From: Candidatus Multivoradales bacterium | GTDB taxonomy: Bacteria > Acidobacteriota > Thermoanaerobaculia > Multivoradales > JAHEKO01 | Direction of reading: 5' to 3' | Assembly: GCA_965224065.1 (NCBI GenBank) | Contig: CBDCYF010000005.1 | Span: 2,751,616 to 2,815,615, forward strand | Length of the DNA: 64,000 nucleotides | Shown here: piece by piece, positions 1 through 64,000 of the stretch | How positions within the stretch are numbered: position 1 is the stretch's first letter | How the letters are laid out: every line of letters begins with the position of its first letter | Notes under the pieces: model-generated | What the model was told of the DNA's origin: nothing | The model's database searches: none | Seen by the model: only the letters and a program-made list of their open reading frames with translations | Program-made: the position numbers and the translations under genes

Positions 1-530
1 CGCGCAATCTTTCCCCGCTCGAGCCCAGCGTGGTGACGGTCGGGATCGTCCGGGGCGGCGAGCGGTTCAACATCATCCCCGGCGAGGTGCACCTGGAGGG
101 GACCGTGCGCACCTTCAGCCCCGAGGCGCGCGAAGCGGTCCGGCAGCGCATCGAAGAGATCCTGGATGGGGTCACCAGCGCCGGGGGAGGCAGCTACGAA
201 ATCGTCCAGTACCGCAACAACGCGCCGGCGACGATCAACGACCCGGCGCTGGCGCGAAGGGTGAGGCCGGTGCTCGAGGCGGCGGTCGGGGCGGAAAGCG
301 TGATCGAGACCTCGCCCACCATGGGGGGAGAGGATTTTGCCTATTTTGCCAACCGGGTTCCGGGGTTCTACTTCCGCCTCGGAGTGCTCGAAGAAGGGAC
401 CGAATCGGGGGGGCTCCACACCCCGACCTTCCGCGCCGGGGACGGGGCGGTCGAGACCGGGATCCGCGCCATGGCGGCGCTGGTGCTGGACTCCCTGGGA
501 GGCGGGCCGGGCGCCGATGCGTCACGTTGA
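1..530 (+). CDS. M20 family amidohydrolase/peptidase, C-terminal fragment. The gene starts upstream of the window.
   Basis: Frame continues from the window edge. The C-terminal region carries a GGEDFAYF motif typical of M20D amidohydrolases (hippurate hydrolase-like) and ends at TGA 528-530. Confidence 0.55.
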   Translation, partial: RNLSPLEPSVVTVGIVRGGERFNIIPGEVHLEGTVRTFSPEAREAVRQRIEEILDGVTSAGGGSYEIVQYRNNAPATINDPALARRVRPVLEAAVGAESVIETSPTMGGEDFAYFANRVPGFYFRLGVLEEGTESGGLHTPTFRAGDGAVETGIRAMAALVLDSLGGGPGADASR

Positions 531-560
531 CGTCTTGTCCCGCGGTGGCGCCAAAAATCG

Positions 561-589
561 TTGAGCGCGCTCTCCACCGAGGGTAGAAT
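561..589 (+). promoter_or_regulatory. Candidate sigma70-type promoter for pckA (TTGAGC-17-TAGAAT).
   Basis: TTGAGC at 561-566, a 17-nt spacer, and TAGAAT at 584-589, about 50 nt upstream of the pckA start. Identified by eye only. Confidence 0.3.
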
Positions 590-639
590 CTGCCCTCCGG
601 TTTTCGGGATCCTCCGGGCGGAATTCAACGCAAAATACA

Positions 640-2259
640 ATGAAGAATCACGGGTTGCATGTCAGCCGCAACGGGTTGGAGCAGGTGGGCCTCGAGGGGG
701 CCGCGAATGTCTACTGGAACCTGCCGCCGGCCCAGCTCTACGAACAGGCCATCCGCCGGGGTGAGGCGGTGCTGGCCGCCGAGGGTCCGTTGGTGGCTCG
801 AACCGGAGCCCACACGGGCCGCTCTCCCAACGACCGGTTTGTAGTCCGCAATCCGGAGGGGCCGAGCGCGGGCAAGATCTGGTGGGGCGAGGTCAACAGA
901 GCGTTTAACCCGTCGGCCTTTGCCGCGCTCGAGCGGGAGATGGCGAGCTATCTACAAGGGCGCGACTTGTTCGTCTTCGACGGCTACGCCGGGGCCGACC
1001 CCGAGTACCGGTTGAACGTGCGGGTCGTCAACGAGCTCGCCTGGCACAATCTCTTTGCCCGCAACATGTTTGTGCGCGAAAGCGACGGTGCGGCCCTCGA
1101 GTCCTTCTCGCCGCAGTTCACCGTGATCTCGGCGCCGGGCTTTCAGGCCGACCCGGACCGCCATGGCACCTCGAGCGGCACGTTCATTCTGCTTGACTTG
1201 GAGAAGCGACGGGTTCTGATCGGTGGCAGCGCCTACGCCGGCGAGATCAAGAAGTCGATCTTCTCGGTGATGAACTATCTACTGCCCGAGTGCGGCGTGC
1301 TGCCGATGCACTGTAGCTGCAACTACGGACCGGAGGGCGACACGGCGCTTTTCTTTGGCTTGAGCGGCACCGGCAAGACCACCCTTTCGGCCGACTCCGA
1401 GCGCACCCTGCTGGGCGACGACGAGCACGGCTGGAGTGAGCGGGGAGTGTTCAATTTCGAGGGCGGCTGCTATGCGAAGGTGATCCGGCTCTCGCCGGAC
1501 GGCGAGCCCGAGATCTACGCAACGACTCGGCGTTTTGGCACCATCCTGGAAAACGTAGTGATCGACCCGGCGAGCCGGCAGATCGATCTCGACGACGGTA
1601 CCTGTACCGAAAACACGCGGGCCAGCTATCCCTTGACCCAGCTCGAGCGCGCCGATCTGAAGGGTTGCGCCGGACACCCGCGCCATGTCGTGTTTCTCAC
1701 CTGCGACGCCTTTGGTGTGCTGCCTCCGATCAGCCGGTTGAGCGACGAGCAGGCGTCGTACCATTTCCTGAGTGGCTACACGGCCAAGGTCGCCGGCACC
1801 GAGCGCGGGGTGACGGAGCCCAAGGCCACATTCAGCGCTTGTTTTGGGGCGCCGTTTATGCCGCTTCACCCAGGGGTCTACGCCAAGATGCTGGCGGAGA
1901 AGACGCGGCGCCACGGGGCCCGGGTGTGGCTGGTCAACACCGGTTGGACGGGTGGGCCGGCCGGGATCGGGGAGCGGATGGCGCTGAGTCACACGCGGCG
2001 CATGGTGCGCGCGGCGCTGGGTGGCGAGCTGGAGGGCGTGGAGTTCTCGACCGATCCGCTCTTTGGACTCGAGATCCCTGCGCGGGTGGCCGGTGTGCCG
2101 GACGGGATCCTCGTGCCGCGCTCGACCTGGGCCGACCCGGCGGCCTACGACGATCGAGCCGGCAAGCTGGCCGAGATGTTTGCCGATAACTTCCGCTGTT
2201 TCGAGGAGGGCGTCGGGGCCGAGGTTCGGGCGGCGGGTCCCAGCCGGGTCGGCGTCTAG
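640..2259 (+). CDS. pckA: ATP-dependent phosphoenolpyruvate carboxykinase.
   Basis: 539 aa. Carries the kinase P-loop [11 protein letters not shown] and a PEPCK-ATP N-terminus (NL..LYE). The length is typical for PckA. Confidence 0.9.
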
Positions 2260-2283
2260 CCCGGTCTTCGTTTGTTCAAAAAG

Positions 2284-2313
2284 AAAAAGGGAGGCGTTTC
2301 CGCCTCCCTTTCT
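2284..2313. terminator. Bidirectional rho-independent terminator between pckA (+) and the dodecin gene (-).
   Basis: Perfect 8-bp stem GGGAGGCG/CGCCTCCC (2289-2296 and 2301-2308) with loop TTTC. It is flanked by AAAAA on the 5' side and TTTCT on the 3' side, and sits between convergent genes. Confidence 0.65.
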
Positions 2314-2331
2314 CGTCCGATCGAGCGACGA

Positions 2332-2541
2332 TCAGTCCTTGAGCACGAACGTGATCTTCATGTTGACGCAGTAGTTGGTCACTTCGCCGCCCGAGACCTC
2401 GACCTTCATCTCGTTGACCCAGGCACCCTTGATGTTGTCGAGGGTCTTGTTGGCGCGCGAGATACCCTCGCGGACGGCGGCCTCGAAGCTTTCGGACGAA
2501 CAGGCGGAAATCTCGGACACTTTGGCTACGGACATGTTCAC
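2332..2541 (-). CDS. Dodecin family flavin-binding protein.
   Basis: 69 aa. The sequence (ISACSSESFEAAVREGISRA...MKITFVLKD) follows the dodecin fold pattern seen in bacterial and archaeal dodecins. Confidence 0.7.
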   Translation of the reverse strand: MNMSVAKVSEISACSSESFEAAVREGISRANKTLDNIKGAWVNEMKVEVSGGEVTNYCVNMKITFVLKD

Positions 2542-2642
2542 TTCCTCCGTTTTTGAGGTTAAAGACTCGACCGAGAACAGCGTCGTCGGCGGCTCTCGGT
2601 GGAATGACCGGGCGGGGAATATAGCATGAGAATCGGCTAGCC

Positions 2643-3362
2643 ATGGGCGTGACGCGGCTGGAGAAGATCGCCCGCAAGCTCTCGCGCGAGGTCGCCGGGC
2701 TCGAGTTCTCGTTTCCGGTCACCCATGTGTACAACCCGCTCGAATACGCCTGGGCGGCTCACGGCGCCTACTTGCGCCGGTTCGGTCGAGGGAACAAGCA
2801 GGTGGTCTTTCTCGGCATGAACCCGGGACCCTGGGGCATGAGCCAGACCGGGGTCCCCTTTGGGGAGGTCACGGCGGTCAAGGACTGGATGCGCCTCGAG
2901 GCCGAGGTCGGCCACCCGGCCCGCGAGCACCCCAAGCGGCCCGTCGAGGGGTTCGCGTGCCGCCGCAGCGAGGTCAGCGGCCGCCGCCTCTGGGGCTGGG
3001 CTCGGTCTCGATTCGAAACCCCGGAAAGGTTTTTCTCCCGCTTCTTTGTCGCCAACTACTGCCCGCTGGTTTTTCTCGAGTCGAGCGGTCGCAACCGCAC
3101 CCCCGACCGCTTGCCCGCCGTGGAGCGGCGGCCTCTGCTCGAGGTCTGCGATCGGGCGCTCGCGGCTAGTGTCGGGGTCTTGGCGCCCGAGTGGGTGATT
3201 GGAGTGGGCCGGTTTGCCGAATCACGGGCACGGGCAGCGCTTGAAGGAACGGATGTCGAGATCGGCCGGATTCTCCATCCCAGCCCGGCCAGCCCGGCGG
3301 CCAACCGCGGCTGGGAGGACAAGATCGAATCGGAGCTGAAAGCGCTGGAGATCGGGCTCTGA
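2643..3362 (+). CDS. Uracil-DNA glycosylase, family 3 (SMUG-type).
   Basis: Motif A GMNPGPWGMSQTGVPFG and motif B HPSPASP match the SMUG1 signatures GMNPGP and HPSP. The protein is 239 aa. Confidence 0.7.
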   Translation: MGVTRLEKIARKLSREVAGLEFSFPVTHVYNPLEYAWAAHGAYLRRFGRGNKQVVFLGMNPGPWGMSQTGVPFGEVTAVKDWMRLEAEVGHPAREHPKRPVEGFACRRSEVSGRRLWGWARSRFETPERFFSRFFVANYCPLVFLESSGRNRTPDRLPAVERRPLLEVCDRALAASVGVLAPEWVIGVGRFAESRARAALEGTDVEIGRILHPSPASPAANRGWEDKIESELKALEIGL

Positions 3363-3395
3363 CGGGTTCTTTGCCAGTCCTCATGCTAGGTTAGA

Positions 3396-4517
3396 TTGGT
3401 GGTCGAGAATCGCGCCAAGGGCGCTGCGCCCGGGCGCTCGCTGCTGATCGCGGCGGCGTTCGTCATCGTCGTTGCGGGGCTGAGGGCCGCCGCCGAGATT
3501 CTCCAGCCCCTGCTGCTGGCGGTCTTTATCGCCGTCCTGAGCTTTCCATTTTTGGAGTGGCTGCGTCGTTGCGGCGTGCGCACCGCGCTGGCGGTCGTTG
3601 CAACAGTCTTTGCCGACCTGGCCTTGCTGGTCGCGCTGGGTCTTCTGATCTCCGGGGCGGTCAACGAGTTTGCGTCCACCGCGCCGAGCTATGTGGCGGC
3701 GCTCATCGAGAAGGGCAAAACGGCGCTTGCGGCGCTCGAAGAGCGTGGAGTCAATCTCTCCGAATGGGTGGCCCTCGAGCCGATCGACCCACGCCAGCTC
3801 GTGGATGTGGTCGGTGGGATCGTGGGTGGCACCGTCCGCGGCGTGGTCTCGGTCTTTTCGGGAATCACCCTGGTGGCGGTGACCCTCATCTTTGTCCTCC
3901 ACGAGCTGGTCGTCTTCCCGGGCAAGCTCCGCACGGCCCTCGGCGGACCCGACCCCATGCGGCACTTCGAGAGCGTCGTCCGGGAGGTTCAGCACTATCT
4001 CGGCATCAAGACCGTGGTCAGCCTCGGGACCGGCTTGATCATCGGCGGCTGGGCCTGGATCTTGGGGGTGGATTTCCCCTTGCTGTGGGGGCTCGCCGCC
4101 TTTTTGCTGAACTACATTCCGTTTCTGGGCTCGTTTATCGCGGGAGTGCCCGCCGTGCTGGTGACCCTGGTGCAGTTCGGCTGGGGGCGCGCCCTGTTGC
4201 TGGCGCTCGGCTATCTGGCGGTCAATATCCTGATCGGAAACCTGCTCGAGCCCCATCTGATGGGCCGCCGGTTCGGCCTGTCGTCGACCGTGGTGATGGT
4301 GTCGTTGATGTTCTGGGGCTGGGTCTGGGGCCCGCTCGGGATGATCCTCTCCGTGCCTCTGACCACCACCTTGAAGATCGCCTTCCAGCACAGCGATGGG
4401 ATGGCCTGGGCGGCCGTGCTCCTGGGCCCCGGTGAGGCCCCGGAACCGGCTCGCGCGGCGGCCAAGAGTCCCCCGGAGAAAAACCCGGTCAAAGAGGGCT
4501 CGACCGCAAGTCCCTAG
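3396..4517 (+). CDS. AI-2E family transporter (UPF0118 / PerM-like) membrane protein.
   Basis: 373 aa, polytopic and hydrophobic throughout. The conserved C-terminal region is characteristic of the AI-2E family. The long antisense ORF 3381..5054 is rejected. Confidence 0.6.
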   Translation: MVVENRAKGAAPGRSLLIAAAFVIVVAGLRAAAEILQPLLLAVFIAVLSFPFLEWLRRCGVRTALAVVATVFADLALLVALGLLISGAVNEFASTAPSYVAALIEKGKTALAALEERGVNLSEWVALEPIDPRQLVDVVGGIVGGTVRGVVSVFSGITLVAVTLIFVLHELVVFPGKLRTALGGPDPMRHFESVVREVQHYLGIKTVVSLGTGLIIGGWAWILGVDFPLLWGLAAFLLNYIPFLGSFIAGVPAVLVTLVQFGWGRALLLALGYLAVNILIGNLLEPHLMGRRFGLSSTVVMVSLMFWGWVWGPLGMILSVPLTTTLKIAFQHSDGMAWAAVLLGPGEAPEPARAAAKSPPEKNPVKEGSTASP

Positions 4518-4530
4518 TCCCAGGCCCGTC

Positions 4531-4590
4531 TTGACAGCGGCCTGAGATCTGCTACGATTTTCGAGGAAATCGGACCAGTTTGGTCCGATT
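4531..4590 (+). promoter_or_regulatory. Candidate promoter (TTGACA-16/17-TACGAT) followed by a 23-bp perfect palindrome (AATCGGACCAGTTTGGTCCGATT). This is the likely Rrf2/IscR-type operator for the rrf2-suf operon.
   Basis: TTGACA at 4531-4536, TACGAT at 4553-4558. The palindrome at 4568-4590 has exactly reverse-complementary 10-bp arms and lies immediately upstream of the Rrf2 start at 4599. Confidence 0.45.
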
Positions 4591-4598
4591 TTTTCACC

Positions 4599-5066
4599 AT
4601 GTTGCGCATGACCAAACAAGCCGACTACGGAATCGTCCTGCTGACTCGCATGGCGATCGATCCCGAGCGCTGGTTCAACGCCTCGCAGCTCGCCGAGTTG
4701 GTCCACCTGCCGCTGCCCACGGTGTCGAAGATCTTGAAGATTCTGGCCCGCGCGGACCTGCTCGAATCGCACCGCGGGGTCAAGGGCGGCTACTGTCTGG
4801 CGCGTCTGCCGGCCGAGATCACCATGGCCGAGATCATCAGCGCCCTGGACGGCCCGATCGCGGTCACCGAGTGCATCGACGACGCCCCGGGGGAGTGCTC
4901 GCAGGAATCGATTTGCGCCATCCGGGAGAACTGGCAGCGAATCAACAACTCGATCCGTTCGGCGTTGGAGGGGATCACCCTCGAGGAGATGTCTCATCCG
5001 GCGACACAGGGTCTGGTCACCCTGGGCGAAGGAGGGGCGGCCTCCGGCGCCCAAGTGGTTTCATAA
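4599..5066 (+). CDS. Rrf2 family transcriptional regulator (IscR/SufR-like, putative Fe-S cluster sensor).
   Basis: The N-terminus MLRMTKQADYGIVLLTRMA is an Rrf2 HTH. A three-Cys cluster (C-x6-C-x5-C near ECIDDAPGECSQESIC) resembles the IscR cluster ligands. It sits directly upstream of sufBCDSU. Confidence 0.8.
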   Translation: MLRMTKQADYGIVLLTRMAIDPERWFNASQLAELVHLPLPTVSKILKILARADLLESHRGVKGGYCLARLPAEITMAEIISALDGPIAVTECIDDAPGECSQESICAIRENWQRINNSIRSALEGITLEEMSHPATQGLVTLGEGGAASGAQVVS

Positions 5067-5111
5067 AGACGAGCGGCTTCACACGATTGATGGAATTGGA
5101 AGGGAAGAGAG

Positions 5112-6575
<1,464 letters not shown>

Positions 6576-6643
6576 CTATCCGGAATCGATAAAAACCGCC
6601 GGCCCCTTTGTGAGGGCGGCGTTCCCCAGGAGAGAGATAGAAG

Positions 6644-7423
<780 letters not shown>

Positions 7424-7435
7424 GGGAGGGCGCGA

Positions 7436-8790
7436 TGACGACCGCTACCGCAACCGCCGCCGCCCAGGACATCTATCGGACTGGTTTTGAAGAGTTTGTC
7501 CGGCGCCGGGAAGGGCGCGAGCCGGGATCGCTGACCGCGCTCCGCGGCTCGGCGTTCGAGCGCTTCTCGCAGCTCGGGTTCCCCGGCCGGCGGGACGAGG
7601 AATGGCGATTCACCAATGTGGCGCCGATCGCGCAGACCGCTTTCCGGCTCGACTCGGAAGCGGCTGCACCGACCCAGAGCCTCCCGGCCGAGGCGCTCGA
7701 AAAGTACCGCTACGAGGGCGCCCACGAGCTGATCTTTGTCAACGGCCGGTTCTCCACCGAGCTCTCCCGGCTCGAGCAGTTCCCCGAGGGAGTGGTGATC
7801 GGTAGCCTGGCGGAGGCTCTGGCCTCGGCTCCGGAGCGGCTGGAGGCTCATCTGGCGCGGCTCGCGAGCTTTGAAAAGCACCCGTTTGTGGCCCTCAACA
7901 CGGCCTTTTTTGCCGACGGCGCCCTGGTTTGGGTGCCCAGGGGCGTGATCGTGGAACGGCCGATCAATGTCATTCATGTCGGGGCCGCCGGAGCCGAGCC
8001 GCTCGCCTGCTTTCCGCGCCACCTCATCGTGGCCGAAGAGTCGAGCCAGGTCACGGTGGTCGAGCAGTACGGCTCGGTCGGCGACGACGTGTATCTGACC
8101 TGTCCGGTGACCGAGGTGGTGACTGAAGACAACGCCGTCATCGATCACTACAAGCTGCAGCGCGAATCGACCGACGCCTACCACGTCTCGACCTTCCAGC
8201 TTCACCAGGAGCGCGACTCGAACTTCTCGTCGCACTCGATCTCCTGGGGGGGCGGTCTGGTGCGAAACGACGTCAACGCGGTGCTCGCCGGCGAGGGCTG
8301 CGAGTCGACCTTGAACGGTCTGTACATGGTCGAGGGCAGCCAATTGGTGGACAACCACATGCGGGTCGAGCACAAGGCGGCGCACTGCGACTCGCACGAG
8401 CTCTTCAAGGGCATTCTCGAGGGCAAGGCGCGGGCGGTCTTCAACGGCCGGATCTATGTCCACCCCGGGGCCCAGAAGACCGACGCCAAACAGACCAACC
8501 GAAACCTGTTGCTCTCGCCCGACGCGCTGTGCAACTCTCACCCGCAGCTCGAGATCTTCGCCGACGACGTCAAGTGCACCCACGGCTCGACGGTCGGACA
8601 GCTCGACGAGACCGCGGTGTTCTATCTGCGCTCGCGGGGGATCGGCGAGGAAGCCGCCAAGAGCCTCTTGACCTACGCCTTTGCCGCCGACATCGTGGGG
8701 CGGATCAAGGTCGCCGAAGTCCGCCGCGATCTGGAGGAGTTTCTCTTCCGCCGGCTGCCTCGGGGAGAGGTCGTGCGGCAGGCGGTCTAG
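7436..8790 (+). CDS. sufD: Fe-S cluster assembly protein SufD.
   Basis: 451 aa downstream of sufC, with a SufB/SufD-family C-terminal region. The start was re-assigned to ATG 7435-7437, which follows a GAGGGAGGG RBS. The track ORF begins earlier, at 7375. Confidence 0.8.
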
Positions 8791-8805
8791 CCGCTGGGTA
8801 CCGTC

Positions 8806-10053
8806 GTGAGCGAGCCCGCCAAGACTCAAGCACCGGCGCTCGACGTGGAGGCGGTGCGGCGGGACTTCCCGGCCCTGGCGCTCGAGCCTTACGGCAAGCC
8901 GCTGGTTTATCTCGACAGCGCGGCCTCGGCGCAGAAGCCGCGGGTGGTGATCGACACCGAGGCTCGCTGCTACCGGGAGTACTACGCCAACGTCCACCGT
9001 GGCGTCCATTACCTCTCCGCCAAGGCGACGGTGGCCTACGAGGACGCGCGGCGCAAGGTGGCTCGTTTTCTTGGCGCGGAAAACCCCAACGAGATCGTCT
9101 TTGTTCGCGGCGCCACCGAGGGCATCAACCTGGTGGCGTCGAGCTACGGCCGGCAACGCGTCGGCGCCGGCGACGAGGTGCTCATCACCACTATGGAGCA
9201 CCACTCGAACATCGTCCCCTGGCAGCTTCTGTGCGAGGAGAAGAGGGCGACGCTCAAAGTCGCGCCGATCAACGACCGCGGTGAGGTTGAGCTGGACGAG
9301 GTCGAGCGCCTGATGAACGAGCGCACGCGTCTCTTGGCCACCGTCCACGTGTCCAACGCGCTGGGAACGATCAACCCCGTTCGGGAGCTGATCGCGATGG
9401 CCCATGAGCGCGGCATCCCGGTGCTCTTGGATGGCGCCCAGGCGGTGCCTCATCTGCCGGTCGACGTCTCCAAGCTGGGCGTTGATTTCTATGTGTTCTC
9501 GGGCCACAAGGCCTTTGGGCCCTCCGGGATCGGCGCGCTCTTTGGAAAGTACGAGCTGCTCGAGAGCATGCCCCCTTACCAGGGCGGCGGCGAGATGATC
9601 CGGACGGTGAGCTTCGAGAAGACCGAGTACGCGGAGCCACCGGCGCGTTTCGAGGCCGGCACCCCCAACATCGCCGGCGCGGTGGCGCTCGGAGCCACCG
9701 TCGACTATCTCGACGCCCTCGGGATGGAGGCGGTTTGGGCGCATGAGGTCGAGTTGCTCGAGTACGCGACGGCGGCGCTCGAAAAGCTGCCCGGATTGAG
9801 GATCATCGGGACCGCCCGCGAGAAGGTGGGAGTGCTCTCGTTTGTCCTCGAGGGCGTCCACCCGCACGACATCGGGACGATTCTGGACCGAGAGGGCATC
9901 GCGGTGCGCACCGGTCACCACTGCGCCCAGCCGGTGATGGAGCGGTTTGGCGTGCCGGCCACCGCCCGGGCATCGTTTGGCCTCTACAACACCCGGGAGG
10001 AGGTCGACCGTTTGGTGGCGGCACTGGGCAAGGTGCGGGAGGTCTTTGCCTGA
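8806..10053 (+). CDS. sufS: Cysteine desulfurase SufS (class V aminotransferase, group II).
   Basis: 415 aa with the PLP-lysine region SGHKAFGPSGIGALF and the catalytic Cys loop RTGHHCAQP. GTG start. Its stop overlaps the sufU start. Confidence 0.85.
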   Translation: MSEPAKTQAPALDVEAVRRDFPALALEPYGKPLVYLDSAASAQKPRVVIDTEARCYREYYANVHRGVHYLSAKATVAYEDARRKVARFLGAENPNEIVFVRGATEGINLVASSYGRQRVGAGDEVLITTMEHHSNIVPWQLLCEEKRATLKVAPINDRGEVELDEVERLMNERTRLLATVHVSNALGTINPVRELIAMAHERGIPVLLDGAQAVPHLPVDVSKLGVDFYVFSGHKAFGPSGIGALFGKYELLESMPPYQGGGEMIRTVSFEKTEYAEPPARFEAGTPNIAGAVALGATVDYLDALGMEAVWAHEVELLEYATAALEKLPGLRIIGTAREKVGVLSFVLEGVHPHDIGTILDREGIAVRTGHHCAQPVMERFGVPATARASFGLYNTREEVDRLVAALGKVREVFA

Positions 10054-10514
10054 TGTCGGATCTGTTCGATCTCTACCAGGAAGTCATCCTCGACCACAAC
10101 AAGCGGCCACGCAACTTCGGCGCGCTCGAGCACCCCGACCGCGAAGCGACCGGTCACAACCCGCTCTGCGGGGATCAACTCGAGCTCGATGTCGCTCTGG
10201 ACGACGGTGGCACGGCGATCGGCGATATCCGGTTCGAGGGCTCGGGCTGCGCCATCTCCAAGGCCTCGGCCTCGCTCATGACCGAGGCGGTCAAGGGCAA
10301 GACGCTCGAAGAAGTCTCCACCCTGTTCGAGAAGTTCCACGAGCTCTTGACCGGCGATCCCAGCGTGCGCGGCGAGGCCGGAACCGACCTCGGCAAGCTG
10401 GCGGTGTTTGAAGGCGTGCGCGAGTTCCCGGTGCGGGTCAAGTGCGCCACCCTCGCCTGGCACACTCTCCAGGCGGCGCTGGAGAGCTCCGAGCAGCCGG
10501 CGACGACCGAGTAG
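10053..10514 (+). CDS. sufU: SUF system NifU/IscU-like scaffold or sulfur-acceptor protein (SufU-type).
   Basis: 153 aa. The three conserved Cys are in the pattern NPLCGD...GSGCAIS...KCATLAW. The ATGA overlap with sufS suggests translational coupling. Confidence 0.75.
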   Translation: MSDLFDLYQEVILDHNKRPRNFGALEHPDREATGHNPLCGDQLELDVALDDGGTAIGDIRFEGSGCAISKASASLMTEAVKGKTLEEVSTLFEKFHELLTGDPSVRGEAGTDLGKLAVFEGVREFPVRVKCATLAWHTLQAALESSEQPATTE

Positions 10515-10545
10515 CGGTTGTGCGGCCTTTTTTTGGGCGGCAGGC

Positions 10546-10574
10546 TTGCGCGAAGCATCATGATGCCTCATAAT
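10546..10574 (+). promoter_or_regulatory. Candidate promoter TTGCGC-17-CATAAT placed 7 nt before the vapB start. This would give a near-leaderless transcript.
   Basis: Seen by eye. The -10 CATAAT at 10569-10574 and the ATG at 10581 leave no room for an RBS. A T-run (ggcctttttttg) after the sufU stop may act as a weak terminator. Confidence 0.3.
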
Positions 10575-10580
10575 TGATGT

Positions 10581-10823
10581 ATGCGCACCACGATTACGCT
10601 CGAAGATGACGTGGCAGCTCGCTTGGAGCAACTTCGCAAAGACAAGCCGTTCAAAGAGCTGGTCAACCAGGCGCTGCGCGCCGGCCTGGATCAGATGGAG
10701 AGCTCGGTCGCGGAGCCGCCGGCGCCCTATCGGTTGCAACCGGTCGATGGCCGGCCGCGCCGGGTCGATCTCGACAACGTCGCCGATGTTCTCTCCGAGG
10801 TCGAAGGGGACAGCTACAAGTGA
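10581..10823 (+). CDS. vapB: Type II antitoxin (VapB/ribbon-helix-helix-like).
   Basis: 80 aa small protein whose stop overlaps the start of a PIN-domain gene by 4 nt. Confidence 0.6.
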   Translation: MRTTITLEDDVAARLEQLRKDKPFKELVNQALRAGLDQMESSVAEPPAPYRLQPVDGRPRRVDLDNVADVLSEVEGDSYK

Positions 10824-11251
10824 AGTTGGTCGACGCCAATCTGCTGATCTACGCCAAATTCTCCGATCTTCCTCAACACGACAGGGCGCGTGAATGGCTC
10901 GAGAACGAGCTCAATAGTCCGGGCCGGCTTGGTCTCGCGTGGCAACCGGCGCTGGCCTTTCTGCGGCTGGCGACCAACCCGCGGCTCTTTGCCCGGCCGT
11001 TGCCGACGGCGGTCGCTTGGGCCCAGCTTCGAGACTGGCTGAACCACCCTCGGGTCTGGGTGCCCGAGCCGACCGACGGCCATTTGTCGATCCTGGGCGA
11101 GTTGCTCCAGGCCACACAGGCCACGGGCAACCTCGTCCCGGATGCCCACCTGGCGGCGATCGCGATCCAGCACGGCCTGACGCTCTGTAGCGCGGACGCC
11201 GACTTTGCGCGGTTTCCCGGATTGAGCTGGACGAACCCTCTCCACGCTTGA
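10820..11251 (+). CDS. vapC: PIN-domain ribonuclease toxin VapC.
   Basis: 143 aa. The N-terminus MKLVDANLLIYA has the PIN acidic residues. It ends with a TA-typical C-terminus and is paired with the upstream antitoxin. Confidence 0.75.
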   Translation: MKLVDANLLIYAKFSDLPQHDRAREWLENELNSPGRLGLAWQPALAFLRLATNPRLFARPLPTAVAWAQLRDWLNHPRVWVPEPTDGHLSILGELLQATQATGNLVPDAHLAAIAIQHGLTLCSADADFARFPGLSWTNPLHA

Positions 11252-11305
11252 GCGTACTGTCGGGGAGTTGTGCGCTCCTGCGAGCGTTTTGCCGCGGTTC
11301 GCGGA

Positions 11306-14068
11306 TCAGGGCGTCTTGCAGGTGGCGACGCTCGCGGCGAGCCGTTCGATCTGGTCGGCCTCCCAGGTCGCGATGCCTAGGTCTCGAAGTTCCTGCCAGA
11401 GCTCGCGACCCCGTTCGAGGGCCGGTCCGGCTTCGTCGCAGTTCCCGAGCCGCACTCGAGCCCGACTCATCCCCAGATAGGTCGCCGCCATGTCCATCCT
11501 CAATTCGGCACGGCTGGAGTCCTCGGCCAACGCTTGCTCGCCCAGGGCGACCGCTTCGAGATAGCTGCCGACGGCGGCTTCCAGCCGGCCGAGATCGGCA
11601 AGGGCGTCCCCGCGGGACCGGTGGATCTTGACGACATAGCGCCGGACCTCACCGGATTCGCGAAACTCGGGGGCCAAGGTGGCCTCGACCGTCAGGGCCT
11701 TGTCGAATTCGGTCAGGGCTTCGAGCGCTCTGCCTCGTCGGGCGAGGATTCGCCCCCGCGCGGTGTAGTTGACGCCTTGATCCCCTTTGAGGAGCTGGTT
11801 GCGAGGATCGATTTCCTGGAGCTCGGCCACGGTCGAGATCGCCCGGTCCATCAGCTCGAGCGCTTCTTTGCTCTCACCCGTGGCGGCGAGCTGCCAGGCT
11901 AGCTCGCGTTGAACGACCGTGAGCTCGCGGCGGAGCGGCGCGTGCGTGGGGTTATCGGCGACGAGAGATTCCATCAGAGGAAGGGCCGGCCGGAGCTGTT
12001 CGACGGCCTCGGCGTGGTCTCCCACCATCTCGAGGCCATAGGCAATCGCCAATCGGCTGATCGCCACATCGCGACGGGTCTCGATTCCCGTAGGCTCCCG
12101 CGACAGGGCCTCTTGTTCCATTGCGAGGATCTCGCGTTGGAGTGCGAGAGCCTCCGGATACCGTCCTTGACGCCTGCGGATGTCGGCGATTCGCGAGTTG
12201 GCGACCGTGAGCGTGTGTTTGAGCTCCGCCGGCGCCGAGGGATGCTTTGCGGCTTTTTCGACCAATGCCCGGGCGGCCTCGTAGCTGCTCGCCGCTTCGG
12301 CGGTACTCGCGACCGCTTCCAGAAGCTCCGCCAGGCGCATGTGGGCTCGGGCCAGCTCTTGGCGGCTCTCGATGTCGGCTGGATCCGAGGCTTGCAGTTC
12401 GGTGAGGATCCGGACGGCTTTCTCGAAGCTCTTTTGCGCCCCCCCGTAGTCGCCCAGGTTGGCCTGGCTGGGCGTTCCCTGGACCGCGCCAACCCGCGTA
12501 TACGCCGCGGCCAGCTCCTTTTGAAGCTCGCGATCCCCCTGCGCTTCGACGGCCAAGTTGTCGAGGTATTCGAGCGCTCGCCGGACCACCACCTCGCGCA
12601 CCGGGGTGGCCCCCGGGAGGTCTTCGATGCCGTCGTAGACCTCGAAGATAAACGAGTTCGCCAAGCTCCGCAGCTCGTTGAATCGCCTTTCGGCCTTGGC
12701 GCGCTCGCGGTTGGCGATCTGCGCCTGCCAGAGTGTCGCCACCGCGCCCACCACCAGCGCCGTTGTCACCAGAGCCGCGGCGGTGACCAGCAGCCGGTGG
12801 CGGCGCGCGAACTTCCGGACGCGATACACGACCCCGGGTGGGCTCGCCAGCACCGGCTCGTGGTTGAGATACCGTTCCACGTCCGCGGCCAGCTCGACCG
12901 GCGACCCGTAGCGTAGCGTTCGGTCCTTTTCCAGGGCCTTCATGGTGATGGAGTCCAGGTCCCCTTCGAGGTCCCGGCGCAATGTCGCGGCGTCCACCCG
13001 TCGGTTTCTGGCGGCCAGGGTCGAGCCGTCTCCCAGGCTCGATAGCCGGGTGCTCGGCCGGGGTGGATCCTCCTCCCGGATCACGCGTCGCACTTCGTCG
13101 AAGCCCGCCCGTCGCAGCGTCTCCGGGTCGAACGGTTTCGCGCCCACCAAGAGCTCGTAGAGCACCACGCCCAGGGCGTAGACGTCGGTGCGGGTATCGA
13201 CATCGAGCCCGGTCAAGTCCGCCTGCTCGGGGCTCATGTACTCGGGGGTTCCCACCCATTGACCGAGCTGGGTGAAAAGCGTCTTCTCGGTCAGCCGCTG
13301 CGCCGTCGCCTTGGCGACCCCGAAGTCGATCACCTTGGGAACGGCGACGCCTTCCTCGACCTTGACCAGCAGGTTCGACGGCTTGAGGTCGCGGTGGATG
13401 ATGCCCTTCTGATGCGCGTGCTGAACCGCGGAGCACACCTCGAGCAGGAGCTCCAGGCGATCACGAGCCGACAGCCGGTGGCGGTCGCAGTAGTCGGTGA
13501 TGGGGATTCCTTCGACGTACTCCATGGCGAAGTACGGCCGCCCCGACGGGGTCGAGCCGGCGTCGTACACGCGAGCGATCGAACGGTGACTCATCAGGGC
13601 GAGCGCCTGACGCTCGGTCTCGAAACGGGCGATGACCTCGCGCGTGTCCATCCCGCGCTTGATGACCTTGAGCGCCACCCGGCGGCGCACCGGCTCGCGT
13701 TGTTCCGCCTCCCACACTTCTCCCATTCCGCCCTCGCCGATCTTCCTCAGGATGCGATAGGGGCCGAGCCGGTCCCCCTGCTTGTAAGACTCTCCGGCCG
13801 TTTGCTCTCCGTCTGCCTGAGAGACGGCCGGCACCTCTAGAAACTCGGTGCTCCCCAAGTCCGAATCGAGGAGCGACAGAACCTCGGCCAGAAGATCGGC
13901 ATCGTCTCCGCACTCCCTTTCGACAAAGGCGCGGCGATCTTCCTCCGGCCGCTCGATTGCCTGCTGGAAGACTTTCTTGGCGAGTTGCCAGCGCTCAGAA
14001 TCCACTTGCAGCTCCTCGCTCAGTCGGTCGCCGAGTGGGTGGTGCGGCCCAGTTCGCGGCGCAGCCAT
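11306..14068 (-). CDS. Serine/threonine protein kinase with a transmembrane segment and C-terminal TPR repeats.
   Basis: Hanks kinase motifs: GEGGMGEVW, VALKVIK, HRDLKPSNLL, DFGVAK, TPEYMSPEQ. One TM (LLVTAAALVTTALVVGAVATLW) is followed by about 450 aa of TPR-like helical repeats. The start is taken at ATG 14068. GTG 14005 is an alternative. The track ORF start at 14389 is an artefactual extension into the sigma factor gene. Confidence 0.8.
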   Translation of the reverse strand: MAAPRTGPHHPLGDRLSEELQVDSERWQLAKKVFQQAIERPEEDRRAFVERECGDDADLLAEVLSLLDSDLGSTEFLEVPAVSQADGEQTAGESYKQGDRLGPYRILRKIGEGGMGEVWEAEQREPVRRRVALKVIKRGMDTREVIARFETERQALALMSHRSIARVYDAGSTPSGRPYFAMEYVEGIPITDYCDRHRLSARDRLELLLEVCSAVQHAHQKGIIHRDLKPSNLLVKVEEGVAVPKVIDFGVAKATAQRLTEKTLFTQLGQWVGTPEYMSPEQADLTGLDVDTRTDVYALGVVLYELLVGAKPFDPETLRRAGFDEVRRVIREEDPPRPSTRLSSLGDGSTLAARNRRVDAATLRRDLEGDLDSITMKALEKDRTLRYGSPVELAADVERYLNHEPVLASPPGVVYRVRKFARRHRLLVTAAALVTTALVVGAVATLWQAQIANRERAKAERRFNELRSLANSFIFEVYDGIEDLPGATPVREVVVRRALEYLDNLAVEAQGDRELQKELAAAYTRVGAVQGTPSQANLGDYGGAQKSFEKAVRILTELQASDPADIESRQELARAHMRLAELLEAVASTAEAASSYEAARALVEKAAKHPSAPAELKHTLTVANSRIADIRRRQGRYPEALALQREILAMEQEALSREPTGIETRRDVAISRLAIAYGLEMVGDHAEAVEQLRPALPLMESLVADNPTHAPLRRELTVVQRELAWQLAATGESKEALELMDRAISTVAELQEIDPRNQLLKGDQGVNYTARGRILARRGRALEALTEFDKALTVEATLAPEFRESGEVRRYVVKIHRSRGDALADLGRLEAAVGSYLEAVALGEQALAEDSSRAELRMDMAATYLGMSRARVRLGNCDEAGPALERGRELWQELRDLGIATWEADQIERLAASVATCKTP

Positions 14069-14598
14069 GCCTTGGCGGTTCGCCACTCTCGCTTGACGGT
14101 GGCCGGCGAAAGCTCCAACGTCGTGGCGGTCTCCTCGACCGTGAGGCCCGCGAAGAAGCGCAGCTCGACGATCCGGGCCTGACGTTCGTCCAGTTTTTCG
14201 AGCTCCCCGAGAGCTCCGTCCAGATCGAGCAGGTCGAGATCGAGAGACGGGCTGATGAGGCGCGTCTCCTCCAGAACGACTTTTCTGCCCTGACCGCGCT
14301 TGGCGGCCTTCAAGCTGCGGGTGTGGTCGACGAGGATACGGCGCATCGCTTGGGCGGCGGCGCGGAAGAAGTGGGCTCGGTCCTTCCATTCGATCGCAAC
14401 GCCGCCGGCGAGGCGCAGGTACGCCTCGTGGACCAGTGCGGTGGCTTGCAGGGTGTGGTCGCTGCGCTCGCGGCGCATGTAGGCGCGCGCGACGCCGCGC
14501 AACTCGTTGTAGACGAGCTGCATGAGCCGGTCGCGGGCGGCGCGGTCGCCGTCGTTCCAGGCGGCGAGAAGGTGGGAGAAAGTGTCCCCGAACGACAT
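14020..14598 (-). CDS. ECF-type RNA polymerase sigma factor.
   Basis: 192 aa from MSFGDTFSHLLAAWNDGD, with sigma-70 region 2 (ELRGVARAYMRRE...ATALVHEAYLRL) and region 4 (RIVELRFFAGLTVEETA). It lies immediately upstream of, and slightly overlapping, the kinase gene. Confidence 0.75.
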   Translation of the reverse strand: MSFGDTFSHLLAAWNDGDRAARDRLMQLVYNELRGVARAYMRRERSDHTLQATALVHEAYLRLAGGVAIEWKDRAHFFRAAAQAMRRILVDHTRSLKAAKRGQGRKVVLEETRLISPSLDLDLLDLDGALGELEKLDERQARIVELRFFAGLTVEETATTLELSPATVKREWRTAKAWLRRELGRTTHSATD

Positions 14599-14756
14599 CC
14601 CCGGCTTTCCCGCGCGCAACAGGGCACGGTGCGCGCGGCCGCGGCCAAGCCGCGAAAATCGCCGCGATGGTAGCACGATGGCCAAGCTCCCCGGTCCGAA
14701 ATAAGAGGGCGCGGCGGCCGGTGCCGCCGCGCCGTGCGGACTCAAGCGACCGGGCG

Positions 14757-15545
14757 CTACTCGGGCTCCGGTCCGCTCAAATGGAGAATTCGCCAGAGCT
14801 GGTCGTGGTGACCGGCCGGGTCGAATATCTCCGCTCTTCGGGCGTCAAATTCCTCGGTCACATAGTCGCTAAGAGCGGCGTCGACCGCGTCCATGCCGGC
14901 GAGCCTTTCCAGAGCGATCCAGGTCCAGTGACTCCAGCCGCCCTTGTCATGGAGCGCGGGAACCGCCATACCGTAACCGGTGATCTCTCCGTCATCCGCC
15001 AGCTTTTCGTAGATGGGAACGAACTCCTTGTAGAGCGCGGTGCCCGCAGACCACTTGCCGGGCCGGGCGCGGTACTCGCCCATCACGAGGTACTTGGGCG
15101 GTCGGTCCCACCCCTCGGCCCTGCGGACCACCGTCCGGATCACGCGGTTGTGGGGCCGCTCCTCGAGCACCTCGTCGAAGCTACGGCGGATCGCTTCCTT
15201 TTCGGCCTTTTCCATGGCCTCCCAGGCGCCTTCAAAAGACTCCTCCGACGACGCCATTGCAGTCCAGTTGGGGTGGGACACCCACTCGACATGGGTGTAG
15301 CCGCCGTCATAGTTGGATCGGCTGGCGATGCCCCAGCCCAGGATGGTGCCCGCCGCGATCTGGCTCTCGATCTCCTTGCCGAAGTGGGTCTTGATGAGGT
15401 CGACGAGTTGGTCACCCTTGTCGGGTTTGGCCTTGTACAGAAAGACCCAGGTGGTCCAGGGAGCGGTGTCTTGGGCCGTTGCCGCCGCCGGCAGCACCAG
15501 AGCGAGCGCCAGCGCCGCCACGATCCCGATTCGAAACATCTTCAT
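14757..15545 (-). CDS. Secreted hypothetical protein of unknown function.
   Basis: 262 aa with an N-terminal signal peptide MKMFRIGIVAALALALVLPAAATAQD. I recognise no family. Confidence 0.4.
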   Translation of the reverse strand: MKMFRIGIVAALALALVLPAAATAQDTAPWTTWVFLYKAKPDKGDQLVDLIKTHFGKEIESQIAAGTILGWGIASRSNYDGGYTHVEWVSHPNWTAMASSEESFEGAWEAMEKAEKEAIRRSFDEVLEERPHNRVIRTVVRRAEGWDRPPKYLVMGEYRARPGKWSAGTALYKEFVPIYEKLADDGEITGYGMAVPALHDKGGWSHWTWIALERLAGMDAVDAALSDYVTEEFDARRAEIFDPAGHHDQLWRILHLSGPEPE

Positions 15546-15880
15546 GATCTCCTCCTCTGCTTCAAGAGTTGTCGCTTCAGGAGGAGTAGCGGAAAGCGGC
15601 GAAAAACGGGCTCACGCCATACCGGCCGGCGATTGCCTCAGCCCGGGTGCATGAGCCGGCTGGAAACGGCGCCCGTTACTCGGACTTGGCTGAGTCGGTG
15701 TCACGACCCGGTCGGAGTCTCCGCAGGGCACGCCGCGCGCCAGCCGGACTCCTGTGATCTAAGGCGCGCGGCTCGGTTTCCCTCACGCCGGATCGGTGCC
15801 GGACTCCAGGCACTCTTGCCATGCGCTCGGTCAAACGGCCCTGGTGGAGCCTCCGACCGAGGCCGCGACTGCTAGTAGCT

Positions 15881-17323
15881 CTACCGGATGTACGAGTCGA
15901 TCACCCGCTCGATGGCCTCGCTGCACACCGGGCAGAAGTGGTCGGGGTTGCGGGTGAACATGATGCAATCGGCGGCCGGACGGTAGAGCCCCTGGGCCTC
16001 GTAGCTCGCTCCTTCGAAGGCGCCGACCCGGCCGAAGTACTTCTCGGCCGCCAGCATCTTGGAGGTCACCCGCTTGACCTTCGCAAAGTACTCTTCCATG
16101 CGTTCTTCCGAGGCGCCACCGGCGCGAAGCTCGGCGCGTTCTTTCTGGAAATCCAGCGAGACACGGTCGTAGTCTGTCTGGTTCCAGGGTGTCGGCAGGG
16201 GGGTGTCGGTCTCGACCAAGGGCTTCCACTTGAGCCCGTCCGGGTCGAGAAGCGCGGTGATATTGGGCTCCCAGGGCTCGGTGCCGGGCGGGTTGAATTC
16301 CTCGTAGGAGACCTGCGAGGTGTAGTACTCGTCGCCCAGCCCCGCGAAAGCGTGGCCGAACTCGTGGACGATCAGATAGGGAAGCTGGCCGCTCTTGGCC
16401 GCCGCGGTGGAGTAGAGGTTGTAGATTCCGCCGCCGCCGTATTTCTCGCTGTTGGAGATCAGGATCAGTGCGTCGTAGGGGGCCTGGGCGGCGATCTCGC
16501 GCAGCGCCTCGTTCTCGAAGGTGAGCATGTAGCGCTCGGAGTCGAAGGTGTTGTAGGAGAGCCCGAGCGGCGTGCGGTTCCAAATGCCGGCGCGTGGACG
16601 GGTGACGCCCGATCGCTCGGAGGCGACGTCGATCGCCCAGGCGTTGAAATCTCCCTGCCGCTCGGAGAAGGGCGGGAAGGCGAACAGCGCCTCTACCACC
16701 CGGCGCGCGTCTTCGCGGTAACGGGGAAGCTCATCGTCGGAGTAGCCGTCTCCCAGCACGAGAAGATCGACCTTCTCTGACGCCGGGCCGTTCTCGAAGA
16801 CCGCCCAGACCTCGCCGGTTGTGGGAATCGGCGAGCGGTCGATGAACCGGCTCTTGGGGTCCACCGGGAGCCGGTAGATCTCCGAGAATGTCCCGTCGGG
16901 CTGCCGTTTCGAGAGCACGAGCTCTACCGGCTCCTTGGGCTCGGGGAACCGCTGCGACTCGTGGAGCGTGCGGCGGAAGCCGCTGCGCGCCTCGCCGGTG
17001 GTCTCCCACTCGCCGTAAATCGACGAGAACCCGTAGCGGTACAGCAACCGGCCGGTTTCCGGCTCCAGCACCTCGAAACGGTATTTGCCAAACCCCGGAT
17101 CCTCTTCCAACCTACTCCGGCCGCCAGGCCAGTCGCCTTCCAGGCGGAGCCGGTGGAGGCTGACGTGCTCCTCGGTCGCGGTTCCCGAATGGAAGTAGTC
17201 GAAGCGCATGGTGCGCCCGGTGAAACGGTCCGCGAACTCGCCGGCGCCGGCGTCCAGAGGAGTCAAACAGGCCGCCAGGGCGAAGATCGTCGCCATGGAC
17301 GGCACAAAACGTGGGTTCCGCAT
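15881..17323 (-). CDS. Secreted zinc metallopeptidase, possibly peptidase M64-like.
   Basis: Signal peptide MRNPRFVPSMATIFALAACL. HEXXH zinc motif HEFGHAFAGLGDEY, preceded by an NSEKYGGGG motif that I recall from the M64 family. The start was re-assigned from 17422 to 17323. Confidence 0.5.
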   Translation of the reverse strand: MRNPRFVPSMATIFALAACLTPLDAGAGEFADRFTGRTMRFDYFHSGTATEEHVSLHRLRLEGDWPGGRSRLEEDPGFGKYRFEVLEPETGRLLYRYGFSSIYGEWETTGEARSGFRRTLHESQRFPEPKEPVELVLSKRQPDGTFSEIYRLPVDPKSRFIDRSPIPTTGEVWAVFENGPASEKVDLLVLGDGYSDDELPRYREDARRVVEALFAFPPFSERQGDFNAWAIDVASERSGVTRPRAGIWNRTPLGLSYNTFDSERYMLTFENEALREIAAQAPYDALILISNSEKYGGGGIYNLYSTAAAKSGQLPYLIVHEFGHAFAGLGDEYYTSQVSYEEFNPPGTEPWEPNITALLDPDGLKWKPLVETDTPLPTPWNQTDYDRVSLDFQKERAELRAGGASEERMEEYFAKVKRVTSKMLAAEKYFGRVGAFEGASYEAQGLYRPAADCIMFTRNPDHFCPVCSEAIERVIDSYIR

Positions 17324-17420
17324 GATGCCAAGATAGCAAACCATCCAGGCGGTGCGATAAGGTGCGGCGGTCCCTCCCACCGCCAACCGTTTCTTCAACC
17401 GTTTCTTTCGAGCAGCCCAC

Positions 17421-19205
17421 ATGAGCGCTACAAAAGTCCAGTACGAGCAGGCCGCATGGTCGTTGGCCGAGCTGCTCCCCGAGCCGGTCGAAGAGGCGGC
17501 GTCGAGGCTGCTCGCCGAGATCGACGCCGAGGTCGGCGAGTTGGAGGCCGCCCGTCCGAGCTTGACCGCCGCGCCCGGTCCGGCCGAGCTCCTGAGGCTC
17601 TTGCGGGTTTACGAACGCCTGTCCGAGAAGAGCTCCGTCGTTTCCGCCTACGCCCACCTGGCGTTTGCGGCCGACACCCAGAGCGAAGAGATCCTGACTT
17701 TCAGAAACCGCATGGATCAAGCGCTCGTCGGGTTCAAGAACCGCACGATGTTCTTCTCCCTCTGGTGGAAGGGACTCGACGACGAAGAAGCCGCCCGGCT
17801 GCTGCCGGACGAGACGAGAGAGCCCGACTTCGCCCACTACCTGAAAGATCTCCGGCGGATGAAGCCCTTCACCCTGGAGGAGCGGTGCGAACAGATCGTC
17901 AACTTGAAGGACGCCGACGGCATCGACGCCGTGTTGACGCTCTACTCGATGCTCACCAACCGGCTGGAGTTCGAGGTCGAGGTGGACGGAGAGACACAGC
18001 GCCTCACCCGCGACGAGGCGACCAGCCTGGTGTTCTCGCCCCAGCCGGAGGTGCGCGAAGCCGCCTATCGTGAGCTGCTACGGGTCTACAAGGACGAGGC
18101 CAAGATTCTCGGCCAGATCTACGTCAACCGGGTCCGGGATTGGTCGCACGAACAGATCGAGCTGCGGGGTTTTGGCTCGCCGATTGCCGCCCGCAACGTC
18201 GCCAACGACGTTCCGGACCGCGCCGTCGAGGTGCTGCTCGAGACCGGCGCCGAGGCGGCGGCGGTCTTTCGCAGGTACTTTCGATGGAAGGCCGGGCAGC
18301 TCGGTGGCGCCAAGCTCCGCCGTTACGATCTCTACGCGCCGTTGAGCGCTTCCGACCGCCGGATCCCCTATGGCGACGCGGTCGAGCGGGTGCTCGAGAC
18401 CCTGGGTGATTTTCACCCCCGGTTCGAGCGGCTTGCGAGCCGGGTCTTCGATCAGGACCACATTGACAGTGAGATCCGCAAGGGCAAGAAGGGCGGCGCT
18501 TTCTGTGCCACGGTCTTGCCGTCCCAGACCCCCTGGCTGTTGGCCAACTACACCGGCCGGGTGCGGGACGTTCAGACCCTGGCCCACGAGTTGGGCCACG
18601 CGATCCACAGCATGATGGCCGAGGAACATTCGGTGCTCACCCAGCACGCGTCGCTGCCGCTGGCCGAGACAGCGTCGGTCTTTGCCGAGCGTTTGCTGGC
18701 GGACCGTTTGCTCGCCGAAGAGAGAGACCCGCTGGTCCGCCGGGAGCTGCTGGCGTCCTCGCTCGACGACATCTACGCCACGGTCGTCCGGCAAGCTTAT
18801 TTTGTCCGTTTCGAGATCGCCGCCCACGAGGCGATCCTGGCGGGCCGCTCCCCGGAGGAGCTGAGCGAACTCTACAAGGGCCTACTGAAGGAACAGTTCG
18901 GGGACTCGGTGGAAGTCTCCGAGGACTTCCGGTACGAGTGGTTGTCGATTCCCCACATCTACCACACGCCGTTCTACTGCTATGCCTACAGCTTTGGGCA
19001 GCTCCTGGTCCTGGCGCTCTACCGGCGCTACCAGGAGGAAGGCGACTCGTTTGTCCCCGGCTACCTGCGGCTGTTGGCCCACGGTGGTTCGGCCCGCCCC
19101 GAGCTGATTCTGTCCGAAGCGGGGGTCGATATGACGGACCTCGAGTTTTGGCGCGGCGGCGTGCGGGTGCTCGAGGGCCTGGTCGACGAGCTCGAAGCGC
19201 TGTAG
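17421..19205 (+). CDS. pepF: Oligoendopeptidase F family (M3B) metallopeptidase.
   Basis: 594 aa, with an HELGHAIHSM zinc motif in an M3 context. Confidence 0.8.
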   Translation: MSATKVQYEQAAWSLAELLPEPVEEAASRLLAEIDAEVGELEAARPSLTAAPGPAELLRLLRVYERLSEKSSVVSAYAHLAFAADTQSEEILTFRNRMDQALVGFKNRTMFFSLWWKGLDDEEAARLLPDETREPDFAHYLKDLRRMKPFTLEERCEQIVNLKDADGIDAVLTLYSMLTNRLEFEVEVDGETQRLTRDEATSLVFSPQPEVREAAYRELLRVYKDEAKILGQIYVNRVRDWSHEQIELRGFGSPIAARNVANDVPDRAVEVLLETGAEAAAVFRRYFRWKAGQLGGAKLRRYDLYAPLSASDRRIPYGDAVERVLETLGDFHPRFERLASRVFDQDHIDSEIRKGKKGGAFCATVLPSQTPWLLANYTGRVRDVQTLAHELGHAIHSMMAEEHSVLTQHASLPLAETASVFAERLLADRLLAEERDPLVRRELLASSLDDIYATVVRQAYFVRFEIAAHEAILAGRSPEELSELYKGLLKEQFGDSVEVSEDFRYEWLSIPHIYHTPFYCYAYSFGQLLVLALYRRYQEEGDSFVPGYLRLLAHGGSARPELILSEAGVDMTDLEFWRGGVRVLEGLVDELEAL

Positions 19206-19239
19206 GGGACACGCCCGCGAAGACGGGCGGACGGTCGGG

Positions 19240-19974
19240 CTAAAACGACAGCCGTCTCATCACCGCGCGCGGAAGGCTGCGAATCACCAGCATGATCCAG
19301 CGCCAGGCAGGTGGCGCGTACACCACCGGCCGGCCACGGTCGATCGCCCGCAGCACCCGGCGCGCGACCGTCTCCGGCTCGCCGGCGAAGGGCGGCGGCT
19401 TCAGCCCGGCGGTCATTTCGGTGCGGACAAACCCCGGCTTGACACACACGGTCCTGAGGCCTGCGGCCCGGAACCGGTGATCGAGACCTTCGAGGTACCG
19501 GCTGAGCCCGGCCTTGGCGGCGCCGTAGAAGACCACTGGCTTGCGCCCGCGCTCGCCGGCCACCGAGCTGAAAACACACAGCGTGCCCCCGCCACCGGCG
19601 AGCAGACGACGGCGGGCCTCTTCACAGAACTCCACGGTGCGCGCGAAGTCGACATCCAGAAGACGGCGCAGGTGTTTGGGATCCTCCTCGAGGTCTTCCT
19701 GTCGTGCAAACAGTGCCGCGGTCACGACGATGGTGTCGAGCCCCCCGAGGGTCTTCTCGGCTGTGTCGAGAGCGGCGGCAAAGCCGTCGGGCTCTTCGAG
19801 GTCACAGTGGGCGGTTCCAACCGGTGAGTCTCCGAGCTCGGAGAGCTCAGAAGCGCAGCGCTCGAGTGCCGCGGGATCCCGGCCGAGCAGGAGCAGCCGG
19901 TCACCGCGCGCAGCCATTTGCCGTGCGAGCGCTAGCCCCATGCCACGGGTCGCGCCCAGGACGGCGACTTTCAT
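19240..19974 (-). CDS. SDR family oxidoreductase, DprE2-like (decaprenylphospho-2-keto-ribose reductase homolog).
   Basis: Starts MKVAVLGATRGMGLALARQ with a Rossmann GxxxGxG. About 244 aa. It overlaps the upstream DprE1-like gene by 4 nt, which is the same arrangement as the mycobacterial dprE1-dprE2 pair. Confidence 0.6.
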   Translation of the reverse strand: MKVAVLGATRGMGLALARQMAARGDRLLLLGRDPAALERCASELSELGDSPVGTAHCDLEEPDGFAAALDTAEKTLGGLDTIVVTAALFARQEDLEEDPKHLRRLLDVDFARTVEFCEEARRRLLAGGGGTLCVFSSVAGERGRKPVVFYGAAKAGLSRYLEGLDHRFRAAGLRTVCVKPGFVRTEMTAGLKPPPFAGEPETVARRVLRAIDRGRPVVYAPPAWRWIMLVIRSLPRAVMRRLSF

Positions 19975-21299
19975 CCTGCGTCCCCCAGCAGACGGACCGA
20001 CTGGGCGCTGCGCAGACGGCGCTCGGGGTCCCATTTGCGTCGCGCGGCGTCAAACTCCCGCAGACGCGGCTCCATGGCGGCGAAGTGATCGCGCCGGGTC
20101 AGGGCGTCCTTGGCCAGATAGATACGTCCCCCTTCGGCGATGACCCGCCGGTTGAGATCGTCGACGATCTGCTGAGTGTGACGCCTCATCGGCAGATCCA
20201 CGGCGATCGAGATCCCCGGCCGCGGGAAGGAGAGAAGCCCCTCACCTTCTTCCCCGCAGTCCTTGATCACACACAGAAAAGACCCGGCGTGGCTCGAGAC
20301 CAGCGATTCGAGAAAACGACGGGTGGCGCCGGGACGATCGCCTTCGGGCAGCACGCACTGGTGCTGGGTGAACCCGCGTCTGCCGTAAATGCGATTCCAA
20401 TTGCGGACCATGTCCAGGGGGTGAAAGAAGCTCTCGGGATGGGCGATCGCCTTGCGGGGACGAGTGGGGTGGCGCCGGTAGTACATCGCGTTGAACAGCC
20501 GCATCGACACGGAATTGAGGACCCAACCTGGGAGGTGGAACGGGACTCCCAACCTGGGTTTGGGTTGGGGTGGTTCCGCAGGGGCCTCACCGGGCTCGGC
20601 CCAGCGCCCACAGAGCAAAATGCCCCGGCCCAATTTTCGCCCCCCGGCCAGCGCGTCCAGCCAGCCGACCGTGTACGGCCAGACACCGGCGGCTTCTCGT
20701 AGACCGCGGATCAGGTCCTCGAGCCGTTCGAAACGCCGACTTTTGGCCCAGATCCACGGCGAGGGAATCGGTAGGAGCTGCACCTCGGCTTCCAGCAGAT
20801 GGCCGGTCAGTCCCATGCCTCCGAGAGTGGCGCGAAAAAGGTCGGGGTGCAGGTCGCGAGAGCACTCGACGGCGCCGCCGTCGGCCCACAGCATCCGCAC
20901 CGAACGGACGTGACGGCCGAGGGTGCCGTGGACGTGGTGGTTTTTCCCGTGAACGTCGGCCGCCACCATCCCGCCCAGGGTGACGTATTGAGTCCCGGGC
21001 AGGACGGGGAAGGTCCAGCCGCGCGGCAGAACCATCCGCTGAATCGTTTCCAGCGAGATCCCGGCTTCGGCCCGCAGGACGCCCGCGGTCTCGTCAAAGA
21101 CGAGAACCCGGTTGGCTCGTGTCGAGCCGGCCACCTTTCGGACCCCCGGCGGCGGCAGTGATGAATCCCCGTACGAGCGGCCCAGTCCGCGGGTCAGGAC
21201 CGCGTCGCGGGCCACCTCCTCGAGATTCTCGCCCAGGATTTCTTCCCCTGGGGCGGAGGTCCCCCCCCAGCCTCGGAGCATCGGTTCTCTTGCCGCCAC
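19971..21299 (-). CDS. FAD-binding oxidoreductase, DprE1-like.
   Basis: 442 aa. Shares DprE1 blocks from memory: GLGRSYGD, PVLPGTQYVTLGG, HGKNHH, GGMGLTG, YLAKD. Confidence 0.7.
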   Translation of the reverse strand: MAAREPMLRGWGGTSAPGEEILGENLEEVARDAVLTRGLGRSYGDSSLPPPGVRKVAGSTRANRVLVFDETAGVLRAEAGISLETIQRMVLPRGWTFPVLPGTQYVTLGGMVAADVHGKNHHVHGTLGRHVRSVRMLWADGGAVECSRDLHPDLFRATLGGMGLTGHLLEAEVQLLPIPSPWIWAKSRRFERLEDLIRGLREAAGVWPYTVGWLDALAGGRKLGRGILLCGRWAEPGEAPAEPPQPKPRLGVPFHLPGWVLNSVSMRLFNAMYYRRHPTRPRKAIAHPESFFHPLDMVRNWNRIYGRRGFTQHQCVLPEGDRPGATRRFLESLVSSHAGSFLCVIKDCGEEGEGLLSFPRPGISIAVDLPMRRHTQQIVDDLNRRVIAEGGRIYLAKDALTRRDHFAAMEPRLREFDAARRKWDPERRLRSAQSVRLLGDAG

Positions 21300-21338
21300 C
21301 GGGAGATCCTACGCCACGCGGGGGGCGTCCGGTCGGGG

Positions 21339-21380
21339 CGGCGTCCGGCGGCATCCGGCGGCATCCGGCGGCATCCGCTA
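21339..21380. repeat. Short tandem repeat of a 10-nt unit (GGCATCCGGC), about 4 copies.
   Basis: The run ggcgtccggc ggcatccggc ggcatccggc ggcatccgct sits just upstream of the ORF at 21391. Confidence 0.5.
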
Positions 21381-21390
21381 GGCTCGACGA

Positions 21391-21879
21391 GTGACAAACG
21401 GTTCGCAACCGTCGCAGTTGCTCCGTTACCAACTTGTGGTGGGGGCCATGGCCGGAGGTCTGCTGGGCTTTGCTCTGGTGTTGGTCTTTCTAGTGCAGCG
21501 CCAGAGACCGATGGTGAATCCGCAGATGGCCGAGGTGCTGACCCTCGCCGCCGCTGTCCTGTTAGTCGGTGGTTCTCTCGCCGGGCGGATGGTCCGGCGG
21601 TGGTGGGTGAAGCGTCTGAGGAGCCGCGGGTCGGACGGGACACCGGCGGGCGCCGATGAGCTTCTGCCGGCATTCGGCACGGTCACCATCGTGCGGGCCG
21701 CGCTTGCCGAGGCGCCCGGCTTGTTTTTTCTGGTGATCTACATGGCTACCGGGGCGGTCCTTGGACTCGTCGGGGCGGCTTTGGCGCTACTCGCTCTCTT
21801 GGCCGCGTTTCCCACTCGCTTCTCGTTCGAGGCGTTTGCCGAGGCCGTATCGGGGGATGGTGGCTTCCAGCCCCGCTAG
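21391..21879 (+). CDS. Hypothetical integral membrane protein.
   Basis: 162 aa with 3-4 hydrophobic helices. No recognisable family. Confidence 0.4.
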   Translation: MTNGSQPSQLLRYQLVVGAMAGGLLGFALVLVFLVQRQRPMVNPQMAEVLTLAAAVLLVGGSLAGRMVRRWWVKRLRSRGSDGTPAGADELLPAFGTVTIVRAALAEAPGLFFLVIYMATGAVLGLVGAALALLALLAAFPTRFSFEAFAEAVSGDGGFQPR

Positions 21880-24470
21880 CCGGGCGACTCCTCCAACCCT
21901 CCCAACAGGAGTGCGTTGAAGAGCAGTTTGAAGGTGCGTAGCGGCTGCGCCCGGTGCTGGGCGCGGAACCCGATGAGCACGACCCGGCCGTCGCCGACGG
22001 AGTATTCCACTACCGCTGCCTTGCGCTCCAGAAGCTCGGCTCCCTTGAGATAACCGCTCAGGCGAATGTCGTCGCGATGCTCGGGGTAGCGGGCCACAAC
22101 CCGTCTCTCGAAGCGGGCGTCGGGAACGGCGGTGCGAAAGGCCGGTGAGCCGGCGAAGTAGCCGGCTTCCTCGGATCGCAGCCCGAACCCCAGCGGATGC
22201 TGGGTGTCGACCAACAACCGTACGGTGGTTCCCGGAGCCGAAAATTCGCTTGATCGCCTGCCAGCCAGCACGTTTCGCAACGGCAGGTCGAAGAGCTCGA
22301 TGAAGTACTCGGTCGACGAGTCGAGCGCCACCAGGGTGCCGCCCTCAGAGACCCACTTCCTGATCGCCTCGCCGCCTTCGGTGCCGAGGCCCCCCGAGTA
22401 CTCGGGCGGCAGCTTGGAGGTAAAGCGTCGGGCGTCGGCGGACTCCGGCTCGCCCTTCTGGATGATCGACTTGTTGACGTCGGGAAAGAGCAGGACGTCG
22501 ATCCCCCGAAACGCGCCATCCCGAACCTGCTGGTTGGACAGGTTGTCGAACGGGACCTCGTAGCGCTCGAGCAGAAAGCGGGTCCAGCCCTCGTCCATCG
22601 AGGCTCGCCACGGCTTGTAGAGACCGGTGCGCTGAGGCCGCACCTGCCAGCGCTTGCCGCCCGGCTCGGTTTCCAACTCGCGGATCGGAAGATGGAGCTC
22701 GGTCGAGAGCCGGGAAAGCTCGGCTGCGGGGATCCCGGGGGGCAGGTAGACGTCTCCGATCTGGCCGTCCGGCGGGGCTTCTCTAAGCCAGAACACCGGG
22801 TGACCGCGGTCGAGCAAGCGGTGAATCGCGGGATAGACGGTGTCGGCGGCGTGCGAGATCAGGTACCCGCCGGGCGCCGCGCCGACCTCGCCCCCGGGCC
22901 AGCGAACTTCGGAGACCGGGCTCAAGACACCCTCGGATTCGACCAGCGGCTCTCGGCTCTCGTCCAACTCCACCCCCATGGCGAGCGGCAGCGACCAGGA
23001 CGTCACGTCGTAGGGGGGGATGATCGGGCCGTCTTGATGGGGCCGCACCTCGGGGTAGCGCTGGGTGCGCAGCATGGTGAGCAGAAAGGCGCGGTAGGGC
23101 TGGGCGGCGGGGATGACGTAGGTGCCCGCCGGGTAGCGCGTGCGCCCGACTTGGAGATCCTCGTCGGCCACCGATACCCGCACCCCGTGGCGCAGGAGCA
23201 GGTCGACGAGCTTGGCGGCGGCCACCGGGTCGTGCTGGTCGGGCGGGACGATCCAGGCAAAGGGAGGCTCGGCGGCCCCGGCGTCGCTCGCCTCCCGGGC
23301 CATGCGCCCGAAATTGCTCAGGATCTCCCTTCGGTACTGTGAGGCCGACTCGGCCAGCGCCCAGGTGGCGATCAGCTCGTACTCCACGATGTCGCGCAAC
23401 CGCCACCACCCGCCCGGCCAGGGGGAAGGGAAATTGGCGCGGCGCTTGTACTCCGGAAATCCCTTGCGGCCGCCCCGGAGTTCTCCCGGTTCGATATAGA
23501 TCGGCGAGGCGATCCGCACGCTCGCCACCTCGGTCAGTAGACCGGTGACGTTTTTCCACCAGGCGGTGTTGCGGGTGCCGCCCGGCCAGTAGGAGTCATA
23601 GATCATGTTGTGGCCGACACCGGTCTTGCCCGCCTCTTCCAGCCGGTACGACATGTTGGTGCCGATCAGATCCGCCTGGCGAAAGATCAGGGAGTGAACT
23701 TCCGGCGCCAGCGGATCGGTCTGCGGCGGAACAAACATGCGCACGCTCGATGAGCCCATCTGGTGCTCGTCGACAAAGACCTGGGGGAACCACTGGTGGT
23801 AGAGGAGATGGTTGACCACCTGGGTCTCCTTCTGGGTCAGCATGTAGAAGTCGCGGTTGTTGTCGTGGCCGACATAGGTCTGGTAGAGCCACGGCATGGG
23901 GCCGCCCTCGTACTCGGTGCCGACGTGCTGGTCGTACCAGTCGACCACCATCACCTGGCCGTCGGGATTGATCGACGGCATGAGCAGCAGGATCACGTCT
24001 TCCATCCACGCGGTCTTGTGCGGATCCTGGGTGGTTGCGAAGTCGTGGACAAACTCCATGGCCATCTGAGTCGAGCCGACCTCGGTGGAGTGGATGGTGC
24101 AAGTGACCAGCGCGATGACCTTGCCTTCGTCGGCCAGCGCATCGGCCTCGGCCGGATCCAGCCGGTCGGCGTTGGCCAGCCGGCGCGCGATCGAGCGGTA
24201 GCGATCCAGCTCGTTCTGGTTCGACTCGGACGTCAGGATGACCGTCCACATCTCGTTGCCGAGGGTCGAGACGCCGGTCTGCTCGATCGACACCCGTGGC
24301 GAGCTCTCGGCCACCGTGCCGAGATACTCGAGCACCTTGGGATACGTTGCCAGCTTGCGGTCGGCGCCTACGCGATGGCCGAGAAAATCCTCGGGTGTCG
24401 GGATCTCTGCCGCCGACAGGGGAGCCGCGGCAAGCGCGGCGCAAAGCACGGTCAGGAGCTTTCTCGACAT
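21876..24470 (-). CDS. Secreted M14 family zinc carboxypeptidase-like protein with a large C-terminal region.
   Basis: Start re-assigned to ATG 24470 (MSRKLLTVLCAALAAAPLSAAEIP signal peptide). An HxxE zinc motif (CTIHSTEVGS) and later residues are consistent with M14. The 5' extension to 25355 in the track is antisense to real + strand genes and is rejected. Confidence 0.55.
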   Translation of the reverse strand: MSRKLLTVLCAALAAAPLSAAEIPTPEDFLGHRVGADRKLATYPKVLEYLGTVAESSPRVSIEQTGVSTLGNEMWTVILTSESNQNELDRYRSIARRLANADRLDPAEADALADEGKVIALVTCTIHSTEVGSTQMAMEFVHDFATTQDPHKTAWMEDVILLLMPSINPDGQVMVVDWYDQHVGTEYEGGPMPWLYQTYVGHDNNRDFYMLTQKETQVVNHLLYHQWFPQVFVDEHQMGSSSVRMFVPPQTDPLAPEVHSLIFRQADLIGTNMSYRLEEAGKTGVGHNMIYDSYWPGGTRNTAWWKNVTGLLTEVASVRIASPIYIEPGELRGGRKGFPEYKRRANFPSPWPGGWWRLRDIVEYELIATWALAESASQYRREILSNFGRMAREASDAGAAEPPFAWIVPPDQHDPVAAAKLVDLLLRHGVRVSVADEDLQVGRTRYPAGTYVIPAAQPYRAFLLTMLRTQRYPEVRPHQDGPIIPPYDVTSWSLPLAMGVELDESREPLVESEGVLSPVSEVRWPGGEVGAAPGGYLISHAADTVYPAIHRLLDRGHPVFWLREAPPDGQIGDVYLPPGIPAAELSRLSTELHLPIRELETEPGGKRWQVRPQRTGLYKPWRASMDEGWTRFLLERYEVPFDNLSNQQVRDGAFRGIDVLLFPDVNKSIIQKGEPESADARRFTSKLPPEYSGGLGTEGGEAIRKWVSEGGTLVALDSSTEYFIELFDLPLRNVLAGRRSSEFSAPGTTVRLLVDTQHPLGFGLRSEEAGYFAGSPAFRTAVPDARFERRVVARYPEHRDDIRLSGYLKGAELLERKAAVVEYSVGDGRVVLIGFRAQHRAQPLRTFKLLFNALLLGGLEESPG

Positions 24471-24509
24471 CCTCTGGATCCCCCGAGTGGGATGGCGGGC
24501 TAGGCTAAC

Positions 24510-25301
24510 ATGCGCTTTCTCGAACAAATGGCGGGCGTTTTGCAAGTTCGGAGGGCGATGAGAAGCTGGATCAGAGCGTCTGTCCTGGCCGCCCCTCTGG
24601 CGCTGTTTGCTCTGCTGCCGGAGGTCGCCGTCGCCATCGCCATCGCCGATACTGTCGACAGGAGCCGCGAGACCTCGCCCTACGCGGCGTCGCTCACCGA
24701 CGAGGAGGTGCTTCGGTACGGCTGGGGGTTGGGAGGGTTCAAGGGCACCCTGGTACGGCTGATCCTGCCGGGTCGGGGCGATGCGGTTCTGCGTACCGGC
24801 CGCAACGGTACCGGCCATCTGGTGAGCGAGCTCAACATCTCCTCGCCGCGGAGCCGGCACGGTGACTTTCAGCGCTATGGCGCCGAGATCGGCTCGCACG
24901 CCGGCGCTCCCGAGACCCGCAAGGCCTGGACGACCCAGATGTTTCGCGGCAAAAACCGAGAGAAAGAAGCCGACCTTGTCGGCCAGGACGCGGTCGATAT
25001 CGCCTCCTGCATCTGGCGGCTCCGAAGCGATCCTTCTTTTGGCGCGGGAGAAGCGCGTCTGTGGTCGAGCGGCAAGTTCTATCCCATCGAGATCTCGGTT
25101 GCGGGTCGAGGTTGGGGCACGCTCGACGGAGAGCGGGTGGGCACGAAGTCCTTTTTGATTCGTGGCATTCGCCGGCCGGACGAGCGCTTCTGGAAGGGCC
25201 GGGTCGAGCTCGTGCTGGCGGAAGACAAAGACTCGACGCCACTCGAGATCGTGTTGCGCCAGGAAGGCGTCAAGGTGCGGCTGGCGTTGCTTCAGAGGTA
25301 G
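24510..25301 (+). CDS. Secreted hypothetical protein (DUF3108-like?).
   Basis: 263 aa, or shorter if it starts at the internal Met. A signal-like segment ASVLAAPLALFALLP is present. It lies on the + strand between the M14 gene and sodC. Confidence 0.4.
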   Translation: MRFLEQMAGVLQVRRAMRSWIRASVLAAPLALFALLPEVAVAIAIADTVDRSRETSPYAASLTDEEVLRYGWGLGGFKGTLVRLILPGRGDAVLRTGRNGTGHLVSELNISSPRSRHGDFQRYGAEIGSHAGAPETRKAWTTQMFRGKNREKEADLVGQDAVDIASCIWRLRSDPSFGAGEARLWSSGKFYPIEISVAGRGWGTLDGERVGTKSFLIRGIRRPDERFWKGRVELVLAEDKDSTPLEIVLRQEGVKVRLALLQR

Positions 25302-25353
25302 ACTGGGAAACCGGCCCGTTCGACCCAGAGCGGGCGGTTCGGAGGAGGAGAAC

Positions 25354-25974
25354 ATGTCCAGGATCCCCAGTCGTTCGTCCTATCGTTTTGTTTTTGTCTT
25401 GCCCGCAGTCTTGCCCGCGTTACTGTTGGCCTTGATCGTCTCGAGCACGGGCTGCGCCAAGAAGCCGGCACCGCAGGTGGAAGAGGCCGCGCCCGCCGTC
25501 GACCCGGCCCCTTCGGCTCCCGCGGTGACCGCCGAGGCGAGCGCCACGCTGGCTTCCAAAGACGGCTCGATCCACGGCATGGTGAGTTTCACCGAGACCG
25601 CCGATGGCGTCGCGGTCGTGGCGCACGTCGAAGGAGCGCCGCCCGGGGTGCACGGTTTTCACATCCACGAAACCGGCGATTGCAGCGCAGACGATTTCAC
25701 CTCGGCCGGCGGCCATTTCAACCCGGCCGGTGTTCCCCACGGCGGACCCGACGATGTGGAGCGGCACGGTGGTGACCTCGGAAACATCGAAGTCGCGGAA
25801 GGGGGCCATGGGCACCTGGAGATTTCCTCCGACATCATCACGCTGGGCGAGGGCGCCAACTCGGTGATCGGGCGCGGTGTGATCTTGCACGCCGACGCCG
25901 ACGACTTGGTCTCACAGCCCACCGGGGCGGCCGGAGCGAGGTTGGCCTGCGGCGTGATCCACGCCGGAAGTTGA
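25354..25974 (+). CDS. sodC: Cu/Zn superoxide dismutase (lipoprotein-type signal peptide).
   Basis: A GGAGGAGGAG RBS precedes ATG 25354. Carries HGFHIHETGDC, GGHFNP and DLGN with a conserved C-terminus. The lipobox is VSSTGC. Confidence 0.85.
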   Translation: MSRIPSRSSYRFVFVLPAVLPALLLALIVSSTGCAKKPAPQVEEAAPAVDPAPSAPAVTAEASATLASKDGSIHGMVSFTETADGVAVVAHVEGAPPGVHGFHIHETGDCSADDFTSAGGHFNPAGVPHGGPDDVERHGGDLGNIEVAEGGHGHLEISSDIITLGEGANSVIGRGVILHADADDLVSQPTGAAGARLACGVIHAGS

Positions 25975-27185
25975 CCCGGCGGCACGCCGCCGCGCTGGCG
26001 CTGGCACTTGTTGCTGCCGGAGCGTGCGGACCGAGCCACGAACCGGTGGCGAGAGAGGCCACGCCGGCCGAGGCCGGCGGACCGGCTCTCGATCCGCCCG
26101 CCGCGCCCGGCGCGATCGGGCCGAATCTGGCGGTCGCGGAAGGCGATCTGGTCGCCACCTGGATCGAAACGGTAGCCGGCGAGAGGCACCGTCTGCGCTT
26201 CTCGCGTCTTCGCGATAACGAATGGAGCACCCCGGCGACGGTCTCCGAAGGCGACGACTTCTTCGTCAACTGGGCCGACTTCCCCGAGGTGGTGGAGATG
26301 GGGGATGGCGCGCTCCTGGCTCACTGGCTGGCCAAGACGGCGCCGGACACCTATGCCTATTCGATCTTTCTGGCGCGCTCGGATGACGGCGGCGAGAGTT
26401 GGGGGGCCTTGGGAAAGCTCAACGACGACAACACACCGACCGAGCACGGGTTTGTCTCCTTTGTCTCGGAGCCGGCGGGGGCGCGGGCCTTCTGGCTCGA
26501 CGGCCGCGCGATGGCCGAGGGGGGTCCGATGAGCTTGCGCACCGCCCGGATCGGTCGCGAGGTGGGTCCGGCGGAGGTGCTCGACCCACGGATCTGCGAG
26601 TGTTGCTCGACCGACGCCGCAGTGACCTTGAGCGGACCGGTGGTCGTCTATCGGGACCGGAGCGAACAGGAAGTGCGCGACATCTCGCGAGTTCGGCTTG
26701 ATGGGGACACCTGGACGGCGCCGCGCGCCGTCTCGGCCGATGGCTGGCGGATCGAGGGCTGTCCGGTCAACGGACCGGAGGTCGTGGCGGCCGGTGATCT
26801 CGTGGCCACTGCGTGGTTTACGGCCGCCGGCGAGGCGCCGTCGGTTCGTCTAGCGTTCTCGCCCGATGGAGCCGGCACCTTCGCCCCCCCGATCACGGTG
26901 GATGCCGAGCGCCCGATGGGCCGTGTCGACGTCGCTCTTGGCGATCGGGATTCGGTGTGGGTGAGTTGGCTCGGCGCCCAGGGCGAGGGGGGTGGCGCGC
27001 TGGTGCGGCTTCGGGAGTTCGGCCCCGAGGGCCCGCGGGGCGAGGCGCTGACCGTGGGAGCGACCGCGGCGGGACGCTCGTCGGGAGTTCCACGGCTGGT
27101 TCGGCTCGGCCGGCGGCTCTACCTGGCGTATGTCGAGGTGGGCGACGGGCCGTCGCGAGTTCGCCTGCGCTCGTTCGGTCTCTGA
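25971..27185 (+). CDS. Secreted BNR/Asp-box repeat protein (sialidase-like beta-propeller).
   Basis: Signal peptide with lipobox MTRRHAAALALALVAAGACG. Asp-box SDDGGESW. 404 aa. Shares an ATGA overlap with the sodC stop. Confidence 0.5.
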   Translation: MTRRHAAALALALVAAGACGPSHEPVAREATPAEAGGPALDPPAAPGAIGPNLAVAEGDLVATWIETVAGERHRLRFSRLRDNEWSTPATVSEGDDFFVNWADFPEVVEMGDGALLAHWLAKTAPDTYAYSIFLARSDDGGESWGALGKLNDDNTPTEHGFVSFVSEPAGARAFWLDGRAMAEGGPMSLRTARIGREVGPAEVLDPRICECCSTDAAVTLSGPVVVYRDRSEQEVRDISRVRLDGDTWTAPRAVSADGWRIEGCPVNGPEVVAAGDLVATAWFTAAGEAPSVRLAFSPDGAGTFAPPITVDAERPMGRVDVALGDRDSVWVSWLGAQGEGGGALVRLREFGPEGPRGEALTVGATAAGRSSGVPRLVRLGRRLYLAYVEVGDGPSRVRLRSFGL

Positions 27186-27298
27186 CCCGCCGCCTCGGTG
27201 CCAGCCATCCATCGGGCCTGCTAGGATGAGGTTGAGCAGATAAAAAGAACGGACATTCGGTTATTTATCAGTCCGGGAGGCAGACGAGGTGAGGCGGA

Positions 27299-29950
27299 AT
27301 GAGCAGCGACAGTGATCCGCGGCGCGACATCGACCCCGTAGAGACCCGGGAGTGGAAGGACGCCCTGGGCGCCGTGATCGAGCGGGACGGTCCCGAACGG
27401 GCGCACTTCCTGATCGAGTCCCTGGTCGACAAGGCGCGCCGCTCGGGCGCGTATCTTCCCTACAACGCCACGACGGCGTACGCCAACACCATCCCTCCGC
27501 ATCTGGAGAAAAAGCGCCGCGGAGATCCGGCGCTCGAGCGCAGGATCAAGTCGATCATCCGCTGGAACGCCATGGCGATGGTGGTCCGGGCGAACAAGAA
27601 GGGCACCGCCCTGGGCGGGCACATCGCGTCGTACCAGTCGGTAGCCAATCTTTTCGAGATCGGTTTCAACCACTTCTTCCACGCTCCGAGCGACGACCAC
27701 GGGGGCGACTTGGTCATGTTCCAGGGGCACAGCTCGCCGGGGATCTATGCTCGCGCTTATCTCGAGGGTCGTATCAGCGAGCAACAGCTCCGGAACTTTC
27801 GGGAGGAAGTCGACGGCGAGGGTCTGTCGTCGTACCCCCACCCGTGGTTGATGCCGGGGTTCTGGCAGTTCCCGACGGTGTCGATGGGGCTTTCCTCGAT
27901 CACCGCGATCTACCAGGCGAGGTTTATGAAGTACCTCCACAACCGCGGCATTCTCGATACGTCGCGCCGCAAGGTCTGGGCCTTTCTGGGCGACGGTGAG
28001 ATGGACGAACCGGAGTCGCTCGGGGCGATCTCGCTCGGCTCGCGCGAGAAGCTGGACAACCTGATCTTTGTCATCAACTGCAACCTGCAACGGCTCGACG
28101 GACCGGTGCGTGGCAACGGCAAGATCATCCAGGAGCTCGAGGCGGTGTTCCGCGGCGCCGGCTGGAACGTCCTCAAGGTGGTCTGGGGGTCGAACTGGGA
28201 TCCGCTACTGGCGAGGGACATCAACGGCGTCCTCCGTCAGCGGATGGAGGAAGTCGTCGACGGCGAGTACCAGGCCTATGTGTCGGGCGACGGCGCGCTG
28301 GTGCGGGACCATTTCTTTGGCGAGTACCCGGAGCTCGCCGAGATGGTGGCCGACATGTCGGACGAGGATCTGTGGCGGCTGAAGAGAGGCGGTCACGATC
28401 CGGCCAAGGTGTATGCCGCCTACGCCGCGGCGGTCGAGCACACCGGCCGGCCGACCGTCATCCTGGCGAAGACGGTCAAGGGCTATGGCATGGGCGAGGC
28501 CGGTGAAGGCCAGAACATCACCCACCAGCAGAAAAAGCTCGGCGACGAGGCGCTGCGTCAATTTCGGGACCGGTTCAACATTCCGATCACCGATGAGCAG
28601 ATCGACGATCTGCCCTTCTACCGCCCCGAGGACGACTCGGCCACGATGCGCTATCTCCGGGAGCGCCGCGAAGCGCTGGGTGGTTATCTGCCGGTGCGCG
28701 CCCCCCGGGCCGAGACGCTCGAAGTGCCGGATCTCTCGGCGTTCAGCGCCTTGCTCGAAGGCTCGGGGGAGCGCGAGCTTTCCACCACCATGGTCTTTGT
28801 GCGCATCCTGATGACGCTCGCCCGCAACAAGGCGATCAAGGACCGCATCGTTCCGATCGTCGCCGACGAGGCCCGCACCTTTGGCATGGAGGGGATGTTT
28901 CGCCAGATCGGGATCTACTCTCCGGCGGGTCAGCTCTACACCCCCGAAGACGCGGACCAGCTCGCCTACTACCGCGAGGAGACCCACGGCCAGATTCTGC
29001 AGGAGGGGATCTCCGAAGCGGGGGCGCTGTCTTCGTGGTTGGCTGCCGGTACGGCCTACGCCAACCACGGGCTCCACATGATCCCGTTCTTTATCTTCTA
29101 TTCGATGTTCGGTTTTCAGCGGGTCGGAGATCTGATCTGGCAGGCAGGCGACATGCGGGCGCGGGGCTTCTTGATGGGCGCCACCTCCGGGCGGACGACC
29201 CTCAACGGCGAGGGACTCCAGCACCAGGACGGCCACAGCCACCTGCTCTCCTCGGCGCTCCCCAACTGTGTCTCCTACGACCCGGCGTTCAGCTACGAGC
29301 TGGCGGTCATCGTCCAGGACGGTCTGCGCCGCATGTATGCCGAGAACGAAGACGTCTTCTACTACATCACCGTTCACAACGAGAACTACCCGCAGCCTTC
29401 GATGCCGGCCGGAGCGGAGGACGGCATCCGCAAGGGCATGTACTTACTGAGCGAGGGCACAGCGGGCGAAGGCGGCCACGTCCAGTTGCTGGGCAGCGGG
29501 TCGATCTTGCGCGAGGTGATCGCAGCGTCCGATCTGCTGCAAAAGGACTTCGGGATCACGGCCGATATCTGGAGCGTGCCGAGTTTTACCGAGCTGCGGC
29601 GCGACGGTCAGTCGGTCGAGCGCTGGAACCGGCTCCATCCGGGCGGCGAGTCGCGGGTCTCGTATGTCGAGCAATGCCTCGGCCCACGAAACGGACCGGT
29701 GGTCGCCGCCAGCGACTGGGTGCGGGCGGTGCCCGATCAGATCCGGTCATTGATCGGCCGGCGCTACCGGGTGCTCGGTACCGATGGTTTTGGCCGCAGC
29801 GACAGCCGGCAGCAGTTGCGCTCGTTCTTCGAGGTCGATCGCCGCCACGTCGTGGTGGCGGCCCTCGACGCCCTCGGCGACGATCGCGTCGCGGAGGCGA
29901 TCGCCAGATACAAAATCGACACCGAAGGACCGGACCCCTGGACGGTTTGA
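27299..29950 (+). CDS. aceE: Pyruvate dehydrogenase E1 component, homodimeric type.
   Basis: 883 aa, with a typical homodimeric E1 N-terminus (DPVETREWKDALG) and ThDP-binding region. Confidence 0.9.
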   Translation: MSSDSDPRRDIDPVETREWKDALGAVIERDGPERAHFLIESLVDKARRSGAYLPYNATTAYANTIPPHLEKKRRGDPALERRIKSIIRWNAMAMVVRANKKGTALGGHIASYQSVANLFEIGFNHFFHAPSDDHGGDLVMFQGHSSPGIYARAYLEGRISEQQLRNFREEVDGEGLSSYPHPWLMPGFWQFPTVSMGLSSITAIYQARFMKYLHNRGILDTSRRKVWAFLGDGEMDEPESLGAISLGSREKLDNLIFVINCNLQRLDGPVRGNGKIIQELEAVFRGAGWNVLKVVWGSNWDPLLARDINGVLRQRMEEVVDGEYQAYVSGDGALVRDHFFGEYPELAEMVADMSDEDLWRLKRGGHDPAKVYAAYAAAVEHTGRPTVILAKTVKGYGMGEAGEGQNITHQQKKLGDEALRQFRDRFNIPITDEQIDDLPFYRPEDDSATMRYLRERREALGGYLPVRAPRAETLEVPDLSAFSALLEGSGERELSTTMVFVRILMTLARNKAIKDRIVPIVADEARTFGMEGMFRQIGIYSPAGQLYTPEDADQLAYYREETHGQILQEGISEAGALSSWLAAGTAYANHGLHMIPFFIFYSMFGFQRVGDLIWQAGDMRARGFLMGATSGRTTLNGEGLQHQDGHSHLLSSALPNCVSYDPAFSYELAVIVQDGLRRMYAENEDVFYYITVHNENYPQPSMPAGAEDGIRKGMYLLSEGTAGEGGHVQLLGSGSILREVIAASDLLQKDFGITADIWSVPSFTELRRDGQSVERWNRLHPGGESRVSYVEQCLGPRNGPVVAASDWVRAVPDQIRSLIGRRYRVLGTDGFGRSDSRQQLRSFFEVDRRHVVVAALDALGDDRVAEAIARYKIDTEGPDPWTV

Positions 29951-29965
29951 GGCCGGGGAAGAAAA

Positions 29966-31360
29966 ATGGCTGAGCCCCAACCGATCCTGGTTCCCGACAT
30001 CGGCGATCTCGACAAGGTCGACGTCGTCGAGGTGCTCGTGGCCGCCGGCGATACCGTGGCCCCGGACGACTCGTTGATCACCTTGGAGAGCGACAAGGCG
30101 ACAATGGATGTTCCGTCGACCCATGGGGGCGTGGTCCGCGAGGTCAAGGTCAAGGCCGGCGATGCGGTGAGCGAAGGCGATCTGATCCTGACGCTCGAGG
30201 TGGAGGACGCCTCGGGCGATGCCGAACCGGCCGATGCCTCTGTCGACACCAAACGGCCGCCACGGGGGGCGGCCGCTTCAGTCCCGCCCGACGAAAGCTC
30301 CCCGGCCGAAGCGGCCGGTGCCCCTGCCGGCCGTCCCGGCCCCTCCGATACACCCCCAACTGAAGCGGCCGGCGTCCCTGCCGGCCGTCTCGGCCCGCCC
30401 GACACACCCCCGACTGAAGCGGCCGGCGCCTCTGCCGGCCGCCCGGAGCCGCCCGCCGATCTCTCCAACGTCTACGCCAGCCCGTCGGTCCGCCGGTTGG
30501 CGCGAGAGCTAGGGGTCGATCTGCGCCAGGTCCGCGGTAGCGGCCGCAAGGGTCGGGTACTCGCCGGCGACGTCCAGGCCTGGGTCAACAAGACGCTGTC
30601 CGAGCCCGCCGCGCGGGGCGCCTTTGCGCTTCCCGATCTGCCGCCGGTGGACTTTTCCCGGTTTGGCGAGATCGAGCGTCAGGTGTTGTCGAGGGTGCAG
30701 AAGATCTCCGGGCCCAATCTCCAGCGGAGCTGGCTCCACGCTCCCCACGTCACGCAGCACGACGAGGCGGACGTCACCGAGTTGGAGGCCTTCCGGCAAG
30801 CGCACAAAGCGCGAGCCAAGGAGGAAGGGTTCAGCCTGACCCCGCTGGCGTTTGTGATGAAGGCGGTGGTGGCGGCGCTCAGGGAGTTTCCGCGTCTCAA
30901 CGCCTCACTCGATCCGGACGGCGAGCATGTAGTGCTCAAGAAGTACTACCACCTGGGGATCGCCGTGGACACCGAGGACGGTCTGATCGTCCCGGTGCTG
31001 CGGGACGTGGACAAAAAGGGGGTCTTCGAGCTGGCCCGTGAGCTGGGCGAGGTCAGCGCGCAGGCGCGGGCGCGCAAGCTGCGCCCCGACCAACTGCGCG
31101 GGGCTAGCTTCACCATCTCGAGCCTGGGCGGGATCGGCGGGACTTTTTTCACCCCGATCATCAACGTGCCCGAAGTGGCGATTCTCGGCGTCTCGCGCTC
31201 GCGGAACCAACCGGTGTGGATGGACGGCGAGTTTGTGCCGCGTCTCATCCTTCCCCTGTCGCTTTCCTACGACCATCGCGCGATCGACGGCGCCATGGCG
31301 GTGCGTTTCACGACGTATCTGAGCGAAGTCCTTTCCGACATCCGGAGACTGGTGCTGTGA
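29966..31360 (+). CDS. aceF: Dihydrolipoamide acetyltransferase E2 (single lipoyl domain), with a repeat-derived linker.
   Basis: Lipoyl motif ESDKATMDVPS, a peripheral subunit-binding domain (SPSVRRLARELGVDL) and the catalytic DHRAIDG. The linker contains 3 tandem 57-nt repeats. Confidence 0.85.
   Translation: MAEPQPILVPDIGDLDKVDVVEVLVAAGDTVAPDDSLITLESDKATMDVPSTHGGVVREVKVKAGDAVSEGDLILTLEVEDASGDAEPADASVDTKRPPRGAAASVPPDESSPAEAAGAPAGRPGPSDTPPTEAAGVPAGRLGPPDTPPTEAAGASAGRPEPPADLSNVYASPSVRRLARELGVDLRQVRGSGRKGRVLAGDVQAWVNKTLSEPAARGAFALPDLPPVDFSRFGEIERQVLSRVQKISGPNLQRSWLHAPHVTQHDEADVTELEAFRQAHKARAKEEGFSLTPLAFVMKAVVAALREFPRLNASLDPDGEHVVLKKYYHLGIAVDTEDGLIVPVLRDVDKKGVFELARELGEVSAQARARKLRPDQLRGASFTISSLGGIGGTFFTPIINVPEVAILGVSRSRNQPVWMDGEFVPRLILPLSLSYDHRAIDGAMAVRFTTYLSEVLSDIRRLVL
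30307..30460 (+). repeat. Three in-frame tandem copies (period about 57 nt, or 19 aa) of a GC-rich hairpin repeat unit, inside the aceF linker.
   Basis: The unit gaagcggccggcgcccctgccggccg... is repeated 3 times. It carries the type B hairpin core GGCCGGC-N-GCCGGCC also found in intergenic copies at 31367, 31565 and 45761. It is translated as PTEAAGxPAGRxGPxDTP. Confidence 0.7.
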
Positions 31361-31593
31361 GAACGCCTGAAGCGGCCGGCGCCCCTGCCGGCCAATCTCG
31401 GGCGGGGGCAAGCCCCGCCCCTACCTCCGGACAGTTTCCCCTTGAAGCGCCCGGCGCCCCTTCGGGCGGTTGGGCCGTTGTCCCAGCGGGCCTGCGGACC
31501 GTCGCCTCCTCCGGCCAATCTCGGGCGGGGGCTAGCCCCGCCCCTACCTTCGGACGGTTTCCCCCTGAAGCGGCCGGCGCCTCTGCCGGCCGT
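31361..31593. repeat. Composite REP-like repeat cluster in the aceF-lpdA intergenic space (type B hairpin, type A hairpin, then type A and type B again).
   Basis: Type B ctgaagcggccggcgcccctgccggcc at 31367-31393 and 31565-31591. Type A gggcgggggcaagccccgccc (8-bp stem GGGCGGGG/CCCCGCCC) at 31400-31420 and 31524-31544. The flanks of each copy are near-identical. Confidence 0.7.
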
Positions 31594-31616
31594 TTCCTGG
31601 CCTAAGGTTCTCGTCG

Positions 31617-33428
31617 ATGCCCGAGCTGCTCAAAGTCACCATCCCGGAGCTGGGCACCGACGAAAAAGTCGAAGTGGTCGAGGTCCTGGTCGCCGAGGGA
31701 GACCGGATCCAAAAAGACGACGGCCTGATCACGCTCGAGAGCGACAAGGCCTCGATGGACGTGCCGTCGCCGGCCGCCGGAGCGGTGCGCGAGCTCCGGG
31801 TCAAGGTCGGTGACCACGTCGGCGAAGGCGACCTGATCCTGGAGCTCGAGGTCGAGGCCGATGCCACGACCCGTTCTGTAGAAGCCGCTGGTGCTGCGGC
31901 CTCCCCCGGTTCCGGAGGGCCCACCGACCCTGTAGGGGCGGGGCTTGCCCCCGCCCGTGGGGCCACGGGGCTTGCCCCCGCCCGCGAGACGACGCCACCC
32001 CTGCCGTCGAACGCCGACCTCCACGCCGACGTCCTGGTGCTGGGCGCCGGTCCCGGGGGCTACACGGCCGCCTTCCGGGCCGCCGATCTGGGCAAGAAGG
32101 TCGTCCTGGTCGAGCGCTACCCGGTCCTCGGTGGCGTTTGTCTCAACGTCGGTTGTATCCCGTCCAAAGCACTGCTCCACGTCGCCCGGGTGATCTCCGA
32201 GGCGCGCGCGGCCGAGGAGCACGGTGTCTACTTCGGTGCTCCAAAGATCAGCCTTGAACAATTGCGTGCCTGGAAAACAAGTGTGGTGGAGCGTCTGACC
32301 AAGGGGCTCGCCGCGATGGCCGGCAAGCGCAAGGTCGAGATCCTCCAGGGGACCGGGCGCCTCTCCGGCCCAAAGACTCTCCAAGTCGAGACTTCAGACG
32401 GCGAGAAACTCGTGTCCTTCGACCAGGCGATCCTCGCCGCGGGATCGCGGTCGATCGAGATCCCGGGCTTTCCCTACGACGATCCTCGGGTCATGGATTC
32501 GACCGGGGCGCTCGAGCTGGCCGATGTTCCCGAGCGCTTGCTCTTGGTGGGTGGCGGCATCATTGGTCTCGAGATGGCCATGGTCTACGGCGAGCTGGGC
32601 TCAAAGCTCACGGTTGTCGAGCTGCTTGACGGTCTCGTCCCGGGATGCGATCGGGACTTGGTGCGTCCGCTCGAACGGAGGCTAAAAAAGGCCCTTGGCG
32701 CCGAGATTCACTTGAACACCAAGGTGACGGCGGTCGAGGCCGGCGAGGACGGCCTACGCGCCCGGCTCGAGGGGCCCAAGGCGCCCGAGTCGGCGGACTT
32801 CGACCGCGTGCTGGTGGCCGTGGGGCGTCGGCCCAACGGCGACCGCCTGGGCGTCGAGGCCGCCGGTGTTGCGCTCGACGAGCGCGGCTTTGTTCCCGTC
32901 GACCGCCAGATGCGCACCAACGTCCCCCATATCTTTGCGATTGGGGACCTGGTCGGCCAGCCGATGCTGGCGCACAAGGCGACCCACGAGGGGAAGGTCG
33001 CGGCGGAAGCCGTGGCTGGGGAGAAGAGTTTTTTCGACGCGCGAGTGATTCCTTCGGTGGCCTACACCGATCCCGAGATCGCCTGGGTGGGTTTGACCGA
33101 GACCGCGGCGGAACAGCAGGGTGTCGCCTACGAAAAGAGTGTCTTCCCCTGGTCGGCGAGCGGTCGCGCGCTTGGCATGGGGCGCACCGACGGCTCGACC
33201 AAGATCCTCTACGAACCGGAAACCGGCCGCATCCTGGGTGGCGGCATCGTCGGACCCGGTGCCGGCGACCTGATCGCAGAGCTGGCGCTCGCCATCGAGA
33301 TGGACGCCGAGGCGGGAGACCTGGCGCTCACGATCCATCCCCACCCGACGCTCTCCGAGACGCTGTCCCTCGCCGCCGAGGTCTTTGAAGGCACGGTCAC
33401 CGATCTCTACCTGCCGAAGAAAAAGTAG
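31617..33428 (+). CDS. lpdA: Dihydrolipoyl dehydrogenase E3 with an N-terminal lipoyl domain.
   Basis: N-terminal lipoyl domain (ESDKASMDVPS), then a linker that contains two type A hairpin repeats, then an FAD/NAD domain with redox-active CLNVGCIPSK and a C-terminal dimerisation HPHPTLSE. Confidence 0.85.
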   Translation: MPELLKVTIPELGTDEKVEVVEVLVAEGDRIQKDDGLITLESDKASMDVPSPAAGAVRELRVKVGDHVGEGDLILELEVEADATTRSVEAAGAAASPGSGGPTDPVGAGLAPARGATGLAPARETTPPLPSNADLHADVLVLGAGPGGYTAAFRAADLGKKVVLVERYPVLGGVCLNVGCIPSKALLHVARVISEARAAEEHGVYFGAPKISLEQLRAWKTSVVERLTKGLAAMAGKRKVEILQGTGRLSGPKTLQVETSDGEKLVSFDQAILAAGSRSIEIPGFPYDDPRVMDSTGALELADVPERLLLVGGGIIGLEMAMVYGELGSKLTVVELLDGLVPGCDRDLVRPLERRLKKALGAEIHLNTKVTAVEAGEDGLRARLEGPKAPESADFDRVLVAVGRRPNGDRLGVEAAGVALDERGFVPVDRQMRTNVPHIFAIGDLVGQPMLAHKATHEGKVAAEAVAGEKSFFDARVIPSVAYTDPEIAWVGLTETAAEQQGVAYEKSVFPWSASGRALGMGRTDGSTKILYEPETGRILGGGIVGPGAGDLIAELALAIEMDAEAGDLALTIHPHPTLSETLSLAAEVFEGTVTDLYLPKKK

Positions 33429-33453
33429 CCGAGCCGGCTGCCGGCAGCGTGAG

Positions 33454-33492
33454 TTGACGCGGTATCGTTGCCGTGTTAAACATTACATTAAC
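33454..33492 (+). promoter_or_regulatory. Candidate promoter (TTGACG-17-TAAACA) overlapping an AT-rich inverted repeat GTTAA-N8-TTAAC, upstream of the cytochrome operon.
   Basis: TTGACG at 33454-33459. The inverted repeat is at 33475-33492 and is the only AT-rich patch in this region. An AGGAGG RBS at 33545-33550 precedes GTG 33558. Confidence 0.3.
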
Positions 33493-33557
33493 TGCAGGAT
33501 CATGCCGGGGGCTGATCGAACCCGATCAAAGGGAGTGGCCGGTTAGGAGGGGTGGAC

Positions 33558-35345
33558 GTGAGAGATCCAAAAAGGGTATTTCTCTTGGCTCTGGCACTCG
33601 TCGCGGTGGGTGCGGTCCCCGCGACGCCCCAGGATCCAACAGCCGAGCCGGAGACTCCGCTCAGCGCCGACGAAGAGCACGAGAAGCTCTTTCTCGAGAA
33701 CCGTTTTCCATCCGCGGCCACCTGCGCCACGTGCCATCCGAGCCACTATCGGGAGTGGTCGGTGTCGCCCCACGCCTACGCCCAGATGAGCCCGGTGTTC
33801 AACGCCATGCACGGCACCGTCCTGAAGGTCACCAACGGTACCAACGGGGACTTTTGCATCCGGTGCCACACGCCGGTGGGGATGAACCTGGAAGAGCCCG
33901 AGTTCATGAGCAACATGGACCGGCATCCGACATCCCGCGAAGGCGTCACTTGCATCGTCTGCCACCGGCTCAACAAGGCCTACGGCAAGCTGAGCGGTCG
34001 GCTGGCGATCGTCGAGGGGGATCTGTTCGAGCCAGTTTTTGGCCCCTCGGGAAACGACGAGGTCGAACGGGTGATCCAGTCAAGCGACTACCGGGTGAAC
34101 CCCGAGCGCGGCAAGGCGGGGCGTGCCATCCACGGCCGGGCGGAGAAGTTCTTCCAGCTCACCACCTCGGGCTTTTGTGCCACCTGCCACGACGTCAACC
34201 TGGTCAACGGATTCCGGCTCGAGGAAGCCTTTAGCGAGTTCAAGACCTCGCCGGCGGCGCGGAACGGGGTCTCCTGTCAGGACTGCCACATGAGCACCGA
34301 GCCGGGGGTGGACTCCGGGTATGCCGAGGGTCCGGCGGCGGTAGTCGGACGCAGGCAGACCCAGAGCCGCAAGCTCACCGACCACATGTTTGTCGGTCCC
34401 GACTACTCGATCGTCCATCCGGGAATCTTTCCGCACAACACAAAGGCCTCGGAGATGGCCACGATCCGGCAATGGCTGACCTTTGACTACAGAGCCGGAT
34501 GGGGGACCGACGAGTTCGAGATCGATGTCCCCGAGAGCTACTCCTTCCCCGAGCACTGGCGCTCGGCCGACGATCGCTACGACGCGCGCGACGTCCTGGA
34601 GGAGAATCTCGAGCTGTTGCGAGAAGCCGAAGCCGCGCGTCTTCAGATTCTGCGCGCCGGGTACAAGCTGGGTGAGATATTGGTCGACAGGGCGGACAAA
34701 AAAAAGGGTCTCGAGTTCCGGGTGGAGGTCAAGAACGGCACCGACGGCCACGGGGTACCGACCGGTTTCGACGCCGAGCGTCTGGTCTTTCTGCAGGTGA
34801 CCGTGGCCGATCGCTCCAGCGAGGTGATTTTCCGTTCCGGCGACCTCGATCCGAACGGCGACGTGCGCGACAACCATTCGCTCTATGTCCACAACGGCGA
34901 GCTGCCGCTGGACAAACAACTCTTCAGCTTGCAGTCGCGGTTTGTCACCCGGATGATCCGGGGCGGCGAGCGCGAACAGGTCCTGGCGGTCAACTACTCA
35001 CCCGACCCGCTGCCGTTTCTTCGGCCTTCGACATCGTCGACCATCTTGACCGGACGACCGCGGGGAGCGCGCAAACACAAACAGAACATCGAGCCGCTCG
35101 GCAGGCGCTGGGCGCGCTACCGGGTGAAGCCCGAGGCGCTGACCGGCAACGGGCCGTACGTCGCGCGGATCCAGCTGATCGCCGGGATGGTGCCGGTCAA
35201 CCTGATCCACGAGATCAAGGGCGTTGGTTTCGACTACGGCATGTCCGCCCGCGAGGTGGCGGAGAAGGTGGTGGAAGGCCACCAAGTCGTGTGGGATCGG
35301 AAGCTCGAGATCGCCACAGAACCGCCACAAGTCGCTGAGCGATGA
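33558..35345 (+). CDS. Pentaheme c-type cytochrome, secreted.
   Basis: Five CXXCH motifs: CATCH, CIRCH, CIVCH, CATCH, CQDCH. Signal peptide RVFLLALALVAVGAVPATPQD. About 595 aa. The GTG start was chosen by RBS spacing. Confidence 0.7.
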   Translation: MRDPKRVFLLALALVAVGAVPATPQDPTAEPETPLSADEEHEKLFLENRFPSAATCATCHPSHYREWSVSPHAYAQMSPVFNAMHGTVLKVTNGTNGDFCIRCHTPVGMNLEEPEFMSNMDRHPTSREGVTCIVCHRLNKAYGKLSGRLAIVEGDLFEPVFGPSGNDEVERVIQSSDYRVNPERGKAGRAIHGRAEKFFQLTTSGFCATCHDVNLVNGFRLEEAFSEFKTSPAARNGVSCQDCHMSTEPGVDSGYAEGPAAVVGRRQTQSRKLTDHMFVGPDYSIVHPGIFPHNTKASEMATIRQWLTFDYRAGWGTDEFEIDVPESYSFPEHWRSADDRYDARDVLEENLELLREAEAARLQILRAGYKLGEILVDRADKKKGLEFRVEVKNGTDGHGVPTGFDAERLVFLQVTVADRSSEVIFRSGDLDPNGDVRDNHSLYVHNGELPLDKQLFSLQSRFVTRMIRGGEREQVLAVNYSPDPLPFLRPSTSSTILTGRPRGARKHKQNIEPLGRRWARYRVKPEALTGNGPYVARIQLIAGMVPVNLIHEIKGVGFDYGMSAREVAEKVVEGHQVVWDRKLEIATEPPQVAER

Positions 35346-36802
35346 GACAAGCGCCGCGGATCTTGCTGGTGTCGTGCCTGCTGGCGGCTGGGGTTGCCGG
35401 ACGGGCCACGGCCTGGCCGTGCCCCGCGGCCGCGGGGGACGAGAAGCCGGCCAAAGCGGACGACCCCGAATCCCGCCATCCGTCGGCCCATCATTCGAGC
35501 CGGTTGAGTGACGAGTACATCCCGCTCCAGCTCGAAGGCTTCCCCAAGCGGCCCAAGCTGCTCCTCGAGCTGGGCAACCCCTATCTCGGCACCGGCAACA
35601 TCAAACCCGGCTTCGAGCTGCCGACCGGCGCGGTCTGGCAGCCGACTCTCATTCTTTTTGGCACGCTCCGGACCGCGGTTCAGAGCTTCGAGGCCGGCGG
35701 TGCCCGGTTCAGCGAAGTCGCCGCGCGCCTCGACCTTTTTGCCAACCTCCAACTTTCGGGCACCGAGCGTCTGGTGGTGGGGTTCCGCAACCTGGATCGG
35801 GAAGGCCGCTTTACGAGCTACGTCATCGAGCCCGAACCGGCGGACGGCGACCGGTTTCGCGAAGAGCTCAACGCCGATATCCAGAGCCTCTACTTCGAAG
35901 GCGATTTTGGCGAGATCTTCCCCAAGCTCGACAAGGAGGACTTTGGCCGTAAGGACTACGGCTTTGCGATCGGGCGCCAGCCGCTGCTCTTTCAAGAGGG
36001 GATGCTGATCGATGATTCGATCGACGGCATCGGCATCACCCGCAACACGCTGCTGCCCAGGAACACGTCGAATTTTCGCGCCACGCTCTATCTGGGCTTC
36101 GAAAATGTCCACCGATCGAATTTCGAGGATGACGAAGCGGATCTGTTCGCGTTGTTGACGTCGACCGATTTTCGCGCCTCGACAGTCGACGCGGACCTGG
36201 CCGTGGTGACCGGATCCGATCGCCACGGCGACCAGGCGAACCTGGGCGTGAGCGCCGTCCAGCGCCTGGGCAAATACAACACGTCGTTTCGAGTGCTCGC
36301 GTCGAGCGCTCTGGATGAAGAGACCTTCTTCAGCACCGACGGCGTGCTGCTCTTTAGCGAGGTGTCCTGGACGCCGCACTACACGCACGATCTGGTCTAT
36401 GTCACGACGTTTGCGGCCCTCGACCGGTATTCGTCCGCCGCCCGCGGCCCGGCCACCGGCGGTCCTCTGGGTCGAGCGGGAATCAACTTCGCCGCCGTCG
36501 GTTTGGGTCGCTTTGGGGCCCCGCTGTCGAGCGTTGCCTGGGATGTGGCCGGTGGCGCGGTCGGGTACCAGAAGTTTCTCGGGCCCGAGAACCGGCGCCA
36601 GGTGCTCGCCGAGCTGGGGGTGAGATTGGGTCTTGCCGACTCCGTTGCCGACTCGGCGGCGGTGAGTGTGCGTTATCAGACCGCGGTGGGGCGGCGGCTG
36701 GTTTTTGGGGTCAGTGGCTTTGGCGCCCGGATCGAGAGCACGTCCGGAGCCTCCACCGACGACCGCTACGGGGGACGTTTCGAGGTCACGCTCAAGTTCT
36801 AG
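35342..36802 (+). CDS. Outer-membrane beta-barrel protein (porin-like; possibly alginate-export/AlgE-like family).
   Basis: Signal peptide MRQAPRILLVSCLLAAGVAG. Alternating amphipathic beta-strand pattern throughout. C-terminal ...RFEVTLKF ending in Phe, which is the OMP beta-signal. The ATGA overlap with the upstream cytochrome stop suggests coupling. Confidence 0.55.
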   Translation: MRQAPRILLVSCLLAAGVAGRATAWPCPAAAGDEKPAKADDPESRHPSAHHSSRLSDEYIPLQLEGFPKRPKLLLELGNPYLGTGNIKPGFELPTGAVWQPTLILFGTLRTAVQSFEAGGARFSEVAARLDLFANLQLSGTERLVVGFRNLDREGRFTSYVIEPEPADGDRFREELNADIQSLYFEGDFGEIFPKLDKEDFGRKDYGFAIGRQPLLFQEGMLIDDSIDGIGITRNTLLPRNTSNFRATLYLGFENVHRSNFEDDEADLFALLTSTDFRASTVDADLAVVTGSDRHGDQANLGVSAVQRLGKYNTSFRVLASSALDEETFFSTDGVLLFSEVSWTPHYTHDLVYVTTFAALDRYSSAARGPATGGPLGRAGINFAAVGLGRFGAPLSSVAWDVAGGAVGYQKFLGPENRRQVLAELGVRLGLADSVADSAAVSVRYQTAVGRRLVFGVSGFGARIESTSGASTDDRYGGRFEVTLKF

Positions 36803-36839
36803 CTCGCCGAGCGTTCGACGGCGCTTCCGACAGCTCGTG

Positions 36840-38963
36840 ATGCTGGTCGCGCCGTTGACTCTTGCTCACAGCGCGTATGCCCAGGGTACGCGCGATCTGC
36901 CCTTTCTCGAGCATTCACGGGTCGATCCGACCAAGGTTCTTACCGCCGAGGCTTGCGGCGAGTGCCACATCGCCGAATTCGAGGTTTGGGAAAAAACGCC
37001 CCACGCGACCGGCTTCAAGACGCTGCATCGCAAGCAGCAGGCGGAGACGATTGCGCGCAAGATGGGGTTTCGGTTGATCAAGCGCGACAGCCTCTGCTTT
37101 AGCTGTCACTACACACCGGTGGTCGATGACGACCGGATCCGGGTGGTCTCGGGGGTCTCGTGCGAGTCGTGCCACGGAGCGAGCGCCGATTGGATCGACG
37201 TCCACAATGACTATGGGGCCGGCCGGGACTATCGCAGCGAGCCCGCCGAGGCGCGCCGCGAGCGCGAGGAAAAAAGCCGCAGCGCCGGAATGCGCCGCCC
37301 TTCGGACCTCTACCCGGTGGTCGCCAACTGCTTCTCCTGCCACACGGTGCCGAGCGAGGAGCTGGTCAACGTGGGTGGGCACACCACCGGCAGCGGCGGG
37401 TTCGAGTTTGTCGAATGGTCCCAGGGGAAAATCCGGCACAACTATCTCGACGTCGTGCGGACCGGCAACCCCGGCCCCAACGCCACCCGGCCGATGGAGC
37501 GCCGCCGGGCGATGTATGTGGTCGGTCGCGCTCTCGATTTGGAATTCGGCCTGCGTGGCCTGGCCGTGGCCAAGGAAGACGGGGTCTACGCCAAGGCGAT
37601 GAGCCGGCGGGTGCGGAGCGCGCTCGCCGAGGTCCGCGCGATCGCTTCTGAAGCCGCGTTGCCCGACGTCGAAGAGATGGTCCGAACGGTCCAGAGCGTG
37701 CGGGTGGTGCCGCGAAACGAGGCGGAGCTGCTCGCGGCAGCGGAGAAGATCGGCGCCGCGACGCGCCGCTTCCTCGATCGTCACTCGACCCTCGACATGG
37801 CGGCGCTCGATCCCCTGATGACCGGAGGGGGCGGCGGGGAAGCCGCCGAAGACACGCTGGCAGCTGCCGGCGAGCCAGAGGGCCTTGCCGATGTAGGAGA
37901 CGCCGAGCCCGGCGCAGCAGGTCTGTCCGCCGGCACGGTGCGGACCGTTTCGGTAGCGGGCGGTCCCGGGCGGGGCCCGGCGTCCGCCGCCTCACCGGCG
38001 GCAACGGCCGGCCAGGGTGTGGTCGGGGAGTTCAAGCGTTCGATCCGCCCAAAGTCCAAGCACCGAACGCTTGGCCCCGGCAGTTGCAGTGGCTGCCACG
38101 GTCCGCAAAACGAATGGTGGTTTGGCCACGCGCACTACCGGTCGGCCGACCCGTTCTTCGACGGCGCCGCGGCAAATCTCCAGATCGCGCGTCTCTACGG
38201 TGTCAAGACATCCGAGATCACGCGGGGCAAGAACATCTGTATGGACTGCCACGGCACGGTGATCTCAGGCAAGGAGTCGCGCGATGTGCTCGACGGCGTG
38301 AGCTGCGAGAGCTGCCATGGGGCCGCCGCCGACTGGCTCGAGCCGCACAAGGACGAGACCGACAAACAGCTCGGCCGCCGCCGGCCGGGGCATCTGGCCG
38401 CCCTGCGGCGCGGCAAGCTGGATCTGGCAGACGCCGGAGCTCGTGCCGAGCGCTGCGCCGGGTGTCATTATGTGACCGACCGGCGGCTGCTGTCGGCGGG
38501 GCATCCGTCGGGCGCCGACTTCGACTTCGCGCGCGCCATGGCCGAGGTCCGTCACTGGCAGCGGCCGCTCGAGCCGGCCGTGCAGTTGGCCTCCGCTTAC
38601 ACGCGGGTCAAGAGCGCGCGCGGGCCGGTGCCCGATGTGCCCAGGGCGGTACTCGCGGCGGCCGGCAGCCGCGTCGAAGGAGGCTCGAAACGCGGCGCCG
38701 TCGCCACTCGCCGGGCCGTTTTTGCAACCGGCACTGCGCCGGGATCGTCGGGCGCTCCGATTCCGATCGCCCTGCTCGATCCGCCGGCGCCGCGACCGGC
38801 CGCCGCCGGATCCCGTTCCTCGAGTCAGGGCCCGCCGGTCGATCTGCCGCCGTTTCCGGAAATCACGGAGTCGACTCCGATCGAGGACGTCTTGCTGATG
38901 CTTCGCGAGCGCCTGGCCCGGTTGTACCGGGCCGTGGCGCCGGGAGGGAGCGGCACCCCATGA
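36840..38963 (+). CDS. Octaheme c-type cytochrome built from two related tetraheme modules joined by an Ala/Gly/Pro-rich linker.
   Basis: Eight CXXCH motifs: CGECH, CFSCH, CESCH, CFSCH in the first module and CSGCH, CMDCH, CESCH, CAGCH in the second. Both modules contain VSCESCHGA(S/A)ADW. The start is ATG 36840 (or GTG 36837) and is uncertain. Confidence 0.7.
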   Translation: MLVAPLTLAHSAYAQGTRDLPFLEHSRVDPTKVLTAEACGECHIAEFEVWEKTPHATGFKTLHRKQQAETIARKMGFRLIKRDSLCFSCHYTPVVDDDRIRVVSGVSCESCHGASADWIDVHNDYGAGRDYRSEPAEARREREEKSRSAGMRRPSDLYPVVANCFSCHTVPSEELVNVGGHTTGSGGFEFVEWSQGKIRHNYLDVVRTGNPGPNATRPMERRRAMYVVGRALDLEFGLRGLAVAKEDGVYAKAMSRRVRSALAEVRAIASEAALPDVEEMVRTVQSVRVVPRNEAELLAAAEKIGAATRRFLDRHSTLDMAALDPLMTGGGGGEAAEDTLAAAGEPEGLADVGDAEPGAAGLSAGTVRTVSVAGGPGRGPASAASPAATAGQGVVGEFKRSIRPKSKHRTLGPGSCSGCHGPQNEWWFGHAHYRSADPFFDGAAANLQIARLYGVKTSEITRGKNICMDCHGTVISGKESRDVLDGVSCESCHGAAADWLEPHKDETDKQLGRRRPGHLAALRRGKLDLADAGARAERCAGCHYVTDRRLLSAGHPSGADFDFARAMAEVRHWQRPLEPAVQLASAYTRVKSARGPVPDVPRAVLAAAGSRVEGGSKRGAVATRRAVFATGTAPGSSGAPIPIALLDPPAPRPAAAGSRSSSQGPPVDLPPFPEITESTPIEDVLLMLRERLARLYRAVAPGGSGTP

Positions 38964-40606
38964 GTGAGACCGGCTCGGCGGCGCTCGACAAGACCACGCT
39001 CCGGCGGGTCGAGCAGTATCGGGACCGCTGGACTTCGGAAGAAACCGACTCCGGCCTGCTCGAGATCTCGGACCGTCTGAGCGCCGCGGCGTTGCGCGAG
39101 TTCGAGATCTTCTCTGACTACGACGACAAATTCCTCGAGAAGATCAGCCCCGACGTCTCGCTGGCGACCTGGCGCGAGGGCGCGGTTCTGTTCGAGGAGG
39201 GCGCCTACATCGACCTGGCGTTCTTCGTGGTCGGCGGAGAGGTCGAGGTCTACCTCCGAGGGGTCGAGGGTGCGAGCCAGGGTCCGCGACCGATCTTCGA
39301 TCTGTCGCGCACGATCGTCGGCGCCGCGGAAGGAACCGATTCCTCGCGCGTGACCGAGCCGGGCACGGTGTTGATGCGCCAAGCGACTCGAACCGCATCG
39401 ACACAGATCACCCTCCTGACCACTATGGATTTCGATCTGCCACGCGACGCCGTCACGCGGTTGGGAGAGGGCGAGCTCTTTGGCGAGATCGGCTCGATGA
39501 GCGGTTGGCCGCAGTCGGTGACGGCCCGCACCGCCACCGAGTGCCGTCTGCTGCAGATCCGGGTGCCGGCACTGCGGTTGATGAAGCGCAAATCCAAGGC
39601 GCTCAAGCAACGGCTCGACGCCCTGTACCGGGAGCGCTCGCTGTCCTCCCAGCTCAAGAGCACCCCGGTCTTTGCGGACTGCAACGACATCTTTATCGAG
39701 GCGCTCAAGGAGAAGGTCGAGTTGGTCTCCTGCGATCCGGGCGAAGTGGTGGCCCGCGAGGGAGAGGTGGCCGACGCGTTTTACGTGCTGCGTTCGGGGT
39801 TTCTCAAGCTCTCGCAACGATTCGAACAAGGCGAGATTGTGGTGTCCTATCTCTCCAAGGGGATGAGCCTTGGCGAGATCGAGTTGCTGATCGACGGGGT
39901 GGACGAGTGGCAGACCACGGTGACGTCGGTCGAGTACGCTGAGCTCATCAAGTTGCCCAAGGAGATCTTCGAGCAACTGATCGGCAGCTACCCGGAGATC
40001 AAGGAACGGCTGTGGCGCTCCGCCACCGACCGGGTGCGAGAGGCGGGCTTCAGCCGCCGCAACATCGGCCACGCCGAGTTCACCGACGTCGCTCTCGAGA
40101 CCGGACTGGTGCAGGGCAACAGCATCCTGGCGATCGACCTGGCGAGCTGCACACGATGCGATGACTGCGTGCGCGCCTGCTCGGCGACCCACGGCGGACG
40201 GTCGCGTTTTGTCCGCGAGGGCGACAAGGTCGAGAACCTGCTGATCGCCAAGTCCTGCTACCACTGCCGTGACCCGGTTTGTCTCGTCGGGTGTCCGACG
40301 GGCGCGATCCATCGGGCCGGCGTCGGCGACGTAGTGGCCGTGGATGAGGAGATTTGTATCGGCTGTTCGAGCTGTTCGCGCAACTGCCCCTACGACGCCA
40401 TCGTGATGCACGAGATGGGTGAGAAATGGCCCGACGACATGGTGCCCCAAGGTCTGCGGGGCAAGGACCGCAGCGTGGCGAGCAAGTGCGATCTTTGCTA
40501 CGACACCGGGCACGGCCCCGCGTGTGTGAGCAATTGCCCGCAAGGCTGTGCCTACCGGGTCGGCTCGCTCGAGGAGTTTCAAGAGCTGCTGGCGGGGTGG
40601 AGATAG
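38960..40606 (+). CDS. Cytoplasmic iron-sulfur protein with two cyclic-nucleotide-binding (CAP-effector) domains fused to a four-cluster [4Fe-4S] ferredoxin (NrfC/DmsB/PsrB-like).
   Basis: Two cNMP-binding beta-roll domains (GELFGEIG...SVTARTAT and ...GMSLGEIELL...). Four Cys clusters: CTRCDDCVRAC, CYHCRDPVCLVGCP, CIGCSSCSRNCP, CDLCYDTGHGPACVSNCP. No signal or Tat motif. The ATGA overlap with the octaheme stop suggests coupling. Confidence 0.7.
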   Translation: MSETGSAALDKTTLRRVEQYRDRWTSEETDSGLLEISDRLSAAALREFEIFSDYDDKFLEKISPDVSLATWREGAVLFEEGAYIDLAFFVVGGEVEVYLRGVEGASQGPRPIFDLSRTIVGAAEGTDSSRVTEPGTVLMRQATRTASTQITLLTTMDFDLPRDAVTRLGEGELFGEIGSMSGWPQSVTARTATECRLLQIRVPALRLMKRKSKALKQRLDALYRERSLSSQLKSTPVFADCNDIFIEALKEKVELVSCDPGEVVAREGEVADAFYVLRSGFLKLSQRFEQGEIVVSYLSKGMSLGEIELLIDGVDEWQTTVTSVEYAELIKLPKEIFEQLIGSYPEIKERLWRSATDRVREAGFSRRNIGHAEFTDVALETGLVQGNSILAIDLASCTRCDDCVRACSATHGGRSRFVREGDKVENLLIAKSCYHCRDPVCLVGCPTGAIHRAGVGDVVAVDEEICIGCSSCSRNCPYDAIVMHEMGEKWPDDMVPQGLRGKDRSVASKCDLCYDTGHGPACVSNCPQGCAYRVGSLEEFQELLAGWR

Positions 40607-40610
40607 GGCG

Positions 40611-41459
40611 ATGCCGGAAGCCGCGGGCAAGCTGCATCTTCGCGGGGGACGCCACCGATCGCGCGGGCTCTACGTCTTTGTGCTGGCCATTGCCGCCGCC
40701 CTGGTGGCGCTGACCGCAAACCTGGCTTTTTCCGAGCTCCGTCCGGGCAACGCCTGGGGGCTGACTTACGGCACTCTCGCAGCGTTGCTCCTGGTGGCGG
40801 CCGCGGCCCTAGGGGTCCGCCGGCGCGCTATGAAGACGTCTTCACGTCTGAACGCCGGCAGCGCTCGCCCGTGGCTCGCCTTCCATCTCTACGGCAGCTT
40901 GCTTTTTCTGTTGATCCTGCTGATGCACAGCGGGTTTCGTGTTCCGGAGGGCCGCATCACCTGGTGGCTCTGGGTCGCCAGCTTGTGGATGGTGGCGACC
41001 GGAGTCGTCGGCCGTTTGCTGCAAAAGTGGCTGCCACGCGTCCTGGCGTCGGGTCTTTCGACCGAGGTGCTCTACGAGCGGATTCCCGAGCTGGTCGAAG
41101 AGATCGCCGGCCGGGCCAAGGCCGTGGCCGAGACCTCCGGCGACGCGATCCGCGCACTCTACGATCGAGTGCTGGCGCCGGCACTGGGCAGTCCACGGCG
41201 ACGGTGGATCTACTTAGTCGACGTCACCGGCGGGATCCAGGCTCGGCTCAAAGAGTTTGAATACCTGCGCGCTCTACTCCCGGAAGGCGAGCAAAAAAAG
41301 CTGGACGAGCTCGAGCGGCTCTATCGAACCAAGCTCGAGATCGACGCGCACTACACGCTGCAACTGCCCCTTCGCTGGTGGCTCTACCTCCACCTGCCGG
41401 TCACCCCGGTGGTGCTGGCGCTGTTGCTGCTTCACCTCTACACGGTGCTTTTCTATTGA
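40611..41459 (+). CDS. Integral membrane protein, putative di-heme b-type transmembrane electron carrier (cytochrome b / ferric-reductase-domain-like His pattern).
   Basis: Five predicted TM helices. TM3 (WLAFHLYGSLLFLLILLMHSG) and TM5 (WWLYLHLPVTPVVLALLLLHLY) each carry two His 14 positions apart (His-x13-His), the spacing used for bis-His heme b ligation in cytochrome b and NOX/FRD proteins. The function is inferred. Confidence 0.45.
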   Translation: MPEAAGKLHLRGGRHRSRGLYVFVLAIAAALVALTANLAFSELRPGNAWGLTYGTLAALLLVAAAALGVRRRAMKTSSRLNAGSARPWLAFHLYGSLLFLLILLMHSGFRVPEGRITWWLWVASLWMVATGVVGRLLQKWLPRVLASGLSTEVLYERIPELVEEIAGRAKAVAETSGDAIRALYDRVLAPALGSPRRRWIYLVDVTGGIQARLKEFEYLRALLPEGEQKKLDELERLYRTKLEIDAHYTLQLPLRWWLYLHLPVTPVVLALLLLHLYTVLFY

Positions 41460-43045
41460 GCAAAAAGAAGAGCGGCAAGGGCGCTTTTGGCGATCTCGAC
41501 CTGCCGGTGGCGACGGCCTATCCGAGTCAGTTGTCACGCCGCCGGATGCTCCTGCTGGGAGTGGTCGCGGTGGCCGTGATCGCGGCGTTGATCGCCTATG
41601 TTCAGTTCACGGGCAGCAGCCGTTGGGCCTCGAAGGGTCCGCTGTCCTCGGCGCACGCGGCGTTCGAGTGCGGCAGTTGTCATGCGTCGGACGCTCGTAC
41701 GGTGACCGATGAGAAGTGCTCGTCTTGCCACGAGAAGTTCGGCGACGAGCTGGGTGTCTACACGTTTGCCTCGCACTACTTGTACAAGTCCGACGACTTC
41801 CGTCGCCTGGTCCCCTCGTCGGATGAGAAGCCTTGCTCGGCCTGCCATCTCGAACACGAGGGGCGTCACGCCGACATCACCCGAGTCGGAGACGCGCGTT
41901 GCGAGACCTGCCACTTTGCGTCTTTTGACAAAGACCATCCGGAGTTCGATTTTGCCGCCGAAGAGATCCCGGATCCCGCCGCGCTCGATTTCGCCCACGT
42001 CCACCACGTACGCGAGGTCATGAAGCGTCAGAAGCTCGACGACATCGAGGCCTCGTGTCTCTATTGCCACAACGCTCAGCCCGACGGGCGTGCGTTCCAG
42101 CCGACCTCCTTCGACCGGCATTGCGACGCCTGTCATCTCACCGCGGCGGTATCCACGCCCGGTCTGCCGATTGCGGGCGCTGCGGCGGGTGTCGAGACCC
42201 TGGAGCAGATCGCCGAGCGGGGCGGCCCGGGCACACGCTGGGTCTATTTCTCGAACCCCAACGAGTTCCGGGTTCGAGGCTCCGCGGTCGTCAAGACGCC
42301 GCTACACCACAAAGACCCCTGGGTACTGGACAACCTGCGGCGTTTGCGCGGGATGCTCTATCCTGACGCCGGCCTCGCCGACCTATTGCTCGCGTCGCCC
42401 GACGCCGAGCCGCATGAGATCCGCGCGCTCTATCAAGAGGCGATCGCCGCCCTCGAGGAGCAGGTCGTTGGGTTGCGCGGTCGCCCCGAGCCCGAGATCC
42501 AAGCGGAGCTCGGGCGGATCACCGATCTGCTCGAACGGCTGAAGCAGCAGGTGGCGGACCCGTTTGCGCCCCTCGACGAGACGCGCTTCGCCCTGGCGCT
42601 CGACAGAAAAGCCGATGAGCTCGGCTCGGAAACACAGGGCGAGATCGAGGGCTTGATCGAGGAGTTGACCCGGCCCTGTCTCCAGTGCCACGAGCTGCGC
42701 GCGGCGACGATCGCGCGAGTCCAAAAGGACCAGCGCGTGTTGAGACGCGCAAAGTTCGACCACCGAGCCCACATCATCCAGGCGCGTTGTCTGGATTGCC
42801 ACCGCGGAATCCCCATCGCGGAGGGGCTCGAGTCGGAAACGCCGACCACGCCGACAGACTCTGAGCTAGACCATTCGGCGATCCAGAATCTACCGGGGAT
42901 CGAGACTTGCCGCACCTGTCACCGGTCGCAGCAGGCCGCCGACCGCTGCGTGACCTGTCACGACTTCCACGCCGACAAGAGCCGGCGATCCGAGCTGTTG
43001 CTGTATTTGGGAGAGGACGTACCGGAAGAGGAGGCGAGGTCGTGA
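41456..43045 (+). CDS. Membrane-anchored decaheme c-type cytochrome.
   Basis: Ten CXXCH motifs: CGSCH, CSSCH, CSACH, CETCH, CLYCH, CDACH, CLQCH, CLDCH, CRTCH, CVTCH. The N-terminal TM anchor is MLLLGVVAVAVIAALIAYV. The proposed TTG start at 41456 overlaps the upstream stop. ATG 41546 is an alternative. Confidence 0.7.
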   Translation: MSKKKSGKGAFGDLDLPVATAYPSQLSRRRMLLLGVVAVAVIAALIAYVQFTGSSRWASKGPLSSAHAAFECGSCHASDARTVTDEKCSSCHEKFGDELGVYTFASHYLYKSDDFRRLVPSSDEKPCSACHLEHEGRHADITRVGDARCETCHFASFDKDHPEFDFAAEEIPDPAALDFAHVHHVREVMKRQKLDDIEASCLYCHNAQPDGRAFQPTSFDRHCDACHLTAAVSTPGLPIAGAAAGVETLEQIAERGGPGTRWVYFSNPNEFRVRGSAVVKTPLHHKDPWVLDNLRRLRGMLYPDAGLADLLLASPDAEPHEIRALYQEAIAALEEQVVGLRGRPEPEIQAELGRITDLLERLKQQVADPFAPLDETRFALALDRKADELGSETQGEIEGLIEELTRPCLQCHELRAATIARVQKDQRVLRRAKFDHRAHIIQARCLDCHRGIPIAEGLESETPTTPTDSELDHSAIQNLPGIETCRTCHRSQQAADRCVTCHDFHADKSRRSELLLYLGEDVPEEEARS

Positions 43046-43506
43046 AGGCCAAGCTGATCTCACAGTGGGGATCGACCCGCGGCACCGAGCACGGGATCGC
43101 CGGCGAAGCCACCATCGGGCGCGCCGAAGACAATTCGATTTGCGTCGGTGCGCGACCGGTGTCGTCGCACCATGCGCGGGTCTTTTTCAACGGCGACCGC
43201 GGGCTCTATTACGTCGAAGACCTGGGAAGCCTCAATGGCACCGAGCTCGACGGAATGCGGATCACCCGCGCCGAGCCCCTCGGGCGGCTCCATGTTCTCC
43301 GCTTTGGTGGGGTCGCCGAGTTCCTGTTTGTCGAGCTGGATCGCACCCCGGCCTTTGACGGCTCCGAGCCATCACCCACCAAGGTCCCGTCGGCGGCCGA
43401 CGCCACGGATCAAACTCATGTCGATGCCAAGCTCCCCGAGCTGCCCGAGGCCCTGCGCACTGACACGGCGCCACCGCAACCCCCAGAAGAAGACGGCGGC
43501 GAGTGA
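43042..43506 (+). CDS. FHA domain-containing protein (phospho-threonine binding).
   Basis: 154 aa. FHA signature TIGRAEDNSICVGARPVSSHHARVF...GLYYVEDLGSLNGTELDG. A GTGA overlap joins it to the decaheme stop. Confidence 0.65.
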   Translation: MKAKLISQWGSTRGTEHGIAGEATIGRAEDNSICVGARPVSSHHARVFFNGDRGLYYVEDLGSLNGTELDGMRITRAEPLGRLHVLRFGGVAEFLFVELDRTPAFDGSEPSPTKVPSAADATDQTHVDAKLPELPEALRTDTAPPQPPEEDGGE

Positions 43507-43518
43507 AAGAGGGCTGAC

Positions 43519-45759
43519 GTGGCGGCCCTGGACATCCTGATCGTCGGTGGCGGACCCGCCGGCACGGCGGTGGCCTTTCGCGCCCGCGAGCTGGGTCTCG
43601 ATGCCCTGGTCATCGACTACGACGATCTGATGAAACGCATCCGCGACTATTCCAAGGACAAGCTCATCCTGCCGGCCTTTGGTGGTGGCGACAAGGTGTG
43701 CTTTCCCAGGGGTGGCGATCTCGTCGAGTGTCTTCAGTTTCAACCGATCGACAAGGACGACATGTGCGCCGAGTGGAAGGCGCTTTACGAGAAGCACGAC
43801 ATCGCCAGGCGTGTTGGACTTGAATTGACCGGGCTCGAGCCCTTGGAGGATCGCTATCGCGCCGTGACGTGGGATCACAACCGGCGCACCGAGGAGTGCT
43901 TTGAGGCCCGCCACGTTGTGCTGGCGATCGGTCGCGGGGTGCCGCGGCGCTTCGACATCCCGGGAAATACCGATGGCATCGCCTATCGGCTGGCGGACCC
44001 CGAGGACTACGTCGGCAGCCCGGCGTGCGTGGTGGGTGGCGGCACCTCGGCCGCCGAAGCGGTCATCGCGATCTCCAACGCCAAGTCGCAGGCCGGCGAC
44101 GAGAGCTCGGTCTACTGGTCCTACCGCGGCGACAAGATGCCGCGTGTCTCAAAGTCGCTGGCCGGCGAGTTCTTTGCCGCCTATGTCGGCAACGGCAACA
44201 TTCGCTACTTCCGCAAGAGTGAGCCGGCTGCGATTTCCGTCGGCGACGACCGGCGCGAATACCTCGCCGTCCGGGTCGACCGCCACCAAATGGCCGGCCG
44301 GCCCAACGAGCTGACACTCCTCGAGTTCCCAAAGGAGATGTGCCTTGCCTGTATCGGGGAGGATATTCCCGAAGCCCTGCTCAACTCGTTTGGAATTCAT
44401 CTTGCGACCGGCGGTCCCAGGGGGCGCAAGCGGATGGTCGTCAATCGCTGCCTCGAGACCTGTCGCCCCAACGTCTATCTGATCGGCGACCTGCTGTCCC
44501 AGGCCTATTTCGAGACCGAGGACTTCGATGCCGACCCGGCCGGTTTTCGTGAGATCAAACATCGCGGCAACATCAAATCCGCCCTGCGCGACGGGGTGCG
44601 GGTGGCGCAGATCATCGAGCAGCGGCTGGCCGGCAAGGAGGATGTCGTAGTCGACATCGAAGACGCCGAGGATACGGGCTCCGGTGTCTCGATTGCCGCG
44701 GTCTCCGCGCCTCTGGGATCGAGCGGGCCGCCGCGGGAAAGTCTCGGTGAGGGTCGCTCCGAGACCGAGGCCGAGGCGTTCGTGATTCGGGTGCTGCCGA
44801 CCGGTGTCGAAGAAGACGAGTACCCGGTTCGCTCGCACGGGATCACCACGATCGGGAGCGGGGACTGCGACCTGTCGTTTCCGAGCGATTCGATGCTTGC
44901 GCCGTGCCACGGCTCGGTCTCCCATGGAGAAGAGGGCTACTTTCTGCGCGATGACGGCAGCTCGACCGGGGTGTTTCTCAAGATCGCGCCGGCGCGCAAG
45001 GTCGAGCTCTCGAGCGGCGACCTGCTCCGCGTGGGCCGGCAGTTTCTGGTGCTCCAGCGAGAGAACGGTGTGGCGTCGCTCGTCCACTACTCGGCCGATG
45101 GCGAGGAGCGGGGGCAGCTCGCGCTCGAGCCCGGGAGAACCTGGGTGCTCGGGCGCGGCAACCCCGACCGGGTGCTCGACGCCGGGGACAAGACCCTGTC
45201 GCGGCGGCACCTTGCGGTCTCGTTTGAAAAAGGGGTCGTTCGAGTCAAGGACCTCAAAAGCGTCAACGGGACGTTTCTTCGCGTCCGCCCGGCGCGCCGG
45301 CTCGAACACGGCGACCAGATCCGGCTCGGACAGCAACTCTTGACCTTCAGCCTACGGGGCGAGGCCGCGCTGGACCCGGGAATCGAATCGCGGTCGGCGT
45401 CGGTTGGCGGCGCTGTCGAAGGCGGTACCGAGGCGACACCGGCGCCCGGCCCCGGACAGGCGAGTGTGGTCTTTCGCGGCTCGGGATCTGATGCTCCCAT
45501 CCCGGTGGCGGCGGGTCAGAGCCTGTGCGAGGCGGCCGAGGCCGCCGGAGTCGAGATCACCGCCGAATGCCATTCCGGGATTTGCGGCAGCGATCCGATC
45601 CGGATCGTCTCGGGCGCCGAGTACCTCGCCGGGGACGCTGCCGACCAGGAGCGCGAGACCCTCGAGGAACTCTGCGAGGTCGAGCCGGGCTCGTGCCGGC
45701 TGGCCTGCATGACACGGATCAACGGCCCGGTCGTCGTCGAGCTCCTGAGTTCGGACTGA
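43519..45759 (+). CDS. Multidomain redox protein: FAD/NAD(P)-binding pyridine-nucleotide oxidoreductase domain, then two FHA domains, then a C-terminal Cys-rich ferredoxin-like ([2Fe-2S]?) domain.
   Basis: N-terminal ILIVGGGPAGTAVA (FAD) and VVGGGTSAAEAV (NAD(P)) Rossmann motifs. FHA-1 is ITTIGSGDCDLSF...GYFLRDDGSSTGVFL. FHA-2 is TWVLGRGNPDRVLD...SRRHLAVSF...DLKSVNGTFL. The C-terminus carries CHSGICGSD...CRLAC. 746 aa. Confidence 0.65.
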   Translation: MAALDILIVGGGPAGTAVAFRARELGLDALVIDYDDLMKRIRDYSKDKLILPAFGGGDKVCFPRGGDLVECLQFQPIDKDDMCAEWKALYEKHDIARRVGLELTGLEPLEDRYRAVTWDHNRRTEECFEARHVVLAIGRGVPRRFDIPGNTDGIAYRLADPEDYVGSPACVVGGGTSAAEAVIAISNAKSQAGDESSVYWSYRGDKMPRVSKSLAGEFFAAYVGNGNIRYFRKSEPAAISVGDDRREYLAVRVDRHQMAGRPNELTLLEFPKEMCLACIGEDIPEALLNSFGIHLATGGPRGRKRMVVNRCLETCRPNVYLIGDLLSQAYFETEDFDADPAGFREIKHRGNIKSALRDGVRVAQIIEQRLAGKEDVVVDIEDAEDTGSGVSIAAVSAPLGSSGPPRESLGEGRSETEAEAFVIRVLPTGVEEDEYPVRSHGITTIGSGDCDLSFPSDSMLAPCHGSVSHGEEGYFLRDDGSSTGVFLKIAPARKVELSSGDLLRVGRQFLVLQRENGVASLVHYSADGEERGQLALEPGRTWVLGRGNPDRVLDAGDKTLSRRHLAVSFEKGVVRVKDLKSVNGTFLRVRPARRLEHGDQIRLGQQLLTFSLRGEAALDPGIESRSASVGGAVEGGTEATPAPGPGQASVVFRGSGSDAPIPVAAGQSLCEAAEAAGVEITAECHSGICGSDPIRIVSGAEYLAGDAADQERETLEELCEVEPGSCRLACMTRINGPVVVELLSSD

Positions 45760-45760
45760 A

Positions 45761-45830
45761 GCGGCCGGCGCCCCTGCCGGTCGTTGGGGCCGGTGTCCCG
45801 CCGGCCGACCCTACCCGGCCGGAAAATCGA
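45761..45830. repeat. REP-like hairpin element (type B) between convergent genes. Probably a bidirectional terminator.
   Basis: tgaagcggccggcgcccctgccgg..., the same unit as at 31367 and inside aceF. Followed by further GC palindromes (ccggccgg). Confidence 0.6.
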
Positions 45831-47814
45831 CTCGGATAAACGTGTACATCCGGCCGGCCACGCCGTCTCGGACCGCGGGCCGGAAGGTCGCTCCCTTGGC
45901 GGCTGCCATCGCGGCCTCCTTGAGCTTGCGCTTGAACGATGGGCGCTTGACGCTGGTCGAGAGCACCTTGCCGTGCTCGTCCACCAGCGCGGTGACCATA
46001 ATGGTCGTCGCGGTCCTTGGCGGTCCGTCTTCGAGCTTTGGTGGCGGGAGATGGAGGAGCACCGGTGGGATCACACCGAGAGCCCCCGGTTGATAGACCT
46101 CCTGGGTACGGCCGCGAGGCGGCGGTCCTCCCCGCGGGTCGCCGGGTGGTGGCGGACGGTGCTCCGGCGGGGGTTGATCTCCGGGTGGCCCACCGGGCTG
46201 CGGCCGCCGGCCCTCCGGACCGGTTCCGGGTGGCCCGGCTTCCGGAGCGGGGCGGCCCGATGGGTCGGACGGCGGCGTCGGCTCGGCTCGAGGCGCGGAT
46301 TCTTCGGGTGCGGGAATCGCCGCGGCTTCCGCTTCCGTAGGCGGTGGCTGCGGGACGGCGGTCAGCGCGAGATCGGCGTCGCCGGTCTCCGGGGTCCAGC
46401 GTTCCGCGGGATCCACGGCGACGGTCTCGCCACGCTCCGCCACCGCGTCGCCATCGCCATCGCCATCGCCACCGCCCCCGGATCTCCAAAGAAACCACCC
46501 GACGGCGGCGAGCGCGAGCAGCGCCGCCACTCCCAATCCGGCGGCTACCATCGGGAGCCGTTTCCCCTTTCCCGAGGCCGCGGGCGCCGGCTGGGTCGCT
46601 GGCGCCACCGTGGTGGGCTCGTCGGCCAGCATCTCGCGATACTTGGCGAGCTCCGGGACCTCGCCGTGCCGGGCCAGGGCCTTGTCCAGCAGCCGCTGGG
46701 CCTTGTTCTGCTTTCCGGCCGCCAGAATCTTGTCGATCTTGGCGGCATCCTTGGTGAGTTGCCGCAGGTCGACCGTCTTGGCCTTCTTTCCCGTCATTTC
46801 GGTGACCCGTGACGGTTCGGGTGTGGTGACCATGCCAAAGTCGCGATCCAGCCGGCTTTGGGTGGAGCCGGGCTCCTTGGATTCGGAGATCTTCGGCAAC
46901 GCGACCGCCGTGGCGCGAATGGTCGTGTCGAGCTCGGTGCGGAGAGAGCTTTTTGGGTTCCGGAATCCCGTGAGCGCTTCCGCAAATTCCATCGCGCTCG
47001 CGTGCCGGTTGTCGGGCTCTTTCTCGAGCGCCTTGAGCACGGCCTCGCGCAGCCCGGTCTCGATCCGGCCGTCTTTGTCCGTCTCGTCAAACGCGCGCGG
47101 AGCCTGGAAAAGATGGCAGCCGGCGAGCTCGGTAAAACTGTCGCCCTCGAAGGGGTACTCGCCGGTCAAGAGCTGGTAGAGCATCACCCCGAACGAATAG
47201 ATATCGCTTCGGTGGTCGAGCTCATCCGAGCCCGCCTTGGCCGAGAACTGCTCGGGCGAGCTGTAGCGGACCTTGCCGAGAAAAACGCCGGTCTGTGTCA
47301 ACTGGGCGACGGCTTCCAGGTTCTTGGCAATGCCCAAATCGATCAGCTTGACCACCGGACCGCCGGAGTGGTCCGAAGCCAGCATGATGTTGTCCGGTGA
47401 GATGTCGCGGTGGACGAACTTCTGATCGTGGAGATAGCCCAGAGCTTCGAGTGCCTGGGTCGCGAGCGCGATCGTCAGGTCGACGCTCGGTGGCCCCGTG
47501 GCCTTCAAGACCGCGTTCAGCCCGACGCCGTCGATGAACTCCATGACGATGTAGGCGGTTCCCTCGTCGGTCACCGCGAAGTCGTAGAGCTGTGCGATGT
47601 TGGGGTGCTTGAGGCGAATCGCCATCTTCGCCTCGCGCAGGAAGCGGCGCTGTATCTCTTCCTTGGACGCCGCTTGGGGCCGCAGGACCTTGATGACCCG
47701 GATCTCCTCCAGCAGCCGGTGCTTGACCTTGTAGACCGAGCCGATGCCACCCTCCCCGATCTTGGCGAGGATCTCGTACTTGCCCTCGAGCATCTCCTGG
47801 AGCGGCATGGTCAT
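45811..47814 (-). CDS. Serine/threonine protein kinase with a TM segment, a Pro/Gly-rich periplasmic region and a C-terminal TonB-C-like domain.
   Basis: Kinase motifs GEGGIGSVYKV, HRDISPDNIML, DLGIAK, SPEQ. TM segment MVAAGLGVAALLALAAVGWFLW. A (GD)n run. The C-terminal about 90 aa (PPVLLHLPPPKL...GKVLSTSVKRPSF...LKEAAMAAAKGATFRPA...) resembles the TonB C-terminal fold. Confidence 0.75.
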   Translation of the reverse strand: MTMPLQEMLEGKYEILAKIGEGGIGSVYKVKHRLLEEIRVIKVLRPQAASKEEIQRRFLREAKMAIRLKHPNIAQLYDFAVTDEGTAYIVMEFIDGVGLNAVLKATGPPSVDLTIALATQALEALGYLHDQKFVHRDISPDNIMLASDHSGGPVVKLIDLGIAKNLEAVAQLTQTGVFLGKVRYSSPEQFSAKAGSDELDHRSDIYSFGVMLYQLLTGEYPFEGDSFTELAGCHLFQAPRAFDETDKDGRIETGLREAVLKALEKEPDNRHASAMEFAEALTGFRNPKSSLRTELDTTIRATAVALPKISESKEPGSTQSRLDRDFGMVTTPEPSRVTEMTGKKAKTVDLRQLTKDAAKIDKILAAGKQNKAQRLLDKALARHGEVPELAKYREMLADEPTTVAPATQPAPAASGKGKRLPMVAAGLGVAALLALAAVGWFLWRSGGGGDGDGDGDAVAERGETVAVDPAERWTPETGDADLALTAVPQPPPTEAEAAAIPAPEESAPRAEPTPPSDPSGRPAPEAGPPGTGPEGRRPQPGGPPGDQPPPEHRPPPPGDPRGGPPPRGRTQEVYQPGALGVIPPVLLHLPPPKLEDGPPRTATTIMVTALVDEHGKVLSTSVKRPSFKRKLKEAAMAAAKGATFRPAVRDGVAGRMYTFIRVDFPAG

Positions 47815-47893
47815 CGTGAAACTTCCCCCTTGTCGGCCGTAAGCCGGTCGATCATCTTATCTTAAGGCAGTTTGTTAGATGTCGATAAGCGCA

Positions 47894-48412
47894 TCAGAGG
47901 TCGTTGATTTCGCGGTCGACATACGCCTGCCAATCTTCGATCTCGCGATGCCGGGTCGCGATCTCGTGTTGGAGACGCGTGATCGTCGCGAGCGGATTGG
48001 CCACTCGCTCGCCGGCGAGCTCGAGCTCGGTCTCGAGCTGGCGCAGGTTGAACCTCATCGAGTTCTCGTCGGCGCCCTCGGCTTCCGCGCGCTCTTGCAG
48101 GGTCTCGAGCTGCGATTCGAGGCGCGTCTGGTTTTCCACCGCCTTGTCGTAGTCCGTTTGAGCGGCGCGCAGCCGGCCCTCCAGTTCGTTGAGACGGCTG
48201 TGGCTGATGTCGACGCGCTTCATCAGGAGGTCGAGACGCGAGCCTTCGATCTGCCGTTCCATGGCGTCGGCGATGCGCCCGAGGGCGTCGGCGATCTCCG
48301 CCAGAGCGAGTGATTGCGCTTCACCCGAGGGCGCCGTTTGAGCGTGGAGGGGAGAAGTAGTGGCCAGGGCCCCGAGGGCGATCGCCATGGCAAAACCGGC
48401 GGTGGGCTTCAT
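47894..48412 (-). CDS. Secreted coiled-coil hypothetical protein.
   Basis: Signal peptide MKPTAGFAMAIALGALATTSPLHAQ. The remainder is heptad-rich (LNELEGRLRAAQTDYDKAVENQTRLESQLETLQERAEAEG). Confidence 0.35.
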   Translation of the reverse strand: MKPTAGFAMAIALGALATTSPLHAQTAPSGEAQSLALAEIADALGRIADAMERQIEGSRLDLLMKRVDISHSRLNELEGRLRAAQTDYDKAVENQTRLESQLETLQERAEAEGADENSMRFNLRQLETELELAGERVANPLATITRLQHEIATRHREIEDWQAYVDREINDL

Positions 48413-48506
48413 CGGAAACTCCTTTCGTCAGGCATTGCTCGAGCTCCTCTTGCTTCGAGGTTGTTAGTCTAGCCTCGGACAATGTCGATCTCGTTGTGAG
48501 GATTTA

Positions 48507-49247
48507 TTGATGGCCGAATTGGCTGCGCAGCCGGTGTTCCTGACGGCCAAATGGCGTTGGCTGGTGATGCTCAACTACGACATCGATCCGGGGGTGTTGG
48601 CCCAGTACGTGCCGCGCGGGACGGAGCTCGATACCCGGGGTGACACGACATACGTCAGTCTTGTTGCTTTCCGGTTTCTCGACACCCGCGTCAAGGGTCT
48701 GGTGATTCCGTTCCACCGGGACTTTGAGGAAATCAACTTGCGCTTCTACGTACGGCGGCGTGGGCCCGAAGGCTGGCGCCGGGGGGTCGTGTTTGTCCGC
48801 GAGGTCGTGCCACGGTGGGCCGTCGCTTCGGTTGCAAGATGGCTCTACAACGAAAACTATGTGGCGTGCCCGACGCGATCGACGATCGTCGAGCCTACCG
48901 ACGACCGGGCCGGACGAGTCGAGTATGGATGGAAATCGGGCGGCAGGTGGTTGTCCGTCTCGGCGAAGGCGACCGGCCGTCCGAGCACGCCGCCGCCCGG
49001 CTCCTTGGAAGAGTTCATCGCGGAGCACTATTGGGGTTACACGGTTCAGCGCGACGGCGGAACGGTCGAGTACCAGGTCGAACACCCGCAGTGGGACGTA
49101 TGGGCCGCCGAAGAGCCGGAAGCCGCCGGCGATTTTGGGAGTTTCTATGGATCGGAATTCGCCTCGGCTTTGGCGGGGACGCCCAGCTCCGCTTTTATTG
49201 CCGACGGATCCTCGGTGATCGTACGGAAGGGAGGTCGAATCGATTGA
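48507..49247 (+). CDS. Hypothetical protein, possibly DUF2071 (YqjF-like).
   Basis: 246 aa. Tentative family assignment from memory (...WRWLVMLNYDIDPGVLAQYVP...). Confidence 0.35.
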   Translation: MMAELAAQPVFLTAKWRWLVMLNYDIDPGVLAQYVPRGTELDTRGDTTYVSLVAFRFLDTRVKGLVIPFHRDFEEINLRFYVRRRGPEGWRRGVVFVREVVPRWAVASVARWLYNENYVACPTRSTIVEPTDDRAGRVEYGWKSGGRWLSVSAKATGRPSTPPPGSLEEFIAEHYWGYTVQRDGGTVEYQVEHPQWDVWAAEEPEAAGDFGSFYGSEFASALAGTPSSAFIADGSSVIVRKGGRID

Positions 49248-49289
49248 CAAGCCGTCTGACCCTCTACGTCTTGGGACGTATACAAAAGA

Positions 49290-49574
49290 ATGGAGAAACT
49301 GATGCCGAAGTATGTGATCGAACGAGAACTTCCGGGAGCCGGCGATTTGAGCTTCGAGGACTTAAAGGGCGTCTCCCAGAAGTCCTGCAGCGTGCTCCAC
49401 GAGCTGGGTCCCGAGATTAGCTGGATTCAGAGCTACGTCACGGACGATAAGATCTACTGCGTTTACGTCGCACCAAACGAGGATCTCGTACGAGAGCACG
49501 CCGAAAAAGGCGGCTTCCCGGCGAACCGGATATCTGAGGTGAGGTCGGTGATTGACCCCACCACAGCGGAATGA
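49290..49574 (+). CDS. Small hypothetical protein, DUF4242-like.
   Basis: 94 aa, MEKLMPKYVIERELPGAGDLSFEDL.... Tentative. Confidence 0.35.
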   Translation: MEKLMPKYVIERELPGAGDLSFEDLKGVSQKSCSVLHELGPEISWIQSYVTDDKIYCVYVAPNEDLVREHAEKGGFPANRISEVRSVIDPTTAE

Positions 49575-49629
49575 GGAATAAATCAGCTTCGCGAAGTGGA
49601 TCTGTCCGGGTAACAGTCTAGGAGTCAAT

Positions 49630-49959
49630 ATGGCCTATAACGAGAAGCTGGCGGATCGAGTCCGCGCCGCGCTCGCCCGCCGGCGAGGGGTGTCGGAAAA
49701 GAAGATGTTCGGGGGCATCGCCTTTCTGGCCCGCGGCCACATGTTCTGTGGCGTCAACGGCGACGACCTGATGGTGCGGGTGGGCCCGGCGGCCTACGAA
49801 AAGAGCTTGTCCCGCGCCCATGTGCGCGAGATGGATTTCACCGGTCGGCCCCTCAAGGGGATGGTCTATGTTGGTCCGGCCGGCGTTCGAACGGCCAAAC
49901 AGCTCCGGTCTTGGGTCGACCGCGGGCTGGAGTTTGCTCGCTCGCTGCCGCCCAAGTAG
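49630..49959 (+). CDS. TfoX/Sxy N-terminal domain protein.
   Basis: 109 aa. EKKMFGGIAFLARGHMFCGV...LMVRV is typical of TfoX_N. Confidence 0.55.
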   Translation: MAYNEKLADRVRAALARRRGVSEKKMFGGIAFLARGHMFCGVNGDDLMVRVGPAAYEKSLSRAHVREMDFTGRPLKGMVYVGPAGVRTAKQLRSWVDRGLEFARSLPPK

Positions 49960-50028
49960 CCTGGCGCCTGGTGCGGTGAAACAGCGGACGCTGTGTGAGC
50001 ACTCCACCGGTCGGGTAGCCTCTGAGCT

Positions 50029-50532
50029 ATGCGGATCCGAGCCGAGCGAGAAGAAGACCAATCGACGATTTACGCGGTAAACGCCTCGGCCTTTGAAACC
50101 AAGACCGAGGCCGATTTGGTGGACAATCTCCGAGCGCGGGCTTCTCCGATCGTCTCCCTGGTGGCCGAGGACCAGGGCGCGGTTGTTGGACACATCCTGT
50201 TTTCTCCCGTAACGGTGATCGGTGACGCCGCTCCCGAATCGATGGGACTCGCTCCGATGGCGGTCGCCCCGGGGCGGCAGCGCCAGGGAATCGGAACGGC
50301 GCTGGTGCGCTCGGGCCTGGAGCGTTGCCGCGACCTTGGAATCAGGGCGGTGTTCGTCCTCGGTCACCCCGATTACTATCCTCGCTTTGGCTTTGCGCCG
50401 TCCGTTCGATTCGGTCTCCGCAGCGAATACGAAGTCCCCGAGGAAGTCTTTATGGCCTTGGAGCTCGAGCCCGGTTCTCTCGACTCCGCCAGCGGCGCCG
50501 TGCGGTACCATGCCGCCTTCAGCGAGGCCTGA
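50029..50532 (+). CDS. GNAT family N-acetyltransferase.
   Basis: 167 aa. The acetyl-CoA motif RQRQGIGTALVRSGLE (Q/RxxGxG/A). Confidence 0.7.
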   Translation: MRIRAEREEDQSTIYAVNASAFETKTEADLVDNLRARASPIVSLVAEDQGAVVGHILFSPVTVIGDAAPESMGLAPMAVAPGRQRQGIGTALVRSGLERCRDLGIRAVFVLGHPDYYPRFGFAPSVRFGLRSEYEVPEEVFMALELEPGSLDSASGAVRYHAAFSEA

Positions 50533-50578
50533 CCGTGACGGGATTGCTCTGTTCGCCGCCGGCCCGTAGGCTCGGCGT

Positions 50579-51136
50579 ATGAGCGCTCCTTCGCCAAACG
50601 GCACCGTCACTGCGGTGAGCCGCAGCGCCACCCATACGATGAGCAAGCCCAACGCGAGCTCGATTCGGTTGCTCGCGGGTCTCGGCGTAGAGGGTGACGT
50701 TCACCTGGGCGAGACGGTCAAACACCGCTCGCGGGTGGCGAAAAATCCGCAAGCCCCCAATCTGCGCCAGGTCCATTTGATCCACTCCGAGCTGCACGAG
50801 GAGCTCCGGACGGCGGGATTCGAAGTGGAGCCGGGCGAGATGGGGGAGAACGTGACCACCCGGGGCGTCGATTTACTCGGATTGCCGACCGGATCCCGGC
50901 TGCGGCTCGGCGACGCCGCGGTGGTCGAGGTCACCGGTCTGAGAAACCCTTGTTCGCAGCTCGACGGGCTGTGGCCGGGTCTGATGGCCGCGACCCTGGG
51001 GCGCGATGAAGAGGGCCAGCTCGTCCGCAAGGCCGGGGTGATGGGTGTCGTCTTGGCCGGCGGGGAGGTTCGCCCGGGCGACCCGATCGTTGTCGAGCCA
51101 CCCTCGGGAGCACGCCGGGGACTGGAGCCGGTCTAA
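50579..51136 (+). CDS. MOSC domain-containing protein.
   Basis: 185 aa, with a beta-barrel MOSC pattern and the conserved Cys in LRNPCSQLDG. Confidence 0.6.
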   Translation: MSAPSPNGTVTAVSRSATHTMSKPNASSIRLLAGLGVEGDVHLGETVKHRSRVAKNPQAPNLRQVHLIHSELHEELRTAGFEVEPGEMGENVTTRGVDLLGLPTGSRLRLGDAAVVEVTGLRNPCSQLDGLWPGLMAATLGRDEEGQLVRKAGVMGVVLAGGEVRPGDPIVVEPPSGARRGLEPV

Positions 51137-51152
51137 CTGTCAGCGACGTCTT

Positions 51153-51644
51153 ATGCGCGAGTCGGAGCGCAGCCCGAGTGCCCTTCGGGTACAGACTGTT
51201 CTCGATCGACACGGTCTGGACTGCCGGGTCGTCGAGTTGCCCGAGTCGACGCGCTCGGCGCTGGAGGCCGCCCGAGCGGTCGGCTGCGATGTAGCGCAGA
51301 TCGCAAAGTCGCTTGTGTTCCGCGGCTCCGGGAGCGATGAGGCGCTTCTCGTGATCGCGAGCGGCGCCAACCGGGTATCGGAGAAAAAGCTCGCCGGCCT
51401 GGCGGGTGAAGGCATCCTCAAGGCCGACGCGGACTTTGTGCGCCAGCGGACGGGGTTTGCGATCGGCGGTGTCGCCCCGATCGGTCACGCTATTCCGTTG
51501 CGGATCTGGATCGACCGCGATCTGCTCGACCACCAGACGGTCTACGCCGCGGCGGGGACTCCGCGATCGTTGTTCTCGATCCGCCCGGCGGACCTTGTCG
51601 AGGTGACCGGTGCCCAGGTGGCCGACGTGGCTGAGGTCCCGTAG
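51153..51644 (+). CDS. YbaK/aminoacyl-tRNA deacylase (prolyl-tRNA editing) family protein.
   Basis: About 164 aa. Carries KSLVFRG...GGVAPIGH, as in YbaK/ProX. The start was re-assigned to the internal ATG 51153. Confidence 0.55.
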   Translation: MRESERSPSALRVQTVLDRHGLDCRVVELPESTRSALEAARAVGCDVAQIAKSLVFRGSGSDEALLVIASGANRVSEKKLAGLAGEGILKADADFVRQRTGFAIGGVAPIGHAIPLRIWIDRDLLDHQTVYAAAGTPRSLFSIRPADLVEVTGAQVADVAEVP

Positions 51645-51649
51645 GGCCG

Positions 51650-52636
51650 GTGCGAGCGATGGAGGCGGTGTGCACCATCTGCTGCGCGGCGAAACGCCAG
51701 GACGAAGGCCTGCTACCCGCCCGGCAACGCTATCTGAGCCCACGGATCGCACAGGTGGGCGCCGAGAGTCGCGACACCGGCAGGCCGTTTCTGATTCTGT
51801 CGGGTGAGCTCGGACTGATTGGCGCCGACGAGAAGATCCCCTGGTACGAAAACCTCCTGACTCGAGAATCGGTTTCGGAGCTCGTGTCCCGTGTGATCGG
51901 CCAGCTCGGCGAGTGCGAGATCGAGCGACTCAGATTTTTCTCCCGGGCGAGGGACACGCCGGGATGGGCGCCGTACGTCGAAGTGATCGAACGCGCTTGC
52001 GCAGAGGCGGGTGTCGCGCTGACCTTCTGTGACTACGATCTTTGTGAGCGTCTCCTGGAGCTTGCCGAGAGGGACCGGCAAACACGCAACCGGCTGGCGA
52101 CGAGCGGCGAGCTGTTCGACGGCTATCAGCCGGAGATGGAGAGAGTGCACGTCGAGAACGCGGCCGTGCTCGAGAAAGCGATCGAGAAGCACGGCTGGCC
52201 CGGCGAGTCGGTGGTCGGGCGCCGCGCCTCGGAGGCCGCCTGGCTGGTCGCGCAGCACGCCATCTCGTTGCCGTCGTTTCAAAAAAAGTGCCTCGCGCTG
52301 CTGCGCGGAGCGGTCGAGGCGGGAGAAGCGCCGCCGGCCCAGGCGGCGTACCTGTTCGATCGCATTCGGTTCAATCAACGACGGCCGCAGCGTTTTGGGA
52401 CGATCCTGGACTGGGACCGGGAAGGTCGATTGAGTCCGTGGGAGATCGAGGACGCAGGCGACGTCGAGACCCGCCGTCGGGAGACCGGTCTGTCGCCACT
52501 TGCCGAGACCGTCGCCCAAGCGCGGGCGGAAGCGGCCGAGATCGGCGAATCGTCGACTCCGTCCGCCGACTACGCCCAACGGCAGCGCCGGATCGCGGAG
52601 TGGGCGCGCGCGGTGGGCTGGCTTCCGGACCGATAG
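51650..52636 (+). CDS. Hypothetical protein.
   Basis: 328 aa ORF in the coding-dense + strand run. No family recognised. Confidence 0.3.
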   Translation: MRAMEAVCTICCAAKRQDEGLLPARQRYLSPRIAQVGAESRDTGRPFLILSGELGLIGADEKIPWYENLLTRESVSELVSRVIGQLGECEIERLRFFSRARDTPGWAPYVEVIERACAEAGVALTFCDYDLCERLLELAERDRQTRNRLATSGELFDGYQPEMERVHVENAAVLEKAIEKHGWPGESVVGRRASEAAWLVAQHAISLPSFQKKCLALLRGAVEAGEAPPAQAAYLFDRIRFNQRRPQRFGTILDWDREGRLSPWEIEDAGDVETRRRETGLSPLAETVAQARAEAAEIGESSTPSADYAQRQRRIAEWARAVGWLPDR

Positions 52637-52648
52637 TATCTAGTTCCC

Positions 52649-53194
52649 ATGGATATCGATCTCGACCAAGCCCGCGCGATCTTGGCTCGCACTCCCGCCG
52701 CTCTGGCGACGCTCCTGACCGGTCTGGACGAGGACTGGACGCACAGCAACGAGGGCGGAGAAAGCTGGAGCCCGTTTGACGTCGTCGGCCATTTGGTCCA
52801 CGGCGAGAAGACCGACTGGATGGGGCGGATGCGGATCATTCTGGATCACGGGGAAGAACGGCCGTTCGACCCCTTCGATCGCTTCGCCCAGTTCGAGGAC
52901 TCGAAGGGCAAGTCGCTCGAGGACCTCCTGGAAGAATTCGCGCAGCTACGGCGTTTGAACCTCCAGAAGCTTGACGACTGGGGGCTCACGAGCGAGGATT
53001 TCGACCGCCGCGGACGGCATCCAGCACTCGGGCAGGTGACCTTGGGCGAGCTTCTGGCGACCTGGGTGGCTCACGATCTAGGCCACATCGCGCAGATCGC
53101 GCGGGTGATGGCCAAGCAGTATGGCGATCAGGTCGGCCCGTGGGAGGAATACCTGGGGGTTCTTAGGGACCGCGTCGAGAAAAGGAGCTCGTGA
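52649..53194 (+). CDS. DinB/YfiT-like (DinB_2) putative metal-dependent hydrolase.
   Basis: 181 aa, with the His-containing helices VVGHLVHGE...HDLGHIAQI. Confidence 0.55.
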
Positions 53195-53195
53195 G

Positions 53196-53666
53196 ATGGA
53201 GAAAGCCACTTTTGGTGCCGGTTGTTTTTGGGGCGTCGAGGCGACGTTTCGTCAGACCGAAGGCGTGCTGGACACGGCGGTCGGCTACATGGGGGGCACG
53301 CTCGAGAACCCGACCTACAAGGACGTCTGCACCGACACCACCGGCCACGCCGAAGTCGTCGATGTGGATTTCGACCCCGAGAAGGTCTCCTACGAGACAC
53401 TGCTCGAGGTCTTTTGGTCGAACCACGATCCGACGACCTTGAACCGACAGGGGCCGGACGTCGGCTCCCAGTATCGCTCGGCGGTTTTCTTTCATTCGGA
53501 CGAGCAGCGCGTGGCGGCCGAACGGGTCAAGGAACGGCTCGTGGCGAGCGGGCGCTTCTCGAATACGATCGTGACCGAGATCGAGCCGGCCGCGACCTTC
53601 TACCGCGCCGAGGACTACCACCAGCGTTACCTCGAGAAGCGCGGGCTGGCGAGCTGTCACATCTGA
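53196..53666 (+). CDS. msrA: Peptide methionine sulfoxide reductase A.
   Basis: [15 protein letters not shown] active-site motif. 156 aa. The start was re-assigned to 53196. Confidence 0.85.
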
Positions 53667-53712
53667 CGCGAGCCGTTTCTAGCTGGGGCCGGCCGGTCGC
53701 GAGGCCGCGGGT

Positions 53713-54093
53713 ATGACCATGCTTCCCGAGATCCTGGCGCAGCCGGCGTGGCTCCAACTGTGGATTCTCTGGTTGGTGGTCGTCAACACCGCGAGCCTGT
53801 TCTTCCTGCGCCGTCACGAGGCCCGTTGGGTTCTCGCTGCATGGCTCGCGAATGCGGTCCTGATCACCGCGCTCTTTGAGTGGGGCGGCTACACGCGGTT
53901 TCTGGGGCTCTCGCACGTCATCTGCTGGACGCCGCTCTTGATCTATCTGTGGCGACGCAGAAGCGCTTGGTCCGGCCATGGTCGATTCTCGATCTGGATC
54001 CGTGCGCTCTTTCTGACCAACCTGATCTCGCTGGCGATCGACTACCTCGACGTTGCCCGCTACCTGCTGGGTGATCGCGCTCCCCTGGCATAG
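53713..54093 (+). CDS. Hypothetical small membrane protein.
   Basis: 126 aa with 3-4 TM helices. No family recognised. Confidence 0.35.
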   Translation: MTMLPEILAQPAWLQLWILWLVVVNTASLFFLRRHEARWVLAAWLANAVLITALFEWGGYTRFLGLSHVICWTPLLIYLWRRRSAWSGHGRFSIWIRALFLTNLISLAIDYLDVARYLLGDRAPLA

Positions 54094-54097
54094 CTCG

Positions 54098-54862
54098 TTG
54101 GCGTTCAAAGACTACTTTTCGGTCGCCCGCGACTACGCTCGCTACCGGCCGCACTACCCGAAGGAGCTCTTCGAGTTTCTGGCGAGCCTGGCGCCGGCGA
54201 AGCGCGTCGTCTGGGATGTGGGGTCCGGGAGCGGGCAGGCGGCGCAGGCGCTTGTTTCGCACTTCACCCGAGTGGTGGCGACCGACCCCAGCCTCAGTCA
54301 GTTGGCGCGGGCCGAGTCGAGGGAGATCTCGCGGGTGGCGGTACGCGCCGAGGAGCCTCCCCTGAAGAACTCTTCGATCGACCTGGTGACGGTGGCCCAA
54401 GCCCTCCACTGGTTCGATTTCGATCGGTTCTATGCCGCGGTGCGCCGGGTGACGCGGCCGGGGGCAATCGTTGCGGCCTGGACCTACCCGCTGGCCTCGC
54501 TCGGCGAAGACGTCGACTCATTGCTCGCGCGTTTTGCTCGCGAGACGGTCGGCGACTACTGGCCACCGGAGCGCCGGCACGTCGACCTCGAATACCGCCG
54601 GATCCCTTTCCCGTTCGAGAGGATCGAGACGCCGGAGTTCGAGATGACCGCCGAGTGGAGTCTCGACGACCTGCTCGGCTATGCGGGCACCTGGTCGGCG
54701 GTCAACCGGTATAGGCAAGCGACCGGAGACGACCCACTGCCCGATCTGGCCTTGGCGTTGAGAGCGGTTTGGGGCGGCGCCAAACGGCGTGCCGTACGTT
54801 GGTCTCTGCCGCTTTTTGTGGGACGAGCGCCCGGCGACCGGTCTGGTACGGTTCGCGCGTGA
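54098..54862 (+). CDS. Class I SAM-dependent methyltransferase.
   Basis: SAM motif I VVWDVGSGSGQAAQAL. About 254 aa from a putative TTG start at 54098 (uncertain). The track start at 54053 overlaps the previous gene. Confidence 0.55.
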   Translation: MAFKDYFSVARDYARYRPHYPKELFEFLASLAPAKRVVWDVGSGSGQAAQALVSHFTRVVATDPSLSQLARAESREISRVAVRAEEPPLKNSSIDLVTVAQALHWFDFDRFYAAVRRVTRPGAIVAAWTYPLASLGEDVDSLLARFARETVGDYWPPERRHVDLEYRRIPFPFERIETPEFEMTAEWSLDDLLGYAGTWSAVNRYRQATGDDPLPDLALALRAVWGGAKRRAVRWSLPLFVGRAPGDRSGTVRA

Positions 54863-55557
54863 CCACCCAGCCGCTCGCCGAACCGGTTCGCCCCGGCGCC
54901 GGAAGCGCCCGCGCGAGCTTCATCACCCGGGCCTATGCTCACCTCTTTGGCGCCATCCTGGTGTTTGTCGCCTTCGAGGTGGCGCTGTTCAAGAGCGGAG
55001 CGGCCGAGCGCATTGCCGGCGCCATGCGGCAGGTCCCTTGGGCGCTGATCCTGGGCGCGTTTCTCGTCGTCTCCTGGCTGGCGAGCCGGATGGCTTACCG
55101 GTTGAAGACTCCGGTCGGGCAGTACGCCGGGCTGGGGCTCTACATCGTGGCCAAGGGGCTGATCTTTGTGCCGCTTCTCTACCATGCCAACGCCCTGGCT
55201 TCCGGAGTGATCGAACAGGCAGCTCAGGTCACGGTCCTGGGTGCCGCGGGTCTCACCTGGGTGGCGTTTGTCAGCCGCAACGACTTCTCCTCGTTTCGCC
55301 CGTTTCTCTATTGGGGCGGGATCATCGCCCTGCTCCTGATCTTGGCGGCGATCCTTTTCGGCTTCCGTCTCGGGACCTGGTTCAGCGTCGCGATGATCGC
55401 GCTCTCGGGGGCGTCGATTCTCTACGACACGGCCAGGATCAAGCGCCGTCGCTATGGAGGTCGCAAGCACGTCGGCGCGGCGTTGAGCCTCTTTGCCTCG
55501 GTGGGGATGATGTTCTGGTACGTGCTGCGAATCACCACACGGCTCCACCGGTCATAG
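54859..55557 (+). CDS. Bax inhibitor-1/YccA family membrane protein.
   Basis: 7-TM pattern with a conserved C-terminal region (...ILYDTARIKRRRY...). The GTG start at 54859 makes a GTGA overlap with the methyltransferase stop. Confidence 0.55.
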   Translation: MTTQPLAEPVRPGAGSARASFITRAYAHLFGAILVFVAFEVALFKSGAAERIAGAMRQVPWALILGAFLVVSWLASRMAYRLKTPVGQYAGLGLYIVAKGLIFVPLLYHANALASGVIEQAAQVTVLGAAGLTWVAFVSRNDFSSFRPFLYWGGIIALLLILAAILFGFRLGTWFSVAMIALSGASILYDTARIKRRRYGGRKHVGAALSLFASVGMMFWYVLRITTRLHRS

Positions 55558-55576
55558 CTCGGCGGCGTCTTCGACC

Positions 55577-56188
55577 ATGCTCCCCGGCGACGATCTCTTT
55601 CGCTGGTTTCTTCCAGTGATCCTGCTCGCCAACCTGGCGATCTCGGCGACTTACCGGCGCCGGGCACGGCGGGCCGGGGAGGTCATCCAGAGGGGTGCGG
55701 AGAGCCCGGGGTTGATCCTCGCCCGAGTCGGGATCGCCCTGCCGACCTTGGCGTTGCTCGTGATCTTCATCGTCGCACCGGGCGCACTCGGCTGGTCACG
55801 GCTCCCCTTGACCGGTCCCTGGGTATCGATTCGTTGGCTGGGGGCCGGGCTCGGTCTAGCGGCGATCCCGATGGTCTGGTGGACCCTGTCGAGCCTCGGA
55901 TCGAACGTCTCGGAGACCGTCCTCACCAAGGAGTCGCACCGGCTCGTCACCAGTGGACCGTACCGTTGGATCCGCCACCCGCTGTATACGGCCGGAGCGT
56001 TCCTGCTTCTTCCGGGGCTAGCGTTGATGGCGGCGAGCTGGGTGCTTTTGGTGCTGTGCGTCGTGACCGTGGTGGTGGTGAGGCTCGTCGTCGTGCCCCG
56101 CGAGGAGGCGGCACTGGTGGCGAAATTCGGGGTGGACTACGAGTCCTACCGCGCGCGTACCGGGGCTATTGTGCCCCGGTTGCCGTAG
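55577..56188 (+). CDS. Isoprenylcysteine carboxyl methyltransferase (ICMT)/phospholipid methyltransferase family membrane protein.
   Basis: The conserved C-terminal motif LVTSGPYRWIRHPLYTAGAFLLL. Confidence 0.6.
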   Translation: MLPGDDLFRWFLPVILLANLAISATYRRRARRAGEVIQRGAESPGLILARVGIALPTLALLVIFIVAPGALGWSRLPLTGPWVSIRWLGAGLGLAAIPMVWWTLSSLGSNVSETVLTKESHRLVTSGPYRWIRHPLYTAGAFLLLPGLALMAASWVLLVLCVVTVVVVRLVVVPREEAALVAKFGVDYESYRARTGAIVPRLP

Positions 56189-56548
56189 CTCAGCTTCTGG
56201 CCTGGCCAAGCACCTCGGGGCCGCCCTTCGCTCCAGCTCAAGCAGCATCCGCTCCGGGCGGCCCGCTCAGTGCCGGGCTGCCGTATCGACCGGTTGCCGT
56301 TTCAAGGCGGTCGCCGCGAGGGCCGGCGGAGGCTCCATCAGGGCCGTTTGACCGAGCGCGCGGGTGGACTCTTTGGAAGTCAGATTTGGTCCGGCGCGAG
56401 GGAAACCGAGGCGCGAGCGGTCGATCGGAGTCTGCTCGGCTCGCGCCGTGCCCTGCGGAGACTTCGCCGGCCTCGTGGCTTACCGGTGAGGAGGGCCGGG
56501 CTCATGGACGGGCTGCTCTGATCCCAGCGGTGACGCGTTCGCCCACGC

Positions 56549-57211
56549 TCAGGAGGCGCTCGGTGGGTCGACCGGTTCTCCGTCTTCGTCGAGCGCCGGA
56601 TAGGGGAGATCGTGGCGCCGGCAGTAGTCGGCGAGCTTGGGATGCGCCCATTCAAAGAGAGTGCACTCGAACACTTCGGGCTCGAGTCGAGGCGTGTCGT
56701 AGAGCCCCGCCGCCGAGCGCTGCCGGTGCGCCTCGAAGAGGATCACCGCCGCGGCCACCGACACGTTGAGCGATTCCACAAACCCCGCCATCGGGATCGC
56801 GAGTACCTCGTCGACCGCGGCGAGCGCCTCGGCCGTCAACCCGTCCTTCTCCTGACCGAGCAGAAGCGCCGTGGGTTGGGTGAAGTCGATGTCGCGATAG
56901 TCGGTTGCTCCGGCGTCGGGGTGAGCCCCAACGACACGCAAGTCCCTTTCCCGCAGATGTCGGATGGCGTCACCGATCTCACGGTGAAGCTTGACGTTCA
57001 CCCACTTGTGGCTGCCACCGGCGCTCACCAGGGACGTTCGCAGCTCCCCGTCGTAGATCACCGCGTGGGCCTCGTACAGACCCACCGCGTCGGCGGTGCG
57101 CAGAACGGCGGCGAAATTGTGCGGCTTGTGGACGTTCTCGAGCAGAACCGTCAGATCGGGCTGCCTGCGCTCGAGAACGGCGCGCAGCTTCCGGTAGCGC
57201 TCGGGAGTCAT
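56549..57211 (-). CDS. trmH: tRNA (guanosine-2'-O)-methyltransferase TrmH (SpoU family).
   Basis: Motifs LENVHKPHNFAAVLRTADAVG and LLLGQEKDGL...IPMAGFVESLNVSVAAAV. Start re-assigned to ATG 57211 (MTPERYRKL). Confidence 0.7.
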   Translation of the reverse strand: MTPERYRKLRAVLERRQPDLTVLLENVHKPHNFAAVLRTADAVGLYEAHAVIYDGELRTSLVSAGGSHKWVNVKLHREIGDAIRHLRERDLRVVGAHPDAGATDYRDIDFTQPTALLLGQEKDGLTAEALAAVDEVLAIPMAGFVESLNVSVAAAVILFEAHRQRSAAGLYDTPRLEPEVFECTLFEWAHPKLADYCRRHDLPYPALDEDGEPVDPPSAS

Positions 57212-57287
57212 GCGTTTTCCACTCGCCACAAACCTCTGGGGCCGGAAGATCGTACTGTAAGATCGAGGCCCCCCACGAAGGACCGAC

Positions 57288-57995
57288 ATGAGGACCCCCA
57301 AGAGGACCCTAAGGATGATGAAAAAAGACAGCCGTTCCACCACACGAGCCCTCGCTTTGACCACGATCGCGGCTTTGGTTCTGCTCGCTGTACCGGCAAG
57401 CCTGACGGCCGGCGGAGGCGGCAGCACTCCCGACCCGGCGCCCAGCCTCGAGACGGTCGAGATGACCGCCCGCGACTACTATGAGCGTGGCTTGAAAGCG
57501 CGCGACAAGGCTTGGGCGCTCGAGGAAAAAGCCGCCGCGGAGCCGGGCAAGGCCGAGAAGCTCCTCAAAAAGGCCGCCAAGGAGTTCGAGAAGGCCGCCA
57601 AGGCGCAGCGCGAGGCGATCAAGTTGGATTCGCGGATGTATCAGGCCCACAGCAGCCTGGGGTACGCGCTCCGCAAGCTTGGCGACTATGACGCCTCCAT
57701 CAAGGCCTACGACACCGCGCTTGCCATCCAGCCGCGCTACAATGAGGCGATCGAGTATCGGGCGGAGGCCTATCTCGGGCTCGGCCGGCTCGACGAGGCA
57801 AAGGAAGCCTACATGCACCTGCTGAGGGCCGACCGCGAACAAGCGGACGATCTCCTGGCGGCGATGCAGAAGTGGGTCGAGGAGAAGCGGTCGATGGGGG
57901 GCGATCAAACTGTCGAGGACTTTGCCGCCTGGGTCGCCGAGCGCAGCGAGCTTGCCGAGCAGACCGCCATGGTGGGCTCGAAGCGCGACTGGTAG
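57288..57995 (+). CDS. Secreted tetratricopeptide-repeat protein.
   Basis: Signal peptide ALALTTIAALVLLAVPASLTA, followed by TPR-like helices (YQAHSSLGYALRKLGDYDASIKAYDTALAIQPRYNEAIEYRAEAY). Confidence 0.5.
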   Translation: MRTPKRTLRMMKKDSRSTTRALALTTIAALVLLAVPASLTAGGGGSTPDPAPSLETVEMTARDYYERGLKARDKAWALEEKAAAEPGKAEKLLKKAAKEFEKAAKAQREAIKLDSRMYQAHSSLGYALRKLGDYDASIKAYDTALAIQPRYNEAIEYRAEAYLGLGRLDEAKEAYMHLLRADREQADDLLAAMQKWVEEKRSMGGDQTVEDFAAWVAERSELAEQTAMVGSKRDW

Positions 57996-58029
57996 CGGCG
58001 AGTAGCGACTTGCAGCCGCGCGAGGCGAT

Positions 58030-59199
58030 GTGCGGCCGCGGATGAGATCCGACCGACGGGGCTTGCGATGGCGAGCCCCGTTTTGTTTGTTCGTTCTTCT
58101 GACCGCGTGCGCCCCGGGCGAGCGGGCCGAGCTCGCGACTCCGCCGGGCGGCCGCGTCATGCCGTCGCCCTACCGCTGGCAGCTGCCGCCGGGATTCCCC
58201 ATGCCGGTGGTGCCCCGAGACAACCCGATGAACCAGGCCAAGGTTGAGCTCGGGCGCCGGCTCTTCTACGACGCCGGGCTCTCGGGGAACGGAACGCTTT
58301 CTTGCGCCGGCTGTCATCGCCAGGAACGCGCTTTCTCGGACGGTTTGGAGGTCGCCAGAGGCTCCACCGGGGAGCTTCACCCGCGCAATGCGATGAGTCT
58401 GACCAACGTGGCCTACAACCGGGCCTTTGCCTGGGCGGATCCGGGGCTCGGCAGCCTCGAAGACCAGGCCCTGGTGCCGATGCTGAACGAGCACCCGGTC
58501 GAGCTGGGCCTGGCGGGGCGGGAACGGGAGCTCCTCGAGCGCTTGGGCTCGGACCCTGTGTACCCGTCACTTTTTGCCGAGGCCTTTCCGGTTCCCCGGC
58601 CGCTGCGCTTTGCTAACGTCGTGCGCGCGATTGCCGCCTTCGAGCGCACGCTTCTTTCGGGCAACTCTCCCTACGATCGTCTCGTGTTCTGGGATGAGAG
58701 AGACGCGCTTTCCCCGAGTGCTTTGCGCGGTATGCGGCTGTTCTTCTCCGAAAGGACCCGGTGCTCCGGTTGCCATGCCGGATTCAACTTCTCCGGTGCC
58801 GTCGCGTTTCGCGGCGGCGAGCGGGTGCCGCTCGAGTTCCACAACACCGGCCTGTTCGATCTCGACGGCCTGGGTGCCTATCCCCGGCCCAACCGTGGTC
58901 TCTTCGAGCACACCAAGCGCCCGCGCGACATGGGTCGCTTCAAGGCGCCGACCTTGCGGAACATCGAGCTCACCGCTCCCTATCTCCACGACGGAAGCGC
59001 CGCGACGCTCGAAGACGTGATCGACAATTATGCCGCCGGGGGCCGGGGAGCCGGCCGGGCCAACCGGTACAAAAGCGAGCTCGTCGGAGGGTTCGAGATC
59101 AGCGCGGTGGAGAAGAGCGATCTCGTCGAGTTTCTGAAGAGCCTGACCGACCGTTCCTTTGTGACCGACCCGCGGTTCTCGGATCCCTTCTCGGAATAG
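58030..59199 (+). CDS. Di-heme cytochrome c peroxidase (CCP/MauG family).
   Basis: Two CXXCH motifs (CAGCH, CSGCH) in the standard CCP context, with a conserved PTLRN...YLHDG segment. Signal/lipoprotein N-terminus. Confidence 0.8.
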   Translation: MRPRMRSDRRGLRWRAPFCLFVLLTACAPGERAELATPPGGRVMPSPYRWQLPPGFPMPVVPRDNPMNQAKVELGRRLFYDAGLSGNGTLSCAGCHRQERAFSDGLEVARGSTGELHPRNAMSLTNVAYNRAFAWADPGLGSLEDQALVPMLNEHPVELGLAGRERELLERLGSDPVYPSLFAEAFPVPRPLRFANVVRAIAAFERTLLSGNSPYDRLVFWDERDALSPSALRGMRLFFSERTRCSGCHAGFNFSGAVAFRGGERVPLEFHNTGLFDLDGLGAYPRPNRGLFEHTKRPRDMGRFKAPTLRNIELTAPYLHDGSAATLEDVIDNYAAGGRGAGRANRYKSELVGGFEISAVEKSDLVEFLKSLTDRSFVTDPRFSDPFSE

Positions 59200-59222
59200 G
59201 GCCGAGACCCCGCAGTCGATCG

Positions 59223-59390
59223 CGGGCGGGGGCAAGCCCCGCCCCTACATCATCTGTGTTGGCATTCCGTGGCGGACGGGACGCCCCCACGTCGCTAACG
59301 CTAGCGGGCGGGGGTAAGGTCGTCCCCTACACGGTCGTTTCTATCCTGACGGGAAGACCCAATGTAGGGGCGGGGCTTGCCCCCGCCCGT
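59223..59390. mobile_element. MITE/REP-like element with 28-bp perfect terminal inverted repeats that contain the type A hairpin.
   Basis: 59223-59250 cgggcgggggcaagccccgcccctacat is the exact reverse complement of 59363-59390 atgtaggggcggggcttgcccccgcccg. A degenerate third copy lies at 59304-59331. The element sits between convergent genes. Confidence 0.6.
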
Positions 59391-59405
59391 TTTCCTTGTC
59401 TGCCC

Positions 59406-60131
59406 TCAGAAGCTCCAGGTGAGACCCGCCGACAGCGTGCGCCCCGAAAGGTCGAGCTCGCCCAACCCTGCGAAGTCTTCCTCCAGGTCGGCCTCGGCGC
59501 GCTGCCAGCGTCCCTCGGCAAAGAGCGAGACACTGCGCGCCACCGGCACCTCGAGTCCCGCCTGCACGTAGTAGCCGAGAGTCGCGCCCTCTTCTTCGAA
59601 CGCGTCGAAGAAGACTTCGGGCGCTGCCAGCGAGAAGTCGATGAAATCGCCGAACTCCGCCAGTCGCCAGGCGAACAGGCCGCCACCGGCTCCCACATAG
59701 GGCACGATCGAGCTGTCCCGTCGCGCGAGATGAAACAGCAGGCCCAGGTTCAGAGTGGCGACGTCCAGTTCGGTGGTGTGAAAGATGTCGTTGCCGAACT
59801 CGTCGACAAAATTACGGTAGGCCAGGTCGCTACTGCCCCCGAAGGCGCTTCCCGAGACCACAACACCCAGCCGATCGCTCAGAAACCGGGTGTATTCGAT
59901 ACCCACAAGGGCGTCGTCGAAACTGTCGGCGTCACCGTTGAAATCAAAGTTCAGATCCTCCCAGTACGAGGACTCACCACGCGGCTCGAGAACGCCAAGC
60001 TGCAGACGCATGGCTTGGGTCTCGCCCCACAGTCCGCGCGACGATCCCTGGTGACCGGCCCAGCTCGGGGACACGGCGAAGATCGTCAACGCCGGCAGGA
60101 TCAAGAGGAGTAGCTTGTAACGTTTCATCAT
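59406..60131 (-). CDS. Outer-membrane beta-barrel protein (small OMP, OmpW/OmpA-barrel-like).
   Basis: Signal peptide MMKRYKLLLLILPALTIFAVSPSWA. Ends ...LTWSF with a C-terminal Phe. A GGAGGT RBS lies 3 nt before ATGATG. Confidence 0.55.
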   Translation of the reverse strand: MMKRYKLLLLILPALTIFAVSPSWAGHQGSSRGLWGETQAMRLQLGVLEPRGESSYWEDLNFDFNGDADSFDDALVGIEYTRFLSDRLGVVVSGSAFGGSSDLAYRNFVDEFGNDIFHTTELDVATLNLGLLFHLARRDSSIVPYVGAGGGLFAWRLAEFGDFIDFSLAAPEVFFDAFEEEGATLGYYVQAGLEVPVARSVSLFAEGRWQRAEADLEEDFAGLGELDLSGRTLSAGLTWSF

Positions 60132-60362
60132 CGCACCTCCGTTCGGGCTTTGGCCCGCGGGAGGTAAGAGCAACGGCGGTGCCAGTCCCGGAAATCCAAA
60201 GCGGCGATGGGCTTTTTTCGTGACGGCGTTCTGACCGACGAGGCGCGGCCGCCCTTTCGAGGGGACGGCGGTGTCCGGGCGCCGCCGCGCCCGGACACAG
60301 ATCGCTGAGGCGATACAATTGCTCTATCGAGGAGTAGGGGCTATCTTTCCAACGGAGAACCG

Positions 60363-61667
60363 ATGAGAGTTCTGGTTGTCGGGAGCGGGGGGCGCGAGCA
60401 CGCGCTGTGCTGGAAGCTGGCGCAGAGTCCGGATCTGGGCGAGTTGTTTTGCGCCCCGGGAAATCCGGGGGTCGACGCGGTGGCGGACCGGGTGCCGATC
60501 GCCGCGGACGAGGTTCAGAGGCTCGCCGACTTTGCCGCGGACCTCAAGATCGATCTCACCGTGGTGGGGCCCGAGCTACCCCTCACGCTCGGGATCGTTG
60601 ACGAATTTGCGACTCGCGGGCTGCCGATCTTCGGTCCGTCTCGCGAGGCCGCCCGGCTGGAGGGGAGCAAGGTCTTTGCAAAGCACTTCATGCGGGACCA
60701 TGGCATTCCAACGGCCGCCTTTGAGGTCGCGCTGGATGCCGGCCAGGCAAAAAAGGCGGCAAAAAAGCTCGGCCTCCCGGTAGTGCTCAAGGCCGACGGC
60801 CTGGCCGGTGGCAAGGGGGTCGTGATCCCGCGCAACAAAAAGGAGCTTTCGGCGGCGCTCGATCTCTTCTTCGCCGAGCGGAAATTCGGTGCCGCCGGCT
60901 CCCAGGTGGTCGTCGAAGAGCATCTGGAGGGCGAGGAAGTGTCGTTGATGGCGATCGTCGACGGCCAACGATTGCTGCCCCTGGCGACGAGCAAGGACTA
61001 CAAGCGGATCGGTGACGGCGACGAAGGTCCCAACACCGGGGGCATGGGTGCCCACAGTCCGTCGGGTGTGCTGCCCGCAGCCGACGCCAAGCAGATCCTC
61101 GATCAAGTGATGCGTCCGGTGATCACCGGTATGGCGGCCAAGGGGAGTCCGTTTCGCGGGTTTCTTTACGCGGGGTTGATGCTCACCGCCGAGGGGCCTC
61201 GGGTGCTCGAATTCAACGCCCGGCTGGGCGACCCCGAGGCTCAGCCGATCATGATGCGTCTGGCCGATGACCTGCTGCCGGTCTTGGCTCGGGGCGCCAC
61301 CGGCTCGTTCGAGTCCACGCGGCTGGGCTTTCACAAGGCGGCTGCGGCCTGCGTCGTCCTCGCAGCGGCCGGCTACCCGGGGTCGCCGCAAGTGGGGGAG
61401 CCGATTCGCGGTCTCGAAGCGGCTTCGCGACACGACGGCGTGGAAGTGTTCCACGCGGGAACCCGGCTCGAAGGCGAAGAGGTGGTGACGGCGGGGGGGA
61501 GAGTTCTCAACGTTTGCGCCACGGGCGCCGATCTCCGGGGTGCGTTGCGCCGTGCTTACCAAGCGGCGGAGGAAATACGTTGGGAGCACAAAGTGTTTCG
61601 AACGGATATCGGGCGCCGGGTCCTGGAATTGATCGAAAGCCCGGGTGGATCGGGCGCGCAACATTGA
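60363..61667 (+). CDS. purD: Phosphoribosylamine--glycine ligase.
   Basis: MRVLVVGSGGREHALCWKL N-terminus and ATP-grasp motifs. 434 aa. Confidence 0.9.
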   Translation: MRVLVVGSGGREHALCWKLAQSPDLGELFCAPGNPGVDAVADRVPIAADEVQRLADFAADLKIDLTVVGPELPLTLGIVDEFATRGLPIFGPSREAARLEGSKVFAKHFMRDHGIPTAAFEVALDAGQAKKAAKKLGLPVVLKADGLAGGKGVVIPRNKKELSAALDLFFAERKFGAAGSQVVVEEHLEGEEVSLMAIVDGQRLLPLATSKDYKRIGDGDEGPNTGGMGAHSPSGVLPAADAKQILDQVMRPVITGMAAKGSPFRGFLYAGLMLTAEGPRVLEFNARLGDPEAQPIMMRLADDLLPVLARGATGSFESTRLGFHKAAAACVVLAAAGYPGSPQVGEPIRGLEAASRHDGVEVFHAGTRLEGEEVVTAGGRVLNVCATGADLRGALRRAYQAAEEIRWEHKVFRTDIGRRVLELIESPGGSGAQH

Positions 61668-61811
61668 CGGTGTCCGTGGGGATTGCCATAATGAACTCAC
61701 CGATTGCGCACAGTCGCTCAGTCGAGTCGCGAGGGTGTGGGGCCCGCGAAGCCGGGCCGGTTTGAGCGCTGAGGCGTTGTCACCTCCGAACCGGAAGAGC
61801 TCATACCAACG

Positions 61812-62540
61812 ATGTCGGGTTGCCAGGGTTGCTCCTTCAAGGGCATGTCCACCGCGATCGAGGACAACTTTGTCGGCGTCCGTTTTCGCGAGGAAACCAA
61901 TCTGACCCTGTGCGCCACGGGCGGCAAGATCTTCGGCCGCGGGGACCGGGTCATCGTGGAGCTCGAGCACGGGCCGGCATACGGCCGGGTCGAGAAGTCC
62001 CCGATGCCGGTGTTCAAACCCTGCCAGAAATCGAGCGCCAGCCGCATCGTCCGCGAGGCGACCGACGACGACAGCCAACTGCTCGACCGGCAGCAGACGA
62101 ACGAGCAATCGGGCCGGCTTTTTTGCCGCGAACGGGCGCGAGAGCTGGGGCTCGATCTCAAGGTCTCACGTGTCGATTTCTCGCTGGACGGAAAATCGGC
62201 GGTTTTCTACTTCACCGCCAACGGTCGGGTGGATTTTCGCCGGCTGGTCAGCGATCTGTCCCGCCGCTTCTCGGCTCGGGTGCGCATGGTGCAGGTCGGC
62301 TCGCGCGACGAAGCGGGCCTGATTGGCGGAATCGGGGTGTGCGGAAAAACACTTTGTTGCTCGACGTGGCTCAAGGACTTCCGTCCGATCTCGATACAGA
62401 TGGCGAAACGTCAGAACCTGAGCCTCAACCCGTCGAAAATCTCCGGCCAATGCGGCAGGCTTTTGTGCTGCCTGGCCTACGAAGACGACCAGTACAAGCA
62501 ACCGCCCAAGAGAAAACCGCGAGCGCAACCCGATGCCTAG
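61812..62540 (+). CDS. PSP1 domain protein (RicT/YaaT-like).
   Basis: PSP1 C-terminal conserved region with a Cys cluster GVCGKTLCCSTWL...CGRLLCCLAYED. Confidence 0.6.
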   Translation: MSGCQGCSFKGMSTAIEDNFVGVRFREETNLTLCATGGKIFGRGDRVIVELEHGPAYGRVEKSPMPVFKPCQKSSASRIVREATDDDSQLLDRQQTNEQSGRLFCRERARELGLDLKVSRVDFSLDGKSAVFYFTANGRVDFRRLVSDLSRRFSARVRMVQVGSRDEAGLIGGIGVCGKTLCCSTWLKDFRPISIQMAKRQNLSLNPSKISGQCGRLLCCLAYEDDQYKQPPKRKPRAQPDA

Positions 62541-62561
62541 AGTTTCGCCGACGGGGGAACT

Positions 62562-62900
62562 ATGTCGAACCGTAAGCTGATCCGGCCGGATCTCAACGAA
62601 ATGAGAAAAGACAGCACCTCACGCGCCGTGCGCCGCAAACAGGCGCCACCCGAGCAGACCAACGCCGAGGAGTTCTACTACCTCAAGCAGATGGCGGCAC
62701 GGACCCCGATGGTGGTGGTGTTGACCGACGACACCGAGCTGCGGGGCTGGATCGAGTGGTACGACAAAAACGCCATCAAACTCAACCGCCATCACGAGCC
62801 CAACCTCTTGCTCCGCAAGGCCAGCATCCGGTACATGTTCAAAGAAGAAGAGCTCAAGCGGCGGCGGAAACGGTCGGGGTCTGGGTCTTCCTCGGGCTAG
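62562..62900 (+). CDS. Small basic hypothetical protein, possibly Sm-like/Hfq-like fold.
   Basis: 112 aa. The core VVVLTDDTELRGWIEWYDKNAIKL...LLLRKASIRYM loosely follows the Hfq Sm1/Sm2 pattern. Tentative. Confidence 0.3.
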   Translation: MSNRKLIRPDLNEMRKDSTSRAVRRKQAPPEQTNAEEFYYLKQMAARTPMVVVLTDDTELRGWIEWYDKNAIKLNRHHEPNLLLRKASIRYMFKEEELKRRRKRSGSGSSSG

Positions 62901-62927
62901 CCGGCTGCCCGGGCGGCGCGCTCGCTC

Positions 62928-63950
62928 TTGACGTCCGAGACGAAACCACCGCTTCTGGCGGTCACCCAGGGAGATCCGGCTGGCGTCGGCCCCGAGCTGC
63001 TGTTGGATCTGCTGGCGGCGCCGCCCGAAGATGTCCGCCTTCTCCTGATTGCTGAAGCCGTGGCGCTCGAGGCGGCGGCACACGGTGTCAAACAAAGCGG
63101 CCGCGCGGCTCCCTGGACGGACCGGTTGATCGGCGCCGAGCCGGATCTCGACTCGATCCGCCCCGGCGAGGCGGCGGTACTCGATCCGGTCGCAATCGGG
63201 CGCACGGTCGAGCCCGGGCGAACGACAGAGCTCGATGCAGCCGGTGCCCTGGCCTGTCTCGACGCCGGCATCGAGTTGGCGCAAGCCGGGAGGGTCGACG
63301 CGCTGGTCACCGGTCCGGTGAGCAAGGAGTCGATCGCGCGTCACGCGTTGCCGGAGTTCCGCGGCCACACCGATTATCTCGCCCAGGCCTGCGGTCTCGG
63401 TCGCTACGGCGCCGACTACCTGATGGCGTTTCTTTCCCCCGGCCTTCAGGTGGCGCTCTTGACCACACATTTGCCGTTGACCGAGGCCATTGCCGCCCTC
63501 TCCGTCGAGGCGATTGTCGGGGCCCTGGCATGTCTGGATCGCAATGCCGGCGGCCGGATCGCCGTGGCGGGCCTCAACCCTCACGCCGGGGAAGGGGGGC
63601 TGATGGGTGAAGAAGACGACCTAATTGTGACCCCTGCCGTGGAAGAAGCACGTCGCCGTGAGGTCGACGCCTTTGGGCCCTTGAGCGCCGACTCGCTGTT
63701 TTCCCGCGCGCGCGGGGGAGAGTTCGACTGGGTCCTGGCGCTCTACCATGACCAGGGTCTGATCCCGATCAAGACGCTCTCGTTCGGTTCGGCGACCAAC
63801 TGGACCCTCGGGCTGCCCTTTCTGAGAACTTCAGTCGATCACGGCACCGCCTTCGAGATCGCCGGCCGGGGCGAGGCCGACACACGGCCACTTAGAAGGG
63901 TACTGGAGACCACCGCGCGGCTGGCGTCGGGCGAGTTGCCGAAAAAGTAG
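62928..63950 (+). CDS. pdxA: 4-hydroxythreonine-4-phosphate dehydrogenase.
   Basis: PdxA family motifs GDPAGVGPEL, GHTDYLA and NPHAGEGG. 340 aa. Confidence 0.8.
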   Translation: MTSETKPPLLAVTQGDPAGVGPELLLDLLAAPPEDVRLLLIAEAVALEAAAHGVKQSGRAAPWTDRLIGAEPDLDSIRPGEAAVLDPVAIGRTVEPGRTTELDAAGALACLDAGIELAQAGRVDALVTGPVSKESIARHALPEFRGHTDYLAQACGLGRYGADYLMAFLSPGLQVALLTTHLPLTEAIAALSVEAIVGALACLDRNAGGRIAVAGLNPHAGEGGLMGEEDDLIVTPAVEEARRREVDAFGPLSADSLFSRARGGEFDWVLALYHDQGLIPIKTLSFGSATNWTLGLPFLRTSVDHGTAFEIAGRGEADTRPLRRVLETTARLASGELPKK

Positions 63951-64000
63951 GCTGGTTCTCCGTAAAGGGGGGCGCTCTTCTCCACCTCTCGGATACACTC

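Follow-up and report, generated by a model that had tools for sequence, protein, structure and literature searches.

Rickettsia palindromic elements (RPEs) are the textbook precedent for "selfish DNA in protein-coding genes", where they are tolerated in surface or loop regions. Ogata et al. reportedly described them in Science in 2000 as lying in frame in many protein-coding genes, and the longer ones (RPE-1, for instance) are AT-rich, specific to Rickettsia and roughly 100-150 bp in size. REP/RAYT and REPIN systems are said to have been treated by Bertels and Rainey in 2011. On the protein side, the E2 chains of 2-oxoacid dehydrogenases have native Ala/Pro-rich linkers between their domains.

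The closest described case is a catalogue of intragenic GTAG and CGTC REPs (Di Nocera, De Gregorio and Rocco 2013, BMC Genomics 14:522, PMC3733652). Its supplementary list includes 2-oxoglutarate dehydrogenase E2 and dihydrolipoamide acetyltransferase of Opitutus terrae (GTAG-17), as well as PDH E2 and E1 of Sphingopyxis alaskensis (CGTC-1). Its authors proposed neutrality on the grounds that the inserts are in "flexible linkers or loops", and grouped the shorter RPE-4 and RPE-6 with the CGTC REPs. REPs in frame in PDH linkers are real, but they have been published before for other bacteria (PMC3733652). Here, a 64-kb stretch of DNA from a Candidatus Multivoradales bacterium (the window) is considered, in which recurring hairpins are very probably REPs of the GTAG super-family that landed in the DNA for the linkers of PDH E2 (AceF) and E3 (LpdA) and were tolerated there.

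Anatomy and placement of the repeat units

Two types of unit are found. Type A (GTAGGGGCGGGGCTTGCCCCCGCCC) is a REP with a GTAG tag, an 8-bp stem and a 5-nt loop, and its head reads GTAG-GGGCGGGG... in all five perfect copies of the window. Type B has a stem of 7-9 bp and a loop of 4-6 nt and is headed by GAAG in the window, with GTAG-tagged forms of the same stem-loop in other genomes; it is a GAAG-headed variant of the palindrome GTAG-GGCCGGC and a relative of type A. The GTAG head and the GC-rich stem-loop of about 20-25 nt are those of the published GTAG REPs, whereas the host (a Thermoanaerobaculia relative), the REP sequences themselves and the GAAG of type B differ from them (PMC3733652). 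The anatomy also agrees with that of REP/RAYT and REPIN systems (Nunvar et al. 2010, PMC2817692; Corneloup et al. 2021, PMC8266576). The longer RPEs are set apart by description: units of 25-40 nt that are GC-rich and acidobacterial resemble them in behavior, not in membership.

The type B core (GAAGCGGCCGGCGCCCCTGCCGGCC, up to three mismatches) starts at 30308, 30362 and 30416 in aceF, at 31369 and 31567 in the aceF-lpdA spacer and at 45758, that is, six matches against 0.00 expected from dinucleotide-preserving shuffles. The type A pattern GGGCGGGG-N5-CCCCGCCC matches at 31400, 31523, 31936, 59224 and 59368 (0.36 expected from shuffles), and one degenerate pattern for both types has 10 exact matches (0.00 expected). 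In total, the window holds about 15 units at four loci. Units fold as DNA into stable hairpins (-11 to -15 kcal/mol, z from -2.2 to -3.4), and each is open in five of the six reading frames. Common to the copies are the hairpin and about 10 nt only; coding sequence around them is not shared.

Three of the loci are extragenic and lie just 3' of ORFs, after aceF (co-directional) and at 45758-45815 and 59224-59388 (both convergent), a placement typical of REPs. This preference for the 3' side of convergent or co-directional genes, the head-to-head dimers and clusters, and the minority of copies in frame inside genes are shared with GTAG REPs (PMC3733652). The 256-nt aceF-lpdA spacer contains a BIME-like cluster (31361-31600; pattern matches and repeat families) that has a 123-nt direct repeat as its building block and comprises five units in alternating orientations: B at 31369-31393 (+), A at 31400-31424 (-), a degenerate B at 31444-31468 (+), A at 31523-31547 (-) and B at 31567-31591 (+). 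At the second locus, pattern matches and hairpin folds place a type B unit at 45758-45782 (+) and a further GTAG-tagged hairpin at about 45786-45815 (-), between the same convergent genes. The stop codons of both of these genes come from REP tags. The third locus is an inverted pair of perfect type A REPs between convergent genes, at 59224-59248 (-) and 59364-59388 (+), with a degenerate type A copy between them near 59300-59325. Inverted doublets of the REP/REPIN kind, 59224(-)/59364(+) here and 30254(-)/30308(+) in aceF, are another likeness to REP/RAYT and REPIN systems. Eleven of the roughly 15 units are inside 30254-31985 (1.75 kb).

REP units in the aceF and lpdA linkers

Both PDH genes are intact with full domain sets, and their REP units are wholly inside the ORFs and read in frame. 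Following the aceE ORF (27299-29950; ORF list), aceF (29966-31360, +; ORF list, translation and Pfam) encodes a PDH E2 of 464 aa with Pfam lipoyl (aa 7-77), E3-binding (aa 169-204) and catalytic (aa 235-463) domains. On the same evidence, lpdA (31617-33428, +) encodes an E3 of 603 aa with an N-terminal lipoyl domain (aa 6-77) and FAD/NAD domains from aa 138. In AceF the units span aa 97-161 and in LpdA aa 106-123, in each case between Pfam domains, which bears out an earlier sequence-only reading that placed the inserts in flexible linkers. That reading had also remarked on insert lengths in multiples of three, which is automatic because the ORFs are intact.

The linker of AceF between lipoyl and E3-binding domains (30197-30469, +; aa 78-168 by Pfam boundaries) is 91 aa long, compared with a median of 75 (IQR 70-82) in 74 orthologues, and about 63 of the 91 aa, or about two thirds, are REP-derived; total linker lengths with REP units are inside the normal orthologue range. 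It contains a tandem array at 30283-30455 (+; TRF, pattern matches, repeat family and hairpin folds) of 18-codon units (3.1 x 54 nt), with one type B hairpin per unit (cores at 30308-30332, 30362-30386 and 30416-30440, all +, by pattern matches) and the translation (P)TEAAGxPAGRxGPxDTP. The sequence-only reading had correctly recognized a recurring hairpin family, which the shuffles place far above chance, and three tandem type B units in aceF. Its period of 57 nt (19 codons) has to be replaced by 54 nt (TRF; spacings of 54 and 54; the peptide that it quoted is itself 18 aa), and it overlooked a fourth unit, an inverted type-B-like REP at 30254-30282 (-), head-to-head with unit 1 (reverse complement CTGAAGCGGCCGCCCCCCGTGGCGGCCGT) and translated RPPRGAAAS. 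This inverted unit has a compensatory change from G-C to C-G in its stem and pairs with unit 3 in the RNA fold. Tandem growth to four units, covering this much of an E2 linker, sets the locus apart from the catalogued REPs (PMC3733652).

The tandem cores differ between units at 2 of 25 positions, all of them loop or wobble-compatible sites, whereas the spacers differ at 9-13 of 29, so cores are better kept (Fisher p 0.005-0.047; three units). The core of unit 3 matches the intergenic copy at 31567 at 25 of 25 positions, including a private CCTCT loop variant. Folded as RNA, the aceF linker reaches -108.9 kcal/mol (z = -3.7).

In lpdA, a perfect type A GTAG REP at 31932-31956 (+; pattern matches and translation) is read as VGAGLAPA (aa 106-113) and still matches the consensus at 25 of 25 positions. 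It is followed at 31958-31985 (+; repeat family, 79% identity) by a second, degenerate type A copy, direct and with a 27-nt offset, which is read as GATGLAPAR; its 5' arm is broken and its pairing is lost in the fold. These two units had been taken to be in opposite orientation, but they point the same way (31931-31958 and 31958-31985, 9 codons apart) and are opposite only to intergenic copies. The lipoyl-FAD linker of E3 is a new host compared with PMC3733652. In composition and disorder, the REP peptides TEAAGAPAGRPGPSDTPP and GAGLAPAR are as expected of native E2 linkers; unlike ordinary E2 linkers, they come from a dispersed DNA repeat with perfect GC hairpins of 8-9 bp in the DNA.

Orthologous linkers and other genomes

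Among 17 AceF orthologues compared, TEAAGxPAGR is absent from the closest (76% identity) and from the 16 others. Since the closest AceF is without the aceF units, REP DNA entered the genes and not the reverse. In the closest relative (L118), the aceF-lpdA spacer is 64 nt long and has one type B unit, equivalent to the last B of the cluster described here. Its LpdA (78% identity) has GTCGGGGCGAGGCGTGCCCCCGCCC, a type A with slight decay, at the matching linker position, so the type A insertion in lpdA looks old as judged from this alignment; the lpdA REP is also the best-kept stretch of the linker in this comparison with one relative. That this lpdA stretch is kept so well is hard to reconcile with neutral drift alone and gives a hint of gene conversion or selection.

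Related lineages have REPs in the same linkers. Exact type B is found in both LpdA and AceF linkers in Multivoradales, one LpdA linker (L121) has three REPs, another (L122) has three tandem copies of a different palindrome, and REP peptides are present in at least eight further LpdA and one AceF orthologue (240 fetched). Evidence of retention across a lineage split, and of independent insertions that struck these linkers repeatedly within a clade, is a further difference from the published REPs (PMC3733652).

A scan of species-representative genomes listed at least 136 matches at at least 117 loci. The exact type A 25-mer accounts for 75 of the 136 matches listed, in many phyla and with unrelated flanks, its hosts among them including Hymenobacter, Acidobacteriota, Chloroflexia, Planctomycetota and others. 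Among the matches listed, type B has both GAAG and GTAG variants, which come from Candidatus Multivoradales, further Acidobacteriota and Planctomycetota, and Multivoradales also has type B arrays unrelated to PDH. With copies at four separate loci of the window and in other genomes, the repeats are dispersed and go beyond local duplication. In-frame REPs are also present in other genes, namely an NRPS (L055), a Y-family polymerase (L019), a methyltransferase and UvrA; the first two have no neighboring cluster, and UvrA and an error-prone polymerase are again host genes, as before (PMC3733652).

The earlier label "REP-like" is strengthened by RAYT-like Y1-transposase genes that adjoin the same repeats at 5 of the 117 loci listed (L017, L059, L077, L079 and L098), beside both types A and B, as REPs do in REP/RAYT and REPIN systems. 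With 27 and 31 bits, two of four such proteins tested exceed the cutoff of 23 bits for Pfam Y1_Tnp, and the best NCBIfam match is REP_Tyr_transpos ("REP-associated tyrosine transposase"), at 55-64 bits, below the cutoff of 80. Unlike the REP/RAYT systems described so far, which are mostly proteobacterial, the 64-kb window has no RAYT gene by tblastn with four RAYT-like proteins.

Origin and persistence of the linker REPs

The most probable course of events is that REP copies landed in DNA for the unstructured Ala/Pro-rich linkers of AceF and LpdA and survived there because most of their frames are open, because GC-rich units encode Ala/Pro/Gly/Arg/Glu peptides like those of the native linker, and because altered sequence and length are tolerated in linkers. 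The array in aceF would have begun as an inverted-plus-direct (REPIN-like) pair, with tandem duplication of the 54-nt unit as the next step, and in lpdA the 27-nt unit would have been duplicated once. Insertion may have been the work of RAYTs (single-strand transposition), of local recombination with the neighboring intergenic cluster, or of both. Duplication was probably by slippage, and the inserts are probably near-neutral for the protein. The account is founded on what the sequences show: the family to which the units belong, their dispersal and coding context, the closest AceF orthologue that has none of the aceF units, the age of the lpdA insert and the recurrences in related lineages. 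The earlier proposal that REP DNA was tolerated as linker sequence is supported, as both checks named with it came out in its favor: the repeats are dispersed, and the 17 AceF orthologues compared lack the aceF motif. Counting against the account are the GAAG head of type B, the lack of a RAYT in the window, the aceF cores and lpdA REP that are kept better than their surroundings, and the signs of local copying discussed below.

Two other origins are contradicted by the data. Chance palindromes might be suspected in linkers rich in GCC, CCC and GGC codons, in a window of 65.7% GC, but shuffles give 0.00 expected for 25-nt patterns found 6 and 10 times, and a 25/25 match to a sequence at more than 70 loci elsewhere makes the idea practically negligible. 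That the genes were the source and the intergenic repeats are gene fragments is suggested by the density of units in and around aceF and lpdA within the window; it is nevertheless highly improbable given the occurrence of the exact 25-mer beside RAYT-like genes and between unrelated flanks in many phyla, the Multivoradales arrays away from PDH, the AceF orthologues that have no motif, and the absence of flanking coding sequence from what copies share. A less likely but possible alternative, concerning mechanism alone (the elements remain REPs), is that the neighboring aceF-lpdA cluster supplied the linker copies through local recombination or gene conversion, then slippage, with no transposase-mediated insertion. 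The crowding of 11 of about 15 units into 1.75 kb and the identity of unit 3 with the 31567 copy suggest that local copying may matter more than transposition; the 54-nt and 123-nt direct repeats, which are local duplications, and the lack of a RAYT in the window point the same way. However, other lineages have the same REP types in their linkers, unrelated genes that have no cluster nearby (the NRPS and the polymerase) have them too, and the ancestral spacer seemingly had one type B, yet the lpdA of L118 already has a type A.

It is also conceivable, if unlikely, that selection at the nucleic-acid level keeps the coding hairpins, which would then be exapted and not merely tolerated, with candidate roles in ribosome pausing at domain boundaries, in stabilizing or processing the polycistronic PDH mRNA, or in binding a REP-recognizing protein. 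The well-kept aceF cores, the perfect lpdA type A and the stable RNA fold of the aceF linker are consistent with this. Gene conversion from other genomic copies predicts the same pattern, though, and the sample (three units and one relative) is tiny; moreover, decay is under way in the second lpdA copy and in that of L118, orthologues function with no hairpin, and lineages differ in palindrome and frame, which argues for opportunism. The broader proposal that the intragenic hairpins are actively maintained, by continual gene conversion, RAYT-linked processing or selection on mRNA or DNA structure at PDH domain boundaries, is similarly doubtful, with the cores kept better than spacers, the lpdA REP kept across the 78%-identity split and the related lineages' own linker REPs as its pointers.

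Implications for PDH linkers

Tolerated insertion, the preferred reading, brings little conceptual gain over Di Nocera et al. (2013) and the studies of Rickettsia RPEs. For annotation, GAGLAPA, EAAGAPAGR and GGGKPRPY in proteins can be used as flags of REP insertion, not of homology. The locus is a clear example of non-coding repeat DNA turned into protein sequence, with recurrences in these linkers across a little-studied class of Acidobacteriota, and it supports disordered linkers as the main safe landing sites for REP DNA. It also shows REPs to be able to drive variation in linker length and sequence. If active maintenance were true, the PDH linkers of Thermoanaerobaculia would be a recurrent and possibly adaptive landing pad, in which REP turnover tunes linker length and sequence.

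Hairpin units and their family

In the type A unit (GTAGGGGCGGGGCTTGCCCCCGCCC), a GTAG head precedes a palindrome, which is the anatomy of GTAG-tagged repetitive extragenic palindromes (REPs) (PMC3733652, PMC2817692), and type B is its GAAG-tagged relative. The two hairpin types described in the sequence-only reading were recovered by pattern matching against shuffled sequence. The type B core GAAGCGGCCGGCGCCCCTGCCGGCC occurs with at most 3 mismatches at 30308, 30362, 30416, 31369, 31567 and 45758 (0.00 expected from shuffles), type A matches lie at 31400, 31523, 31936, 59224 and 59368 (0.36 expected), and a single degenerate 25-nt pattern for both types gives 10 exact matches against 0.00 expected, in a window with a GC content of 65.7%. 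Folding also agrees with the hairpin description, single strands of the units giving GC stems of 8-9 bp. Detection by a generic 'tag plus hairpin' rule proved too noisy (32 matches vs 6-21 in Markov controls) for anything beyond confirmation of the known units and of an inverted copy in aceF. Across the whole window, none of the Rfam families reached its gathering score. At 21337-21377, where the crude gene map calls no ORF, GGCGGCATCC forms a perfect-looking tandem repeat of four copies with a period of 10.

The extragenic copies of the window lie after aceF and between two convergent gene pairs, and thus occupy typical REP positions. At 45757-45813, the gene at 43519-45759 stops at the TGA of the CTGAAGC tag of type B, and the minus-strand gene at 45811-47814 stops at the TAG of a GTAG tag; since both stop codons are REP tags, the C-termini of both proteins have been reshaped by REPs. 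A role of the REPs as terminators or promoters was rejected, because a consensus scan of 29900-32100 was empty at the REPs and a T tract accompanies none of them.

A scan of species-representative genomes with the degenerate pattern for both types returned at least 117 REP-bearing loci, all from organisms other than that of the window. Copies of the exact type A 25-mer (75 of 136 matches listed) have unrelated flanks and often adjoin other GTAGGGG-hairpins; examples are found at 1174-1198 of L010, 7583-7607 of L041 and 3410-3434 of L065, three of these loci. Hosts of these 25-mer copies include Hymenobacter, Chitinophaga, Acidobacteriota, Chloroflexia, Planctomycetota, Armatimonadota and others; the identical 25-mer is seen, among the matches listed, in phyla as distant as Bacteroidota, Chloroflexota, Planctomycetota, Armatimonadota and Acidobacteriota. 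Horizontal spread together with REP-associated tyrosine transposases (RAYTs) and strong constraint are both candidate explanations for this identity. GAAG-tagged type B, exact or near-exact, was found in Candidatus Multivoradales (within Thermoanaerobaculia), including as inverted-pair arrays, and in another acidobacterial MAG, and the type B stem-loop with a GTAG tag was found in Planctomycetota. One such set of arrays, at 650-1250 of L100 (Candidatus Multivoradales OZ245024.1), has a period of ~87 nt, is BIME/REPIN-like and is unrelated to PDH genes.

A conserved neighbor gene was rejected as the cause of the cross-phylum 25-mer, since an all-vs-all BLAST comparison of the ORFs at the 117 listed loci showed no family common to most of them. 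The sole recurrent neighbor is a small Y1-transposase of a RAYT-like family, present at 4 (clustering) or 5 (tblastn) of the 117 loci listed, and these genes adjoin or are surrounded by REPs. The Pfam Y1_Tnp cutoff was passed by two of the four RAYT-like proteins tested, and their best NCBIfam match, below cutoff, is 'REP-associated tyrosine transposase'. No RAYT-like gene was detected by tblastn within the 64-kb window. Two RAYT-like genes themselves carry an in-frame REP directly after the HUH motif (L017, 6596-7426, and L059, 5971-6603, both on the minus strand), as in ...MPNHIHFVVWL-NSVGAPLAGAHDANDAARAGASPAPT-LGQVV...; the L059 copy appears disrupted downstream.

REP-derived linkers in AceF and LpdA

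In the PDH genes of the window, aceE (27299-29950) is followed by aceF (29966-31360), encoding an E2 of 464 aa, and lpdA (31617-33428), encoding an E3 of 603 aa. Domain sets are complete by Pfam, with a lipoyl domain (aa 7-77), an E3-binding domain (169-204) and a catalytic domain (235-463) in AceF, and a lipoyl domain (aa 6-77) and a flavoprotein body from aa 138 in LpdA. The presence of REP units between these domains is confirmed, and its first description errs in minor details only. The aceF units repeat every 54 nt, or 18 codons, rather than every 57 nt, and the three tandem type B copies stand but are not the full set, since a fourth, inverted type-B-like hairpin lies at 30254-30282, head-to-head with unit 1 and with a compensatory change in its stem. 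The two lpdA units, claimed to be opposite in orientation, run in the same direction at an offset of 27 nt, and the second copy no longer has its 5' arm.

About 63 of the 91 residues of the AceF linker and 18 of the 60 residues of the LpdA linker are REP-derived. Both linkers stay within the normal range of lengths (orthologue median 75 aa, IQR 70-82, n = 74, for AceF; median 57 aa, n = 84, for LpdA), and the ancestral linker has therefore been largely replaced by REP sequence, not simply lengthened. By direct reading of the sequence, five of the six reading frames of each unit are open, and the encoded peptide is rich in Ala, Pro, Gly and Arg, like the native E2 linker. Tolerance of the insertions is suggested by the undisrupted ORFs, the full sets of domains and the normal lengths of both linkers. 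The proposal of the sequence-only reading that REP DNA has been tolerated as linker sequence is supported.

Direction and age of the insertions

AceF and LpdA of the window are each matched exactly by one database entry, the two entries coming from a single 3,986,945-bp contig. Their next relatives, from Thermoanaerobaculia and other Acidobacteriota MAGs, are at 76-78% identity or less, and the BLASTP protein search gave nothing closer than 74-77%. The peptide TEAAGxPAGR is absent from all 17 AceF orthologues compared, whose linkers are alike in length and composition. The aceF-lpdA locus of the closest relative (L118; AceF 76%, LpdA 78% identity) has a spacer of 64 nt with one degenerate type B, whose counterpart in the alignment is the last unit of the window's 256-nt spacer cluster, and type B is undetectable in its aceF linker. 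Where lpdA of the window has its type A unit, the LpdA linker of the relative has GTCGGGGCGAGGCGTGCCCCCGCCC (VVGARRAPAQ); this is the best-conserved stretch, and the rest of the linker aligns poorly. Together, the motif-free AceF orthologues and the pattern in the closest relative show that the repeats entered the genes, and not the reverse. The lpdA insertion is most likely older than the split between the two lineages. For the aceF array, either a younger origin or a loss in the relative would explain the difference.

Proposed mechanism and conservation of the cores

The best-supported account has four steps, and it is the anatomy of the repeats that suggests insertion and amplification. REPs would have spread through the genome, probably by RAYT-type single-strand transposition with a contribution of local recombination; rare copies would have landed in linker-coding DNA; these would have been tolerated, and slippage or unequal recombination would later have multiplied them. 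The 54-nt aceF units have spacers in common, which indicates that they arose by tandem duplication.

Two observations sit poorly with pure neutral drift. Between aceF units, differences affect 2 of 25 core positions, all in the loop or wobble-compatible, as against 9-13 of 29 spacer positions (Fisher p 0.005-0.047 for cores vs spacers), and since the split from the closest relative the lpdA REP has changed less than the sequence around it. Both would be accounted for by gene conversion with other copies as donors. The core of aceF unit 3 (30416-30440) and the intergenic type B at 31567-31591 are identical at 25 of 25 positions, including a private CCTCT loop variant, and this identity suggests recent local copying between the gene and the spacer, which lies 1.15 kb away. 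Selection on mRNA structure is a minority alternative for the conserved hairpins, with which the predicted folding of the linker-coding RNA (-108.9 kcal/mol, z = -3.7) is consistent.

Recurrence and comparison with known systems

Rickettsia RPEs are an older precedent for palindromic DNA within coding sequence. PDH linkers of the lineages related to that of the window have been hit repeatedly. In Multivoradales, an LpdA linker carries the exact type B 25-mer in the same reading frame (TPEAAGAPAGR) and an AceF linker carries one type B copy (TEAAGVPAGR). Among the PDH loci of other relatives, the LpdA linker of L121 contains three units of the GTAG type, one in inverted orientation, and that of L122 (4400-4520) contains the palindrome GAAAGGGGAGGGCTCTCCCCTTTC in three tandem 39-nt units, translated as GVERGGLSPFSKA three times, which is a separate, independent family in the same linker. 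REP-type linker peptides also turned up elsewhere among the 240 orthologues fetched, in at least 8 other LpdA proteins and 1 other AceF. The aceF gene of L121 (2624-4004) is called in two pieces (415 and 37 aa), and its linker reads through type-B-like repeats in another frame (LKRPASAPAE...); misassembly or a frameshift close to these repeats may be the cause.

An ORF-spanning test for intragenic REPs gave many spurious ORFs in GC-rich loci, and only four other genes with in-frame GTAG REPs, confirmed by Pfam among the loci listed by the scan, were used: a Y-family (ImuB-like) polymerase with two copies (L019, 1740-3470), an NRPS adenylation domain with a doublet, VGAGLAPAREGVNPSPT (L055, 2-3613), UvrA (L032, 5307-8000) and a methyltransferase (L053, 1918-2607). 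The GTAG and CGTC REP super-families were defined by Di Nocera et al. 2013, with intragenic REPs in several species (PMC3733652). The intragenic REPs listed in the supplement include those of 2-oxoglutarate dehydrogenase E2 and dihydrolipoamide acetyltransferase in Opitutus terrae, and of PDH E2 and E1 in Sphingopyxis alaskensis (PMC3733652). The authors proposed that such insertions are neutral, on the ground that they fall in flexible linkers or loops (PMC3733652). UvrA and error-prone polymerases were frequent REP hosts in that work (PMC3733652), and the UvrA and polymerase hosts among the present loci echo this repair-gene bias. What is new is limited to the organism, the particular REP sequences, the E3 host, the degree of tandem amplification, and the evidence for retention across a lineage split and for repeated hits within a clade.

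Follow-up and report, generated by a model that had tools for sequence, protein, structure and literature searches.

A ptd locus of an Acidobacteriota bacterium encodes multiheme cytochromes, a four-cluster Fe-S protein and a candidate di-heme b membrane protein with a possible role in electron export

Eight genes run on one strand from 33552 to 45759 of the window (the whole 64-kb stretch of DNA that was analyzed), with overlapping or near-abutting junctions (Table 1). An earlier note on this DNA had reported the eight genes and five of the junctions, and all were confirmed: ATGA at 35342, ATGA at 38960, a 4-nt gap at 40607-40610, TTGA at 41456 and GTGA at 43042. The same note had let the operon, and its promoter, begin at 33454. 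That position is not a gene start and falls on a TTGACG hexamer inside the 123-bp intergenic region upstream of ptdA, where a promoter/terminator scan gave nothing above the shuffled background. A GGAGGGG ribosome-binding site lies upstream of the ptdA start codon, GTG 33552. The start of ptdD is ambiguous, as only GTG 36837 and ATG 36840 follow the ptdB stop codon, and both give a very short signal peptide.

Table 1. Genes and other features at the ptd locus, in window coordinates
Feature	Position	Strand	Description
lpdA/ptdA intergenic region	33429-33551	+	between lpdA (PDH E3) and ptdA
g1, ptdA	33552-35345	+	secreted pentaheme cytochrome c
g2, ptdB	35342-36802	+	outer-membrane beta-barrel
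g3, ptdD	36837/36840-38963	+	periplasmic octaheme cytochrome c
g4, ptdE	38960-40606	+	cytoplasmic protein, tandem CNB-fold and four [4Fe-4S]
g5, ptdF	40611-41459	+	five-TM inner-membrane protein
g6, ptdG	41456-43045	+	membrane-anchored decaheme cytochrome c
g7	43042-43506	+	small cytoplasmic FHA-domain protein
g8, ptdC	43519-45759	+	FAD/NAD(P)H oxidoreductase with two FHA domains and Fer2
Ser/Thr protein kinase	45811-47814	-	convergent to the operon

The domain inventory that had been given for the eight proteins was borne out, and the count of 23 CXXCH motifs (5 in PtdA, 8 in PtdD and 10 in PtdG) was reproduced. The six-frame translation of the window (128,000 residues) held only 25 such motifs, the remaining two belonging to the gene of a di-heme peroxidase (58030-59199), and the 23 in the operon are therefore far from a chance occurrence. 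In the Pfam and NCBIfam searches, neither an NrfD/NapC/CymA-type gene nor a DNA-binding or other output domain was found in the operon.

The composition of the operon matched, item by item, that of ptdABCDEFG (ptd for penta/tetra/deca-heme), which was named without an assigned function by Elbon, Stewart & Glass in a 2023-24 preprint (bioRxiv 10.1101/2023.11.21.568154); the system is thus not an undescribed one. The earlier note was not aware of a described system of this composition. The order in the window is ptdA-B-D-E-F-G-(FHA gene)-C. Table S7 of the preprint gives the Sulfidibacter corallicola locus as QTD51412-51419; a single gene that separates PtdG from PtdC there is left unnamed. Our comparison recovered the locus of this genome (NZ_CP071793) independently of Table S7, with g1 to g8 in the order of the window and at 41-71% identity, which supports the membership of the locus in the named ptd operon. 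The FHA gene (g7) corresponds to the unnamed accession and is a core ptd gene, although it has no name in the ptd description.

We compared 80 loci, which represent more than 8 phyla; synteny was seen in Acidobacteriota, Bacteroidota/Rhodothermales, Ignavibacteria/Chlorobi, KSB1, Calditrichaceae, Myxococcota, Nitrospirota and Chromatiales. The possibility that the genes are not co-conserved in relatives was decisively contradicted across these loci. The most constant neighbor of ptdF was ptdG, directly after it in 71/72 loci; ptdE lay upstream of ptdF in 61/73, the FHA gene downstream of ptdG in 64/70, and ptdC was present downstream in 51/61. Homologues of PtdD matched over their full length in 29 loci and over the C-terminal half only in 28. 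The pair of ptdA and ptdB was accessory, occurring in about one third of the loci and always together. A KSB1-type variant consisted only of a tetraheme cytochrome, a PtdE-F fusion, the decaheme cytochrome and a kinase, and natural fusions of PtdE to the N terminus of PtdF were found in several independent lineages. The adjacency to lpdA/PDH was not conserved (the E3 query matched 0/80 loci). Together, the co-conservation and the overlapping start and stop codons show that the eight genes form one module.

PtdE contains two cNMP_binding domains and four Cys4 motifs (Pfam), and its 16 Fe-S cysteines were invariant in 20 homologues. The ferredoxin domain is of the HycB/DmsB/NrfC type with four [4Fe-4S], and the PtdE profile matched HycB3 (E = 1e-20), HycB4, HycB of FHL and NrfC/PsrB in the PDB, as well as the regulatory CNB tandems of PKA/PKG. 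The closest solved relatives, HycB3, HycB4 and HycB, are cytoplasmic electron-wire subunits; no TM segment or signal peptide was found in PtdE. The phosphate-binding cassette reads GWPQSVTA, with Q185 invariant, and because neither CNB domain has kept the canonical Arg for phosphate binding, the cyclic-nucleotide sensing suggested by the earlier note is not established. In PtdF, two H-x13-H pairs (H92/H106 in TM3 and H261/H275 in TM5) were invariant in 27 homologues, and a cytoplasmic helical domain spans residues 142-255 approximately. Since both TM helices are predicted to run the same way, the pairs would lie at matching depths, and the four histidines are the predicted ligands of two stacked b hemes; the AF2 model is of moderate confidence (pLDDT 75.5, and 60-80 in the membrane part). 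Weak but recurrent Pfam matches link PtdF to two di-heme b families, DUF4405 (15/27 homologues, best 2e-4) and Ni_hydr_CYTB (15/27, best 2e-3, all below threshold), the former of which has been shown to bind heme b (PMC11334425). The search for PtdF homologues returned 2717 cluster representatives at E<=1e-3; no solved structural relative was found.

On the periplasmic side, the ten CXXCH motifs of PtdG were kept in 67/75 homologues. PtdG matched Cytochrom_c3_2/CIII in Pfam, has a single N-terminal TM helix (segment 26-55) as its anchor in the inner membrane, and gave no sequence relative in the PDB. PtdD (Pfam Cytochrome_C554 twice and Cytochrome_C7) is built of two c554-like tetraheme modules with a low-complexity linker between them. 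PtdA has an N-terminal hydrophobic segment at residues 6-27, five CXXCH motifs within residues 58-246 (Pfam Cytochrome_C554) and a conserved C-terminal domain of about 350 residues with a GHxVPTG motif. Its profile matched the pentaheme c552 structure 5ze8 (E = 6.6e-17) over both domains, placing PtdA with Thermochromatium tepidum c552 and ExtKL in one family of pentaheme cytochromes. PtdB had no match in Pfam or NCBIfam. It has a signal peptide and a C terminus reading ...TLKF, and models as a beta-barrel of about 18 strands; an N-terminal segment of about 50 residues (53-101) is strongly conserved, though left unmodelled. The barrel resembles OprD/MOMP/AlgE-type channels, is different from MtrB, and appears too small for a multiheme cytochrome, so that no obvious path for electrons leads across the outer membrane.

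The product of g7 matched Pfam FHA (E=2.6e-13) and has the canonical GR...SxxH...NG phospho-Thr-binding residues. PtdC combines Pyr_redox_2, two FHA domains and Fer2 (Pfam), is YpdA-like in NCBIfam, and has TrxR, YpdA/Bdr and TrxR-type FNR as PDB relatives; its Fer2 domain has the conserved pattern C-x4-C-G-S-D...C, with three Cys, and an Asp where the third would stand. The kinase (Pfam Pkinase, E=4e-46, with a TonB_C-like C-terminal domain) was found downstream of the operon in 24/48 loci with enough flank. In the close relatives from Acidobacteriota it is convergent, at 46-65% identity; in Bacteroidota/Ignavibacteria-type loci it lies on the strand of the operon, about 0.8 kb after ptdC. 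It is probably the partner of the FHA domains.

We give about an even chance to the proposal that the ptd locus exports electrons taken from NAD(P)H to the periplasm or envelope, under regulation and independently of quinones. PtdC would accept electrons from NAD(P)H on its FAD and hand them on to its own [2Fe-2S]-type domain, from which the four [4Fe-4S] clusters of PtdE would lead to PtdF on its cytoplasmic side. The two b hemes of PtdF, with H92 and H261 on the inner side and H106 and H275 on the outer side, could then take the electrons through the inner membrane, bypassing the quinone pool. In the periplasm they would be received by PtdG, the anchored decaheme protein, and by PtdD, a soluble tetra- or octaheme protein. 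Where PtdA and PtdB occur, the terminal redox protein would be the pentaheme PtdA beside the PtdB channel, which more likely passes a small substrate in or out than houses a cytochrome. The membrane potential would assist, and be dissipated by, outward electrons, with which the heavy control built into the operon is in keeping; the kinase, the three FHA domains and the CNB-fold domains would gate assembly or flux. The flavin, Fe-S, di-heme b and multiheme route of the earlier note is the natural reading of the parts, and the PtdE-PtdF fusions back a path from cytoplasm to periplasm. Its direction, donor and (extracellular) acceptor we infer, along with cofactor occupancy, contacts other than PtdE-PtdF, and regulation. 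About 1 in 6 loci, and the KSB1-type variant, lack PtdC, and NAD(P)H via PtdC can therefore not be the universal donor. PtdF may also have a quinone site, given its weak similarity to cytochromes b of the HydC/FdnI type, which are quinone-reactive.

The same parts could also be run the other way. Tmc, Hmc and Dsr complexes of sulfate reducers, which share the architecture of periplasmic multiheme c, di-heme b and cytoplasmic Fe-S protein, move electrons inward, and TrxR-like flavoenzymes and FNRs work reversibly. As in Tmc/Hmc/DsrMKJOP, low-potential periplasmic or extracellular donors might feed PtdA, PtdD and PtdG, then PtdF, PtdE and PtdC, and finally a cytoplasmic acceptor (e.g., NAD(P)+ or a disulfide). 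PtdE weakly matched DsrO and HmcB, and PtdG HmcA (NCBIfam), and the preprint records ptd genes in the nitrite oxidizers Nitrospirales and Nitrospina, which need reverse electron flow. We nevertheless consider inward flow unlikely: it would be opposed by the membrane potential and uphill to NAD(P)+ from most environmental donors, none of the examined loci had a hydrogenase or formate dehydrogenase linked to the operon, the hosts include aerobes and denitrifiers (e.g., S. corallicola), and heavy gating is more in line with an outward leak that wastes energy than with an uptake that gains it. Alternatively, PtdF and PtdG, the tightest pair of the operon, may together form a quinol:cytochrome c oxidoreductase comparable to CbcL of Geobacter, which has a HydC-type di-heme b and multiheme c. 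The electrons would then come from the quinone pool, and PtdE, PtdC and the FHA proteins would be a cytoplasmic regulatory or auxiliary module (e.g., for redox sensing) and not the main input. The loading of PtdE and PtdC with signaling-type domains, the dispensability of PtdC in some lineages and the matches of PtdF to Ni_hydr_CYTB (the HydC/FdnI quinone-reactive family) agree with this, but those matches are subthreshold, no quinone-site motif was identified, and a HycB-type four-cluster wire with 16 invariant cysteines, directly fused to PtdF in several lineages, suits conduction and not sensing. This makes a quinol-driven pair quite unlikely.

A further possibility is limited to the last step, and electron export across the inner membrane could hold alongside it. 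PtdA could be a periplasmic enzyme that reduces or oxidizes a small soluble substrate (e.g., an N-oxide, a sulfur or selenium oxyanion, or a chelated metal), with PtdB as its entry channel and no conduit across the outer membrane. ExtKL, to which PtdA is related, is linked to selenite/tellurite reduction, and the literature ties it to the porin-like ExtI. The identity of PtdA between phyla (64-77%, including the non-heme domain) is unusual for an electron carrier, PtdA and PtdB travel together as an optional pair, and the preprint notes a COG shared with NrfA. Against this, all five PtdA motifs are CXXCH with no catalytic-site signature identified, 5ze8 is without an assigned enzymatic function, and the conserved N-terminal segment of PtdB could dock or thread a cytochrome, so that we regard an enzymatic PtdA as possible, if on the doubtful side. 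The dense signaling-type domains inside redox subunits and the frequent kinase neighbor would also fit a redox-signaling device, in which small fluxes through the heme/Fe-S chain report the periplasmic or extracellular redox state to the CNB domains, the FHA domains and the kinase. This is highly improbable, as 23 c hemes, two b hemes, five Fe-S clusters and a flavin far exceed known redox sensors, ptdA and ptdB transcripts reach several hundred FPKM in ocean metatranscriptomes, and the operon lacks an output domain in our searches.

The single co-conserved module, its parts and the path through them thus agree with the earlier note, while its suggestions of novelty and of cyclic-nucleotide sensing were not supported. 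Compared with the published account of ptd, several features appear to be new: the barrel is an OprD/MOMP/AlgE-type channel and not MtrB-like, the clusters of PtdE are four and not two, its CNB domains are without the canonical Arg, PtdE and PtdF are naturally fused in some lineages, and the FHA gene and the neighboring Ser/Thr kinase belong to the ptd system.

The eight genes occupy the plus strand between 33552 and 45759, in a window of about 66% G+C throughout, and the tight junctions described in the earlier note were all found in place (overlaps of ATGA at 35342, ATGA at 38960, TTGA at 41456, and GTGA at 43042, and a 4-nt gap at 40607-40610), while g8 is preceded by a ribosome-binding site and a 12-nt gap. 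The start of g3 is ambiguous, with a GTG and an ATG codon as the sole options past the g2 stop, and its signal peptide is very short. Position 33454, from which the operon had been said to begin, proved to be a TTGACG hexamer within the 123 bp that separate lpdA from g1, and not a gene start. A consensus scan of the region for a sigma-70 promoter at 33454 and a terminator after g8 scored no higher than the shuffled background, and no RNA elements were detected at Rfam gathering thresholds. A complete pyruvate dehydrogenase set lies directly upstream; a link between these genes and the operon was considered and rejected, as the E3 query matched 0 of 80 related loci.

Genes of the ptd-type operon and neighboring features in the window, with the number of related loci, among those with enough flank, in which each gene lies on the given side of g5
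Feature	Coordinates	Strand	Remarks	Related loci
Second large Ser/Thr kinase	11306-14389	-	1027 aa, TPR repeats, ~20 kb upstream of operon	
Pyruvate dehydrogenase E1	27299-29950	+		
Pyruvate dehydrogenase E2	29966-31360	+		
Pyruvate dehydrogenase E3	31617-33428	+	N-terminal lipoyl domain	
g1 (PtdA)	33552-35345	+		before g5, 17/49
g2 (PtdB)	35342-36802	+		before g5, 18/53
g2 conserved N-terminal segment	35498-35644		residues 53-101	
g3 (PtdD)	about 36840-38963	+	GTG 36837 or ATG 36840 start	before g5, 56/68
g4 (PtdE)	38960-40606	+		before g5, 61/73
g4 Ser/Thr-rich insertion	39388-39564		residues ~100-158	
g5 (PtdF)	40611-41459	+		
g6 (PtdG)	41456-43045	+		after g5, 71/72
g7 (small FHA protein)	43042-43506	+		after g5, 64/70
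g8 (PtdC)	43519-45759	+		after g5, 51/61
Ser/Thr kinase	45811-47814		convergent	
Di-heme cytochrome c peroxidase/MauG family	58030-59199	+	CCP_MauG E=2e-46	

The heme motif counts also held, with 5 CXXCH motifs in g1, 8 in g3, and 10 in g6. Six-frame translation of the whole 64-kb window gave 25 such motifs, of which 23 fall in the frames of these three genes and the remaining 2 in the di-heme cytochrome c peroxidase gene. Ten motifs were retained in 67 of 75 g6 homologues. The observation in the earlier note is confirmed, and 23 such motifs are far beyond chance.

The earlier note had been aware of no described system with this composition. This claim of novelty had to be given up, as the system has already been named ptdABCDEFG, for penta/tetra/deca-heme, by Elbon, Stewart & Glass, and the same gene order is tabulated for Acidobacteriota (bioRxiv 10.1101/2023.11.21.568154). 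In that preprint, PtdA is a pentaheme protein with a beta-sandwich C-terminal domain, homologous to Thermochromatium tepidum c552, PtdB a porin, PtdC an FAD/NAD(P) oxidoreductase, PtdD a periplasmic tetraheme protein, PtdE a protein with cyclic-nucleotide-binding (CNB) and 4Fe-4S domains, PtdF a ferric-reductase-like membrane protein, and PtdG a decaheme protein (bioRxiv 10.1101/2023.11.21.568154). The published hosts are marine Alpha- and Gammaproteobacteria, Nitrospirales/Nitrospina, Planctomycetes, and a few others; the operon is transcribed in the ocean, and the authors suggested a porin-cytochrome or nitrogen-cycle role (bioRxiv 10.1101/2023.11.21.568154). Table S7 of the same work lists the window order, A-B-D-E-F-G-x-C, for one Acidobacteriota MAG and for Sulfidibacter corallicola CP071793 (PtdA QTD51412, PtdB QTD51413, PtdD QTD51414, PtdE QTD51415, PtdF QTD51416, PtdG QTD51417, and PtdC QTD51419), with one unnamed gene between PtdG and PtdC (bioRxiv 10.1101/2023.11.21.568154). 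The literature searched gave no match for FHA, cNMP, 4Fe-4S, and multiheme features combined and no later paper using the ptd names, and the species-description supplements contained no expression data for S. corallicola ptd.

The only locus that our scan returned from the S. corallicola genome (L041, NZ_CP071793) has g1-g8 arranged as in the window (41-71% identity), the FHA gene taking the place of the unnamed one, and was matched to Table S7 by genome and order. Since this locus comes from the same genome as the tabulated entry and has the eight genes in that order, we regard the window as a further ptd member. The published descriptions of PtdA, PtdB, PtdC, PtdD, PtdE, and PtdG apply to the window's proteins, which are also syntenic with the listed locus. 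The candidate PtdF, in the right position, is membrane-embedded and bears two H-x13-H pairs, and Ferric_reduct (PF01794) matched 1 of 27 g5 homologues, at E=0.1.

A one-genome-per-species scan with a g5 alignment gave 128 confirmed loci; the best 80 were analyzed, and the window proteins were compared with them by tblastn, with counts limited to loci with enough flank. These best 80 of 128 loci came from Acidobacteriota (Thermoanaerobaculia, Holophagae, and Acanthopleuribacteraceae), Bacteroidota (Rhodothermales, Cytophagia, and Chitinophagales), Ignavibacteria/Chlorobi, KSB1, Calditrichaceae, Myxococcota, Nitrospirota, and Chromatiales. The nearest of them, an Acidobacteriota MAG, retains six genes, five at 74-82% identity and g7 at 54%. 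Among the 43 full-flank loci, 15 had all eight genes in window order and 16 had g3-g8, and the core is therefore PtdD-E-F-G-FHA-C, with the pentaheme and barrel pair as an optional addition. Given these synteny counts, the earlier view of the genes as a single co-conserved module is well founded.

Several variants of this arrangement were found. PtdE and PtdF are fused in a single ORF in 6 of 65 loci and in further independent assemblies (homologues and loci P0241, P0281/L081, P0387, and L083/L084), which argues for mutual contact and a cytoplasmic g5 N-terminus. A minimal variant in MAGs labelled KSB1 or 'Deferribacteres' (L016, L038, L051, and L076) consists of a tetraheme protein, fused PtdE-PtdF, and a decaheme protein, lacks the FHA gene and PtdC, and is directly followed by a Ser/Thr kinase gene in three of the four (L016, L038, and L051). 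Two Bacteroidota MAGs (L012 and L029) retain the gene set in the permuted order g3-g6-g4-g5-g7-g8, with the decaheme gene ahead of the Fe-S gene. Two loci of a g5-g6-FHA type without an upstream PtdE encode, downstream of the cluster, a protein of about 550 residues with an HbpS-like (heme-degrading/heme-binding) domain (L005, 13541-15235; L013, 16378-18027).

PtdE has neither a signal peptide nor a TM segment, and Pfam recognized two cNMP_binding domains and Fer4 families. Its [4Fe-4S] motifs number four, all complete, and their 16 Cys were invariant in 20 homologues. The Fe-S part was nearest to cytoplasmic subunits that act as electron wires, HycB3 (E=1e-20) and HycB4 of hydrogen-dependent CO2 reductase and HycB of formate hydrogenlyase, and to NrfC/PsrB (4e-13); the match to DmsB (E=1.7e-17) was under the equivalog cut-off. 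By sequence, PtdE thus belongs with the four-cluster ferredoxin subunits of the HycB/HydN/DmsB/NrfC/PsrB type. The cyclic-nucleotide sensing proposed previously fared less well. The cassette of CNB domain 1 is FGEIG..GWPQSVTA, in which Q185 did not vary among 20 homologues, and lacks the Arg of the canonical FGE...PR[ST]A; the phosphate-binding Arg is likewise absent from domain 2. Because the fold-family match is strong and the Arg is replaced in both domains, the CNB fold is certain and cNMP binding is not. The distant fusion homologue P0387 keeps PRTAT. Within CNB domain 1, a variable insertion rich in Ser/Thr (40-70 residues) precedes a conserved ITFLSxMDFDLP motif; that the insertion might be a phosphorylation or FHA-docking site is pure conjecture.

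For PtdF, five TM helices were predicted, together with a cytoplasmic helical domain modelled at pLDDT above 90 at about residues 160-250. H92/H106 and H261/H275, both H-x13-H, showed no variation among 27 homologues that span several phyla. Both His helices are predicted to run from cytoplasm to periplasm by the positive-inside rule, which places H92 with H261 and H106 with H275 at matching depths, and the predicted geometry would be that expected of two stacked b hemes. No Pfam model exceeded threshold for g5 itself, and no solved structure resembling its model was found. Weak matches to DUF4405 (best 2e-4) and Ni_hydr_CYTB (best 2e-3) were obtained for 15 of the 27 homologues, and heme b binding by DUF4405 proteins has been demonstrated (PMC11334425). 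The PtdF family comprises 2717 cluster representatives at 50% identity.

The g7 product is a canonical FHA protein by its Pfam match and by the GR, SSHH, and NGT motifs read from the sequence. In PtdC, a flavoenzyme resembling thioredoxin reductase, YpdA, and TrxR-type FNR (Pyr_redox_2, E=1.9e-17) is followed by two FHA domains, the first degenerate and the second with GR, SRRH, and NGT, and then by a Fer2 domain with a conserved C-x4-C-G-S-D...C motif, in which Asp takes the third-Cys position of plant-type ferredoxins. Of 48 loci with sufficient flank, 24 have a Ser/Thr kinase gene downstream. This gene is convergent in close relatives (46-65% identity), on the same strand about 0.8 kb past g8 in Bacteroidota/Ignavibacteria-type loci, and directly after g6 in the KSB1-type minimal variant without g7 and g8. 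With a second large kinase gene in the window, its genome seems rich in eukaryote-like kinases.

On the periplasmic side, PtdG has a single N-terminal TM helix beside its ten hemes. PtdD consists of two c554-like tetraheme modules with a low-complexity linker between them and is thus, compared with the published tetraheme PtdD, a duplicated, octaheme form; g3 matched 29 full octaheme proteins among the loci and, in 28, the C-terminal tetraheme half only, the module kept in tetraheme-only relatives. PtdA starts with a signal peptide and matched c554-type multiheme families. A profile built from its homologues matched the T. tepidum pentaheme cytochrome c552 (5ze8, E=6.6e-17) over both the heme domain and the beta domain at the C-terminus, including a GH..PTG motif, although PtdA is about 160 residues longer, and no ptd-type gene context is reported for the T. 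tepidum protein. The c552 pentaheme family also includes Geobacter ExtKL and GSU2801 (PMC11976967). Identity of g1 across phyla is 64-77%.

The adjoining g2 supplies the porin beside PtdA. No Pfam or NCBIfam model matched it, and its structure model (31 homologues, pLDDT 71) is a beta-barrel behind a signal peptide, with about 18 strands and a predicted channel-type fold. About 50 residues at its N-terminus are strongly conserved and predicted to be disordered (unmodelled, pLDDT below 50), with S53, L62, P68, R70, P71, E76, G78, P80, L82, G83, G85, G90, L93, P94, W99, Q100, and P101 invariant; this segment could be a plug or a PtdA docking element. Searches begun from g2 homologues led again to ptd-type clusters.

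Compared with the published description, several features appear to be new: gene x as an FHA protein of the conserved core, the recurrent kinase neighbor, the two FHA domains and Fer2 of PtdC, four cluster motifs in PtdE instead of two, and the degenerate CNB cassettes. The same appears to hold for the four invariant His and DUF4405/HydC-type affinity of PtdF, the PtdE-PtdF fusions, the optional status of PtdA and PtdB with the channel-type fold, and a much wider host range, extended here to Bacteroidota, Ignavibacteria/Chlorobi, KSB1, Calditrichaceae, and Myxococcota.

Taken as a chain, these parts would pass electrons from NAD(P)H to the FAD of PtdC and its Fer2 cluster, then to the four [4Fe-4S] clusters of PtdE, across the membrane through the two b hemes of PtdF, and on to the membrane-anchored decaheme PtdG and soluble PtdD; where present, PtdA would take electrons beside the PtdB channel. 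Outward electron movement is helped by the membrane potential and dissipates it. With such help, NAD(P)H could reduce periplasmic hemes of low potential, and outward flow would be wasteful if unregulated, which offers a rationale for the CNB domains, three FHA domains, and kinase. We consider such an NAD(P)H-to-periplasm export chain an even call. What the sequences show directly is the cofactor motifs and their conservation, the topology signals, the fusions, and the synteny. The interpretation in the earlier note is kept in part: there are good grounds for a single module and a cytoplasm-to-periplasm wire, and no sufficient ones for the Mtr analogy, cNMP sensing, or novelty.

If NAD(P)H electrons are exported past the quinone pool, Ptd would open a new way to redox chemistry in the periplasm or outside the cell, for instance the transformation of metals, nitrogen, sulfur, or selenium or the production of reactive oxygen, and would be a rare respiratory-type chain under phospho-threonine signalling. 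The operon is widespread, with hosts as different as marine Alphaproteobacteria, Acidobacteriota, Bacteroidota, and KSB1, and because several hosts are in culture (Sulfidibacter corallicola, Roseibium aggregatum, and Tistlia consotensis), its function is open to genetics now. The value of the window itself is confirmatory: an extra Acidobacteriota member and a sharper parts list, and no new kind of system.

As in the Mtr, Omb-Oma-Omc, and Ext systems of Shewanella and Geobacter, the barrel gene is clustered with multiheme cytochrome genes, and PtdA belongs to the pentaheme family of ExtKL, which adjoins the porin-like ExtI. The Mtr-type analogy drawn previously did not survive closer comparison, however. 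The PtdB barrel has about 18 strands and is not the 26-strand MtrB/PioB type able to sheathe a decaheme; no MtrA/DmsE, OmcA/MtrC, or CymA/NapC family exceeded NCBIfam thresholds in the operon (TIGR03508 and TIGR03507 were far under cut-off, at about 29-32 bits versus 192 and 15.6 bits versus 209); and a quinol dehydrogenase input (CymA/NapC/NirT, CbcL, or ImcH) is absent from the operon, the NapC/NirT matches of g1 being sub-threshold. Electron input appears instead to be cytoplasmic and quinone-independent, and the barrel module is missing from most related loci. The channel fold of 18 strands and the unusual degree to which PtdA is conserved favor, over an Mtr-like sheath, a terminal step in which PtdB admits a soluble substrate and PtdA acts on it as an enzyme of the periplasm, with no trans-outer-membrane conduit. 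This is compatible with the export chain, and we consider it somewhat unlikely.

The Tmc, Hmc, and DsrMKJOP complexes of sulfate reducers resemble Ptd in linking a cytoplasmic Fe-S protein, through a di-heme b in the membrane, to a periplasmic multiheme cytochrome c as a quinone-independent or quinone-optional transmembrane wire, and NCBIfam gave weak similarity of PtdE to DsrO/HmcB and of PtdG to HmcA. Electrons could accordingly flow inward, as in those complexes, a reading we consider improbable. Ptd differs from them in several respects: PtdE is a HycB-type four-cluster ferredoxin with CNB domains and not an HdrD-like CCG protein, PtdF is of a different, unclassified family without a NarI/HdrE match, and Ptd has a dedicated NAD(P)H flavoenzyme, with flow likely in the opposite direction. 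PtdC is absent from the minimal variant, and NAD(P)H via PtdC is therefore not a universal electron source. PtdF-PtdG might oxidize quinol, the cytoplasmic proteins being auxiliary to it; the operon encodes no subunit of a quinone-reactive type (NrfD, NapC/CymA, or CbcL), and we consider this possibility slightly less probable than inward flow.

The export chain also has a parallel in the NOX and MsrQ-Fre systems. PtdF has in common with NOX/ferric-reductase-domain proteins, MsrQ-Fre, and DUF4405 the His pairs on two helices, with one H-x13-H in each of TM3 and TM5, and in Ptd, as in NOX and MsrQ-Fre, two b hemes predicted to be stacked across the membrane would be fed by a cytoplasmic NAD(P)H flavoprotein. 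NOX activity is under phosphorylation or ligand control. Unlike the six-TM fold of the ferric-reductase superfamily, PtdF has five TM helices and a 110-residue cytoplasmic helical insert, and its fold did not match solved NOX or STEAP structures; the flavin module, moreover, is a separate TrxR-like protein, with a four-cluster Fe-S wire in between. Tentatively, Ptd, whose PtdF lacks a Pfam model or solved relative, may be a bacterial multi-subunit counterpart of the NADPH oxidases, present in at least ten phyla: a quinone-independent transmembrane exporter in which electrons from NAD(P)H pass FAD/2Fe-2S, four 4Fe-4S clusters, and a pair of b hemes before reaching more than 14 c hemes. Ser/Thr phosphorylation, which three FHA domains would read, and a ligand of the degenerate CNB domains would switch its flux on demand.

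What the first reader, a model, noticed from the sequence alone, without database searches (positions are those of the whole stretch)
33558..36802. Pentaheme cytochrome translationally coupled to an outer-membrane beta-barrel: a candidate porin-cytochrome pair
The barrel gene start (ATG 35342) overlaps the pentaheme gene stop (TGA 35343-35345). Both proteins have Sec signal peptides. The barrel ends in ...TLKF, a C-terminal aromatic typical of the BAM-recognised beta-signal.

At 486 aa the barrel is in the size range of Geobacter OmbB-type porins, which sheath a cytochrome. The only nearby family I can suggest for it is alginate-export-like. There are no polysaccharide biosynthesis genes nearby, so a role in redox-protein passage seems more likely.
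Basis: inference. Interest (0 to 1): 0.6.

Follow-up and report, generated by a model that had tools for sequence, protein, structure and literature searches.

The report
Pentaheme cytochrome paired with outer-membrane barrel
The overlapping pentaheme-cytochrome and beta-barrel genes are a real, always-linked pair that forms the outer-membrane end of a widespread but never-tested electron-transfer gene cluster ("PCC4"), and the barrel looks like a narrow solute channel under which the cytochrome sits, not a sleeve around it.

Summary
A five-CxxCH cytochrome gene (33558-35345) ends in TGA inside the ATG of a 486-aa beta-barrel gene (35342-36802).

The pairing is not chance. In every one of 83 related loci with upstream sequence, from about ten phyla, the same cytochrome lies directly upstream of the barrel. 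At least 36 protein clusters are natural cytochrome::barrel fusions with no internal signal peptide.

The pair heads a cluster of eight genes on the + strand that matches the bioinformatically proposed "PCC4" cluster of He et al. 2017. The other six genes encode an octaheme cytochrome, a cNMP-binding 4Fe-4S protein, a probable dihaem-b inner-membrane protein with two WX3HX13H motifs, a decaheme cytochrome, an FHA protein and an NAD(P)H-type flavoprotein with 2Fe-2S.

The cytochrome belongs to the globular, periplasmic c552/ExtKL fold family. The barrel has no sequence family. Its model has about 18-20 strands and resembles AlgE, OprD and MOMP, not MtrB. SPOR fusions in homologues place its N-terminus in the periplasm.

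Best reading (about 0.45): the pentaheme docks under the barrel, which admits a small redox solute, as proposed for Cyc2, and electrons flow outward from NAD(P)H. An Mtr/OmbB-type sheath is less likely.

It is a new member of a known but uncharacterised kind.

The parts
33545..33550 (+). Shine-Dalgarno-like AGGAGG ahead of the cytochrome start codon.
   Evidence: Read directly from the sequence. It lies 7 nt before GTG 33558.
33558..35345 (+). Pentaheme c-type cytochrome (595 aa). It has a Sec-type signal and an N-terminal five-haem domain followed by an Ig-like C-terminal domain. It belongs to the c552/ExtKL fold family.
   Evidence: It has five CxxCH motifs. It hits Pfam Cytochrome_C554 at E 2.8e-10. 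It matches PDB 5ZE8 (cytochrome c552) at E 1.5e-12, across both the haem domain and the Ig-like domain. Mean column identity is about 0.8 over 118 orthologues.
35342..35345 (+). ATGA start/stop overlap, indicating translational coupling between the cytochrome and barrel genes.
   Evidence: Seen. The same 4-nt overlap occurs in 27 of 76 related loci.
35342..36802 (+). Outer-membrane beta-barrel (486 aa). After the signal peptide come a His/Asp/Glu-rich tract, a conserved N-terminal segment (HSSRLSDEYIPLQ...RPK.LLELG), about 18-20 strands and a C-terminal ...KF.
   Evidence: The AlphaFold2 model has pLDDT 76 and 19 DSSP strands. Foldseek matches MOMP, AlgE, OprD and chitoporin at E down to 1e-12. 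No Pfam, NCBIfam or PDB sequence hit was found. There are 784 clusters at 50% identity.
36837..38963 (+). Octaheme cytochrome made of two tetrahaem c554-like modules joined by a low-complexity linker. The start codon is uncertain: GTG 36837 and ATG 36840 are the first start codons after the barrel stop.
   Evidence: It has eight CxxCH motifs. It hits Cytochrome_C554 twice, at E 4.8e-25. It is syntenic in most loci. The sequence was read.
38960..40606 (+). Cytoplasmic protein with two cNMP-binding domains and a 4Fe-4S dicluster domain. Its ATG overlaps the octaheme gene's TGA (ATGA).
   Evidence: It hits Pfam cNMP_binding at 1.1e-28 and Fer4_11 (PF13247) at 2.8e-9. The overlap was read.
40611..41459 (+). 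Inner-membrane protein, probably a dihaem cytochrome b. It has two WX3HX13H motifs and a TGVVG motif.
   Evidence: The motifs were found. Of 52 homologues, 47 have both motifs. This matches the inner-membrane protein signature described for PCC3/PCC4.
41456..43045 (+). Decaheme cytochrome with an N-terminal membrane anchor. The start is either TTG 41456, which overlaps the inner-membrane protein gene's TGA, or ATG 41546.
   Evidence: It has ten CxxCH motifs. It hits Pfam Cytochrom_c3_2. The sequence was read.
42907..43506 (+). Short FHA-domain protein. The true start probably lies after 43045.
   Evidence: It hits Pfam FHA at 4.1e-13. FHA genes occupy the same place in L001, L002 and L086.
43519..45759 (+). 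Flavoprotein combining Pyr_redox_2 (FAD/NAD(P)H), FHA and 2Fe-2S ferredoxin domains.
   Evidence: Pfam hits are. It is syntenic in most acidobacterial loci. In Gammaproteobacteria, Phycisphaerae and Nitrospirales its place is taken by an FNR-like gene with FAD_binding_6, NAD_binding_1 and Fer2 domains.
45811..47814 (-). Ser/Thr protein kinase with a TonB_C domain. It is a probable regulator acting through the FHA domains.
   Evidence: It hits Pfam Pkinase at 3.9e-46. Kinase genes also flank the cluster in L002 and L086.

Best explanation
The two genes encode the outer-membrane module of a 'PCC4'-type electron-transfer system that spans the cell envelope.

The pentaheme cytochrome is a globular protein of the c552/ExtKL fold family. 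It is exported to the periplasm and binds the periplasmic face of the barrel, probably through the barrel's conserved N-terminal segment. In some lineages it is covalently fused to that segment.

The barrel has about 18-20 strands and is AlgE/OprD-like. It does not enclose the cytochrome. Instead it gives a small diffusible redox substrate passage across the outer membrane to an exposed haem. The substrate is most plausibly a metal ion or chelate such as Fe or Mn. This is the logic proposed for the fused cytochrome-porin Cyc2.

Electrons most likely flow outward along this route:
1. cytoplasmic NAD(P)H
2. flavoprotein with 2Fe-2S
3. cNMP-regulated 4Fe-4S protein
4. dihaem-b inner-membrane protein
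5. decaheme cytochrome
6. octaheme cytochrome
7. pentaheme cytochrome

**Shown:** the gene pair, its coupling, its conservation, the fusions, the fold classes and the cluster composition.
**Inferred:** the docking geometry, the channel role, the direction of electron flow and the substrate.
For: **1. Obligate linkage.** The cytochrome is directly upstream of the barrel in 83 of 83 informative loci from Acidobacteriota, Planctomycetota, Gammaproteobacteria, Nitrospirota, Nitrospinota, Bacteroidota/Rhodothermota, Verrucomicrobiota, KSB1 and Omnitrophota. Overlapping or abutting start and stop codons are the rule.

**2. Natural fusions.** At least 45 clusters at 90% identity contain proteins of 1060-1155 aa with the cytochrome and barrel in one chain. 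In 36 of 37 examined, the two parts are joined by a hydrophilic His/Asp/Gly linker with no signal-peptide-like stretch. These fusion genes sit in the same gene cluster.

**3. Periplasmic N-terminus.** Homologues P0178 and P0160 carry a peptidoglycan-binding SPOR domain at the barrel's N-terminus, and P0178 is still preceded by a multihaem cytochrome gene (P0160's neighbourhood was not looked up).

**4. Cytochrome family.** The cytochrome matches T. tepidum c552 (5ZE8) at E 1.5e-12. The characterised relatives of this family are soluble periplasmic proteins. At about 114 aa per haem it is not wire-like.

**5. Barrel fold.** The model has 19 DSSP strands. Its best matches are 18-strand monomeric substrate channels (MOMP, AlgE, OprD/Occ, chitoporin). 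MtrB does not appear among the listed best matches.

**6. Outward electron flow.** The cluster encodes cytoplasmic NAD(P)H-type flavoproteins of two unrelated kinds, each ending in a 2Fe-2S domain. A minimal version (L089) has only the cytochrome, the barrel and a Ferric_reduct + FAD_binding_6 + NAD_binding_1 + Fer2 protein, which is a NOX/FRE-type architecture. The window's inner-membrane protein has two WX3HX13H motifs.

**7. Metal-binding hint.** A tract with 10% histidine, also rich in acidic residues, follows the barrel's signal peptide.
Against: - No model coordinates or PAE were available, so docking, pore width and plugging were not examined. The fusion model had pTM of only 0.50.
- Nineteen DSSP strands leave 18 or 20 open. 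Twenty-strand barrels have been proposed as cytochrome sheaths in Geobacter (own knowledge).
- He et al. 2017 proposed the opposite direction of electron flow, from extracellular Fe(II)/Mn(II) to the quinone pool. They found the cluster in obligate Fe(II) oxidisers.
- No substrate is identified, and there are no experimental data for any member.
- Many loci have the pair alone with no adjacent electron-input genes.
- A fused N-terminal passenger followed by a C-terminal barrel is also the topology of an autotransporter.
Confidence: 0.45

Rival explanations
1. Mtr/OmbB-type sheath, the first reader's view and in essence the PCC4 model of He et al. 2017. In this reading a multihaem cytochrome (the pentaheme or the adjacent octaheme) is inserted through the barrel. 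A continuous haem chain then crosses the outer membrane and touches insoluble minerals or electrodes directly.
For: - The gene order (cytochrome, barrel, octaheme cytochrome) is analogous to known porin-cytochrome clusters.
- The strand count could be 20.
- Highly conserved segments in the barrel's N-terminus and the cytochrome's C-terminal domain are poorly modelled in isolation. This is what one expects of parts that fold only in a complex.
Against: - The barrel is structurally closest to 18-strand narrow channels, not to MtrB.
- From standard barrel geometry, which is my own inference, an 18-20-strand barrel has a side-chain-lined lumen of roughly 21-25 A. The five-haem Y-shaped cap of a c552-type protein is much wider.
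- The aa-per-haem ratios (about 114, 89 and 55 for the three cytochromes) are far from the roughly 33 of MtrA.
- There is no lipoprotein or extracellular multihaem cytochrome.
- SPOR-fused homologues keep the N-terminus in the periplasm.
Confidence: 0.2
2. The architecture is the same (cytochrome docked under a channel), but electrons flow inward. Dissolved Fe(II) or Mn(II) enters the barrel and is oxidised by the pentaheme, and the electrons go to the inner membrane. This would be lithotrophic or detoxifying metal oxidation, as in Cyc2.
For: - PCC4 was discovered in Zetaproteobacteria, which oxidise Fe(II), and in Hyphomicrobium from Fe/Mn filters.
- The Cyc2 precedent applies.
- The barrel carries a His-rich tract.
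Against: - The cytoplasmic partners are NAD(P)H-type flavoproteins and Fe-S proteins. In L089 the partner is a complete ferric-reductase-like protein. From established knowledge, such proteins carry electrons outward.
- Moving electrons inward through a transmembrane dihaem b runs against the membrane potential, and from there to NAD(P)+ is uphill (inference).
- Fe(III) formed in the periplasm would precipitate.
- Most hosts are not known metal oxidisers.
Confidence: 0.15
3. Periplasmic small-molecule reductase plus its substrate porin for a non-metal substrate such as polysulfide, selenite or another oxyanion. The model is Geobacter ExtI (porin) with ExtKL/MccSep (pentaheme polysulfide reductase).
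For: - The cytochrome is of the same fold family as ExtKL/MccSep.
- MccSep is periplasmic and encoded next to the porin ExtI.
- The very high conservation of the pentaheme suggests an enzyme.
Against: - MccSep's defining haem-ligating Cys and its Sec/Cys are absent. All ten Cys in the window protein lie in CxxCH motifs, and His398 sits at the loop that carries Sec in MccSep.
- The barrel is not of ExtI's Porin_O_P family.
- The NCBIfam ExtKL score is 30.7 against a cut-off of 250.
Confidence: 0.1
4. Autotransporter-like display. The barrel exports the cytochrome and tethers it on the cell surface, with the conserved N-terminal segment lying in the pore.
For: - The fusions have an N-terminal passenger, a linker and a C-terminal barrel.
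- With 19 DSSP strands and a periplasmic C-terminus, the N-terminal segment would start on the outer side unless a further strand exists (inference).
Against: - A haem-loaded, folded 60-kDa cytochrome is an implausible passenger.
- A surface pentaheme would have no haem path back to the periplasm.
- SPOR-fused homologues keep the N-terminus periplasmic.
- Relatives of the cytochrome are periplasmic.
Confidence: 0.05

Closest known systems
PCC4 gene cluster (He et al. 2017, Front Microbiol, PMC5566968). It is a hypothetical porin-cytochrome system proposed from genome analysis only.
   Same: - A porin sits next to a pentaheme cytochrome, with further periplasmic multihaem cytochromes.
- An Fe-S (pfam13247) gene lies upstream of an inner-membrane protein with two WX3HX13H motifs and an SGXXG motif.
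- Extra redox genes are present, there is no extracellular cytochrome, and hosts are mostly marine.
- Relatives of the window barrel in Pseudomonadales, Phycisphaerae and Nitrospirales have exactly the 5-, 4- and 10-haem set.
   Different: - The window has an octaheme (a duplicated tetrahaem) instead of the tetrahaem.
- It has a Pyr_redox_2/FHA/Fer2 flavoprotein instead of the FNR-like one.
- Its motif reads TGVVG rather than SGXXG.
- Its host is in Acidobacteriota, a phylum not listed in 2017.
- Sequence identity of the porins could not be checked, because the paper gives only IMG identifiers and its tables are held as images.
Cyc2, the fused monohaem cytochrome-porin of Fe(II) oxidisers.
   Same: The cytochrome is attached N-terminally to a modest-sized barrel. 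The proposed logic is that a dissolved metal reaches the haem through the pore. Many homologues of the window pair are true fusions.
   Different: This system has five haems in a roughly 570-aa two-domain protein, not one haem in a small domain. The barrel has about 18-20 strands, not 16. The window's version is split into two genes. No sequence relationship was found.
Geobacter ExtI porin with ExtKL (MccSep) pentaheme.
   Same: A pentaheme of the c552 fold family is encoded beside an outer-membrane porin-like protein. MccSep is a periplasmic enzyme.
   Different: The Cys-ligated haem and the Sec are absent here. [quoted passage not shown] There is no rhodanese or ExtJ gene.
MtrCAB, MtoAB and OmbB-OmaB-OmcB porin-cytochrome complexes.
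   Same: An outer-membrane barrel gene is clustered with multihaem cytochrome genes. An octaheme gene is adjacent to the barrel gene, as with OmaB.
   Different: There is no MtrB_PioB Pfam hit and no MtrB among the listed best structural matches. There is no wire-like decaheme and no lipoprotein surface cytochrome.
AlgE, OprD/Occ and MOMP, which are 18-strand monomeric channels.
   Same: They are the best structural matches of the barrel model, with E 1e-12 to 1e-9 and target-normalised TM 0.55-0.68.
   Different: Sequence identity is about 10%. No sequence-profile similarity was found. There is no alginate or nutrient-uptake gene context.
Thermochromatium tepidum pentaheme cytochrome c552 (PDB 5ZE8).
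   Same: It is the only solved structure with significant sequence similarity to the window cytochrome (E 1.5e-12). The match covers the haem domain and the Ig-like domain, including the His-x-x-P-T-G loop.
   Different: The window protein is about 160 aa longer. The physiological role of c552 is itself unknown.
NOX/FRE ferric-reductase-domain oxidoreductases.
   Same: L089 encodes a Ferric_reduct + FAD + NAD + Fer2 protein next to the pair. The window's inner-membrane protein has the two HX13H pairs.
   Different: In the window these functions are split over four proteins. The inner-membrane protein does not hit Pfam Ferric_reduct.

Membership tests
PCC4 cluster (He et al. 2017) | A porin gene lies adjacent to a periplasmic pentaheme cytochrome gene. 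| tested here: met
   for the window. It holds in 83 of 83 informative loci.
PCC4 cluster (He et al. 2017) | Three periplasmic multihaem cytochromes with 4, 5 and 10 haems. | tested here: inconclusive
   The window has 8, 5 and 10. Relatives L052, L048, L056 and L074 have 5, 4 and 10. The octaheme consists of two c554-like tetrahaem modules.
PCC4 cluster (He et al. 2017) | An inner-membrane protein with two WX3HX13H motifs and an SGXXG motif. | tested here: met
   The window has WLAFH..H at residue 89, WLYLH..H at residue 258, and TGVVG. Of 52 homologues, 47 have both His motifs.
PCC4 cluster (He et al. 2017) | Subgroup II: an Fe-S (pfam13247) gene directly upstream of the inner-membrane protein gene. 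| tested here: met
   PF13247 Fer4_11 is hit at E 2.8e-9 by the gene at 38960-40606, which ends 4 nt before the inner-membrane protein's ATG.
PCC4 cluster (He et al. 2017) | Sequence homology of the barrel to the published PCC4 porins. | not testable with these tools
   The paper gives only IMG identifiers and its supplementary table is held as an image.
MtrB/PioB porins (Pfam PF11854) | A sequence match to the MtrB_PioB model and a barrel of about 26 strands. | tested here: not met
   None of 44 family members hits any Pfam model, even at E up to 10. The model has about 19 strands. MtrB is not among the best 50 structural matches listed.
Geobacter OmbB-OmaB-OmcB porin-cytochrome complex | An extracellular lipoprotein multihaem cytochrome in the cluster. 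| tested here: not met
   The signal peptides of the pentaheme and octaheme have no lipobox cysteine, and the decaheme has an N-terminal membrane anchor (by inspection).
Geobacter OmbB-OmaB-OmcB porin-cytochrome complex | Sequence homology of the barrel to OmbB. | not tested
   No OmbB sequence or model was available in the tools.
Alginate export family (Pfam PF13372, AlgE) | A sequence match to the family model. | tested here: not met
   Searches gave no Pfam hit. The profile search against PDB sequences found no AlgE match at E up to 10.
Alginate export family (Pfam PF13372, AlgE) | An AlgE-like 18-strand fold. | tested here: met
   Foldseek matches 3RBH and 4AZL at E about 1e-11 with target-normalised TM about 0.6. 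This shows fold similarity only.
Alginate export family (Pfam PF13372, AlgE) | A gene context of exopolysaccharide synthesis or export. | tested here: not met
   The window and the related loci carry cytochrome, Fe-S and flavoprotein genes instead.
c552/ExtKL pentaheme cytochrome fold family | Five CxxCH motifs in an N-terminal domain plus a C-terminal Ig-like domain alignable to 5ZE8. | tested here: met
   phmmer gives E 1.5e-12, with two aligned stretches covering residues 52-251 and 375-435.
MccSep (ExtKL) polysulfide reductase | A haem-2 distal Cys ligand and a catalytic Sec or Cys in the Ig-domain loop. | tested here: not met
   There is no Cys outside the CxxCH motifs, and His398 is invariant at the DG-x-P loop. 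The NCBIfam ExtKL score is 30.7 against a cut-off of 250.
Cyc2 fused cytochrome-porin | A single polypeptide with an N-terminal monohaem cytochrome and a barrel of about 16 strands. | tested here: not met
   The window has two genes, five haems and about 18-20 strands. Homologues are fused but still pentahaem.
ExtI-type porin (Porin_O_P) | A sequence match to the phosphate-selective porin O/P family. | tested here: not met
   No Pfam hit was found.

The most novel reading that the evidence does not exclude
The pentaheme-barrel pair, fused into one protein in many lineages, may be the outer-membrane terminus of a bacterial NOX/FRE-like reductase that spans the whole envelope. It would spend cytoplasmic NAD(P)H to reduce something at or beyond the outer membrane. 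That could be reductive mobilisation and uptake of Fe(III), or production of extracellular superoxide or a reduced shuttle, in largely aerobic or facultative marine and sediment bacteria. cNMP and Ser/Thr-kinase/FHA signalling would keep it under tight control. This would be a new class, a 'multihaem Cyc2', and not a respiratory mineral reducer.
Probability: 0.25. Interest if true: 0.8.

Novelty: new member of a known kind. Interest (0 to 1): 0.55.

Why it matters
The pair belongs to a very widespread family: 256 GTDB species representatives and 784 clusters at 50% identity. The family is strongly conserved and completely uncharacterised. It has been noted once, in 2017, as the hypothetical 'PCC4'.

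This analysis adds several points that turn a vague 'candidate porin-cytochrome' into testable hypotheses:
- The cytochrome-barrel pair is the invariant core, and the electron-input modules attached to it are interchangeable.
- The pair is repeatedly fused into one polypeptide.
- The cytochrome is of the periplasmic c552/ExtKL fold.
- The barrel is AlgE/OprD-like, not Mtr-like.
- The cytoplasmic partners point to NAD(P)H-driven outward electron flow.

A cultured host, Sulfidibacter corallicola M133, carries the complete cluster. If the channel model holds, it widens the Cyc2 principle to multihaem systems. It would also bear on how many non-'electroactive' bacteria exchange electrons with metals outside the cell.

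Tried and rejected
- **Co-folding.** A direct co-fold of the two window proteins is not possible with the tool. I instead modelled a natural fusion (P0191) using a naturally paired alignment. The result had pTM 0.50, and no coordinates or PAE were returned, so domain docking could not be read. The barrel's N-terminal segment rose from pLDDT 35-45 to 48-75. That difference is inconclusive, because both the protein modelled and the alignment differ between the two runs.
- **Foldseek with the fusion model** listed only barrel matches.
- **Exact-sequence look-up** of the window barrel (P0001) found no contig on record.
- **PDB profile search** with the barrel alignment gave no relevant hit.
- **Rfam** gave nothing in the window.
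- **Promoter and terminator scans** gave nothing above the shuffled expectation inside the cluster.
- **Upstream motif.** A conserved motif upstream of the cytochrome was sought. Only the closest relative, L006, shares the AT-rich palindrome.
- **Other published systems** are different from this one: the Verrucomicrobia PCC, the peat EET1-4 clusters, the Manganitrophus PCC_1 and the Tenderia Uet cluster.
- **Lipoprotein reading of the barrel.** The LVSC at residues 9-12 was rejected as a lipobox, because the signal would be too short and the Cys is not conserved.
- **L067 and P0319** were rejected as true fusions, because a signal-peptide-like stretch is retained.

Full report
**Observation**

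The cytochrome ORF runs from GTG 33552 or 33558 to TGA 35343-35345. An AGGAGG at 33545-33550 favours 33558 as the start. The barrel ORF starts at ATG 35342 and ends at TAG 36800-36802, so the two genes share the tetranucleotide ATGA. The cytochrome has five CxxCH motifs, and all ten of its cysteines lie in them. Both proteins begin with a basic stretch followed by a hydrophobic stretch, as Sec signal peptides do. I judged this by inspection, because no predictor was available. The barrel ends in ...TLKF, and K485/F486 are conserved in at least 90% of 44 homologues. There are no polysaccharide genes nearby. Pyruvate dehydrogenase E1, E2 and E3 lie upstream, and redox proteins lie downstream.

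**The two proteins**

The cytochrome hits only generic multihaem Pfam models. Its one significant match among solved structures is the pentaheme cytochrome c552 of Thermochromatium tepidum (5ZE8, E 1.5e-12). [quoted passage not shown]

The literature places c552 in one fold family with Geobacter ExtKL and the cable-bacteria pentaheme cytochromes (PMC11976967). ExtKL, renamed MccSep, was recently shown to be a periplasmic tetrameric polysulfide reductase. It has a Cys-ligated haem 2 and a catalytic selenocysteine (PMC13510729).

The window protein lacks both of those residues. Across 118 orthologues it has nine conserved histidines outside the haem motifs. One of them, the invariant His398, sits in the loop that carries Sec in MccSep. 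Mean column identity is about 0.8 across phyla, which is unusually high.

The barrel hits no Pfam or NCBIfam model. This remains true when all 44 aligned homologues are scanned at E up to 10. A profile of the family finds no solved barrel by sequence. An AlphaFold2 model built on 44 homologues has pLDDT 76 and pTM 0.71, with 19 DSSP strands. The segment at residues 19-86 is poorly modelled, although from about residue 53 onward it is highly conserved. Foldseek places the model with 18-strand monomeric channels: C. jejuni MOMP, AlgE, OprD/Occ and chitoporin. E-values run from 1e-12 to 1e-9, target-normalised TM is 0.55-0.68, and identity is about 10%. MtrB is not among the 50 best matches listed.

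**Is the pairing meaningful?**

The barrel family is large. It has more than 1000 hits, and 784 clusters at 50% identity. It occurs in 256 species-level genomes.

I fetched 85 loci from Acidobacteriota (Thermoanaerobaculia, and Holophagae including the cultured Sulfidibacter corallicola), Phycisphaerae and other Planctomycetota, Pseudomonadales, Nitrospirales, Nitrospinales, Rhodothermales and Salinibacter, Saprospiraceae, KSB1, Omnitrophota and Opitutales. In every locus with upstream sequence (83), the pentaheme gene lies directly upstream of the barrel on the same strand. The other two loci are cut at the contig end. The cytochrome is 53-87% identical to the window's, and the barrel 43-80%.

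Among 76 loci with a scorable barrel start, 27 have the same 4-nt overlap, 7 have a 1-nt overlap, and 57 have the two genes within 20 nt.

The strongest evidence is that the two proteins occur as one polypeptide. A search with the fusion protein P0191 returned at least 45 clusters at 90% identity, of 1060-1155 aa, each with five haem motifs. In 36 of 37 examined, the junction is a hydrophilic His/Asp/Gly-rich linker with no signal-peptide-like stretch. The exception, the P0319/L067 type, keeps one and may be a frameshift. Fusions are found in unrelated lineages, including Saprospiraceae, Planctomycetaceae and a large high-GC clade. [quoted passage not shown]

Other homologues carry a SPOR peptidoglycan-binding domain N-terminal to the barrel. 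One of them, P0178, still follows a multihaem cytochrome gene. This places the barrel's N-terminus in the periplasm. Between the signal peptide and the conserved HSSRL(S/T)DExIPLQ motif, the barrels have a tract with 10% histidine that is also rich in Asp, Glu and Gly.

**The wider cluster and the literature**

In the window the pair is followed by six more genes on the same strand:
- An octaheme cytochrome made of two c554-like tetrahaem modules.
- A protein with two cNMP-binding domains and 4Fe-4S clusters. Its ATG 38960 overlaps the octaheme gene's TGA.
- A membrane protein that starts 4 nt after the Fe-S gene's stop.
- A decaheme cytochrome with a membrane anchor. Its possible TTG start overlaps the preceding stop.
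- A short FHA-domain protein.
- A flavoprotein with Pyr_redox_2, FHA and 2Fe-2S domains.

A Ser/Thr kinase gene lies on the opposite strand. The same set recurs in most acidobacterial loci.

In Pseudomonadales, Phycisphaerae and Nitrospirales the order is pentaheme, barrel, an FNR-like gene (FAD_binding_6 + NAD_binding_1 + Fer2, with an N-terminal membrane helix), tetrahaem, cNMP/Fer4_11 protein, membrane protein, decaheme. That is, feature for feature, the 'PCC4' cluster (subgroup II) that He et al. 2017 proposed from genomes of Fe(II) oxidisers. They described a porin, three periplasmic cytochromes with 4, 5 and 10 haems, a pfam13247 Fe-S gene upstream of an inner-membrane protein with two WX3HX13H motifs and SGXXG, further redox genes, no extracellular cytochrome, and mostly marine hosts.

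The window's membrane protein has both WX3HX13H motifs and a TGVVG motif. Of 52 homologues, 47 have both His motifs. A full-text search for 'PCC4' found no later work on it.

I could not confirm sequence identity with the published porins. The paper gives IMG numbers, and its table is held as an image. The assignment therefore rests on matching features.

**How it most likely works**

A physical complex of the pentaheme and the barrel is strongly indicated. The question is its geometry. Several observations argue against an Mtr- or OmbB-like sheath:
- The barrel's structural neighbours are narrow 18-strand channels.
- Standard barrel geometry gives an 18-20-strand barrel a Calpha diameter of about 33-36 A, and so a side-chain-lined lumen of roughly 21-25 A. 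This is my own calculation from established formulae, not a tool result. A Y-shaped five-haem cap domain of the c552 type cannot fit in that space.
- The cluster's cytochromes have about 114, 89 and 55 residues per haem, against about 33 for the wire-like MtrA.
- None of them has a lipoprotein signal.
- The barrel's N-terminus, where the cytochrome is attached in the fusions, is periplasmic in the SPOR variants.
- Characterised relatives of the cytochrome are soluble periplasmic proteins.

The simplest model is therefore that the pentaheme sits beneath the barrel, and the barrel lets a small redox-active solute reach it. This is the reasoning applied to the fused cytochrome-porin Cyc2.

On the direction of electron flow, the cytoplasmic partners are NAD(P)H-type flavoproteins of two unrelated kinds, both ending in a 2Fe-2S domain. 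One minimal locus (L089) has only the pentaheme, the barrel and a Ferric_reduct + FAD_binding_6 + NAD_binding_1 + Fer2 protein, which is a NOX/FRE architecture. Such proteins carry electrons from cytoplasmic NAD(P)H outward. Inward transfer through a transmembrane dihaem b would run against the membrane potential and uphill to NAD(P)+ (inference). I therefore favour outward flow, which is the opposite of the Fe(II)-oxidation model of He et al.

The substrate is unknown. The His-rich tract and the ferric-reductase partner point to a metal, but this is weak evidence. Many loci carry the pair alone or with other input modules. The pair thus seems to be a portable outer-membrane module.

**Limits**

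No coordinates or PAE were returned for either model. I could not measure the pore, see whether the conserved 37-residue loop (363-399) or the N-terminal segment plugs it, or judge docking in the fusion model, which had pLDDT 73.7 and pTM 0.50. Nineteen DSSP strands means 18 or 20. The parity decides whether the N-terminal segment needs an extra strand or passes through the lumen, so an autotransporter-like display cannot be excluded. Nothing in this family has been tested experimentally.

**Comparison and novelty**

The pair works most like Cyc2 (cytochrome attached to a modest barrel) and like Geobacter ExtI/ExtKL (porin beside a c552-fold pentaheme). It is a member of neither. It has five haems rather than one, it lacks the Cys/Sec active site, and the barrel is not in the Porin_O_P family. 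It is not an MtrB/PioB porin, and at sequence level it is not an alginate exporter. By all testable features it belongs to the hypothetical PCC4 class. It is therefore a new member, with variant features, of a kind already noted but never characterised.

This analysis adds the invariant-core finding, the natural fusions, the fold assignments, the periplasmic topology, the NAD(P)H-linked input modules, and a cultured host (Sulfidibacter corallicola M133, L043) in which the model can be tested.

Noticed in passing
window 30283-30455: A 54-nt tandem repeat with 3.1 copies lies inside the PDH E2 gene (29966-31360). It encodes a repeated Pro/Ala-rich inter-domain linker. Similar P/A-rich coding-like text continues in the 31360-31617 spacer.
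   Followed up: partly
window 31617-33428: The dihydrolipoamide dehydrogenase (E3, 603 aa) appears to carry an extra N-terminal lipoyl-like domain followed by a P/A-rich linker. This was judged by eye from the translation.
   Followed up: no
window 33474-33491: An AT-rich palindrome, GTTAA-N8-TTAAC, lies in the 130-nt spacer upstream of the cytochrome gene, in a genome of 65% GC. Only the closest relative, L006, has a similar sequence (TGTTAAAGATTACGTT). It may be an operator or promoter element.
   Followed up: partly
window 42907-43506, 43519-45759 and 45811-47814(-): There are FHA domains in a short protein and in the flavoprotein, a divergent Ser/Thr kinase with a TonB_C domain, and two cNMP-binding domains on the Fe-S protein. 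This suggests the electron conduit is controlled by phospho-threonine and cyclic-nucleotide signalling.
   Followed up: partly
window 38960-38963 and 41456-41459: Two further 4-nt start/stop overlaps occur inside the cluster. ATGA joins the octaheme and Fe-S genes. A possible TTGA joins the membrane protein and decaheme genes. The whole set looks like one translationally coupled operon.
   Followed up: yes
L089:2791-8750 (GCA_031296915.1): A minimal version of the system has only the pentaheme, a barrel with an N-terminal coiled-coil-like extension, and one Ferric_reduct + FAD_binding_6 + NAD_binding_1 + Fer2 protein. It has no other cytochromes.
   Followed up: partly
L070:7114-10377, P0191 and about 45 other clusters: Natural single-chain fusions of the pentaheme and the barrel exist. 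P0270 and P0271 still show a degenerate remnant of the barrel's signal peptide in the linker, which suggests the fusions arose from the overlapping gene pair.
   Followed up: yes
P0178, P0160 and P0132: Some barrel homologues carry N-terminal SPOR or Calx-beta domains. Others carry long coiled-coil or low-complexity extensions (P0140, P0218, P0219, P0234).
   Followed up: partly
L080:4431-6929: A 17-haem cytochrome gene lies directly upstream of the pentaheme in a Planctomycetaceae MAG.
   Followed up: no
L052:15400-17472 and relatives: The decaheme of the gammaproteobacterial, Phycisphaerae, Nitrospirales and Opitutales clusters begins with a conserved Cys-rich, apparently cytoplasmic N-terminus (e.g. 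...YERPNQDWVCGWAKDGRPCPLGPNAKGQC...). The window's decaheme lacks it.
   Followed up: no
window cytochrome residues 438-450 and 470-500; barrel residues about 53-100 and 363-399: These segments are among the most conserved (the two cytochrome segments have column identity about 0.85), yet most are poorly modelled by AlphaFold2: the two cytochrome segments and barrel residues 63-86 have pLDDT below 50, and the barrel loop 363-399 about 50-75. They are candidate haem-contact or inter-subunit interface regions.
   Followed up: partly
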